Source: Nemertoderma westbladi
Taxonomy: Eukaryota > Animalia > Xenacoelomorpha
DNA length: 57,206 nucleotides
Direction: 5' to 3'
Assembly (NCBI GenBank): GCA_032718475.1
Contig: JAUCBJ010006049.1
Span: 1-57,206 of the forward strand
Below the pieces are notes generated by a model that saw only the letters and a list, made by a program, of their open reading frames with translations, was not told the origin of the DNA and did no database searches. Below, in pieces: positions 1 to 57,206 of this stretch; within the stretch, counting starts at the first letter, position 1; each line of letters starts with the position of its first letter. Position numbers and translations under genes: made by a program.

Positions 1-2891
1 TCTCTACAGTTTGGTTGAATTTCTTAAATAGCGATTTTGTGATAGAACAGCTCAATTTTAATTTGTCTCTTATAAATGAGCCTCGTGCTGCGCGAAGGCA
101 CCACGAGCGCGTAGGTCTGGGAGCACAGACTCAACTCATTTTGAATAGCGGGTGGGGCCTACACTGCACAGATGGCAAATAATTAATTAAACTTACCAGC
201 TGATTTCAACTCACCTGAATACAATTAAACAAATTATAGAATTTCCTATAGATCCGATTACAACCAGACTAGTCAATATTATACCGAATGATACTCTCAG
301 AGACAAGTCTAACTGGGTGCTGACGTTGTCGGGGTCCTCAGTGGCGTTAACAACAGACACCATAATTGGGTTCTCTTAACCACAACACCAGAGTAGTTGC
401 AAGTGTTGCACAGAATAACTAGGGGTGACGTCACTAAATTCACCTAAATTAATCAAACCGGTTAAGAAATATCAGAAGTGAAATAATGTTGAAAATGAAA
501 TATAAAATTTCTAAACTTTATTTAGACCTACAAACTTTTTATAGTTAAAAGAGAGTATGCTAAAAATTATTACTAATTTGTTATAAGGAAATAAAATATT
601 GCTTTTTATCCCGCTGATCCAGATAGCGTCAGCGACTGAGTTTAATCATACATCAATGGGCCATAAAGGATTTAACGCGGTTTATTTCATTAATACCGTG
701 CGGAAATGTATTCCTAAAAATAGAACTTTGCCTGGACCACTACAATATATATACAGTATATATATAGGCCTATATGTTGCAATTAATAATATTCTTTAAG
801 AGATTAACTACATCAAACGAACGAGTAACTATTGGCAGTTCGGTACGAGGAGTGTGGAGAAAAACGGGACGGAACGCGTCGACTTAAATGCGTTCGAGGT
901 TAACGGCACCTGGTGACGGATTATTCGGAAACCGACGGATGAAACTACGTCGACTCTCGCAACGGTAATAGACGAACCCACCCGGCTCGTGGGTCGATAA
1001 GCGTGCTGCCTTCAGAGTCCGGTCGAGAACTTATATGCAACACTTTATAACCAGCCGGGATATACTTAGCACACTTTATATCCCGACGGCCATCTTTTAT
1101 CCACTTTGCACGTTAATGCTGTGCAGTTTTTTAGTATTTGGTAATATAGGTCATTTTTAGGAATAAAATCTACATTTGATTTGAATTGACATTCCCTTAC
1201 CTTAAAGTCACAGAATACATAACGGTTGTGCTACAATAAATAATACATCGATTAAAGTACCAAAATAATAATTAAACTATGTATTGTATGAAAATATTAT
1301 CCTTCTGCAAGTCAATAGTTATTCGTTCATTTTACGTGAAATTTTTGAAGTATTCTTCTGTATTACGTATTCTTAGTAGAATTTATGTATAAAATTTATG
1401 AATATTATTACTTATTTGATTACGGGCCGCGGTCTGATAAAAAGAAAATAATTATAATAATAAATAAGTGCTGTGACCCGAATGAACCGAGTGAAGGCAG
1501 CGAGAAAGATATAAGGGTTTCAAACGTTTAATTAAAAAACACTCTAAATATAATTGCTGAATATTGATGAAATACATATCCATCCATGCAACAAATTTCA
1601 GATACAACTGTATGGTAAACAATACTTAGCTAGCATAGGTTATCATGAAAAGGGATAAGCGTACAGTTGCTTCTCACAAAACCTCAACGTTCCCCAATCA
1701 ATAAACCTAATGATAGGCTCTTCAATGTCCATGTAATGGGTTAGTTGGCCATTAAGTAAACTGTCACAAGTCTAGCCCTAGTTTATAATTCCGCTCAATT
1801 TCTCCCATTAAGGTTACCTGACAGTTTATGATGGTTTTGGCCGCCCCTCCTGTAACCCGCTAGACCTGTCAACCACCAACTATCATCAGCATGATATTTA
1901 GCCGGTACACTGTGACGCCACCAAGAGGAGTTTAGAGTAACTGGAACTAATTGGCAACCCCCGATCGTACATTCCACACTCAAACAATGGAGAAATAATA
2001 CCCAATCAAGACTTTTATTGTTTCTAAGTTGTTATTATTTTTCAGAATTTTGTCGCATCGCTGCAAATTGAACTTTAATAAGATTTCATCAAATCGCTAA
2101 TAATTTAATATAATATTATGAAAAATTAATTAAGCGTAAGTAATGATTTCTTAGTAAAGATTTCTTAGGCGTTAAGACCAGGAATTACGACGTATTTCCA
2201 GAGAAGTTCCGTCAGAACTATACTCCCCGGCGGAAACTGGCACTCATTTTCCTACTATTTAAGATATAAATCAATCCTTTAGTTCCTTTAAATAATTTAT
2301 ATTGAATGAAAACTTTAGTAGATGATGGTGAGATCAGTTTAACAGGCCGCCCTTTTAATCTTAAATAATTGCCAGATAATTTAAATATAATTTTTCAATA
2401 GTTGGCGCAGCTGATAAAACATATAACACTTTGCATACAATATGAATATGCCAATGGTGTGCTAACCCAAAAGACCACAACATTATTCAGACCCCTAACA
2501 TTATCTGTAAATTCTGTTTAGGATATGACACTTAAAAATCGGTCTAAAAATAAAGTAAATGAACTAAATTAGTGACATTTAATAGAATAATCCATATATT
2601 ATTACGTTAGAGCAACAAAATAACTAACCTATTCAACTATTACAGAACAAAATGAGATATTATATTAATAGTAAATCAGCCTACACATAAACTTCCATTA
2701 CAGATAACAAAATGAAAATAATATTAATATATATTATGACAATCGAGTCATTCAATTGAACAGATACCGGTACCGGTATCGGAAAACTTCTTGCCGGACA
2801 TACTGGGATGATGGGGACAATTTATTATTTCCTGTATTCTAGAACAACACTCGAACAAACAAGAGATACTAAATAATAGTTGGCTAGTTTA

Positions 2892-3031
2892 GGGCCCCAT
2901 TGACACTACAGTCGTGGCTCTAACTGGTTAGAATTTAAGCCAGCTTGAAGCTAGTAGAACGGGTTTTATGCTGGCTTCAATATGTCTTTAAGCGAGCTCC
3001 ACAAACAACGCACTAAAGTGTGAATGGGACC
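2892..3031. mobile_element. PIF/Harbinger (Tourist-like) MITE, ~140 bp
   Basis: Imperfect TIRs GGGCCCCATTGACACT / AGTGTGAATGGGACC flanked by TTA on both sides (2889-2891, 3032-3034); a 3-bp TWA TSD is the Harbinger hallmark. Confidence 0.65.
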
Positions 3032-3191
3032 TTATATAATAAGTACCGTATTTATGCGACATAAAATTCAAAACCTGGTGGATTTTGCCGGTTTCTAATA
3101 TATTGATTAATATTCTAGAATATCATCGATGATTTACTCGGAATACTTTTTGGCAATTGTAGCAGAAATCAGTTTTAAATTGTGTTCTAGC

Positions 3192-3219
3192 CAAGGCGTT
3201 CTAGAACTAGAAAGCCTTG
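3192..3219. mobile_element. 28-bp palindromic micro-insertion with 8-bp TSD
   Basis: CAAGGCGTTCTAG-AA-CTAGAAAGCCTTG (13-bp arms, 1 mismatch) flanked by GTTCTAGC at 3184-3191 and 3220-3227. Confidence 0.6.
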
Positions 3220-4784
3220 GTTCTAGCACATAAACTAAAACTATGCCGCGTATATTTTATAAAAAAAGATAAAAACCACCCGCCAGTAACAAACGGTTTT
3301 TAATTTTTTATCACTTAAACTCAACGTACTAAGGAGGCGCACTAAAACTAGAGATAATAACATTTAAGCCGAATTGACATGGATGGATGTTGCTGACATT
3401 AAATATAGTTCGGTGTCAAACAATAAATATAAACACAACCCATTCGACAGAAAGCAAATACTAATGCGCCTTCACTTATATAACACGATAAATAAGCAAA
3501 ATTATTTGAATAATTTAATTAATTGGAGCCAAAACTCATAAAGCATTACTTTCCGTGGTCATCCTGGCTTAAATTATTATTATAAAAGATAAACTCAGCG
3601 TGTTGGTAGATGAGTTGAACAATGTACAACACGTAACAAACCCAGTTCTAGAATACACATTCATTCATATCCAGCTACTACATAAAAACATTGAGATAAA
3701 CAATAATTCGCAGCAGTAGTGCGGGGGGGGGGGGGATAATAATAATACAAAGACGATATACTTCTAAACATTATCTAGCACAGTGCTGGGCAAAAAAAAA
3801 ATAGGAAAAATCAGACAATCAAAATATTTATTTAAAAAAATTATAATTATTCTGGAATGTTCCCATTATACACAAACAATCGTCTTCTAGAACAATAAGC
3901 TATTTGATGTTCCAGAACTACTCGTTAACAAAAAATAAATGTTCTAGAAAAAATATTCTAGAACGTCTAGTTTCTGAATTACATTCTAAATTCCAAGGGA
4001 AACTGCGTGTTCCGTATTACATACCATAAGTAGAACAAAATAATTATAAATAGTGGTGTTATATTTTTTAGACAGTGGTTTATTATTTGATGTAAATTTT
4101 AATTTTGGTTTGTGTCATTGTGTGTCCCATTTTTAGTGAATAAGAACGTGAACAATAAAATCTAACTACAAATAATGAATTATCCTAAATGATAAATAAT
4201 ATTATGAATGAAAGACATTGATTGTTGCAATACTAACTAACCTACGCCTACCACATAGATTTTGTATTACAATTAATTAGAAGTATCTTAAATTAAATAA
4301 ATTAAACTGCAGAAGTTTCACAATTAATGTTCAATTATTTTACAGAACCTTAAAAAACCGAATAAGATAAAGAAGGATGTGCTCTACACAACAACGGAGC
4401 GTTCAATCAGGAAATATTGAGCGTCAATAAACAAGCTAACGTAAACAATAACAACATATTAGTTAAATGTAAATATACATAGAAAATCCAAAAGACATTC
4501 AACACAAAAAACAAAGCAAACAATTTGTCAACTAAATAAACGATTTCCATATTAAAGTAAGACAAAAATATTAATTTTTGTGTTCAAATAAATTGCGGCA
4601 AAAGGAATAATTTTGTGTTAAAAAGAAATCCTGCGAAAAGGATATTTCTTTGACCAGCACTGGATCTAGATACTTGAAAACATTAAATCGAATTGCGAAT
4701 TACTTTCCGAGTCCTGGGGAGGGAGGGGGGTATAGTGGTATATTGATCGCTACTCAATAGTTCTAGAACGCAGACATTCACTAT

Positions 4785-7700
4785 CTACATACTAGAGTAA
4801 GGTTGGCCGCCCCCGTAGGCGCCAAGGTGTGCCCCGTAGACCGGGGGCCCCCCGAACCCCGCGCCCCCCATCCCCTGGTACGGCCCCCCGGCCCCCTGGT
4901 ACGGCCCCGAGGTGATCATCAACGGCTGGGCGGACACGTAGGAATCGCCCCCCTTGCCCCCGCCCTCGCTGCCCTCCTCCTGGGCGACCCTGGCCGTCTC
5001 GGCCGCCTCCAGCCGGGTCACCCGACCCACCAGATCCCGCATCGACTGCACCATGTACGGCATCGCGAACTCCATGATATCGTGACGCCACGCTCTCTCG
5101 AGGATAACATCCGGAGACAACAAATCGTAACAATTATACAAACAGGCGGAGAAACACTCGTAATTCCGCTCCTCCAGGAACCACTCGAGTAGATCCTCCG
5201 CGAGCTTTTGATCCTTGGACTCGGAAGCGAACTGCATCGCGTCCTTATAGAGTCGGTCCTTCTTACACAACTCGATCGACTGCTTCCAGCGGTTGTTCGA
5301 CTTGTAGAGGAGCGCCCCGATCCGTCGGAACTCCACCAGATCGTGTTTCTCCAAACGCAACGCCAACTGGATCGTATCGAAGTTATCGAAAGCGTTGATA
5401 GAAGCGCGGAGACCGTCGTAATCTTCCTCCTCGATAAGGAGGTTGTTGAAGGCCTCATTGATGCTCTTATTGTTGTGGTTCTGCACGGAGCGGAGGTAGG
5501 GTTTAACGAGGGGGAGGTGGTTGGTCTTGGAGAAGAAGCCGACGGCCCTGGTGTGGTCCATTCGAGGGCTCAACACTAGGAGAAGATCGTTAATAAGCAT
5601 CGGTTTGTAGTCGAGATAGAACTGAATAGCCTTGTAGTACATCTCGATGTTGGCGACCTTGGTGATAACATCTTTAAAGTGGCTCTCCTTCCAGGCCTCC
5701 GTGGGGTGACTCATCATGGTTAGTATCGCGTTATCGAACTCCTCGTATTTATCGTAGAGGAACACCAACTCCGGCCAGAGATGGGCGGTCTCGGCGGCCC
5801 GGAGAACCTTCGGGATGTTGACGCGACTCCAGAACAACTCTAGGTGCTCCCGCATCTTATCCGGTTTGTACTTGGAGTAGAGGATGGACAGTTCGGTGAA
5901 CATCCCCATGTGGGCGCGCTCCAACCCCAGTGCGGCCTCCAGCAGGGCGATCAACGCGTCGAAGTAACCCCGCGTCTCGTAGAACCCGATCAACTCCTCC
6001 AGCTCGTCCGCGTGCACCACGATGTGCAAGCCGCACATCTGCGCGAGTCGGAATTCCTCGGCGTCGACGCACGCGAAACAGACCTCCTTCCAGGTCCGCG
6101 TCGAGTTGGCCTTCCTGCTCGAGTCGACGGCGGCCTGGAACTCGCCGAGGTAGACGAGGGTGATCGCGAGTCGGGCGAAGTTAGAGATGTTGTTGTAGAG
6201 GAGTTTAGCGGCCTCGAACATGCGAGCGTCGAAGCAACGATCCCCGACCTGCTGGATCTGCGCTTGGTTGGGCGAGGAGATAAACTCCTCGAGCTCGGCC
6301 AACCGGTTGGTTTTAGCGTAAGCGAACACCAACTCGGTCTCAACGTACGGCTCTTTAGTGCGTTTCCGAGCCATCACGAGGAACTTCACGAGATTCTCGA
6401 AGTCGTTAGCCTTATTAGCGGCGTCGATAACCTCCATGTAGCAGGTGGGATCCTCGGCCTTTATGTAGGAGTCGATGGCTTCCTTGACGAGCCCGTCCCG
6501 GAGTTGGGCGCGAGCCAACTGACTCCAGACGGCGGACTCGTTGCACCGCTCGGCGAACTCGTAGGCGCGGTCGAGGTTGCGGATGTTGTCGATGAGGACC
6601 TGGATGGCCGAGGCGTTCACGTCGAACTTCTTAAAGATCGCGAAGGCCTCCTCGAAGAGCTCCGATGTGATGGCGATGTTGGCGATGTCGGGAGCATCGT
6701 AGTTGTCAAGACGGTTGATGTATTCCATAACGCGAGAGCGATCCGCCTTAATCGCCGTTAGAATCAAAAGATTCTGAAGGTTTCGATGGTCGCTGAACAT
6801 CGAGTTCTCTAGAACGATCTTTTCGAGGAGTTCGATAAGTTCGTTGGGAAGATCGGCCGTCATGAAGGCCTTAACGGTGACGCTGATCTCCTCGGGGTCC
6901 TGGGCCTCGGACAGCGCGGTCTGCACGACCTGGTCGATGAGCTGCCGCCGGTAGGGGTTGTCGTCCACCAGCACGGTGGCCCACAGGTCCGTGTCCCGGC
7001 GTCGCACGAGGTACCGCGCCTCCGACTTGAACAACGAGTTGTCGTCGCAGACGCGGATCAACTCGGCGTCGCACTGGCCGCGCTCGTAGGCGACGCACGC
7101 GAGATGCGGGTCGCGTTTCTCGCAGTAGCGCCCGACGACCCGCGAGTCGTAGAATCGATTCTCCCGCAGGAATCTCTCCGGGTTGTTATTCGCGTCGATG
7201 TAGATCTTCGCCAAGGCGTTGTGGGTCGCCTGCTCCTCGGAACCCTCGTGGATCCGCGACTCCAACCACGGGAGCAGCAGTTTCATCCGATTCCGTTTCT
7301 CCACCTCCTCGACCAATTCATCCACGCTGAACTGCCCCCGGACGACCATAATGAGGTTCTTTATCACGTCCTCCTGGCAGTCAACGTCCAGCAGACCGCC
7401 GACAACCACGGGAAGGCGGGAGGGGTTCACTTTCTGCACGTAGATCTCGATGTACTTCTGGAGGTTGTTGCGGTAGAGGTAGAGGACGAGATCGTGGACG
7501 AAGTCGAAGCGATCGCAGACGATAATCAGGGGAAGTTGGTCGGAGAGTTTGGCTTCCTTCAGGAAGGATTTAACCTGTTCGGCGTCATAACAACTCGATT
7601 CCCTACAGATTCTCTCGACCTCTTTAATCTGTCCGGTCTTACAGGCCGCCTGGATGTACTTGAAATGAACCTCGGGGTCCTGGCTGAAGTTCACGATAGA

Positions 7701-9848
7701 ACCGAGGAAATAGAAGAGACCTTCGTAGCTCTTGAAACCTTCGAATAGGTCAATCAGCTGTTTGGTGCCGAGCTGTTCGTGGTATTTCGAGGCGATTTGC
7801 ACGCAGATCTGTAGATTCTGTCGGATGTTCGCTTGTAGCATCGCCTTGATGGACTCGAGGCTGTCCTCGACGCTGAGCGAACCGAAGAAGTTGACGAGCC
7901 ACTCGGGGTTCAGCAGGCTCGTGTGGACCACGGCGCGTTTGATATCGTAGATGTCGGTGTAGTGCTCGAGAGCGCGTTGAAGGAGTCCAACCTTCTCGCA
8001 GAGGGAGGCGATGTGGGGCCGGTCGTATTGCGTGAACATCTGGTTGCCGAGGATCGCGTCGGCGACCTGCGGGGCGGACAGCAGGTTCATCTCGAGCAAC
8101 CGGGTTTGCAACCCCGCCTCCTCGGGTTTGTTCCCTTTAAGGGCGTCCAACAGGAAGCTGGTGCATTGCTGGACGAGGTTGGACTCCATGAACACGTCGA
8201 CCAGCTGGTTGATATCGGCGGCGGGCGGATCCTCGGCGACCAACATCTGGGCGAACTGCAGCGCTTGATCCGGGTTCACCCGGCTGACCCCCCGCAGTAG
8301 GAAGATGTAATCCGGCGTGAAGCCGACCTTCTTGGAGTAGAGGATAATCTTCTGGAACTGTCCGGTTTCCGCGAAGCATTGTATAACCTTCTGCGGGATA
8401 TTAGCCCGGAGATAAACCGACAATGCCAATGTGGAATCCTGCGACTTAACGAGATCCCCTAACTCCTCGCTGCACTCGAGTTTCTCCTCTTTCAACCACT
8501 TCTCCACGAGCTGCTTGCGACCTTGCTGAAGAACCGGCCGACACAACTCCAAACTCTCGTACTTGTTCAGCATCCCCTGGTCCAGCAGGATCCCGAAGTA
8601 CTGCAGCATGGGGGAGGTCTGGCCCGGGACCGCGGGCACCTGCTTGAACCTCCCGATGGTCTGTGGGGTCCGCAGGATCCCCTTGGGAGTGTTAGCCGCC
8701 ACCTTGGCCGCCTCCGCGTAGTTCCCCTGGGTGAACAACGCGTTGAACTTGTGGACGAAGAGCTCGTCTGCTCCCCCGAGGTTGCATCGAGTCGCGAGCT
8801 TCAGTGCGAGGTCGTGATTCTGCAACGTCTGCGTCACATACTGCACCAGGTTGTCCTCGTCCACGGTCACCGAGAGAACCTGCCCCTTCCGGTTCACACC
8901 GATTATCCCGGATGTACTCTCGTGCATCGCCGTCACGAATATTGTATCCCCGGAGATTCGATTCATATAAATACAGACGCCACTCTCCAGATCGTAAACG
9001 TGGATGTAGCCGTACTTGGTGATCATATAGACGACGTGGTACTTGGAGCTGATCTGCATGGCGACAGGGAAGTCGGATTGAGCTTCCGGTGGGAAGAAAA
9101 CGTCTACGGCCTTCTTAGTGAAGGGTTGGTTCCCCTGCGGGGGAGTCCCCACTTCTATAACGTGGAGTTTCCCCCCGGTAGCGGAACGAACCGCGAAACA
9201 GAACAATGTGGATTCCTCCGCGTTCCCTTCAACTTTAAACTGCGAGAAGGCGGCGGCGTGCCCCTCTATCGGTTGGCTAACTTTCCGGTCCACCGAGTAC
9301 AACTGCATCGCCCCGACCACGCGGTTCTGCTGGGCCGATATACCGACGAGTAGCAGCCACTTCTGTTTGGCGTCGGTTCGGTAGTTGATTATCTGACAGC
9401 CGGTTAGACTCGCGTTACGATCGAACACCTTGGACGGGGTCGAGTCTCCATCGATACTCCAATGGTAGATGGTAGTATCGGTAACCATAGCCACCTGTTT
9501 ATCGTCGATCCACTTCCAGAATACAACATCCTCCTGCATCGCGTGGGCCTTCATCTTTGTTTTCATCTCGATGTTGAATATTTGTACAGTTTTCCCGGCT
9601 TTCAACGCGATCACCTTATAACTCGGATTCATTATGGCTGAATCCGCACTTATTGGTCGTCGGATTGGGTTAGAAGCATCGGCCATGTCGACAATAACCA
9701 CCTGGTTGTTGTCGCCGACCTTCTCTCGGACGCATATAAACTTATCCGACTCCATGGTAACTGTGGAGAAGCCGATGTTGGAAGCATTGATCCCGATGTT
9801 CTGTAGATGAACGTGTTCGGTAAACTTAATCGGTAAAATTTGAGCCAT
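4785..9848 (-). CDS. CLTC: Clathrin heavy chain, full length 1687 aa, no introns in the CDS
   Basis: N-terminus [20 protein letters not shown]; propeller motifs [13 protein letters not shown] and [15 protein letters not shown]; heavy-chain repeats; [21 protein letters not shown]; C-terminal QPLMITSGP (QLMLT-like motif); single ORF from ATG to TAG with strongly GC-rich third positions. Confidence 0.99.
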
Positions 9849-10315
9849 TGTGGATTGAGATTAGTAGTTGAGTTGTATGGTTGCAGCTTGCAGGGTTGTA
9901 GATAGGTAAGTAGTATATATTTAAACACCGTAGATTATATTGATTAATTCGCAGGCCAAGAACTGGTAAAAGGCTCTGTCGGTAACAATGCGTAAAAATT
10001 ATAGGCCTAAAGAAGTATTATTATTATTATATTATACTGTTATATAAGAGTATAATTACTAAATTAAGCAAACAGACTAAACAGTTTATTAAGTCCTGAA
10101 GTCAGTCTGATACAGCTGTACAGTGAAAGGCTGAAAGGTGAATATGAATGTTAACGTTAAGCCTACCCTTACTCCGGCAATTGCAATATGAAAACATAAA
10201 AAAATGATAATATACTTATCGGCAACCTGTGTATTATATAGCAGTATAGGCCTAAGCCTAATAATAATGCTAGACGTATATCTGTATATGGTATAAAGCT
10301 GTAGAGATAGACCTG

Positions 10316-11140
10316 AGATTGAGATTATTTATTGAGGACTAGTAACAGACTAATATAGTACGTAGTATAGGAACGGAACAACAACTGGTTAATAAGATAG
10401 GCATGGCAAACTGAAAGTAATTAACACAAGGCACAAAATCTAATCAGTTAAAATCACAAATTGAATTTTAAAAAGTAGAAGTACGTAATAGCCCAGTCTG
10501 TCGGTGTCGGTAACATAGATTAATTAAAATCACGAATCGAATTTAAGAATGTATCTAAATTAAAATCAAATTAAAATCACTGAAAATATTTAATTTATAG
10601 TAAGCCTACCAATTAATTAAAATCACAAATTTAATATAAAAGTTGTAGTAGAATAAAATGTATGTCTCATCTGCTCATATATAATATATATATATATATT
10701 ATATATAGGCCTACCTTGATTATTTCAAATAGTATGTATTAAAATATTGTCGTTTTTTATTGATGGTGTATATGATGTACCGAGAGGAATGCCCCTTGAG
10801 GTAAAGACCTCGTCTCTCAGGGGGTCCTCGTTAAAAAGTATTTAAAAATATAATTGAACTGCCATTTAAATAGTTACAGACAGGTGATGATCTTAATTCT
10901 TAACATTAGTTAAATATATGATAAAAGAAATGATATCATAAGTTAAATTAGTTAAAAATATGATTCATAAAAATGAATAAACAATTTTTCATCAATAAGA
11001 ATGATTAAAAATATGGTTAAAAATATTGGGAGCCAGTTTATTTTAGAGTTGTGTGAATAATCAATGTGCCCTCGATCGCCCAGGAAAGACAGAAGCGAAT
11101 GAACTTCCGCTGAAGCACATCTATCATAATCTTCTTTCGT
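10316..11140 (-). mobile_element. 3' end of a non-LTR retrotransposon (copy 1)
   Basis: Minus strand ends in AATAAATAATCTCAATCTC (polyA signal plus short repeat tail); 10316-10895 is homologous to 14885-15430; the extension to 11140 (ORF remnant) is tentative. Confidence 0.5.
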
Positions 11141-11907
11141 CAGATAGGCAATAGGCCTACTGTCTGACTGTAGTACCGGTAGTTGTTCCAAAGTACCAAT
11201 TTATTGAACTTGAAGCATAGTCTATAGGCTGATAGGCCTATACCGGTTGCATGCCGGTAACTGGGCAAGGTTGTATGAGCGTATTGCTGTATTGAATAGT
11301 ATTCGCCGTCGCCGTAGTCAGGTAGTCCCGAGTCTAGTACATTCTGACATTAGCATGACGATATAAAAAACGAATCCTATGGCTGCCTTTCACCTTTCAT
11401 TACTACACTTTCCAGTCTAGTCCACTAGCCCAATCGGGAAACACAGGCATTTCCAGATTGGGCAATAAATGTTTCCCGATCGGGAAAAATTAACATAAAC
11501 ATTTCTGCGCATTGACTGGTTAGGATGCGCATTACAGTTGAGGTGTAGGGATAATTACCTGTCCCTAGTGACCAATGGGTTTGATGCTCATTATGTACTT
11601 TTGCTGCTTTAAATTGCAATGTTTAATATAAGTTAATAAATCTAAGTTTCCTGATCAGGAAATTTATTATTGCCAGATCGGGAAACATTTTAATATTTCT
11701 ATAAATGTTTTATTGCCAGATCAGGAATATATTAAGAAGGATTTTCTATAATAATAATCTTAAATCATAAATTAAAAAGATGTGCACCAAAAATAACAAA
11801 ATTAATTCCGCCACCACACAAATATCATCGGGCCTACCACCAAAGCACCGGAAAGATATGTTGGAGCTCAGAGGCAAGGGATCAGTACCGATCAGGAAGG
11901 TCAGACC

Positions 11908-12567
11908 CCAGACTGGAATTCCTTACACTTTGCGCCGGATTAATCCGGCGCACTTTGCAATAAAAGCGCGCCAATGTGGCGCGTGGCGCGCTCGAAAATC
12001 GTAAAACGCGCCGACTTTGGCGCGTGGCGCGCTCGAAAATCGTAAAGCGCGCCGGCTTTCAGCTTTGGCGCGTGGCGCTCCCAAAAATAAAAACCGGCGC
12101 CGATTTGTTAGTTTACAGGTTTAACAATTATGGAAGTGCCTTAAAAATAGCATTAGCTGTTTAAAAATTTCGGCTCGCTTCGCTCGCCTTTCTTTTTCTG
12201 TTGTAGGGTTCAGTGGTTAGGCTACTGTTGTATTGTACAGTTGTATAGGGCCTACAGACTGACAGATATAGGGCAGCAGGGACTGGCTGACTGGTACAGC
12301 AGTCTGGCAGTACTGACTGACATTGACAGATTGGTTACACTCCCTCAAAATTGAATTTGCATTGGCGTCCCCGGCGCTCTTCAAAATTGTTTCAATGTGT
12401 GGCGCGCTTAAAAATTTAGTTGGCGCGGGGTTTCTTCGAAATTGCATCGGCGTGCTTAAAAATTTAGTTGGCGCGGGGTTTTTCTTCGAAATGGTATCGG
12501 CGCGCGGCGCGCATACAAATTGGTCGGCGCGCTATCCGGCGCACTTTTTGGATGGATTCCATACAGG
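11908..12567. mobile_element. Non-autonomous TIR element with GGCGCG subterminal repeats, inserted in the CRE ORF
   Basis: Imperfect TIRs (CCAGACTGGAAT..TGCGCCGGAT / CCTGTATGGAAT..TGCGCCGGAT); flanking direct repeat (G)GTCAGACC(CC) of 8-11 bp, so the exact boundary is ambiguous. Confidence 0.7.
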
Positions 12568-13029
12568 GTCAGACCCCCGCAGACCGGCACCGTCCCCAAA
12601 TCCGAGCGCCCTCCATGGCCGCCTACCACCATGCAGGCACAGGGAGCTCGAGCGCAGAAGCGCGAACTGTAAGCGCCTCCGCACTCCCCCTAACACACAA
12701 GCGAGGCCTCGCTCACGCATCCCCCGCTGCCGGGCCACGAGGGTCTCAGCGAGGTGGCGGATCAGAATATCGGCCTCCTTGCACCACACCCCGTCGGTGG
12801 TTCCGACTAGGGGGGTGAAGGAGATCCGACGATCTTCGCACACCCCGCTGTAGTGGACCATCTTGGAACGAACTCGCTGCTCGAGTACGGAGTCCAGGGA
12901 CTGATTAAGGTATGAGGGGGCGTCGGCGTTAACAATCGCAATGTCGAAAGATGCCACCCTCTGTTCGGCCCAGACTCCCCACGCCAGGAGATCCGCCCTA
13001 ACTCCACCCACCTCGCGGCCCTGTCTGTC

Positions 13030-14330
13030 GGGTCCTACTAAATACTACAAAAAGCACAAAACAAGCACAAAAAAGCACAAAAAAGTCAAGAAAAGCACAA
13101 AAAAGCACAAAAAAAGCACAAAAAAACACAAAAAAAGTAAAAAAAAGCACAAAAATGTAAAAAAAACCACAAAAAACAGACACCCCCCACATACGAAGGT
13201 AACCCATACGCCTATGATTGATTAATTTGCAACGTTCTGACCTACAGTATGTAAAGGCCACAATACTGCAAAGTGTATTTGTAATTAAAATCACTATAAA
13301 AAAAACATAATAAAACACATATATACAGTATAGATTAATAGCTTAATAAAACTACAGTAAATTACGATCGTGGGAAAGAACACCCAGGATCTAAGGCACT
13401 CATGGGGGTCGTAAATTAAGGTAAAATAAAATAGAATATTGCAGTATTGATATATAAGATAAGTACGCATGAACTCCTAAACAACATTGCAAACAATCTG
13501 GCAGTTATAATAGAAATTTCAAAGTATACAGTAGTGTTACAACAGCAGTGGTTAAACCCAGGCAGGAACTGTGTTTCCAACAGACGCAGATATCGTAACC
13601 AAGGCAGATTCAAGACAGAAGGCGAGATTCTTGCAAGTATGACTATGACTAATATCATCATACTTGTCCTCAGACGTTATCGATCGCCCACTCGATAGGT
13701 TCGGGCAGACCGTGATATGATAATTGAAGGTGTAATATTATGGGTTTGCTCATCTCCAATTTATTTAATATGATAATTGTACAGTATGTCGATTTATCGG
13801 TGAATAAAGGAATTCCAATAACAGAATAATCGCGATTTCGGTCAACACTGACATCCAGTTTACAAGCGCCTATGCTGCGTCGCTACATCTCCCACATCGC
13901 TACATCGTTACAAGTAATTAACCAGAACGCTGATAAGTTGACAATGTGACAATAACAAAGTCTATTACAGTATTATAAGTTCTATCCTGATATTTGAATT
14001 GAACCATCTTTACATTCTGACATTAGCCTGATATTGCACTAGGGTGCTCATGGTAGGGCTGTACCTGTAATGACAATAATACTACATGTACCTGTAACAG
14101 TCTGACAGTGTAATAACTTAATACCTGTAATACTACACGATATTGCTTCTATCATCTGTTCTATTACAAGCTCAATAAACAGCTATCAGTTTGTTTTTTG
14201 TGCTTTTTTGTGCTTTTTTTTACCTTTTTTGTGCTTTTTTGTGCTTTTTTTGTGTTTTTTTGTGCTTTTCTTGACTTTTTTGTGCTTTTTTGTGCTTGTT
14301 TTGTGCTTTTTGTAGTATTTAGTAGGACCC
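13030..14330. mobile_element. MULE/Mutator-like non-autonomous element with AAAAAGCAC tandem-repeat TIRs
   Basis: Matching termini GGGTCCTACTAAATACTACAAAAAGCAC with ~150-bp TIRs; 9-bp TSD CTGTCTGTC at 13021-13029 and 14331-14339. Confidence 0.88.
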
Positions 14331-14884
14331 CTGTCTGTCCAGGTAGCTGGACGCCAACGTAACCTCCCGCTGGACGCATGAGCCCCCGAACGCGGACGCA
14401 ATGAGGTCCCCGAACACCTCCCTCACCTCGTTGTGCCGCTTTATGATCAGGCCCCCCGACTTGCAATTAAGGGCGTGGGACGTCGAGAACGACTCCCCAC
14501 ACCCCTCGCACTTTGCCGGGAGGCCCGGCGGCGTCCGTCCATACCTCAAGGCGAGGTTGTCCCGGAACACCTCTGGGTCGAGGTCAGTGTGGTCGACCAC
14601 AGAGGGCTGCGCCGTCAGCCATCCCCCAGTCTTATGGGACATCGTACGTTCGTTGATCAGGAAACATTACAATATCTTCATATTCATAACTACTGGCAGA
14701 CTGGTACAGGAACTATACTGCTAAAGGCTGATACTGTGATAGCTAAGACCTTCAGTCTGACAGTACCTACCAGCTACCACCAGACCACTCTCAGATTCTA
14801 CTAGTAGGCTATCCGCTATATTGTCAAACATTCTACTGGCTGACTGGACTGGCAGGCCCATATACCTGACTGCAGTCAGGCAGT

Positions 14885-15430
14885 TGAGATTGAGATTATT
14901 TATTGAGGAGTAATATAGTATTGTAACGAAACAACAACTGGTAAAGATATGCAATACCAACTGACTGACTGAAAGTATTTAACAAGGATTTAACACAAAG
15001 CACCAAATCGAATAAGTTAAAATCACAAATTGAATTTTAAAAAGAATAAGTATGTTTGTTAAAATAAAAGCTTGGTAACACAAATTAATTAAAATCACGA
15101 ATCGAATTTAGGAATGTATGCAGGCTAAGTTAAAAGTTAAAATCACGCTTAAAATACAGAAATCACTTCAAAATCAAACCTAAAATCACTTTAAAATCAC
15201 ATTAAAATTACGCTTAAAATCACTTTAAAATCACGCTTAAAATCACTGAAATTATTTAATTTATAGTACCAAGCCAATTAATTAAAATCACAGATATATT
15301 AGCCTCAAGGAATGCCCCTTGCAGCCTTGTGCCTTGAGGTAAAGACCTAGTCTCTCAGGGGGTCCTCGTTAAAAAGTATATTAAAAATAAAATTGAACTG
15401 CCATTTAAATAGTTATAGGTGATGATCTTA
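14885..15430 (-). mobile_element. 3' end of a non-LTR retrotransposon (copy 2), with internal TTAAAATCAC repeats
   Basis: Homologous to 10316-10895, sharing the GAGATTGAGATTATTTATTG tail and the GGAATGCCCC...GTCTCTCAGGGGGTCCTCGTTAAAAAG block. Confidence 0.6.
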
Positions 15431-16488
15431 AAAATAGTTCTATGTTAGTGGTTAGTGTTAACTCTTCAACTACGATTGGCAATGATTGGTAACTGCTCCA
15501 CGTCACGGCGTCAGGTACTGACTGCTACTGGCACTCCAGCCAGAATAACCGAAAACGATCCACTCTAAGAAGTAATCCTGTGACCAGTAGTACAAGTGCA
15601 ACATCGCAAGTGCAATTATTCCCCAGAAGTTCACCCAGAATACCTGTAGTTCAGAACCAGACACCTACCATTTGTTGAATCGTGATTTAGCACAGTACAA
15701 TCAAAAATTCTTTTAGGAGACATAATGAATAATTATACCGGGTATCACTATTGAATTTAACAGTTTAATATATTATAATTACCGGTATATTAATAATCAT
15801 TGGCCTACCACAATAGACATAAGAAATACCCACCAGTAATGTAAACAGCCTAACATTAATTAATCTGGAAATGGTAAATTATAGTTGCATTGATAGAAAT
15901 TCATTATTTCCCAATCGGGCAATTGCAATTTTCCCGATCGGGCAACAATAATTGTTCCCGATTGGGCTAGTGGACCAGACTGCTTTCGGCCATTTCTTTA
16001 CCGGACAATGTTTGGTCTAGCTGGCAAGGCAACCTAGGTTACCGTTACGCACTGATCAGCTGATGAAGAGACTGGTATTAATTTCCCATTCAGCCATTAC
16101 CTGATTACATGTACCGGTAATCTATAATTCATCAGACAGTCAGATGTAAGCAGTTTCTGTCTGGTACTGCGTACTGGTACCAACAAGATCGCCTCTGTCA
16201 GTCTCAGGCGGTCCTACTAATTACCCAACTTTACCCAAATCTACCCAACTTTACCCAAACTTACCCAACTTTACCCCACTTTACCCAACTTTACCCAACT
16301 TTACCCCACTTTACCCAATCTGCCAATACCACCCAACTTTACCCAATCGAATACCCAACTACCTATCTGCCGACCAGTGATGCAATACAGTACAGCAGAA
16401 GGCTTACTTACTTACTACAGTACCGGACCAGTAGGCCTACTGTCTGACAGTAGCATTCCAGCAGTCTGTCAGACTGTACAGCTGTAAT

Positions 16489-17608
16489 CAGGGATGGCAA
16501 AAACCATGGTTTTTTGAAAAAAAATTTTTGGTTTTGGTTTTATTGTTTGGTTTTTTATGGTTTTTTTCGGTTTTTTATGGTTTTTTATGGTTTTTCTGTG
16601 GTTTAATTAAATCCAATACAGCAATACATACAAATGTAGGGCCTACATACAACAGTCTGACAGTACAACCCTTGCGCTTGCCCAATAGAACAAAATACTG
16701 GAATAACTGATAAGGCCACATACAGTATGCTGGTTTGAAGCGTTTCTTCTGCTGTTCTGTTCTGTCCTTCCTTACTCTCATCCAACCCATCAGCCCATGC
16801 AGCCATGTCAGCATGTGACAAAATACTAACAACATACAACGTAAAAATACATACCAACGTCCAGACGTCTGCACTGCTCCACTGCACGCCAGGCTGCAAA
16901 CCACCACTGAACCGCGAACAACGCCTGCGCACAATTCAGCAATTTTTCAGCCGCGCAATATTGGACAATATAGGCTACCGCGCATGCACCGAAAAAAAAC
17001 GCGCACACCACATTTTAACAATGTAAACGAGAAACATACACCAGCGAAGCGAGCAAAACCTTTTCATTAACATTGCAAAATGAACAGATGAAAAAGAAAC
17101 GCGAGCAAAACTCAAAGTGAGAGAAATTTTTTCATTCTACATATGCAGATATGTAACAGTGCAAAATGAAAAAGAAACGAAGCAAAACTCAAAGTAACAG
17201 CTGAACAGTGCAAAATGATAAGATAAAGAAACGCGAGCAAAACTCAAAGTGAGCGAAATTTTTTCCTTCTAACAGTGCAAAATGAAAAAGAAACGAGAGC
17301 AAAACTCAAAGTGATTGAAATTTTTTCATTCTACATATGTAACAGTCAGACCGTCAGACAGTGCAAAATGAAAAAGAAACGCAAGCAAAACTCAAAGTGT
17401 TCGGAATTTTTTCATTCTAACAGTGCAAAATGAAAAAGAAACGCGACTACCAGTCTGCTTTATATTATTTCCAGCGTTAATTGTAAAATTTTATGAAAAA
17501 CCATAAAAAACCATAAAAAACCAATTTTTTCGCCTTTTTTTAAAAGTTGGTTAAACCAAAAAACCATAAAAAACCAATGGTGAGAAAAACCATTGGTTGC
17601 CAACCCTG
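16489..17608. mobile_element. hAT-like MITE family A, copy 1
   Basis: TIR CAGGG(A/T)TGGCAA; 8-bp TSD GCTGTAAT; internal ~60-bp repeats (GCGAGCAAAACTCAAAGTG); homologous to 22715-23659. Confidence 0.88.
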
Positions 17609-17815
17609 GCTGTAATACAGTAGGTCATAGTAGGAATGGTTTGTATCAGTGTAGGCCTATGCAGCTATGGCTTCATGTTTATAGCTGTATAGTCAGATAG
17701 TCATACTCCAGTCAGCCAGTACTTATAATATAATCATAACATAACACATCCAGACATCAATAAAATGATCAATATGGCTGTATGAGGGTGCATTTTGGGG
17801 TAGTGATGTTCTATA

Positions 17816-19531
17816 GGGTAAGGTACCCCAATTCCGGACATTGCAAATTCCGGACAACCTACTCAAATTCCGGACAAACCACTTATTCAACACAAATTTG
17901 TACCACGAAAATTAAGAATTCTGCGGTTTTTCTGTAACGTGTCTGTCTGTCTGTACTCTGTACTGCATTGCATTACTTTTATTACTGAATTGATTAGTAG
18001 ATTAGGCCTAAATGTGTAAAGGGCCCTCAGAATAGGCGATAGTCAGTTACATAAGTCCTGACTTTTGCTATACAGCTATTGCTATACTATCGTAATACTG
18101 TAATATAATACAGTAATTTGAATTTGCTCTAATCTGCTAATTATTTTATACTATAATTGCTCTAATTTTCTCGATTTATAATATCTGATTAACCCTACAC
18201 AATAGTCAATAGGCCTACCTATTTAAATTCGATCAATATCATAACTACGAAACTTACAAATGCTGAAATGGCTATTTTTAGTTAGTGATATAAATCCTTT
18301 TAATCATTATTACAGTATGTACCTGTGTTATCTTGTATCTGTGGTATCTGAGATTTATATAATATATTGAATTATTATCAACTCATCATCATTTTACAGT
18401 GATTGATAGAAACTCATAGGACTGCATAGAAATGGCTAGACAGAAAAACGAACAGACAGACAAACGAACAGACAGACAAATGACAGGTTGGTTTACAAAT
18501 TATTGACATTCTGACATTAACAAATTGTGTTTGCTTAGAAATTCAACTGCATAGAAATTTAATAGAAATGATAAATATAATTTAATAGAAAATAGAAATT
18601 ATACAGCATAGAAATGGCTAGACAGAAAAACGAACAGACAGACAAACGAACAGACAGACAAATGACAGGTTGGTTTACAAATTATTGACATTCTGACATT
18701 AACAAATTGTGTTTGCTTAGAATTTCAACTGCATAGAAATTTAATAGAAATGATAAATATAATTTAATAGAAAATAGAAATTATACAGCATAGAAATGGC
18801 TAGACAGAAAAACGAACAGACAAACGAACAGACAGACAAATGACAGGTTGGTTTACAAATTATTGACATTCTGACATTAACAAATTGTGTTTGCTTAGAA
18901 TTTCAACTGCATAGAAATTTAATAGAAATGATAAATATAATTTAATAGAAAATAGAAATTATACAGCATAGAAATGGCTAGACAGAAAAACGAACAGACA
19001 GACAAACGAACAGACAGACAAATGACAGGTTGGTTTACAAATTATTGACATTAACGAATTGTGCTTGCTTAGAAATTCAAAACAAAAAAAAGTTGTGCAA
19101 ATCGGAAAATTGTATGAATTCTGACTTTCATGAACTAGTGTTTTTAAGTGGTGGAAAGACAGACAAACAAACAGGTAGACAAGTGAACAGACCCCCCACC
19201 CCCTGGCAGCATGGTGATACATGTATTCGGGTTTTAGGCACCTTTCTATAATGTAAACTATAGATTTGTATAGCAAACAGACATAGGCAGAGACAAATTT
19301 ATACTCTGTCCGGAAATTGGGCACCTGCCCAAATACCGGACAACCCAATCTTGTAAAAAAAAGTGCCCATTTGCGCCCATTAGATGGCGCTGGGCACTCA
19401 ATGTTAAGATTTTATTTTGATGTAGGATAATGTCCTGTACTGTTAGAATCATCTTTTGATTGGAATAAACTATGGTTGAGCTACAATAAAGGAAAAATCG
19501 AAATTCTGTCCGGAATTGGGGTACCCTACCC
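17816..19531. mobile_element. TA-flanked TIR element (Tc1/mariner/pogo-like non-autonomous)
   Basis: TIR GGGTA(A/G)GGTACCCCAATTCCGGACA at both ends; TA on both flanks; subterminal TCCGGACA repeats. Confidence 0.8.
18424..19080. repeat. ~180-bp tandem repeat, ~3.6 near-identical copies with GACA microsatellite
   Basis: GCATAGAAATGGCTAGACAGAAAAACGAACAGACAGAC recurs at about 18424, 18607, 18788 and 18966. Confidence 0.92.
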
Positions 19532-20875
19532 TAGAATACACTTTAGTTTATTGTTTTGGTTAGAATAACGCAGGGCTGGCAAAGTAGGTTTTTGTAAACC
19601 TAGGTTTTTGTAGGTTTTTGTCAAAAACCTAAAATTTGAAAAAAGCCTAAAACTAGGTTTTTAGGTTTTTGATTTTTCATCTTTAATTTGCCTTTTAATT
19701 TCATTTGTACTGTGCAGTACTGTACACTCAAAACAACTGAACAAGTCAACTTGCATTGTCAGCTGATGAGTTCCAGTCCAGTCCAGTTGTCTTGTCACTA
19801 CTGACAGACTGACAAGCTGACTGATGCAAGTTAGCTGATGCAAGTTAGCAGTCAGATGGTCCGGTACCGGCTGACCGGTGACTCAACTACCTGACTACAG
19901 ACCTACATCCTGACGTATGTAGTATGTATGTTGCTGCTGATAACTGCTGAACTGTATACGTACAGTGCAGCAGTGGTCCAGGCTCCAGGCAGCCAGGTGG
20001 CTGGCAGGCTCGGTCAGCGTCAGTGGGTGGTCTCTGCAGCTCTGGCTCTGGTCAGCTGGCAGCTGGTGGTCACAGGCAGTTGGCAGTCAGGTGGTTATCG
20101 GGTTATGGTTTTTGTTATGCTTTTATGGCAGTATGGGACTGTGGGATGGTTTGGCATTCTGCATTCGCTGAATCGCGTGCCTGCCAGTCAGGGAGATCAT
20201 CAAATTTGAGAATACCTCAAATTTCAAATTATAGACCCAATTTTGGAATTACCTCAAATTTAATACAAGGTTAGGTTAATTCTCTAAATTGGAGTTTTAC
20301 CCCAAATTTGAATTTCATAGCAGCATAGTCAGATACAGACAGAAGTCATAGTTGGCCTTGTTCAGTAGTTGTTAGCTTGTTACTGTATTGCAAAGGTAAA
20401 AAAATAAACTGATGTAGGCCTAGTGTCTGAGTGTTGTGAAATATAATATTTAAAACATATACAATACAGTCAGACAGTATTAGTTTAAAAAGGCTTATAC
20501 TTAAAAAGGCTACTGGCAGGGCGGTAGGGGTGCAGTGGGGTGGTATGATCAGATGGTAGACATATAAAACGAAGTACAGAGCTTAAAGAACTTATATTTT
20601 TATATTGTTACTTTTTTGCTTGAATATGCCATAAAATCGGGAGAAAAAGTAGTAGGCCTACTTTTTTTTCCTACTGGTAGGGAAAAAGTTGTCCCCATAA
20701 TATCTGAATATTGTAACTTTTTGTTGGGCACAGCTTTTGCAAAGTCGGCAACACAGCAACCTGCAATAATATTGACTAATATTGCCACATAATAATGTAC
20801 CATAGAGCCATAATTTTGCATTGATTTTACTTTTTCTCCCGGTAAAAAAAGTAAAATAAAATATTGGCATTTGTG

Positions 20876-21107
20876 TCAAATAGGGGACCCTCCTAGCTCC
20901 TAATCTGCTAATCCTGAAATCACCTAAACTAAAGTCACTTTCACTAGTGCCCGGTTACAGGGTTAGCAAAGGAGCAGGTTACAGAAGTGAGTTGAAAGTA
21001 ACCAAAAAACAATAAACAAGAGTTAGGAATATTGATATCACCTGCACTAAATTTCAGGATTAGCTGGTGATTTCAGGATTAGCAGATTAGGAGGGTCACC
21101 TATTTGA
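20876..21107. mobile_element. Small MITE with ~50-bp TIRs
   Basis: TCAAATAGG(G/T)GACCCTCCTA...ATCTGCTAATCCTGAAATCACC is inverted at both ends; contains one satellite monomer; TSD unclear. Confidence 0.65.
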
Positions 21108-21352
21108 TTTGACAAAGTGCCAAAATATTTTTGGAGGAATTTCTAAAATTTCATTGAATGTGTTGATCAAATTTTTGATCGAAAGTTGAGCAAAATCCAT
21201 CCCTACACACTATTGCAATGCAAATTTAATGCCTGCAAGAGTGCAAGGTGTACTCCAGCCAGAGATGAGATAAAGCCTCGAGAATAGGTTAGTGAAAAAG
21301 GTTATACTTTTTGCCCAAGTTATAAATGATTCTGGTTCCTCATAAGGTCAAT

Positions 21353-21577
21353 TTAAAAGGATGTATGTATGTATAGTATAAACAAACAGTCATTTAGATT
21401 TCTAAAACATTTCAGATGTCTTGATAAGAAAGCAGAGTCTAAAGACTGTTTAAAAGAATAGCGATTAGTGATGATGATGTTTCTACTGTGTTCCAGGTCC
21501 AGCATGTTCCATATGTTAATGGCCCTGATAACTGGATAAGAAGAGGTGATGTATGGAACATGCAGACATGGGAGCAT
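21353..21577 (-). pseudogene. Degraded C-terminus of a CR1-like LINE ORF2
   Basis: RAINIWNML....SFKQSL resembles the R.I..WN.L...FK..L terminal motif of CR1-group LINEs. Confidence 0.4.
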
Positions 21578-22127
21578 GGGCAGATGGGCGGGGCATGGCC
21601 TTTAGAGTCTCCAGTCGTATAGAATAACTAACAAAATAATCAAGTCCACATACAGTCGGTGAGAAGTCAAAAATTGGACTTCAAGTCCAATTTTAGACTT
21701 CAAGTCCAATTTTGGACTCCAAAGTCCAATATTGGACTTTAGTACAACTCCAAGTGTACCCATGCTGCCATACTGTATATCGGTATTTAAATCAAAACTG
21801 CATCCCGTATCAGTACATATATATTACATAATTACAATGCAACATTATTTTAATGATCAAATTAATTATTATATGTATTATAAACAGGGATCGCACACGT
21901 ACAGTCAGACATCAGTAGTTACTTTTTGCGGTAGTGGTATAGCTTTGCGGTAGCCTTACTGCCTTAGCGGTGTATACCGCGGTAGCGTAGTGGAGTTATA
22001 GCTGTATAGTTCATTCATACCCATACTGCCATACCTGTGGTATTTTCGTATGGCAAAAATAAGACTACTGTAAAGTGTAACCTATTATGTTATTGAGTTA
22101 ATGTTTATTGACTAATTGTTTAGATTA

Positions 22128-22552
22128 GGTTCACTGTGTCAAGTACAACACATCTCTGCATCTCCAACCAAACACTATATAACATTGGAGTTGGAGGTGT
22201 CTCATTCAGTCATTGGTGATTGGTTCCCAAAGCTTGACACTAGAACAAAGCCGCCTCCGCTTTGCAGGACATCGCTTTAAGCCGTGAGGACCAGCCAGTG
22301 CACCTCATGGAGTGAATAAGCATGGTGGACAGCCCATAACTTTCTTGAGACGCATATTTCTTACTGTCTTAAAGGACACTGGCCTTAAAGATGCGGATGA
22401 TCTAGCAAATGTCATGGGTGATAAGGCTGTAAGAGTGTAAGGGAGTTGTGGAGGCGCACTTTTGTCAACAAGCCGGCACAGCATTCTTAATACATAATAG
22501 GGCCTATATATATAATGCAGTTGCAATGAATCATGCCGATTGTAGTAGTAGT
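22128..22552 (+). mobile_element. 5'-truncated RTE LINE 3' fragment (same family as 35690-37526)
   Basis: Collinear with about 37163-37526 and ends in a (TAG)n tail; carries many short insertions relative to the other copy. Confidence 0.88.
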
Positions 22553-22714
22553 ATGTGGTGAGGTTATAGGGCTCCTTCAATTGGTAAAGTCAAAAGTGAC
22601 CGTCTATTGTTTTAGTTAGAAAAGCCTGCATCTGTAACCTGTTCCTTTCCCTCAATTGGTTTATGATTATGACGTGTGTTACTTGTTACTTCTGTACTTA
22701 TTATGTGGAGACCC

Positions 22715-23659
22715 CAGGGATGGCAAAAACCATGGTTTTTTGAAAAAAATTTTTTGGTTTTGGTTTTATTGTTTGGTTTTTTATGGTTTTTTTCGGTTTT
22801 TTATGGTTTTTTATGGTTTTTCTGTGGTTTAATTAAATCCAATACAGCAATACATACAAATGTAGGGCCTACATACAACAGTCTGACAGTACAACCCTTG
22901 CGCTTGCCCAATACAATAGAACAAAATACTGGAATAACTGAATAAGGCCACACTGCCACATAGGTACAGTACTGCAGTATGCTGGTTTGAAGCGTTTCTT
23001 CTGCTGTTCTGTTCTGTCCTTACTCTCATCCAACCCATCAGCCCATGTCAGCATGCGACAAAATACTAACAACATACAACGTAAAAATACATATCAACGT
23101 CCAGACGTCTGCACTGCTCCACTGCACGCCAGGCTGCAAACCACAGAAACCACCACTGAACCGCGCACAACGCCTGCCTGCCTGCGCACAATTTTTCAGC
23201 CCCGCAATATTGGACAATATACCTACCGCGCATGCACCGAAAAAAAACGCGCACACCACATTTTAACAATGTAAACGAGAAACATACGCCAGCGAAGCGA
23301 GCAAAACCGCCAAAACCTTTTCATTAACATTGCAAAATGAACAGATGAAAAAGAAACGCGAGCAAAACTCAAAGTGAGAGAAATTTGTCCATTCTAATAG
23401 CTGAACAGTGCAAAATGTAAGATAAAGAAACGCGAGCAAAACTCAAAGTGAGCGAAATTTTTTCCTTCTAACAGTGCAAAATGAAAAAGAAACGCGACTA
23501 CCAGTCTGCTTTATATTATTTACAGCGTTAATTGTAAAATTTTATGAAAAACCATAAAAAACCATAAAAAACCAATTTTTTCGCCTTTTTTTAAAAGTTG
23601 GTTAAACCAAAAAACCATAAAAAACCAATGGTGAGAAAAACCATTGGTTGCCAACCCTG
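22715..23659. mobile_element. hAT-like MITE family A, copy 2
   Basis: Same TIRs and body as 16489-17608; 8-bp TSD GGAGACCC at 22707-22714 and 23660-23667. Confidence 0.88.
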
Positions 23660-26532
23660 GGAGACCCCAACACGTTAATCAGTTACTAATCCCATTTCAT
23701 TATCCTGCTATCCAGCCGTTTTATAATACCCTTCCTGTTGTATGGAAAAATTAGAAGAGATGGTGGTAGCATCAATTTGTAGTATTTCTCTCTGATAGGG
23801 CCCCCATAGCCTTAGACGAAATCGTAGCTTGTACTGTAGTTAGCCTTAGCAGCAGCTGCAGTTGGCTAACCTGGCATTGTTACCAGTATCCACCAAATAT
23901 AATTTGTAATTATATATTTGTTGGAGCATAATCTAATCTAGTCCTAACCTAAAGACACTATAAAGTCCTGGGTACATAAGGCTGTAAGGTTAGACATAAC
24001 ATGAATGTAAATTCACTAAATTGTAAACTAAACAATATGCTAAAAGTAAAGTACAAAGTACCTAGTATGCTAGAATGTACCATTATATTCTAAGTACAAT
24101 ACAGTCATTACACTGAAGAAACATACAGAGCTGCAAAGGTAACTTTCCATAACTTAACACAGTAACAGCTGTCTGGCTGTCTCTCATCTGTCATGCTTCA
24201 TGTACCTTTAAGTTCGATTCTCAATGTCACGTCCAAAATTGGACTTAAAGTCCAATATTGGACTTTTGTAAAAATTCAAAGCCTTATAAAAAAAGTTCCC
24301 CCTGGTGAATTTCAGGTCCCCCTGTTCAAAACTCTTATTTTTTGATATATTTTCGATTAAAGAAAAAAAATCCCGCCCGATCCAATTACCCAAGGCCCTG
24401 GAACAATTGGCTGATTTGAAGTCCAATATTGGACTCACAGAAGTCCAATTTTGGACTTGAACTGGAGTCGAAGTCCAATTTTGGACTCAAGTCCAATTTT
24501 TGACTTCTCACCGACTGACATATATTGTATAAACCACGTCAACCTTTGCGGCAACATTTCTCTAGAAATGGGCTCCAAACTGTGGAAGAATGATGGTACA
24601 GTATTCCAATTGACAGATAGAGCTAGGGCAGGCGAATGTTACATAAGTCTTCAGGCTGTCAGGAGAGGAATGGCTTCATTTGATGTACACAAAGTTTTAA
24701 AGAGGACATCAACAACCAGAAAACATATTTTTTTCCGAAGATGTGTGATGTGAATTGTGAATGATGAACAGAACAGATGAATGCCAGAATATGTAAACTT
24801 CCAAATTCTGTTATTGATTCAACATCCTGACATCTACAAGATATAGTAGGCCTTCCTGAGTCTGTGACTGTGCAGCTGTGTGAGCTTGAATCTCCCAACA
24901 GTGAGGCTTTGGTCTACTGTTCTTCTTACCAACAGTAAGGCGAATAGTATAGCGAATTTCTCTAGTCTTCTGCATTTTTCTCACCAATCACTAGAGGAGT
25001 TAACAATCATTAAAGTTATTAAACATGTCATGTCACATTGGTCACTGGTTACACTGGTCACCCATTATCACCAAGCTCTATAAGCACTAAGCAGCAAAGC
25101 CTACTGCTACACCCTACTGCTGGCAGGCTGGTGATGTTGTAAAGACTGGCGAAATTTGAGGTTTTATCTCAAATTTGAGGTTTAACCTCAAATTTCAATT
25201 TTCGCCCCCCAATAAAAGCATGTTTGCATCGGTGAAATATTTTATTGCATCAATGAAAGTTCTTATTTTACAATATATTTTAACATATTAAAAGTAGAAG
25301 TTGCTCCAACAGTTTCCCTAAGTCGCAGCAACACTCGTTATTATGAGCCTAAAAATACCTCAAATTTGAACAAAAAACCCCAATTTTCGACAGCCTATTA
25401 CCAGAATTCGAAATTTGGGGTAACCCCAAAATTGATGATCTCCCTGACTGCCTGCATTCTGCATGCATTGATTGATGCTAATGCACTAATGATACTAATA
25501 GACTACTGAACTAATACACTAATAGTGTAATAAATAGTTGCACCTACTGTCGGAATTTAAGACTGTACTGCTGTAAGCCTACTTTCAGACTTAGTACAGG
25601 TTTATATAATTGTAACTGATATGACAATGAAATCTGACGGACTCATTCTTTCAAACAATTTTGTATCATACCGGTAGTGTATCTATAAAATATAATCTTG
25701 ACCAGTTGACCAAATGTGGCCCCATACAGCCATATAATTTATCTAATCATTTACCAACCAGGTCAATCTAATCAATCAATAGGCCTATACAAATACAGAA
25801 ATAATACAAAAACCTAGCGAAATACTACAAAAACCTAGCGAAAACCTTCAAAAACCAGCAAAAACCTTCCAAAAACCTACAAAAACCTTGCAAAAACCTA
25901 AAACCTAAAAATTTTTCTGAAAAACCTATGGTTTTTGCCAGCCCTGCAATAACGTGCCACTATAACCTGTTCCTTTCCCTAAATTGAGAATTTAACATTC
26001 AGGTTGAGATATGCATCAAGTTTCCCTCTGCAGCCTTGCCTACACTCCAATCAGCCATTGGCAGATTGGATATGGTAGATAGCAGGATAGGCCTAACTAC
26101 TGAACTAATTGATTAGGCCTGATGATGGATTGAAATGATTGGGTAAAGTTGGGTGGTATTGGGTAAAGTTGGGTAAAGTGGATTGGGTAATTGATTGGGT
26201 GAAGTTGGGTAAAGTTGGGTGGTATTGGGTAAAGTGTGGTAAAGTGGGGTAAAGTTGGGTAAAAAGTTGGGTAAAATTGGGTAAAGTTGGGTGAAGTTGG
26301 GTGGAGTTGGGTAAAGTTGGGTATTTAGTAGGACCCGTCTCAGGCTGTCTTGCTCTTGTCTACACATTTCAGATTCAGTATTTACCATCTATTATTTACA
26401 GTAGGGTTCGACCGGAGCTCCGGCTCCGGCCGGACTTGGCATGTCCGGTTCCGGTCAAATTAGGTGCAGGAGCTCCGGCAAAAAGTATTTGTGCTGCACG
26501 ATGCATAGCTACATGGATAGGCAAGGCAAACA

Positions 26533-26595
26533 GGGTCCTACTAAATACTACAAAAAGCACAAAACAAGCACAAAAAAGCACAAAAAAGTCAAGAA
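26533..26595 (+). mobile_element. Truncated left TIR of the AAAAAGCAC MULE-like family
   Basis: Matches the start of 13030: GGGTCCTACTAAATACTACAAAAAGCACAAAACAAGC. Confidence 0.8.
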
Positions 26596-26648
26596 CGTTA
26601 TCATGTAGTTCAAGTTCATACGTTCATGCATATAACGATAACATTACC

Positions 26649-26947
26649 AATTGAGAGAAAGGAGCAGGTTACAGAGGCGGGATTTTCTAACCAAAACAAT
26701 AAACGACCATTTAACTAATTGAGGGAAAGGAGCAGGTTACAGAGGCGGGATTTTCTAACCAAAACAATAAACAGTCACTTTAGCAAATCAGGGAAAGGAG
26801 CAGGTTACAGAGACGGGATTTTCTAACCAAAACAATAAACGATAACATTACCAATTGAGAGAAAGGAGCAGGTTACAGAGGCGGGATTTTCTAACCAAAA
26901 CAATAAACAATCACTTTACCAAATCAGGGAAAGGAGCAGGTTACAGA
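26649..26947. repeat. ~62-bp minisatellite, ~5 copies
   Basis: AAAGGAGCAGGTTACAGAGGCGGGATTTTCTAACCAAAACAATAAAC repeated head to tail. Confidence 0.92.
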
Positions 26948-27121
26948 CTTAAAAAAGCTTGGAGCTGCCTGGCTGCTCGGCGCCCACACAACACCACACA
27001 CTCGCACTGCTGTTATACCAGTAGTTACTACAGTAGCCTACTGACTTAGATACTTCAGCTGTTCAGTATGCTGTTCTACATCCCTTACTGCCTTACCTGC
27101 TTACCTACCAGCAGACCGGTA

Positions 27122-27808
27122 GGCCTACCGTACTATTCTTCCAACTATTACAAGTTCTGCTGTTCAAAGTCCAATCAAAAAAGAATATAAATATTTAGGA
27201 CATTATATTACCAATACACTATCTGATGATAGAGATATTTTACGACAACGTAGGAAACTATATATGCAGGCAAATAGTTTGAAACGCAGATTTTTTATGT
27301 GTTCAAATGATATTAAGCAACGTTTATTTCAATCCTATTGTACGCCGATGTATACAGCTCACTTATGGTGCAATTATACTAAAACTGTATATAATAAATT
27401 TACAACATCATATAATAATACATTTCGAATTCTTATGGGATATCCCAAAAATTGTAGTGCCTCAGAAATGTTTTTATTTAATCGTTTGCCTAGTTGTGCT
27501 GCTGTGATTCGTAATCTCATTTATAATTTCATTGTTAGGATCGATAAATCATCTAATACTATTATCTCCAGCTGTTCTACATCTGATTGTATATATTTTT
27601 CCCCATTGCGACGGTTTTGGATGACTGAATTACATATTAATTTTAAATTGCCGAAGCTGTTATATATTAATTCCGTAAATATTAATTCTGGTAAATAACG
27701 CTTATATTTATTGGTTGTTTGGTGATGGTGGTGTAGTAATGTTATGGTGCAAAGTGGACTTCGTGTTCAGAATATACACAATATCTGCAGTTAGTAGATT
27801 AAAAGTGT
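27122..27808 (+). mobile_element. 5'-truncated LINE (RT C-terminal region, RTE-X-like, clade tentative) with 17-bp TSD
   Basis: KEYKYLGHYIT..DDRDILRQRRKLY..N..RRF..CS..K..LF.SYC..MY...LW...YNN..R.L...P...SASEMF; CTACCAGCAGACCGGTA at 27105-27121 and 27809-27825. Confidence 0.75.
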
Positions 27809-27845
27809 CTACCAGCAGACCGGTATCGTACCAGTTTTCAGACTT

Positions 27846-28026
27846 TTGAGGGGGGATAATTTTCCTGAGGGGAGGCATTATTTCCTAAGGAGAAAATGCC
27901 CCCCCGGGCTAAATTTCCTAGGAAAAATTGCCCGGGGGCCTGGGGGGGACATAATATCCTAGGAAATAATGCCCCGGGCAGCCGGGGGGCATATTCTAGG
28001 GGGGGCTGATTTCCTTGTGACACCGG
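27846..28026 (-). mobile_element. One end of a TIR element with G/C-run and CCTAGG subterminal repeats
   Basis: Ends in ...TTTCCTTGTGACACCGG after repeated TTTCCTAGG / GCCCCCCGGG motifs; partner end not found. Confidence 0.4.
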
Positions 28027-28299
28027 TCAGCCGGTAGCTGCTGAGCTGTGAGGAACTCTGTCTTTTCAGCTTTTCTTTACTGCTGTGCTGATGTGATGAC
28101 TGAAGCAATGTCTGAATGTCAGTCTGTAGGCCTACTACTGTAAGTACCGCTGTCTTAGGCCTATCAGCCTATAGGCTACCCAATGACGTAGACCGGTACA
28201 GAACCATGGCCTACTTAAATGTAGGTCATGACCGTTCAGCGGTTGTCAATTGTCAATTACAATAAATTGTCAGTAACAGAAACAGCCACAGTATCGTAG

Positions 28300-29970
28300 C
28301 CAGTATCGTGGTCTTACAGTTTTATCAAAATCTTATATAAAGGAAAGGGTGCGTTAAATAACCCAGATAATTATCGTGGGATAGCTCTAACGTTTAAACT
28401 ATTAACCGTGATAATGAATAAACGTATAATTTCTAATCTAAGAGACCAGATCCCTCTTGAACAATTTGGTTTTTTGCCTGGAAAGAGTGCAGTTGAAGCT
28501 ATTAGACAGTTACTTAGATATATTAGTGAGGCTTTTAATTCGAGTTCTAGAAATGAACGCATTGTACAGTATATGCCTGTTTTGTAGATTTTAGAAAGGC
28601 TCTTGATTCTGTGCCCAGAGCCCTACTTCTATACAAATTGTATACATTAGGCGTCAAGGGGAAACTTTTTGATCTTATTAAGTCAATATTAAATAACAGG
28701 TTTCAAATTTTTGATGGTTTACGATTCTCAAATATCATACAACAACTTCGGGGTATTTTACAGGGCGATTGTTTATCGCCAACATGTTTTTTACTTTTTA
28801 TAGCAGATTTAGTCAGTGCTCTACGTGCAGTTGTTGCTACAATATTATCTATTTTTAATGCGGATGATTTAGTATTCTTTTCAAAGAAAAGAGACGATAT
28901 TCAGTCAGCATTGAACGCGTTATTCGAATGGTGCAGGAAAAATGGAATGGACGTGAACGTGGTGAAAACTAAAATAGTTAAATTTCGAAAAGGTGGTCGT
29001 TTAAGCACTAATGATACATTTACATACAATGGTAATCTAGTTAAAGTAGAAAAACATGAGTATGACCAATACTTAGGCGTAACAGTACAGACGTCGTTGT
29101 GCTTTACAAACCATATCAATAGTAAAAAAGTTGAAGCTTATAAGTTAATAGGTTCTTTTACTAAGTTGCAATTACTATCTACGGATACTGGTTTAAAGAT
29201 TTTTAATGGTAAAGTGCTTCCGATGATTACTTATGGCCTACCTGCGTATGGTATCTATCTTAAATTGTCAAACCTTAAAGAAATCGATAAAACGAAATCT
29301 ACTTTTATTAAACGTATTGTCACAACTGTATTATAATTTGTGCACCACCTAGCGGCCAGTATCGGAATAACAATTACAATACATTATCTTTCATTTACTG
29401 GTAGATGGCTCATTCAAATACATGTATAAAAGTAGCCAGAAGTCCTTATAACAGTTGGTACCGGTAGAGAATATTACGATTATTATTAATTATCTTTAGA
29501 ACACATAACTAACTTCAATTATAAAATACTGATAACGGATTACTAATGATACTGAAAACCTTTTTAATTTTATATATTATCTATATTATAATACGACGCT
29601 CCCTCACCCAGACTCTATCCGTACCCGCCGCACCCGCAGTCACTTCAGCTGTCTCCTGGAGTGGTCTGACAGTATGCTAGGTCTACACATATCTTCATCG
29701 TCAACATTAGTGCATAACTTACTTGGTGAACCAACTTTGATAGAATATATTTTAGATAGCTGCACTATGAACTCATTCCACTCCCCAAAAGAAGACTGTT
29801 TCTGTGGTGGGAACTGTGAAAACAGATATCACGCCCTTCGATGTCCTGCCTGTCCTAGCCTAAATTCGTTGGCTGCATGAGTTATATATATATGTATCCG
29901 TTTTGCACGATATTTTAGAATTATTTTTATCAACGAGTTGTTTATATTTAATTTAATAATAATAAATTGT
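28300..29970 (+). pseudogene. Degraded LINE reverse transcriptase (frameshifted, interrupted at about 29336-29670)
   Basis: LYKGKG..PDNYRGIAL, QFGFLPGKS, FVDFRKALDSV, GILQGDCLSP, FNADDL (degenerate YADD), YLGV; C-terminal CFC..RYH..C. Confidence 0.85.
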
Positions 29971-30799
29971 TTTATTCACACACTGAACCAAAGTAATACT
30001 GTACATATGTAAATTATTATAAATATTATGAAATATGTTTTATAGAGTAGCCTATCGTATTTCAATATCATTGTTTTAACAGTTGCGTTTATCACCAGTG
30101 CAATAAGATGGAATCCGATAAATATATTTACCCCGGTATGGGGGTGTTGATTGTCTTTAAAAAAATAAATTGTCAGTAACAGAAACAGCCACAGGCTGAC
30201 AGGACAGGCAGACATGATTACTCTAAACTTTGATAGGCAGATAGGCCTCTATTCTACTTTATTTATTATTCAGATTAGCCTTTATCCCAATTCCTAACTG
30301 TTTGTTTCATTTATTTCTGTCTTTGAATGTTGAAAATAACCTCCACCTTTAATAAATGCCTTACTGGTATACAAAATATATTAACACATACATGTTAGTG
30401 TGGACGATTGAGAGCCAGTTAGTTAATAAGGGTGATAACAGAAAAGCCATAGCTTGAAGGTTGCTACCACCGTGAGGGGGGCTGGGGGGGGGGGGGGGGG
30501 GGGGGGCGGCTAATGAAGGGACCTACATTGACAAATTATAAAGGATGTACTGTACAACCTACAACCAAGGCGTACTATATACAAGGCCATGCCATCGAGT
30601 TAACTGGGGGTGGTGACTGGGGGCAAGATTTTTTTTACAACAATTTGATAATATTTTGATATGGGGAGAGTTCTATAAATTTTCAATTGCTGCAATTTGG
30701 TCAATGGACGTAATTGAAGAATCCTCGTTAAGTAAGATAAAAAATTTTATGGTAGTTAGTGTTTTAGATAGGTTTAGCTAGTAATTTCGACACTGGTTC

Positions 30800-31140
30800 C
30801 GACATCCTACTTCCCTGTATAAATATATATCCCATTCACTGAATGTTATAGCCCTCATAATTTTATTTACCCGAACACGAATTTTATTAATATATGTTGG
30901 GAAGGAGCTGTCCCATAAGGCAATACCGTAGTGTATCCGTGAATTTACGAGGGAATAATATATTGATTTGAGCACCGATAGAGGCAACAAGTGTCTGAAT
31001 TTAAAAAACAAGCCAGTAAATTTCGACACCACAAATATTACATTTTTACAGTAGGACTTCCAATTCAAGTGGTTGTCAAGTATGAGACCAAGATATTTAA
31101 TTTCATTTTTACACTTTAGATTAGTATCTTTCATTTTAAC
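30800..31140 (-). pseudogene. CR1/L2-group LINE RT thumb fragment
   Basis: KYLGLILDNHLNWK...SKFTGLFFKFRHLLP...LKSIYYSL..S.I.YG...W. Confidence 0.75.
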
Positions 31141-31534
31141 TTTGGCTACACTTTCAGTTGACCGCGGGTTGTTGGAATATAAACAATATACAGTTTTTGT
31201 TCGCGTTATTTTCATTTCGGTCCCGGGTACCCACCAAATTTACAAACTCCCCAAACGAAAATTCCAAATATACCCGCGCATAGTGGGCAAAAAACCAGAA
31301 GTTATAAAACCCAAAATTATTCGATTATGGACTGTTTTTCGGGAAGGCTGACTACTAAATTGTATTAAGTTGGTTATTTGGTTATTAAGTAGTTGTATTA
31401 AAACGTGGCCCTGAAGTTCAAGGAATCAAGTACTTGGCTTCAGGTAGAGATCATGATAGCCTAGCCTAGGCCGTGCGCCCGTGCCTAGTGCGAAGGGACA
31501 ACCTATTCCCCAGTGGGTTCTTTTACTGTGCGTG

Positions 31535-32240
31535 GTATGAGCCTGAAAAGGACTTGGAAACAAACAGACCAGGAGGCTACGCAGTGGGAATTTGGTTTGT
31601 ACTTCTTGGACTTCCCCAGTGGCTTCTTTTACTGTGCGTAGTACGAGCCTGAAAAGGACTCGGAAACAAACAGACCAGGAGGCCACGCAGTGGGAAAGGG
31701 AACCGGACTTTTCACCTCCTGCGTGGTGCGCTAGTTTGCAGTGCGTAGTGCAAGACTGAAAAGGACTTGGAACCAATCAGCATAGCGCTCCAAAAAGGGG
31801 GGGTTTGTGATCTATGGAGTTATTGCGAGCCTGAATAGGACTCGGAATGCAGCAGAAATCGCTCTCCTCTGCTAGCACCGACGTTCTACGACTTACAGAG
31901 AGGATTATGGTTAACGGAGCTATTACGAGCCTGAAAAGGACTCGGAACGTGATGGAAAATAATACTTCCTCGCTTGACCGACAGACACTGACGGATGAAG
32001 TGGTTTGCAGTCTACGGAGCTAATACGAGCCTGAAAAGGACTCGGAACGTAATGGAAAACTGCATCCTCTCACCGGACACTACGGATATTAACAGATGGA
32101 GCGACCAGCGGTGGGCGGAACTATTACGAGCCTGAAATGGACTCGGAACATAACGGAAACTGTCTATCCTCACCCGACACCGATGGACAGAGGTGACTGC
32201 AGTCGACGGAGCTATTATGAGCCTGAAAAGGACTCGGAAC
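31535..32240 (+). repeat. Array of 8 diverged ~75-108-bp units sharing a conserved 24-bp core TACGAGCCTGAAAAGGACTCGGAA
   Basis: Cores at about 31537, 31643, 31751, 31825, 31924, 32023, 32124 and 32217; three more at 33381, 33438 and 33500. Confidence 0.9.
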
Positions 32241-32575
32241 GTAACAGAAGCTGTAGCCCCTCACCAGACATCACAGACACCGACTAGACATGGGTATCAA
32301 ACATAGTTGGGGTGGTTAAAATCATATAAAGTAAATTTGACGTCTTATAAAGTAAATACTAAGTAAATTATTTGTACTGTAGGTTTATTACTGATGTATA
32401 TGTTTATTATAATTATTTGGTGTATGGGAGCCCAAATTTATTTAGAATCAGTTCGTCTATAAGGAATCAGTTAGCAGCGAATAAATTAACATTCAATCCA
32501 AACGATCTTTCTTTTTCACGATCTGCATTACAAATCCTAAGTTTGCCCAACACCAATAAGAGAGGTGTTGGAATA

Positions 32576-35500
32576 ATGGAGCACGAACCGGCCACTACTA
32601 CCAGTGGAAACGACCTACGAACAGACTCAGAATCGGACCAGGAACATAATATCCATAATGTGGCCCGCAAACTCTGTACATTAAAGGGGCTAGTCACAAA
32701 AGCCAACTCGAGGATAGAGACACTCTTAAAGAGGTCCAACACCTCAATCGGTGATATTCATCATCAGATACAAAAGGTCAGGATAATGAGTATGCGCAAC
32801 TTTCAACTTGATCGGGATGCTCTAAATCAGGAAATGATGGCTCAATGCAATGAAATCTAGGCGGAAGATAGGAGAATGGAGTTAGAAGAACAAGATGCTC
32901 TTCGTCGACAGAAAGAAGCAGAACAAGATGCTCTGCGTAAACAGAAAGAGGCAGAACAAGATGCTCTGCGTAAACAGAAAGAATCAGAACAAGATGCTCT
33001 GTGGAAACAGGAGGCCATCGAAAGCGCCAGAAGACACCGAGAGGCCATCAAACAGGAAAAAATGTTAAAATGGGAGGTGGAACAGCGTGCTAAGGAAATA
33101 AAAGAGCAAAAGATCATAATTCAAAAAAGGAATACAGATGAGGCCAAATTGGAGAGAATACGAGACTGCACTTCTCGAACGTGATCTCCAAACTGAGGAG
33201 GACAGAGAAAGAGGGATTGAGATGGAATATGAACCCATTATGGCCCTGGATTTGGAAACAACTCTCCCTTTCCAGGAAATGGAAATCAGAAAGACTAATA
33301 ATAAAACTTCTAACCTTTTCCCCAAAGCTCCAGTGTTCTACCCTCATACGGAGGAGAACCAGGGAAGGCATAAAGCCCAGTACGAGCCTGAAAATGACTC
33401 GGAAAAGATTATGCCATGCCCTAGTTGCAAAGCCCGGTACGAGCCTGAAAAGGACTCTGAAAAGATTGTGAAGGTTTGTTGACGGATGGCGCTTACCACT
33501 ATGATCCTGAAAAGGACTCGGACCATGGCGCCAATCCGACACCCGTTATAAACCCAATCACGTTAACTCCCCGACAACGACCAAAATATGTCATGCGGCA
33601 AATGGAGATGGATCCATCATATATGGGTGGTAGGCCAGGACAGTTTAACAACACATGTAAAACCACTTCAATGGATGTTTATATTATAAGGGCGCTTGAA
33701 AATCGTTATCCATGCCCAAAATGGAAATCAGAAGCTTCCATGGTGACTACACAGATTTCATCAGCTTCAAGAAATGCTTTTATGCTCAAATCGGTTCAAC
33801 AAAATTACTGATGCGCAACAATTCGTTTATTTATCACAATACCTTGGGGACAAACCAAGAAGGCTGCTACGCTGCTTTGAAGGAGGTGATTATGAAGCAT
33901 ACAAAGACGCATGGGAAGCACTGAATAAAAGTCGGTAAATGAACTGAACAATAGAAAGACTCGTCCGGGAAGCGGGTTCCTTAGGTGTCCCACAAAACAT
34001 CCAGGAATTATCAGACTCCATGAAAGAGGCATATTATAGCATAAAACCTCTAAAGAAAGAAGACCAAATTAATAACATCCTTAATTTAAGACAAATCGCT
34101 AGGAAATTCCCAGGATGGCTACAAACCAAATTGGCTTATAAATGCGTAGACCTACTACGCAGATGGTATCCTGACCACAATCCTACATATCTAGAAATGT
34201 CCACGTTTCTGGACGATGTCTCGGAAACGATGAACGAATCTATGTTTTCCAAACAAAGTCTATCGAAGCTGGATGGGGGGGAGCCAACAACGTGATCACG
34301 CATTCCCACCTCAAAACCCCAGTTTCGTGAACCCATTAGTACGATGGCTATCTACATGTCAGAAGAGGAAGATGAGGATGACGATGACTTTGAAATAGCC
34401 AAAGAAGGGGCCTGTTTCTTCGCTAACTGGGCACCAAAAGGAGAGGGAATCCCAGAAACTTTCTAATGTATATTTTGTGGTGAGAATCACACTGTCGAAT
34501 TCTGTCAAAAATTCAAGTATGCGGACTTGATACTGCGCTTCGAAACCATTATGAAGCATCAAGGATGTTTTAAATGTTTGGGAACAGGACATTACATGCG
34601 AGAGTGTGAGAAGAGATCATGTTGTACCATTTGCAGCGACAATCGACACCACACATTGTTACACATCCCTGCAAATTTCGACTTCTCTACTCTTCCCTTT
34701 AGAGGGGAAATGAGGCGGGCGAGAAGTGCATTAAATCTGGCAAGCCATCATATCACTCCACGGCCAAGGAAGGGACAAAGAGAAACATAGAACTTTATAA
34801 CTATAAACCAAAAAAGGACGTCACCAATGTCTCACATGTGGTAAACATGGTTCGGAAAAATTATGCGATATTCGCGAAGGTGATTCCCATCCGAGTGCAA
34901 GGCGACCATAAATCGCTAATGACTCTCGCGTTTTTGGACAACGGATCCGATGGAACAATAATTGTTGACAAAGAGTTCATCGAAAAGCTTAGAATACGGT
35001 ATGAACCTTACAAGGTCACCAACCATAGAGAGGTCGAATCCGGTGAGGTAGAGCTACAGATTGGCGGTGTAATGCATCCTAGAATCAGAAAGGACCCAGA
35101 AGGAGATGACGAGGTACTTCAATTTTGAAACCCAGGAGTTCGCGGAGAGGGATGAAGCACTGTCCGAAGAAGATCGATTCTGCATGAAACTCATGGACCA
35201 AGGCGAATTCGTGGATGGACATTGGAGATCTCCGATGCTGTGGAAAGACCCGGACAAAGTAATGGCGGACAATTCAAGCATGGCCTTGAATCGCCTTAAA
35301 GGAATCCTGAAAAGGTTGAGTACCCAACCAGACCTGAAGGACCGATATAATGAGGTAATGGCTGGGTACTTGAAAGACGGATTGGTGGAACTGGTACCAG
35401 ATGACGAGATTAAGGGATCTTCTAGAACATATTACTTACCAACACATTATGTTATAGAAAAGCGTAAAGCTGGGAAGATGAGAGTTGTTAATGATGCCGT

Positions 35501-35689
35501 AGCCACCTTCCAAGGTGAATCCCTAAACAGCCAGTTATACACCGGACCAAACATTTACAGCAACCTGGTTGGCGTATTGCTTAGATTTAGGGAGAACAAG
35601 GTGGCCTTTACATGTGATATTAAATCGATGTTTCATCAGGTACGCACACTAGCCAGAGACTCTGACAGCCTGCGGATACTATGGACCAA
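32576..35689 (+). pseudogene. BEL-1 gag-protease-partial RT with several stops and frameshifts
   Basis: Consecutive ORF fragments in different frames carry the gag, EQDALRKQKEA coiled-coil repeat, Zn knuckle, protease and N-terminal RT motifs. Confidence 0.85.
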
Positions 35690-37526
35690 AATAAACCAAC
35701 AGGTTGATACCATCAATGATGCTGACGACAGCAGGCAATCATCCCAGGCATGGAAATCGATCAATCTGCTTACTGGGCGGAAAAGCCAACCAACCACCAA
35801 GGTTAAGGCTGAATCACCAGCCGATCGCCTCAACGGTTGGAAAGCCCACTTTGAAAAGCTCCTCAATAATGACAGGGTATTGCCAGATAACTTTATAGAA
35901 GTAAAAGTGTCTGAGTCTGTACTCCCAGATATTCCCATTGGCGATATCTCCTTTGCAGAAGTGAAGGCTGCTGCAAAGAGCATTAAGACCAATCGTGCCA
36001 GTGGAGTAGATGTTGTTCCCCCTGAGGTCTTTAAAATACCTGAGTGTTTAAAGCTCATCTATCCCATCATAGTAGACATGTATCGAACAACAAGAGTCCC
36101 ACAAGAAATGAAAACAAATAAGTTGGTGCCAGTTCCCAAGAAGGGCAACCTAACACTCTATGGTTCTTTTCGGGGAATCTCATTGATCTCGACTGCTGCA
36201 AAGCTATTCTATTAAATTCTATTAAATCGCATCAGGGATCCCATTGAGAGACTGCTCCGTGGAAATCAGAATGGGTTCCGTAAAGGTCGTGGGACCATGG
36301 AGCCCATTTTGGCACTTAGAAGGATAATTGAAGAATTATCAAAAAAGAAAGACAGGCATCTGGCTGTTATCTTTGTTGACTTCTTCAAGGGCTTTGATTC
36401 AGTCTCTCGCTCACGTATGTTCAGCATACTTTCATTATATGGGATTCCTGATGAAATTATTGCAGCAATCAGATCAGTATACGATGGTTCGACAACATTT
36501 GTGTCTACTGTTGACGGTGACACAGAACCATTTGAAGTGTTATGGGGCGTCCTCCAAGGAGACACACTTGCACCATTCTTGTTCATTATTGTGGTTGACT
36601 ATGTTCTACGCATGTCCTTAGATCATCATAATGATGATGGGGTGATGATAACTCCACCTACTGGCTCCAGAAGTCGAGGAAATCCTGCCAAGTACCTAAC
36701 TGATCTAGACTTTGCTGATGACTTAGGAGTACTCTCAGAATCATTAGAGGGAGCCCAACGGCTCCTCAGCTCATTAGAACATGCTGCTTCTAGTGTTGGT
36801 CTTTTTATTAACTCCAGAAAGACCAAAATTCTGACAGTTAACTTTGAAAGTCCTCAGCAAGTCTCTGATCGGATGAGCATAAGCTCAAAGGATAGTATGC
36901 TTGAGCATGTGGACGACTTCTGTTACCTGGGATCATGGATCCGGAAGTCAGGTGAGGACCTTCGAATACGTAAGGGAAAGGCATGGGCAGCCTTGAATAG
37001 GCTTTCCAGGATTTGGAAGTCACCGAGAATTAATCGGAAACTTAAGGTCCGATTATTTAGAGCAGCAGTAGTTCCAGTACTCCTCTACGGGAGTCCATGC
37101 TGGGCTCTAACTGCTGAGGACACCAAATCTCTGGATGGCACATTCACAAGAATGCTACGCCGGGTTCATTGTGTCAAGTACAATGCACACATCTCCAACC
37201 AGACACTATATAACATTGGAGGTGTCTCATTGGTTCCCCCAAGCTTGACACTAGAACAAAATCGCCTCCGCTTTGCAGGACATTGCTTTCGCCGTGAGGA
37301 CCAGCCAGTGCATAATCTTGTACTTTGGCAGCCTCATGGAGTGAATAAGCATGGTGGACAGCCCATGACTTTCTTGAGACGCATCTTAAAGGACACTGGC
37401 CTTAAAGATGCGGATGATCTAGCAAATGTCATGGGTGATAGGGAGTTGTGGCGGTGCAATTTTGTTGACAAGCCGGCACAGCATTCCTAAAAATGCTGCT
37501 GCAATGCAGCATGCCGATACTAGTAG
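35690..37526 (+). mobile_element. 5'-truncated RTE-clade LINE inserted into BEL-1 pol; RT nearly intact (one in-frame TAA at 36213-36215)
   Basis: VPVPKKGNL..FRGISL, QNGFRKGR, FVDF.KGFDSV, GVLQGDTLAPFLF, DLDFADD, FCYLGS, RLRFAGHC; (TAG)n tail; TSD TATGGACCAA at 35680-35689 and 37527-37536. Confidence 0.92.
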
Positions 37527-38104
37527 TATGGACCAACAAGACACTTAATAATATGGATAAATATGATAAATATGACCAAACCGATCTTGAGCCACTGACA
37601 CCCAACCATCTGTTAGGACGACCGAAGACAAATATCCTTCCGGAAGGGATGTTCCCGGAACCCAGTGAAATAAGTCGTCACGCCAACTGGAAGAAATCGC
37701 AAGCATTGGCAGCACACTGGTGGAGGGTATGGTCGCACGAATATCTTTTAACACCCAGAACCCGCCGGAAATGGAATCACATTCACCGAAACATCGCGGT
37801 TGGAGATTTGGTGCTTGTCAAAGATGAACTGAAAGACCATGTTCATTGGCCTGTGGCGTGTGTTACCAAGATTTTCCCCAGAAAAGACGGTCTCACCCGC
37901 ACCGTGACGATCCAATCATCAAAGGGCCACTACGATCGCCCGATCCAAACTTTATGTTTATTGGAAGCAGTTTGTGATGACTTTGTAGAGTGCCCTGTCA
38001 AGGGCCACTATGACCGCCCGATCCAAACTTTATGCTTATTGGAAGCAGTCTGTGATGACGTTGTAGAGTACCCTGTAAAGAAACCCTACGATCGCCCAAT
38101 CTAG
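37527..38104 (+). pseudogene. BEL-1 integrase C-terminal region with the terminal motif tandemly triplicated
   Basis: PLTPNHLLGR...WWRVWSHEYL..RRKW...VGDLVLVKD...WP...G..RTV.I...YDRPIQTLCLLE, then about 78-bp repeats of the YDRPI block. Confidence 0.85.
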
Positions 38105-38437
38105 ACTTTGTGTCCTCTCAAGGATGACCATAAAATAAAGTAATGGAGTCAATCAAATAAACTGAGTATTAACGTACTATAATGTTGATAAAATAATGGT
38201 GATTTAATGACAACGATTATGGACTTTCTTTGACACCTGCTACCATGCACCTGATTTGGAATTCATTTTCCTCGTGTGATGTATGTAAAGTCCAGCATCA
38301 CCCGCAGAATGCGTCCGCGCAGACTGCAGGGGGGTTTATATTGACGATGTCCAGTTGGATTTAATGGAAATTTGTTGAATAGATATGTTAACCTCAAAAA
38401 GATTTATTATGGATTGCATTGTAATCATTGGGAGCGG

Positions 38438-38559
38438 TGTAACGAGCCCGCTGCTCTCGTCGAGTTTGTCTGCTGCCAGGTGCATTAGGTTGCTTGCAGT
38501 AGGAGTTATGTTGTATACGGTGGCTCATATCGGCCACAACAAAACAAACTTTTCTAACA
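38438..38559 (+). repeat. Putative short 3' LTR of BEL-1
   Basis: Follows GGGAGCGG, the same PPT as precedes the two minus-strand LTRs; starts TGTAAC and ends ...CTAACA; no matching 5' LTR found. Confidence 0.5.
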
Positions 38560-38890
38560 TTGAATTCTACACCCCCCTATGGTCAAAAAATGTGTTATGA
38601 ATTTGACGTGAAGTTGACGGCGATTTCAAAACATTTTACTTTTGACGTAAAAATGTGACGTGAAATTCTTCACGTCACATTTTAGCGACATACTTTAGTG
38701 TTACTTTTCAGGTGTTTGCCAACACTCAAAAATTAGCTTATAGCTCATCTTTATAATAGCGAATTAATCGTATCTTTATGCTTAACTCATATTAAGTTAA
38801 TATCCCTTTTATGTTTTAAAATACTCCAGAACTAATAAAAATATATAATTTATAATATAATATATATAATATTAATACTTTATATAAATA

Positions 38891-39681
38891 CACCATGTCC
38901 CGTAATATAGTGTCATTTTCTGATGAAACGGACCCCCCCCCACATTTTTCTACAAATCTTTATCATATTGCTTGAAATTTGAAATACAACTAGTTCAACT
39001 CACCGTGGTTGTTACCATGAAGCCGGAATTTTCGATTTCGCCTTTAAATTTTTTTTATAAGCGTTTTAAAAAAGTGTCTTTTGCGAAATCGCACCTTCCG
39101 TATCGTGGCCATTCTTCACCTTAGTCGTAATTTTTTTCATATCATTAAACAGCTTGCTTTGCGAGGATTCCAAATATGTAACAATATCTGAATTTCGTTG
39201 AAAAACTGTTGAGATATTGGCGTTCAAAGATTGCAAGAATTATTGTTCGCTGCAGGCCATTTATTCTATTTAATAATTACACAAAATTCTAGAACGTGTT
39301 TTTTATTTTATGAGTTGGTTGGCAACAGCGGTAATCCTATCCAATGTCTCTATTGCGTAGCTATTCATATTTAAACAACATGTTCCATAACATCGTGTAT
39401 TTATTAAATAGAATAAATGGCCTTCAGTGAAGGATAATTCTTGCAATCTTCGAACGCCTATTTCTCAGCTGTTTCTCAACGTTTCTGTTACATATTTGGA
39501 ATCCATGCAACGCAAGCAAATATTAATTTTTACTTATTATTACGGCTAATGTGAAGAATGGCCACGATACGGAGGGTGCGATTTCGTAAAAGACAAATGA
39601 TAAAGAGATTTGTAGAAAAATCTGGGGGGGGGGGGGGGGTCCGTGTCATCAGAAAATTACACTATATTACGGGACATGGTG
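38891..39681. mobile_element. Foldback MITE, Tc1/mariner-like, almost entirely palindromic
   Basis: TIR CACCATGTCCCGTAATATAGTG; inner arms about 39080-39290 and 39390-39590 are also inverted; TA on the left flank, TC on the right. Confidence 0.8.
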
Positions 39682-40484
39682 TCTATAATATTATAATAAA
39701 ATATTACTAAATATACCGGTAAATGCAAATGTAGGCCTACAATAGAGGAGGTCCTACCATTAGTTTAAACTATTGTGACCTATTACATTATAAACCCTGT
39801 TCTACATATTTACTACTGTACTATCTTGATTTCAACACGTAAAATTATACACTTATTCAAACTAATTAATGTTTACCTCTTTGAAATTCGAAAAACATAA
39901 AATGTAATGTTTCATCTTTATTATTAATTAGTTGATGTTATTTTTATCATATTTAACAATTAATTGTTGCTTTAAATGATACTCATCAATTTGTTGTTAT
40001 CAAGACTACAGATTCTAATCAAATTGCTTCATGACATAAAGCTAGAACTAGCCTGTTGCGGGGAGATTTTTGTAGACCTACGTAGGAGGACCCTTAGGCT
40101 GGTTTATTTTATCTTAAGAGTGCAAATGCAGCCAGCGGAAAGGAAAGGCCAGAGAATTTGGAAGGCATACTGTAGGCCTACAATAGGTTTCATTTTTACG
40201 TAGAAGAGACATGGTGTCGTGCTGAGAGAAAGCCTGTGGCGTTTCTTGATTCCTGATGGCACTCTTAAATATTAAATAAAAGCAAAATAAATTACCGATG
40301 AAAGTTGAAATTTACGAGCCTACTCAGTAATTAACTAACAAAAATGTAAGTTTTCAGAACGAAATACATGCTCTATTGATTTTGTGTTCTCTTCACGAAA
40401 TTGTTATAGGCCGATCCAAATTCAATGTAGGAATATGGTATCAGTATTCAGAATGTCTTTATGACCAGTAGTGAAATGGATTAT

Positions 40485-41160
40485 ATTGAAAAATATCGAG
40501 AATAAAAATAATGCGAGTAATAATATCGAGAGTAAAAATATCGAGAGTAAAAATTACGAGTGTTGAAAAATATCGAGAGTAAAAATATCGAGAGTAAAAA
40601 TATCGAGAGTAAAAATATCGAGAGTAAAAATATCGAGTGTTGAAAAATATCGAGAGTAAAAATATCGAGAGTAAAAATATCGAGAGTAAAAATATCGAGT
40701 GTTGAAAAATATCGAGAGTAAAAATATCGAGAGTAAAAATATCGAGAGTAAAAATATCGATAGTAAAAATATCGAGAGTAAAAATATCGAAAGTAAAAAT
40801 ATCGAGAGTAAAAATATCGATAGTAAAAATATCGAGAGTAAAAATATCGAGAGTAAAAATATCGAGAGTAAAAATATCGAGAGTAAAAATATCGAGTGTT
40901 GAAAAATATCGAGAGTAAAAATATCTAGTGTTGAAAAATATCGAGAGTAAAAATATCGATAGTAAAAATATCGAGTGTTGAAAAACATCGAGAGTAAAAT
41001 TATCGAGTGTTGAAAAATATCGAGTGTTGAAAAATATCGAGAGTAAAAATATCGAGAATAAAAATATCGAGTGTTGAAAAATATCGAGAGTAAAAATATC
41101 GATAGTAAAAATATCAAGTGTTGAAAAACATCGAGAGTAAAATTATCGAGTGTTGAAAAA
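40485..41160 (+). repeat. 15/18-bp minisatellite array (AAAAATATCGAGAGT / TGAAAAATATCGAGTGT)
   Basis: Dozens of direct repeats visible in the sequence. Confidence 0.95.
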
Positions 41161-41489
41161 TAAAATATTTATCAAAATTGGTAGCTTACACGTGTTGTAT
41201 AACATTTATAAAAAGAAGTAGATATTACTAGCTAGTATAAAATACTAAAAATCTGATCTAGAACTAAAAAATGTGTTCTAGAACGAAAATATTTATCAAC
41301 ATTGATAGCTACTGTAGCTCTTCTATAATATAATATATTAAAAAAAAAGCAAAAACTAGCTAGTGTAATAAATCTGGTAAATGGGTACCTAAATTTGCAC
41401 TTGCACTGTTGTAACCCATGCACTGCAATATTGTCCCATAATTCTAAATGAAATGCTCACGCAAAATGCAATATTTTTACTGTCAATAC

Positions 41490-42296
41490 TTTTCAACACT
41501 CGATATATTTACTCTCGATATTTTCAACTCTCGATATTTTTCAACACTCGATATTTTTCAACACTCGATATTTTTACTCTCGATATTTTCAACATTCGAT
41601 ATTTTTATTCGCAATATTTTTCAACAAACGATATTTTTCAACACACGATATTTTTCAACACTCTATATTTGTCAACACTCGATATTTTTACTCTCGATAT
41701 TTTCATTCTCGATATTTTTCAACACTCGATATTTTTACTCTCGATATTTTTCAAAACTCGATATTTTTCAACACTCGATATTTTTACTCTCGATATTTTT
41801 CAAAACTCGATATTTTTCAACACTCGATATTTTTCAACACTCGATATTTTTACTCTCGATATTTTCAACATTCGATATTTTTAATCGCAATATTTTTCAA
41901 CAAACGATATTTTTCAACACACGATATTTTTCAACACTCTATATTTGTCAACACTCGATATTTTTACTCTCGATATTTTCATTCTCGATATTTTTCAACA
42001 CTCGATATTTTTACTCTCGATATTTTTCAAAACTCGATATTTTTCAACACTCGATATTTTTACTTTCGATATTTTCAACATTCGATATTTTTAATCGCAA
42101 TATTTTTCAACAAACGATATTTTTCAACACACGATATTTTTCAACACTCTATATTTGTCAACACTCGATATTTTTACTCTCGATATTTTTACTCTCGATA
42201 TTTTTACTCTCGTTATTTTCGATATTTTTCTTCTCGCGTTATTTTTACTCTCGATATTTTTTAATCACGTTAATTTTCAACACTCGTTATTTTTCT
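41490..42296 (-). repeat. Same minisatellite in inverted orientation with higher-order blocks
   Basis: ACTCTCGATATTTTT / CAACACTCGATATTTTT units; the variant block CAACATTCG..TCGCAATA..CAACAAACG..CAACACACG..CTCTATATTTG recurs 3 times. Confidence 0.95.
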
Positions 42297-43590
42297 ATAC
42301 ATCTCATACCGATGCTCTACGGGGCGCGTTGTTAAAATGAGACAGGCAGTTGTTCTTCTAACTAGGTAAGAAAAATAGAACTAACTTTTTTGCCTTTTTC
42401 TCATGTAAATAATGTTAGTACTACTTAGTAAGAAATCGAAGCGAGACGATATTATAGTTTTATATTTAGTTTTTACGTAAGAAATCACAATAATTATTAT
42501 AGGAAATTAGGGTAGTAAGAAATCAGTGGACATTTTAAAGTCATATTAGGAATTAAGGTACATTTATATTTACGTGGGCGCAGCGGTAACATTCATAGTT
42601 GTGATACCATTTTTGGTGCACTGGCAGATTGATAATAAAACGTATAGCTGTGTTAAATCCTGTTTATAACTTTACTGTGACGTAACATGGGTTTGTGTGT
42701 AAGTCAACCAGTGCTACCTATTGCCTTAACAGTATAACCTAACCAGTTACCCTTCATTAGATCACGTTAAACCAGTTCTTATTAATGAATCACTCCCCAT
42801 TTGACATTAATTTCGCGTAGATTGTTCGTTAATTGTTATTATTTAAACAAAACCCATACATTTGATTTGTATTGTATATTATTGATCACACTTTTACGCG
42901 AAATTAAGATTACTTTTGTATACATGTTGGAACCAGTTGGATCTTGTTTTACTTCTTTAATTCTTTTTTAAAATTTTGTGATTTGTAAGTTTCTTGTGTT
43001 TTACCTTTAAAATTAACGGTTTTATTGCCTTTTAACTGTGAATTTGACTGATTTATTGATTATTATTATTATGTAATCTGTCGACTAACGTCAATACGTT
43101 ATTATTCTACTGCACCAGAAGTATACCAGAACCAGCTTACCGGTAGCATCCATAGCAGTGGCGGTCCGTGGTCAAAATTTTTGGTTGGGCCTCACCGAAA
43201 ACTTTATGAATATAGTGGACTCAGTAATACTGTAATAAATAAATACACATAAGATTGGTGTTAAGGAGGGAGGGGGGGGGGGGGGGGGGGGGGGGGGTTA
43301 TTGTCGAAGAAAGAAAAATGGTTTTATCTAATTAGAACATTAAGTTATAGTTCATATCCGTACCTGTGGTATTTTCATATTGCAAAAATAAGAATAAATA
43401 TGAAGTATATGAAGTATGTATGATATATGAAGTAACCTATGTTATTGAGATATTGTTTATTGTTTTGGTTAGAAAACACCGCCACTGTAACCTGCTCCTT
43501 TTGCCACAGACGCATACCGGTATTATAATTATCATAATCATGAATCATTATTATCTAAATTGAAATTCAGAACACTTGTTCAGAATCAGA

Positions 43591-43873
43591 GGCCCATGTG
43601 AAGAATACCAGACTTTATCAGCTGTTATATTTCACTTTGCAGTTTATCCCCATGTGAAGAATACCAGGTTTTCACCAAAAACACAGGTTACAGAAGGGCT
43701 TAATCTAACCAAAACAATAAACGTTAGTATATGAACAGGTTATAAGACAGAAATGAGCGCTATAAAACACTTAATAAAGATAAATTCAAAAATACACATT
43801 CTTCCTAGGCCTATATATAATTCCAATAAAATGTCGACCGAAAAATAAAAACCTGGTATTCTTCATATGGGCG
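43591..43873. mobile_element. Small MITE with GG terminus and 8-bp TSD (Merlin-like, tentative)
   Basis: TIR GCCCAT(G/A)TGAAGAATACCAG, duplicated internally at about 43648; TSD GAATCAGA vs GGATCAGA (7/8). Confidence 0.6.
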
Positions 43874-44007
43874 GGATCAGAACGAAGTTAGGCTAATTAA
43901 TTTTATTATCTTCGTCTCTGCAAATTCTAAATAATTTAATTCTGTTTTTTTTGCATTTCTGAAAACTCTAAATAATTGTATTATTATTATTTCATTAAAA
44001 AAAATAA

Positions 44008-45178
44008 TGTTCGCGCTTTCAGACCTTTAGCAGTTTAACCTGCCAAATTTGGATGTCTTCTAGATAATAAATCGACTTTAGCCTATGACGAGTATTGGAT
44101 ACACTACATTAGCCGAAGCCAGTCTATGCGCGACCATTCACCCGCTGGATATACCCGGGAGACTGGATTCGGAAGCCTAACCTTATTGCGGTGTAGGTCT
44201 ACTGTATTATTCGACTGATCTTAATATATATAATCTCTGACAATATTATTCACTTTCGGGAAATATTAACAGTTCCTTTAGGACGTGGCGCTTTAAATAT
44301 ATAAACAGAGTTATGACTTAAACTAGACACAACGGGATGGCTATAGATTCACGTATAAAGCGCATTCTTTAGGAGATGCTTTGTTATCAGTCACAATCAT
44401 GCACACTACCGCACAATGCTGCACACTAATCTGCCGACCTTCACTAATTTTAGTCACATATAAGGAGAACAACAGACAATACGTGTAGGGCCTATAAAAT
44501 AGCATTAGATTCACTTCAAACCACTTAATGTAAGTCGCAATCGTTATATGTATCCGGTCTCTCTAACCTTTAGTATATCAAGAAGATTGGGGTGTCTGAT
44601 TGTTTATCAGTATTCCAAATATAATATTTCATCAACAAATATAATGAATAACCGACAGCAAAAGCATTAATGTTAAGGTATGAATGATTATGAGTGACTG
44701 AGTGAGATATGATCAGTTATGATTAGTTGAGTGAGATAACGGATATACGCTCTATAATTAAGCCTACTAATGTTGATGCTAAAGACTGAAACACGGAGGT
44801 TCCACGCCGGTGTTGTAGGCTGTGGAAAAATCACATACTGACTCACTTCCCTAGTTTCTATCTACCATCTCTAACACAGAGGCAAAAAACGCTCTGATTG
44901 GTCGACCGAACAAAGAGAGAACAAAGAACAAAGAGATGTTCTACGTGGCAATATCAGCTGTTAGCCGTCGTCATGGTAGCGACACTGTTTCAAGAGGATC
45001 CGGCGTATTGCGTCATAGAATTGCTAATCATGTCCGCTAAAGTACACATACAGAAGAAATGGCTTTTATGTCCTCTAAAACAACAATACAGTAAGGACAC
45101 GGCCTTTTATGCCTGTTAAACCAACTACAGAGTACTTTACGGGGAAAATAACCGGCTAATTACGCAAAAGCCTTTACA
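44008..45178 (-). repeat. 3' LTR of BEL copy 2a
   Basis: On the minus strand, PPT GGGAGCGG is followed by TGTAAAG and the LTR ends ...GCGCGAACA; 44008-44700 is homologous to 47233-48450. Confidence 0.8.
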
Positions 45179-45256
45179 CCGCTCCCAGAAAATGGGATTT
45201 AAGTCTATAAAATATAACAAATCACAGTTTCTAAAATATAAAAATACTCTAAACAG

Positions 45257-45850
45257 TTAGTCTTTCTTACGTGGACGGCGTTTACGCAGTTTTTTTGAGG
45301 CTAGCAAGAGTCCTTTTCTCTTTGGGGCGAGCCACTTTACTAGGAGGGCTGTAACTCCTGGGTGAAGGGTGCAATACAATTGCATCAGAAGGTTTAGGAT
45401 TACGATCGGTGTATCCGCCGGTTGAGGTACCTGGTTGATCGATATCAACTTCAGTGGAGCGAGGTCTAACGGCCTTTAGGGCGCGTCTTAGGACAGCAGC
45501 TCCTACGGGTCCTTGACGGGTCGTCTGGACAACGGCGGTAGGCGGACCGTGAGTGGTGAGAAACTTCCTTGGTTTAATGGTTCTTTCCAGCTCGCGTTCT
45601 CGGGCTCGATATTCGTAGGGCCGTCGAGATACTTCCTGTAACTCAGGGTGCGAGTTGATAAATAAATCGCCATACTCAGGGTCTTGACGGATGTAATTGA
45701 TCAAATGGTATGAAGTAATATCGTTAGGATTGACGTTCCTAAGGTATTTTCGAACAAATTTGGTGGAAATACACTCACCAACACGCTTCATTAGTTCGTA
45801 ACTCGGTGTGCGTGTTTTTTGTTCCACAGACGCGAATAAATAAGGATTAT
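45257..45850 (-). pseudogene. C-terminal part of the BEL accessory ORF (copy 2a), 1-bp frameshift near the end
   Basis: Aligns residue by residue with the C-terminal ~190 aa of 49028-49921. Confidence 0.85.
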
Positions 45851-47232
45851 GGATCCTCTCTCCTCTAAGGCAGGCAGGTTGGGGTCTAAATTCCCTATAA
45901 ACTTATAAAATAAAGAGTTTGTTACGATCGATTTCGAGCTCCCAGGCCCATTCTCAAGTAAATAATTAACAATATGAAATCACATTACTGCATTACAGAC
46001 TAAATAATCAAATAGAGTAGGCCTACATGGAATAGCTGAATACGTAAGGAAATTACAGAAATACACTAAAATAAATAACGAAATAAACTGCAAAGCCCTG
46101 GTAAAACTCAGAAACCGAACAATAGACTTACAATAAAATAAATACTGAAATAATACAGTTAGATGTTGTACAATAATAAACCACAGATACCGTTACCGGT
46201 TTGTAATGCTGGTTCTGTAGTCTGACAGCCTGGGCTACGTGGTGTACGGTGTAGCGTGTAGGCCATGGTACGGTAGGCTGTCAGGCAGAGGCAGTACAGC
46301 AGTACAATTCGTACTAACAGTTGACAGATCAAAATATTCAGGTGAACCTAAAGATATACAGTACAGTAGTTAAAATAACGGGGCGGGAAAAGTTAATATA
46401 GAGCACCATATAGCATAGTAGAACTAAATAAAAGAACACGGCATATAAAATAAGTAGAACAAATAGGGCATCGTTAAAAGTAAATAAAGGCACGGCGTAT
46501 TGGAATAAATTAATTTAAACTTGTGCAAAATCTTAAACTACAGTAGTTACGATAGGTTATTTTAAACATAAAATAAACTAAATTACCGGCACGCCACATT
46601 TTAATAGCTGACGATGAAAAATTGAAAATTTTTTAGTAACTTGACCATCTCCAAAGTAAACACAAGAGTACAGTAGATCAGATAAAGTGCGCACAAAGGG
46701 ATGGTTGTACATAAAAATTAGAAACCTCAAACAAAATATGGTAGGTCAGTTATAGGGTGGATAAAATACAAAATAAGGGGCACCATGGTAAAAAATAAAT
46801 AAAAAATAATAATAACTGAAGATAAAAAATAAAAAATAAAATGCATCGGATATAACCCTTTATTATTGAACAGGGTTCTATTGAACAGTTGTAAATACAG
46901 AATTGTACAAACATTCTAACAATATAATATAGTTACACAGATAGATCATGGTAAAGAATAATAACTAAAAGGACAAAATATTGCAAAGTTGAAAAAAATA
47001 AAAAATTGAAAAGTGAAACAACGTCTCAAAACTACAGTAGATCCGATAGGGCATGGCGAAAAATAAATCACTAAATAAACAAGTGGCCCGCTATACTGAA
47101 ATGCTCTCAATAAAAATTGAAACATGTGGATATAAACCTACGCGACGCCAGGTATGAGTTTGTTCAGGGGTGGGCGAAATTTACGAATGTAGACCGCCTC
47201 CCCGTGTATTCTATCAACGTCTGAGTGGTATT

Positions 47233-48949
47233 TGTTCGCGCTTTTGAAGACCTTTAGCAGTTTAACCTGCCAAAATTTATATGTCTTTTAGTTAATTAAA
47301 ACACCTTTAGCATACGACAATATTTTATACTAATAAACAAAACATTACCCGAAGCCAGACCATGCGCGATCATTCACCCGATGGATCTACACCCGGGAGG
47401 CTGAATTCGGCTGCTTAAATTTTATTATTGCAGTGTAAGGTTGCAGTGTAAACCTACTGTATTATTCGATTGATCGTTATTAATTAATTTCTGACAGATA
47501 TTATTGGCTTTCGGGAAATATTAACAGTTCCTTTAGGACGTGGCGCTCTATCTATTTAAACAGAACTAGGACTTATACTAAACGCAACGATACTGCTTAT
47601 GATTAAAGTATAAGGCGCATTCTTTAGGAAATGCTTTGTTACCAATCACAATCATGCACACTATTCTGCCGACCGTCAGTAAATTTGATCACACATAAAG
47701 AGAGCAGCAATTGACTCATGTAGGGTCTGCTAAATAACATTAGATTCAATACACACCACATTAATATAAATCGCAATTGTGGGGCGAGCCACGAAGTTGG
47801 CGGAGCCTTAGCGAATTGACACTGTTAGGGGGTGGGTCAATTTATGCAAATAGTTGTCGTCGTCGTCGTCGTTGTCGTCGTCGTCGTCGTTGTCGTCGTC
47901 GTCGTTACGATTTTGACATGTTAATAACTTTGTCGGATTTAAAGCTGCCAAGTTGAAAATTTGTAGGTATCAATATGAGCAAAAGTTGAGATTTTTGAGA
48001 GACTTTCAGACACCATCAGTGCAATGGTCTCCCGCTAGAGGGCCACATGTCTAAACATTAAATGCCCTCCCATTTCTTTGCTTTTAATCCGTTTAAGCTG
48101 AAACTTGGCAGATATGTATTAGACCATTAGCTGTGACTTTCAAAGGAGGCGAATCCATCTGCAGTTCTCCAGTCTGCCGCTAGAGGGCCAACGTGACAAC
48201 GACGACAACTATTTGCATAAATTGACCCACCCCCTAACAGTGTCAATTCGCTAAGGCTTCGCCAACTTCGTGCTGCGCGAAGTCCCCACTTCGTGTTATA
48301 TATAGCCCGTCTCTCTAACCTGTAGTGTATCAAGAAAATTGGGAATTTTGGGTGATTTATCCGTATTCTCCAAAGAGCAATATTTCCATCAACAAATAGA
48401 TACAATTAATAACTGACGGTAAATAACAGTACAAACAATATGATTAATAGTGAGTTAATTAGATCAGATAAGTAATTAGGTCGGATTGATCGGATAACAG
48501 TTTATACTTTCGATAATTTAAGCAGTTTTACTAGAGTTCTTCCCAAAAAGCCGGTGTTATGGCGAAAAAGGGAACACAACAACAGAATCATATAAAATCA
48601 TATGACTACCTGACCATACGAGGATACCAACTACCCTTATTCCCCGAAGCTCCCGTCCAACACAGAGGATGAGCAGTGAGATAGGAAAATTCAGTTCAGT
48701 AGCTCTGGGATAGGTCAAAATCAACGCCCACTCAAATTCTATTGGCCGATACGGACAGCAGGGCTAAGGCAACCTCCCTAAGCTGGTTGGCCGATCGAAC
48801 AGAACCCAGATACTCTCGTACAGCCCATCAGCCAATAAGCTGGTAGCTTGCACTATTTTACCTATAGATCCCTTTTAGAGTATTCTAGCGACCGGGGGGG
48901 AACTGGCCAGCAAGGCAAACGAATCAGTTATCCCACAAAAGCTTTTACA
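47233..48949 (-). repeat. 3' LTR of BEL-2b (contains a 511-bp insertion)
   Basis: PPT GGGAGCGG then TGTAAAAG; ends GCGCGAACA; homologous to 44008-45178. Confidence 0.8.
47779..48289. mobile_element. Palindromic insertion with ~100-bp inverted arms and (GTC)n microsatellite, TT-flanked (Helentron/HINE-like, tentative)
   Basis: GTGGGG..CACGAAGTTGGCG..TTAGCGAATTGACACTGTTAGGGGGTGGGTCAATTTATGCAAATAGTTGTCGTC is inverted at both ends; absent from the paralogous LTR at about 44540. Confidence 0.75.
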
Positions 48950-49027
48950 CCGCTCCCAGAAAATGGGATTTAAGTCTATAAAATATACAAAATCACAGTT
49001 TCTAAAATATAAAAATACTCTAAACAG

Positions 49028-50476
49028 TTAGTCTTTCTTGCGCGGACGGCGTTTACGCAGTTTTTTAAGGCTAGCAAGAGTCCTTTTCTCTTTGGGGCGA
49101 GCCACTTTACAAGGATGGCTATAACTCCTGGGTGAAGGGTGCAATATGATTGCATCAGAAGGTATGGGATTACGATCGGTATATCCGCCGGTCGAAGTAC
49201 CGGGTTGATTGACATCAACGTCCGGGGAGAGGGGTCTAACGGCTTTGAGAGCTCGTTTCAAGACAGCCGCTCTTACGGGTCCTGTACGAGTGGTCTGTAC
49301 GAGGGCCGTGGGTGGACCATAGGTAGTTAGAAACTTCCTTGGTTTAATGGTTCTTTCCAACTCGCGTTCGCGGGCTCGGTACTCGTAAGGCCGTCGATAT
49401 ACTTCCTGTAACTCAGGGTGTGAGTTGACAAATAAGTCTCCATAGGCAGGGTCTTGACGGATAAAGTTTATTAAGTTGTAAGAATGGATGTCACTCGGAT
49501 TAATGCTCCTGAGGAATTTGCGTACATATTTAGTTGAAATACATTCTCCAACGCGCTTCAATAGTTCATAACTTGATAGGCGTGATTTCTGCTCGACGGA
49601 GGCAAACAAATAAGGATGGAACGCATAAACTCCTTCGTAAGCGCGTCCAGGGTAATAGCGATGGCGTGAATCACAATGTAAATCAGCGTTCGCTTCCCAA
49701 GCTCTGATATAACGTAGTACAATCATTTCATCTACGCTCTCTAAATCATGATTAAAGGGACAATCAAAGCTGGAGTGTCCTTTTAATTGACAATGATGGC
49801 ATTGAGTCATAAATTGGGGGCAGACAGCAAAAATGTGCAAGTTATTGAGTCTGTAATACGCGCAATAAATTTCCATCGTCGGTTGTTCGTGGAAATAGGA
49901 ACAGCGGACGTTTGTGTCCATGGGCGTAACATGGTCTCTCGATGCGCATAACCGACAACGTTGCCGAGAAACATAGTTGGCATGGCGATAATCGTACGCA
50001 GTGAGACACTGTGGACCTTGATACCATTCTAGGAGGTAATCGTTGTCGTTGTTCCGGGCGCGATAGGCTGAATCTCCTCAGATTCTAGGCATATTGGTTC
50101 GTCTTCCCAGTCTGTTACGAATATAATTTTCGTGATCTATTCTCGGTTTATCGTTACGACTCCACTGGGTATGATATTTAAATAGAACCATTTCCCTTTC
50201 GGTGTATACATCGTCCGTATCATGTAAATCGATAGGATGGCCGGTAGTTAGGAAGTCCATATACGTACCATTACGATGCGTATAGCGAGCGGTTAATTTT
50301 CGATAGTCCAATTCACGCGTAAGTCGCTCTTGGGACATCGGCGGTTCGATATAACGACCATTGTCCTCCGTAATAGTCGGATCGGCTTCACCGCGTATCA
50401 AGCTATCCACAAACGCTTGTAAAGGTAGAGTATATCGCTCTCTAATACCAAGGTCATCTTCTATCAATTCCGTCAT
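49028..50476 (-). CDS. BEL accessory ORF, ~482 codons with one internal TGA (50078-50080): three Cys/His zinc-knuckle-like motifs and a basic C-terminal tail
   Basis: Listed ORFs 50078-50476 and 49028-49921 are in the same frame and the linker is stop-free (GDSAYRARNN...CRLCASRDHVTP-MDTNVRC); motifs CRLC..H..C, CAYY..H..C, CHHC..GH..C; ends LKKLRKRRPRKKD. Confidence 0.75.
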
Positions 50477-51287
50477 ATCTGCTATCTGAGTTTATTAATA
50501 TCAGTATGAGTTAATATTTAGGCAAGCGGGCGTCGCTGCCTACTAGTCTTTGCCCCCGGACAGTGGGTTTCTCAGCGCCGATGTACCGTTGTCGCGGTGT
50601 TTACGCCAACATGTAGCAACAGCACGACAACGATAACCGGCACAAGTCCCACCACTGTCCGTCCCAAAAGCTTGAATCCACTTGAGGTTATCTCGGTAGA
50701 GTTAGGGCTACTTTACAATTGCGATTAGCTACTGTAAACACACTTTAGTAGTAACATTCACCTATAAACGCACAAATTCCATACAATCATTACTTACTGC
50801 ACACATGCAGGCCATTTGTTCGTTAGTCAGTGTCTTCCAGAATGTCACGTTATTACTATGTATCCTTGGATACTAATAGTGCGCTATGTATCCTCTTAGG
50901 CTACGCAATGGGGCAAGCCTTTTATTGTTCCTTTAACTTGCTTCTAATTCTAGCGTGGGTGTTGCCATGGTGACATTATGGAAAACTAGCGGTAGAATTA
51001 GGGTAATTCTCATGCATACAGATCTGGGATGTTATTTAATAGTAATTCTTTAGTTGTCAATATCCTCTTTATGCATGATTTTATAAATTTTATCGGCTAT
51101 TGACTATATGTTGGAGATTCTCGCACTCTAGTACACTCAATATGAATCTCCGCTCCCATGATCTATTAATTACTGGAAATTTGGGAATGTTATAAATTGC
51201 ACAAAATGACAATTTATGAAATTCATTTGAATATGAATTTAAATTTATTCCCGTGAATTTTATTATTTGATGTTAAATTGACACAAA

Positions 51288-51580
51288 TTTTATTCCAGAG
51301 CATATCTGGGGACTTAGGATCCTTAATTCTATAAAATAGTCCTTCTAAGAATATCGGTAAATACTGCGATATCTTAATTGACTAGAATTTTTTAAAGGAT
51401 CGGGATTTTACAGATTTTAATAAATATTAAATTAATATTTAGGATGAGCACCGATTTATTCCAGAACTTGTCTGGGGACGTTAACCACTGATTCTAGAAT
51501 TTGTCTTTCAAGTATATCGGTGGGTGCCACGATATCTTAATCGACTAGAATTACAGATGGTCAAAAAGTTTAACAGATTT
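51288..51580. repeat. Diverged ~166-bp tandem duplication in the BEL-2b inter-ORF spacer
   Basis: TTTATTCCAGA..TCTGGGGAC..ATATCGGT..GATATCTTAAT.GACTAGAATT occurs at about 51288 and 51455. Confidence 0.75.
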
Positions 51581-52124
51581 ATTTGCGATTTACGCTACTG
51601 TTAGAGGGACATCACGCTACTATATGTATTATTTGTTATAAGGTAGAAGAGCAATATCGCACGAAGCAATGTCAGTGTGAAGAGGCAAGTCGTTTCCAAG
51701 GTCTACCCAGAGCTTGGTTTACCTGAGACACGAGGATCTGAACTTTGCATTCCTAATACTCTGCCTACCAATAATACTTAAATATAGTAGTGGCTTTATT
51801 GTACTTTAATAAGTACTGACATGTCATCTTACTATAGTCTCGCATTTATAATATAATACGGACAGTAAGGAAAGAGAAAAATAATTATTTCTTGCCGTCG
51901 CACTAAATATATTGTAAGTAATTAAATACGTAATAAACACTAATATATTGCACTAATTTACTAAATATTCTAAAATAACATTCTACTAAATAAAATTAAA
52001 GAAAACGATTATAATAAAATTACATAATAATACATACATAAATATAAAATAAAAACAAATATAAAATGATATAGTCACACGCCCACTCCATATGTTATTA
52101 CGTTATGGAGTCCCTAGATATTTG

Positions 52125-55100
52125 TCAGATTAGGGAAGTGGTCGTAGGAAGAGTATCTTGCCTTCCATAGTTTCCGGACAGTTTTCGGTCTCTTTCCAGT
52201 AAACATAAACGACTAGCTGGGCGATTGAGTCGTTGTGTTACTTTCTCCGCTCCCTTGGCCTGTCTAATTTCTGCCGTGGTAAGATGAGGAGGCCATTCTT
52301 CTTCTTTACTTAAGGAGTCGGATCCACCTAACCAGCCTGGAGTATCTATCAGTTCTTGAGGAGTTGCTCCTCTGGAAGCGATGTCGGCTGGATTAATCGT
52401 CCCAAGGCAATGTCTCCATTGATCTACATTGGAGTTAATATCGTCATTATCTGAGGAGTATGGTGTTCCCTCAGTTGGATCGTCCACATCACTGCTCTCC
52501 ACTTCCCCCTTTACTTGGTATACCTGTTGTTGAGGTAATCTCTCTTTGAGAGTTCTACGGGAAGGGCCAGTGAAGTACCAACCTACTCTAGTTCTTACCG
52601 CATAGGTTTGTAGTGGCTGCGGTTGAGCAGGCCGTTTCTCTAATGTTTCGAGCGCCTCGTGCGCGTTTTGGCCGATGAGTATTTGCACTCCCGGATAATC
52701 TGTCTGGAATCGAGGTATCTTAAGATGTTGGATGCTCTCATCTTCGTCCCAATTATAAAGGTCTGCTTGAGTAGTAGCAAAGTTCTTTATAGCCACCATT
52801 TTTACTGACCTTATACCTTGTGTTCCTAACTTATCCTGGGGGGTGGACAACACACCTACATAGTAATCTGCCGTTAGGGTAGATTTCCAAACCTGCATAA
52901 TTCCTGACATATTCAATTTAGTCCGGAACTTGGGTTGTCCAGCAAAGATATCTTCGGCTAGTTCTTGATCGATGAATGTTCCTGTGCTGCCGGAGTCAAG
53001 GAGGGCGTTCACTATGTAGCTTTTGTTAAGACCGTGAACTCTTACTTGAACTACAGGAAATTCTCTGATTCCTACGTTGGAAGCTGGAGCTTTCCAAGAT
53101 GGTTGTTTGGCGAAAGTAGTTGGGGGAAACTCATCGTTGATGTCCTTTTCGTAAGTAAGTGCTCGATACACGGTGGTATTGATTAGATAACAGGATTCGT
53201 TGGCGTCGGAGAATTCGTCAGTATAGAATCCTTCCATCTCAGACTCCTGATCAGTGTCGTTTACATCACTGAATTGGACATGTAGTTCGGACTCACTTAC
53301 CTGACTCTGCTTGTCTCGTTCGAACTCACTATGTAACAAGATGTGATGTTTCGCACCACACTTTTCACACTTTATGTCGGAGTAACAGGTTCGCCGTTGG
53401 TGTCCTGGTCTGAGGCAATTATAGCATAACCGCTTGTCCCACACAACTGTACGTCTGTCTACAAGGGATTTCTTTAGAAATTCCGCACACGCACTCAAAC
53501 GGTGGGTCCCGTCGCACAGTGCACAGTTAGGTTTTATGTTACTTACTTTACCTTGGGTAGTTTGATGCACTCTCGTTCTTTCTTCGGGCTTTCTTCCGCG
53601 CATTCTGCTAGGAGACTGAGGAGGGGTCTTAGCAACCTGTTCTCTCCTATTGTTGGTTCGAGCCTTGTATTTACTTACGTCCTTGGAGGTTTTGTCAACA
53701 TAGTAAGATCGTTGGGTGTCTTTCCCGCTGTCTTCTTCTTGAGAAGCTTGGCTTTCGCCGTCGTCAGTGTAACACACCGGTGTTACTCTTCTCCTAGAAG
53801 TGGGTTTCTCACTTACCTTATTTTCTGATGTTTTCTCTCTGGACTGCTTGATGAGTTGTAGTTTTACTTCACCATCTAAGAAAGACATGAGATCAGCCAT
53901 GGTAGGACTTCGTCGTTGTTGTTCATTCATGTACAACACTTTCTTGTCCCAGCGTGTACATACTCCACCCTTTGGTAAAGTAGAGACTACGGCTCCAATA
54001 ACCATGGAACTCTGATATTCATGCGACTTACCTAACCAGTCCAGTTGTCTACAGATCTCTTGAATTTCATCGGAAAACTCTATAATCCCGCTACTAAGGA
54101 AGTGTCGGGGGGCTACTAATTTTGCATACAAATACTTAGCTATGTTATCTTTGTTACCATACCTGATGTTTAGTGTATCCCAAACTTGTCTTAATCCATC
54201 TGGATGTCCAATAAACTTTAACGCCATTAACTTGGGAGGTCCTTCCAAGCACTTGATGAGGAATCTAAGTTTCTCTCCGTTAGATAGTACAGAGTTCTGT
54301 ATGCTATCTTTGTAATATTCGTTGAAAGGTAACCATTTCATCTCATCTCCATTGAATTTGACGATCTCTCCCACTTTGACCGCTTGGCGGGCTTCTGTTC
54401 TAGCCATCTGACGCGTAAAGCTTTCTTGAGCCATCGTGTTATTTAATATCGAATTATCGGTATATAAATTTCTCGGATCATTATCAGGTCTATAGGGAAT
54501 ATCATTAATAACAGGTCTATAATCACCCTTAATAGGGTTTGCTATAGGAGTTTCTACTTCACTAGCAGTATAGATGCGTGTAGGCTCCACACCTTGCGCA
54601 TGTAATACTTCAGACCTAACAGGTTGACACAATGTTACAGGGGGTATTGGTATGCCCTTTTGTATATTGACTAATTTGTCGCGTTCTAGCGCGATACTTT
54701 GCTGCACTTCTTGCAACTCTGCTCTACCTTCCCTCACTGTTCCCTTAAGTTGGTGGACAGTCTCCTGCATCTGTCCTAGCAGGAGATTCATCCCCCGCCG
54801 TCCCTCTTCCACCCACTCAACCGCCGAAGCGGGAGTCGCCAACATAGTAGCGGGCTGAAGCGGGACGACGGGAGACAAATTTTTGATTTCTCTCTCTGCT
54901 ATCTGGACAGGGATATTCTCTTGGACTGTTCCACCGGGTGCAGGCAGTGTAGTACTATGTAAAGGGAATTTAGAGTTAAGCTCTGGAAGTACAGGGGTCT
55001 CTAACACAGAAGTGACTTTGGGAACGACAGGCTTAATTACTTCAGGTTCATCAACTATTGTAGGGAGTCTTTTGACCTTAATACTTTGGGCTGTAGGTTC

Positions 55101-56741
55101 TACACTACTCAAGTCTGTGCTAGCTAGCTGTCTTCTAACAGCTGGGGGCAAATCAGGCAATTTGCGACGGTAAGATGTTTTTCTACGCCTACTTAGATGA
55201 GATCTATTTCCTCCGCCTTCAGGATCGGTAGTCTCGCCTTCCTCCGAGGATGTGTATCCCTGGCGCTTGGGAGTAGATTTTCTCATCATCTGCATTTGAT
55301 TAGCAGTAAACTGTTTATTTATACTGTCTTGCGTCTCTTGCAGATTCTCCAACTCCAATTGGATAGTCTCCTCAGAAGCTCTACGTTCTGCTTCTGCCAC
55401 TGCTGCCTTTCTTTCTGCTTCTGCTTCTGCCGCCTTTCTTTCGGCTTCTGCTTCTGCTTCTGCTACTGCTGCTTTTCCTTCTGCTTCTGCTTTTGCCGAC
55501 TTTCTTTCGGCTTCTGCTTCTGCCGCCTTTCTTTCGGCTTCTGCTTCTGCCGCCGCTGCTGCTGCCACCTTTCTTTTCTCTATCCATTCTTTCTTTACTT
55601 GTTCTTCTCGGACTCTAGTGAGGCGGAGTTTTTCATCACATTCAGCTTGGTTTGCAGCTAACATTTCCGCATCGATTGAGTCCAACACAAGCTTAGTTCC
55701 TTCACTATTAGGGGAAAGTCCAGACAGCCGTCTCCTCAACTCTTCGTCTCCTAGGAATCGCTGATAGTCGGACAAATAAATGTCGATAGCGTCTCTAGTT
55801 CGCGGCTTCTCGGCGGTCTCTTCGCTTTCCGCTTGAGAAAGGGTGACATCAGTTTGTTCTTCATGGGGTGATCTCTCAGCCAGCTGGGATTTCCACTGAG
55901 CCGTTTCCTGCACTTTGAGATCTACCCGATGTAACCAAGTTTTGACAGCAACCTGTAGCGACGTGTCCTGTCTTCTTTTGGAAGTTTCCTCAAAGGCTGA
56001 GAGGATTAGTCGTATGCGTAGGGTTCTTTCGCGTATTTGGTATAGCAGCTCTTCCTGCTCTTGAGGTCCTTGAAGTTGTCGAAACAGTTGTTCTTCCAAT
56101 CGCTCCAAGGAGCCGAAGAATCCCTGCACATACCCTGCTGCCGACCTCTTCCAAACAGCTGGATCCATTGTATCTTTAGCCACTCCCATCCGGTGTATAT
56201 CTTCCCAAGTAGCCTCGGACAGATCCAACGGGAGTCCGAGTCCGGGAAAGTTCCATTGTGACTCGACAATAGACATCAATTCTTCCCTGGCGTATCCCGC
56301 ATAATTATCTTGGGTCGCTCGCTTATTCCTCGCCCAATCGGCTTGATGTTCCTCTACCGCAATGAATATAGTAGTTAGCACTGCAGCAGGAAGGGTAAGA
56401 AGGGGGTCCGAGTAGACTGTAGCAGCCATCTGCACTCCGCGTTCGGGGGTCAGCTCTACAGTATCCAAACTACTGGAGCTATCGGGTCGCTGGGAAGTAG
56501 GTTCTTGACCAAGATGTTGCTGCGATAGGACAACTGCCTCTTGGTTCCGTTTGACCTGTGCCCGAGTGCCTATAATGGACCTATGGTGGATCAGCCTAGG
56601 GTCTGATACTACTGGAGGGATGACCTTTCTTGCAGTAGGAGGTGAGCTGAACTCTTTTCTTAATCGCTCCACACTCCTATCTGTGTCACAGATGGTTGTA
56701 TCGATCAGACTGTCTGACAGGTTTTGCTGAGTGTCAGACAT
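52125..56741 (-). CDS. BEL/Pao Gag-protease polyprotein, 1538 aa, with RT, most of RNase H and the integrase core deleted in frame
   Basis: KFNGDEMKWLPF..EKLRFL..CL.GP (BEL gag); Zn knuckles CALC..H..C, CYNCL..GH..C, CEKC..HHILLH; protease LLDSGSTGTF and ILIG; then only WRH..NPADIASRG..W..EEWP and RPASRLCLLE remnants. Confidence 0.92.
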   Translation of the reverse strand: MSDTQQNLSDSLIDTTICDTDRSVERLRKEFSSPPTARKVIPPVVSDPRLIHHRSIIGTRAQVKRNQEAVVLSQQHLGQEPTSQRPDSSSSLDTVELTPERGVQMAATVYSDPLLTLPAAVLTTIFIAVEEHQADWARNKRATQDNYAGYAREELMSIVESQWNFPGLGLPLDLSEATWEDIHRMGVAKDTMDPAVWKRSAAGYVQGFFGSLERLEEQLFRQLQGPQEQEELLYQIRERTLRIRLILSAFEETSKRRQDTSLQVAVKTWLHRVDLKVQETAQWKSQLAERSPHEEQTDVTLSQAESEETAEKPRTRDAIDIYLSDYQRFLGDEELRRRLSGLSPNSEGTKLVLDSIDAEMLAANQAECDEKLRLTRVREEQVKKEWIEKRKVAAAAAAEAEAERKAAEAEAERKSAKAEAEGKAAVAEAEAEAERKAAEAEAERKAAVAEAERRASEETIQLELENLQETQDSINKQFTANQMQMMRKSTPKRQGYTSSEEGETTDPEGGGNRSHLSRRRKTSYRRKLPDLPPAVRRQLASTDLSSVEPTAQSIKVKRLPTIVDEPEVIKPVVPKVTSVLETPVLPELNSKFPLHSTTLPAPGGTVQENIPVQIAEREIKNLSPVVPLQPATMLATPASAVEWVEEGRRGMNLLLGQMQETVHQLKGTVREGRAELQEVQQSIALERDKLVNIQKGIPIPPVTLCQPVRSEVLHAQGVEPTRIYTASEVETPIANPIKGDYRPVINDIPYRPDNDPRNLYTDNSILNNTMAQESFTRQMARTEARQAVKVGEIVKFNGDEMKWLPFNEYYKDSIQNSVLSNGEKLRFLIKCLEGPPKLMALKFIGHPDGLRQVWDTLNIRYGNKDNIAKYLYAKLVAPRHFLSSGIIEFSDEIQEICRQLDWLGKSHEYQSSMVIGAVVSTLPKGGVCTRWDKKVLYMNEQQRRSPTMADLMSFLDGEVKLQLIKQSREKTSENKVSEKPTSRRRVTPVCYTDDGESQASQEEDSGKDTQRSYYVDKTSKDVSKYKARTNNRREQVAKTPPQSPSRMRGRKPEERTRVHQTTQGKVSNIKPNCALCDGTHRLSACAEFLKKSLVDRRTVVWDKRLCYNCLRPGHQRRTCYSDIKCEKCGAKHHILLHSEFERDKQSQVSESELHVQFSDVNDTDQESEMEGFYTDEFSDANESCYLINTTVYRALTYEKDINDEFPPTTFAKQPSWKAPASNVGIREFPVVQVRVHGLNKSYIVNALLDSGSTGTFIDQELAEDIFAGQPKFRTKLNMSGIMQVWKSTLTADYYVGVLSTPQDKLGTQGIRSVKMVAIKNFATTQADLYNWDEDESIQHLKIPRFQTDYPGVQILIGQNAHEALETLEKRPAQPQPLQTYAVRTRVGWYFTGPSRRTLKERLPQQQVYQVKGEVESSDVDDPTEGTPYSSDNDDINSNVDQWRHCLGTINPADIASRGATPQELIDTPGWLGGSDSLSKEEEWPPHLTTAEIRQAKGAEKVTQRLNRPASRLCLLERDRKLSGNYGRQDTLPTTTSLI

Positions 56742-56814
56742 GTTTAGCTATACAGTTGAATGTCTACTGCTATAGTTACAGTTAAAGCAAGTCTAGTAAT
56801 TCAGTATGACCGCT

Positions 56815-57100
56815 GGCCTAGTACCGGTAATTTATTGCAGTATAATAGAATACCGGTATGCACTTATAATATATATAAGTATTGTAAACTAGGTTTGTCA
56901 CAGAGTACCGGTATATAAATTTAGCACAGATATATATAAATATATAATAGGCCTATCGTGAATACCGGTATACAGCTTACACTGATAGGATATATAAGTA
57001 TAATTATGGACTAGAATCAAGTACAGAGTACCGGTATGATTTCAGCTCAAATTTATAGAAATAAATATAATAAGCCTACGGTAAATACCGGTATGTCAAT
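56815..57100. repeat. Degenerate ~60/123-bp repeats with TACCGGTA cores in the BEL-2b leader
   Basis: TACCGGTA at about 56822, 56851, 56906, 56963, 57029 and 57087; ACAGAGTACCGGTAT recurs about 124 bp apart. Confidence 0.6.
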
Positions 57101-57206
57101 TATTTTAGAATAATTGAATTGCTGAATATTTTAGGGTTACTTGGTTACTTTAACTTACTTTATTACCGTTATTTAAGCAGTAGTCCAACTGATTTTGAGA
57201 CCTAGT

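What the first reader, a model, noticed from the sequence alone, without database searches (positions are those of the whole stretch)
49028..50476. BEL/Pao element carries an extra triple zinc-knuckle ORF with a basic tail in the env position
Seen: between the gag-pro ORF and the PPT/LTR is a same-strand ORF of about 482 codons (one internal TGA). It has three Cys/His knuckle-like motifs and a K/R-rich tail resembling an NLS, with no obvious signal peptide or transmembrane helix. A diverged copy at 45257-45850 keeps the protein with mostly conservative changes (RVGECISTK, RQDP.YGDLF.NSHPELQEV, RRPYEYRARERELERTIKPRKFLTT) despite many third-position differences. Established: BEL elements usually have one gag-pol ORF, and some (roo, Cer7, Tas) add an env glycoprotein here. 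Inference: a non-env nucleic-acid-binding accessory protein under purifying selection, such as a second nucleocapsid, an RNA export factor or an anti-silencing factor.
Basis: partly seen in the sequence, partly recalled or inferred. Interest (0 to 1): 0.85.

Follow-up and report, generated by a model that had tools for sequence, protein, structure and literature searches.

The report
Orphan zinc-knuckle gene in BEL retrotransposon
A highly repeated BEL/Pao jumping gene in an invertebrate genome, whose copy here has lost its copying enzymes, carries just before its end repeat an extra selected gene with no detectable relatives, which likely encodes a nuclear, zinc-knuckle RNA-binding helper rather than an envelope protein.

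Summary
A minus-strand frame (50476-49028) ends 79 bases before the 3' LTR of a BEL/Pao element. Against the second copy it shows dN/dS 0.11 (CI 0.06-0.18, residues 288-469 only). It has no membrane segment and no homologue among 1.84 billion representative proteins, so it is not env and not a known BEL gene.

Three corrections. (1) This copy lacks RT, most of RNase H and integrase: gag-pro, an RNase H tail, a 1.6-kb spacer, the extra ORF, the LTR. (2) Only knuckle 3 is canonical. (3) The TGA is not private decay: it does not vary in 4 of 4 runs. It lies in a rearranged linker, and sister subfamilies appear to read those codons in another frame. The 482-residue read-through product is therefore probably wrong around residues 115-140, and the window's subfamily must splice, recode, or be dead here.

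Best model (0.4): a Rev/CERV-like nuclear protein that binds the element's unspliced RNA. Function is inferred from anatomy and analogy only; no RNA data, no confident fold match. Non-env 3' ORFs are known in Gypsy-type elements. I found none described for BEL/Pao. Verdict: new variant of a known kind, interest 0.5.

The parts
52125..56747 (-). BEL/Pao gag-pro ORF (1540 codons): DUF1759, triple Cys-His nucleocapsid, LLDSG protease, fused directly to a short RNase H tail; RT, most of RNase H and integrase absent
   Evidence: DUF1759 E 8e-12; profile of 10 BEL polyproteins matches positions 99-644, then jumps to 1200-1254 of 1787
52272..52433 (-). RNase H C-terminal remnant (NPAD..SRG..W..WP motif)
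   Evidence: iE 3e-13; hit by 10 of 10 BEL relatives
50477..52124 (-). 1.6-kb AT-rich non-coding spacer with no pol remnant; covered as deeply as gag and the ORF in the laid runs
50081..50476 (-). Extra ORF, N-terminal 132 codons from the first ATG; no Pfam match; three listed mid-frequency variants near its start are synonymous
50055..50135 (-). Rearranged linker holding the family-wide TGA (50078-50080); sister subfamilies differ in length here and seem to use the neighbouring frame
49760..49957 (-). Cys/His region, residues 174-239: one atypical, one degenerate and one canonical CCHC knuckle
49331..49615 (-). Predicted six-helix domain, residues 288-382 (pLDDT 74, pTM 0.57); strongest constraint (dN/dS 0.075 over residues 288-380)
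49028..49330 (-). Pro/Ser/Thr-rich linker and K/R-rich tail (candidate nuclear localisation signal), then stop
48950..49027 (-). Short 3' spacer and purine run (candidate PPT); 89 of 92 bases after the stop are identical between the two copies
47233..48949 (-). 3' LTR of copy A (TGT...ACA; about 1.2 kb without its insert)
47778..48293 (.). 516-base MITE-like insert in LTR A, absent from other copies
   Evidence: (joint skipping 516 bases in 4 of 4 runs)
45257..45847 (-). Copy B: 5'-truncated C-terminal part of the same extra ORF from a diverged subfamily, with a one-base frameshift near its end
44008..45178 (-). 3' LTR of copy B (1171 bases, TGT...ACA); about 75% like LTR A in its 3' part, poorly alignable in its first ~500 bases

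Best explanation
This is a selected, non-envelope accessory gene at the 3' end of a highly repeated BEL/Pao retrotransposon family, and its product likely works like HIV Rev or nematode CERV: likely made from a spliced sub-genomic RNA, predicted to enter the nucleus by its basic tail, and likely binding the element's own unspliced RNA through zinc knuckles so that the RNA would be exported and packaged by Gag.

Shown: position, element anatomy, purifying selection on residues 288-469, no membrane segment, no detectable homologue, a family-wide TGA.

Inferred: zinc and RNA binding (motif only), nuclear import (motif only), splicing (needed because the ORF lies 1.6 kb behind a terminated gag-pro), the export role (analogy). 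The window's copy lacks RT and integrase and would borrow them from an autonomous partner; keeping Gag and this gene fits a product needed for handling the element's own RNA.

The TGA likely arose when a variable linker was rearranged. Sister subfamilies probably read through this region without a stop. The window's subfamily either removes or bypasses the stop or makes no full product (about even odds).
For: dN 0.083, dS 0.76, dN/dS 0.11 (bootstrap 0.06-0.18); differences by codon position 19/14/63; the other five frames hold 6-15 stops in each copy. Diverged contigs align without gaps across the knuckles (X4 record 19: 407 bases, 77 differences) and the helical domain (X3 record 16: 354 bases, 55 differences, depth 7329; X5 record 25: 527 bases, 88 differences). 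Just upstream of knuckle 1, 9 of 12 polymorphic sites are synonymous third positions (binomial p 0.004). Canonical CCHC knuckle plus basic tail, no hydrophobic segment. Synonymous divergence drops from dS 0.9-1.1 to 0.16 in the last 39 compared codons, and 89 of 92 bases after the stop are identical, which fits an overlapping RNA signal (or recent recombination). [quoted passage not shown]
Against: No function was measured. No sequence or fold link to CERV or Rev was found; CERV's Cys loop is proposed as C4-type, not CCHC. The knuckles score below Pfam cut-offs, and the dN/dS does not cover them. The scan of 49900-52300 found only one acceptor-like site, far from the ORF start, and none of the 20 frame-keeping GT..AG pairs around the TGA has a strong consensus by eye. 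The sequence after the TGA folds no better than shuffles (z +0.68), so no read-through signal is evident. If the abundant window-type subfamily amplified with a dead ORF, the protein is dispensable in cis. CCHC plus basic tail fits a packaging chaperone or an anti-silencing factor equally well.
Confidence: 0.4

Rival explanations
1. Second nucleocapsid or nucleic-acid chaperone: the protein is packaged with Gag, helps RNA selection or reverse transcription, and its basic tail helps carry cDNA into the nucleus.
For: Three Cys/His motifs in a row echo the triple box of BEL Gag (PMC554778 passage); basic tail.
Against: No significant similarity to this element's Gag NC or to 10 BEL relatives (best BLASTP E 0.42, none of the listed NC matches longer than a knuckle or two). 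Spacing differs from the BEL box. The Gag NC here is intact, so a second one is redundant.
Confidence: 0.18
2. Anti-silencing factor: a nuclear protein that shields the element's DNA or RNA from piRNA or chromatin silencing and so permits the very high copy number.
For: Very high repetition (103,997 contig pieces laid on 13.7 kb in run X1); orphan sequence; fast-diverging first half of the LTR; candidate NLS.
Against: The C-terminal half is under strong purifying, not diversifying, selection; no motif points to a silencing pathway. Anti-silencing proteins of transposons are recalled, not checked here.
Confidence: 0.17
3. Captured host gene: a cellular ZCCHC/AIR-type zinc-knuckle gene picked up by transduction and then kept by the element.
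For: Weak Pfam hints (zf-CCHC_3 E 0.0035, AIR2-like_ZnK4 E 0.61). Capture of ORF3s is documented in rotifer LTR elements (PMC5408684 passages).
Against: No protein at E<=0.001 among 1.84 billion representatives or in the word-indexed search; a conserved cellular parent would be expected to show. Both window copies abut a PPT and LTR. This explains origin, not function.
Confidence: 0.1
4. Pol-derived: the ORF is a duplicated, much diverged RNase H tail and linker region that gained new motifs.
For: Residues 150-231 align weakly to BEL profile positions 1232-1314 (W..GP..L motif; -0.1 bits), reached by 3 of 500 full shuffles and 0 of 500 window shuffles.
Against: The score is negligible and rests on one short motif. 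It was not reported in the six-frame search. No HHCC or DDE integrase signature. The true RNase H tail is present separately at 52272-52433.
Confidence: 0.07
5. Highly diverged env or cell-fusion protein.
For: Position matches env; some belpaovirids carry env-like genes (PMC8742986; PMC9094657 passages).
Against: Best hydrophobic window 0.63, one NxS/T site, a helical domain and a basic tail. Described BEL Envs have class II beta-rich folds with a transmembrane anchor; FAST-like sORF2 proteins are 63-107 residues with a TM helix (PMC11952523 passages).
Confidence: 0.03
6. About the window's own subfamily (compatible with the functions above): its ORF is dead. A master copy with a broken linker amplified passively, and the function survives only in sister subfamilies.
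For: TGA unvaried in 4 of 4 runs; 9 of 32 listed pieces are one base longer net across the linker, and 5 of those 9 continue with unlike sequence beyond 50107-50115. No read-through structure. A second random indel would land back in frame one time in three.
Against: Both halves stay open and in one frame in this copy. Mid-frequency variants in the N-terminal part are synonymous (3 of 3 among those listed there). Short frame-keeping GT..AG pairs exist around the stop.
Confidence: 0.45

Closest known systems
CERV of C. elegans Cer1 (Gypsy/Ty3), PMC10309623
   Same: [quoted passage not shown]
   Different: Gypsy, not BEL; autonomous element; CERV's N-terminal half is spliced from gag exons; C4-type loop, not CCHC knuckles; no sequence match found; splicing and export role shown there, untested here.
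Env-like genes of Belpaoviridae (Tas, Cer7, Cer13, Atlas), PMC8742986, PMC554778, PMC9094657
   Same: Same superfamily and same position before the 3' LTR.
   Different: Those are glycoprotein-like (class II fusion fold, TM anchor in Atlas). This ORF has no membrane segment and has zinc-knuckle motifs and a basic tail.
Non-env ORF3s of bdelloid rotifer LTR elements (PMC5408684) and plant additional ORFs (PMC7264820)
   Same: Family-specific extra genes between pol and LTR, kept across copies; non-autonomous derivatives can retain them (TelKA2n keeps its env-like ORF).
   Different: Rotifer clades named there (Juno, Vesta, TelKA, Mag) and plant elements, not BEL; rotifer ORF3s are esterases, DEDDy nucleases, TM or coiled-coil proteins, unlike this orphan.
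BEL/Pao Gag nucleocapsid triple Cys-His box
   Same: Three Cys/His motifs in tandem, one of them CX2CX4HX4C.
   Different: Separate ORF, different spacing, no significant sequence similarity; the element's own Gag box is intact.

Membership tests
BEL/Pao (Belpaoviridae) | Gag triple Cys-His box (CX2CX3-4HX4C, CX2CX2-4HX4-5C, CX2-4CX3HX4H; PMC554778) | tested here: met
   motifs at residues 1075, 1108, 1127 of gag-pro
BEL/Pao (Belpaoviridae) | DUF1759 Gag domain and LLDxG...LIG protease; nearest relatives are BEL polyproteins | tested here: met
   10 of 10 hits carry PF05380 and PF18701, 22-31% identity
BEL/Pao (Belpaoviridae) | 3' LTR of 0.2-1.2 kb preceded by a short polypurine tract | tested here: met
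   TGT...ACA, 1201 bases without the insert (A) and 1171 (B), purine run upstream in both
BEL/Pao (Belpaoviridae) | pol with RT, RNase H and integrase | tested here: not met
   profile positions 645-1199 and 1255-1787 unmatched in 43000-57206. Filed as a non-autonomous derivative of a BEL element, not a complete member
BEL/Pao (Belpaoviridae) | 5' LTR, primer-binding site, target-site duplication | not testable with these tools
   The 5' end runs off the window; no genome held
BEL env-like glycoprotein | Signal peptide or transmembrane anchor | tested here: not met
   best 19-residue hydropathy mean 0.63 (hydropathy scan only; no dedicated signal-peptide predictor)
BEL env-like glycoprotein | Viral fusion-protein fold | tested here: inconclusive
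   Model of the 349-residue part has pLDDT 37.5; the one usable domain model is all-helical
CERV/Rev-like RNA export factor | Non-env ORF between pol and 3' LTR with Cys-rich region and basic NLS-like motif | tested here: met
   (motif level only)
CERV/Rev-like RNA export factor | Sequence or structural homology to CERV or Rev | tested here: inconclusive
   No hit; fold searches weak; no direct pairwise comparison was run
CERV/Rev-like RNA export factor | Expression from a spliced mRNA; nuclear; required for export of unspliced RNA | not testable with these tools
   Only contigs were laid, none on record as RNA; needs bench work
Retroviral-type zinc knuckle (PF00098) | CX2CX4HX4C reaching the Pfam cut-off | tested here: inconclusive
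   Pattern met once (residues 226-239); 14.4 bits vs cut-off 20.8

The most novel reading that the evidence does not exclude
The first non-envelope accessory gene of Belpaoviridae: a new zinc-knuckle protein family that gives a BEL/Pao lineage a complex-retrovirus-style Rev function, evolved independently of Rev and CERV, kept with gag-pro by a pol-less family that amplified massively, and, in its main subfamily, expressed across a fixed in-frame UGA by a newly gained small intron or by recoding.
Probability: 0.25. Interest if true: 0.8.

Novelty: new variant of a known kind. Interest (0 to 1): 0.5.

Why it matters
BEL/Pao elements are among the least studied LTR retrotransposons; the ICTV profile lists only gag, pol and an optional env-like gene and calls their replication poorly understood. 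A selected, orphan, non-env gene shows that this family also gains accessory genes. If it exports or protects unspliced RNA, it is a further independent solution to a problem that HIV solved with Rev and Cer1 with CERV. Thousands of diverged natural copies in one host make subfamily-level selection, splicing and frame changes directly testable. It also asks why a pol-less element keeps gag-pro and this gene.

Tried and rejected
Homology: 0 hits at E<=0.001 among 4662 word-sharing candidates of 265-844 residues; 0 among 1.84 billion representatives; 0 in PDB sequences at E<=10; Pfam only sub-threshold (EAD2 E 0.016 on copy B and Phage_integr_3 E 0.091 treated as noise). Related loci: none confirmed in metagenome contigs (159 pattern matches) or viral contigs (2). 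No ESM Atlas result was obtained, so language-model-level look-alikes remain untested. No whole genome held. Earlier findings: none.

Structure: the 349-residue part folded at pLDDT 37.5 and its viral fold search was meaningless. The six-helix domain gave no Foldseek match at E<=0.001 in PDB or BFVD and best Z 4.2, none at 5 or more, among 48,161 chains. By title, 13 of the 50 listed rows are CARD, death or pyrin domains (Z 2.9-3.9; my count): a lead only, below the tool's own bar for helical bundles. A homodimer prediction of that domain gave no answer (score 0.01).

Expression: no RNA holder listed; X4 is only guessed to be RNA, belongs to a second coded organism and showed no joint in the stretch. 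Read-through or frameshift RNA structure near the TGA: none above shuffles in 4 of 4 stretches (z -0.16 to +0.68). Nothing suggests an altered nuclear code: the clathrin frame is open for 1691 codons under the standard code, with 16 TGG codons and a TAG stop; selenocysteine was not tested.

Rejected: 'the TGA is a private mutation'; 'copies A and B are a tandem pair sharing one LTR' (LTRs only ~75% alike in their 3' part, different flanks after ACA, and 46242-47155 is low-depth sequence); the plus-strand BEL at ~34-38 kb as the same family (only 32% over the NC box).

Host: an invertebrate with no close reference (clathrin at most 81-82% identical, best to hemichordates, long branch in a quick tree without supports on 102 of the 120 listed relatives, chosen by length); not resolved further.

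Full report
OBSERVATION. The minus strand holds 482 codons from ATG 50476 to TAA 49028 with one TGA at codon 133. The 349-codon part behind the TGA is far beyond chance (0 of 1000 shuffles); the 132-codon front part alone is not (86 of 1000). The protein has a Cys/His region (residues 174-239), a helical region, a Pro/Ser/Thr-rich stretch and a tail with 54% K/R. Its best 19-residue hydropathy is 0.63 and it has one NxS/T site, so it is not a membrane glycoprotein. Only the third knuckle is canonical, and it stays under Pfam's cut-off. The second lacks a ligand in this copy, at a site where almost all other laid contigs differ from the window, so that lesion looks private.

THE ELEMENT. Upstream lies a 1540-codon ORF with DUF1759 (E 8e-12), the BEL triple Cys-His box (definition from passages of PMC554778) and an LLDSG protease. 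All 10 relatives found are BEL polyproteins at 22-31% identity. A profile of these 10 matches positions 99-644, then only 1200-1254 of 1787: RT, most of RNase H and all of integrase are missing from this copy. A 1.6-kb non-coding spacer follows, then the extra ORF, then 79 bases, then an LTR from 48949 (TGT, behind a purine run) to 47233 (ACA) with a 516-base insert. The 5' LTR is outside the window. Copy B (ORF fragment 45847-45257, LTR 45178-44008) is a separate, truncated insertion of a diverged subfamily. Laying four runs showed the whole unit, spacer included, to be highly repeated: 103,997 pieces in X1, single contigs at depth up to 7329 in X3, against bin depths of 0-105 at 46242-47155. 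Summed depth is no copy number, and no piece spans the unit, so it is not shown that the pol deletion is family-wide. Loose ends at 52229-52240 show that some relatives continue differently next to the RNase H remnant.

SELECTION. Over 182 codons (residues 288-469), copies A and B differ at 19, 14 and 63 first, second and third positions; dN 0.083, dS 0.76, ratio 0.11 (bootstrap 0.06-0.18). The other five frames hold 6-15 stops in each copy. This test does not reach the knuckles. For them the evidence is a gap-free contig with 77 differences over 407 bases (49652-50058) and 9 of 12 synonymous polymorphic sites just upstream. In the last 39 compared codons dS falls to 0.16, and 89 of 92 bases behind the stop are identical: an overlapping RNA signal or a recent recombination.

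THE TGA. In one search (211 bases, 4 runs, differences listed from 10%, list not cut) no variant appears at the three letters of the stop, although it is covered in all four runs and three nearby sites where the window differs from 65-100% of the rest were listed. So the letters are family-wide. Of 19 listed sites I set those 3 aside. The boundary was chosen after seeing the indels and linked sites are not independent, so these p values are soft. Nine of 32 listed pieces are one base longer net across the linker, where the indel table lists changes at 50055-50063; 5 of the 9 run on with unlike sequence beyond 50107-50115; six pieces cross that zone without a gap, among them one at depth 2918 spanning 49970-50170. 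The longer type is 22% of depth there in X5, about 10% in X3 and 0.1% in X1, and diverged copies are laid less readily. Inference: there are two structural types. In one, the codons before about 50058 are read in the neighbouring frame, where these letters are no stop. In the window's type a rearranged linker puts them in frame. The first in-frame ATG after the stop is codon 186, behind constrained codons, so window-type copies need a small intron (20 frame-keeping GT..AG pairs exist, none strong by eye) or recoding (no RNA structure above shuffles), or else their ORF is dead. I put that at about even odds.

WHAT THE PROTEIN IS. No homologue was found. It is not a copy of the Gag nucleocapsid. 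A weak alignment of residues 150-231 to the BEL RNase H tail (-0.1 bits; 3 of 500 and 0 of 500 shuffles) is a lead only. Residues 288-382 are predicted as six helices (pLDDT 74 from a two-row alignment).

MECHANISM. An ORF 1.6 kb behind a terminated gag-pro needs its own, probably spliced, message; rotifer ORF3s are said to be expressed that way (PMC5408684 passages). An element that splices must still export unspliced RNA. Cer1 does this with CERV, a 517-residue nuclear protein whose C-terminal half is encoded in the env position, with a candidate NLS and a Cys-rich loop (PMC10309623, passages and section 15). The present protein has the same position, size class and kinds of motif, and CCHC knuckles bind single-stranded nucleic acid in nucleocapsids (established knowledge). 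I therefore commit to a Rev/CERV-like role (0.4), ahead of a second nucleocapsid or chaperone (0.18), anti-silencing (0.17), a captured host gene (0.1), a pol derivative (0.07) and env (0.03). Every functional step is inferred; it works like CERV at best, and membership is not claimed.

NOVELTY. The ICTV profile (whole text) gives Belpaoviridae gag, pol and an optional env-like gene. Passages of PMC3118150, PMC554778, PMC2774666, PMC12440569, PMC9094657 and PMC11952523 name no non-env 3' gene for BEL. Ten full-text searches (listings and abstract starts only, unless named above) found none. Non-env extra ORFs are known in other LTR elements (PMC7264820, part 1 of 3). Limits: Repbase and GyDB could not be searched; I opened no supplement, and the sequence supplement of PMC3118150 could bear on this; I recall an older report of a small extra ORF in C. 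elegans Cer7 but could not find it.

Noticed in passing
window 4785-9860 (-): Intronless clathrin heavy chain ORF (1691 codons) in a 54-58% GC stretch amid ~35% GC DNA; at most 81-82% identical to database relatives, best to hemichordates.
   Followed up: partly
window ~33975-38104 (+): A second, distant BEL element (NC box 34467-34664, start of RT, DUF5641 at 37469-38101) interrupted by a different reverse-transcriptase ORF, likely of a non-LTR element; ~100-base repeats upstream at 31527-32249.
   Followed up: partly
window 47778-48293: 516-base MITE-like insert in LTR A with a 78-base, 97% inverted repeat and a GTC microsatellite; other copies lack it.
   Followed up: partly
window 55386-55596: Glu/Ala/Lys/Arg-rich tandem repeat in gag (periods 27-93), variable in length among copies.
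   Followed up: no
window 52125-52127: The stop ending gag-pro looks private to this copy: nearly all laid contigs differ at one of its letters.
   Followed up: no
window 44008-45178 vs 47233-48949: The LTRs of copies A and B are barely alignable over their first ~500 bases but ~75% alike in the 3' part, while the DNA just before the LTR is 97% identical: a mosaic suggesting promoter turnover or recombination.
   Followed up: partly
window 40397-42282: Two arrays of 15/17-base repeats in inverted orientation.
   Followed up: no
window 28557-29336 (+): Fragment of another reverse transcriptase (RVT_1 E 3.5e-19).
   Followed up: no
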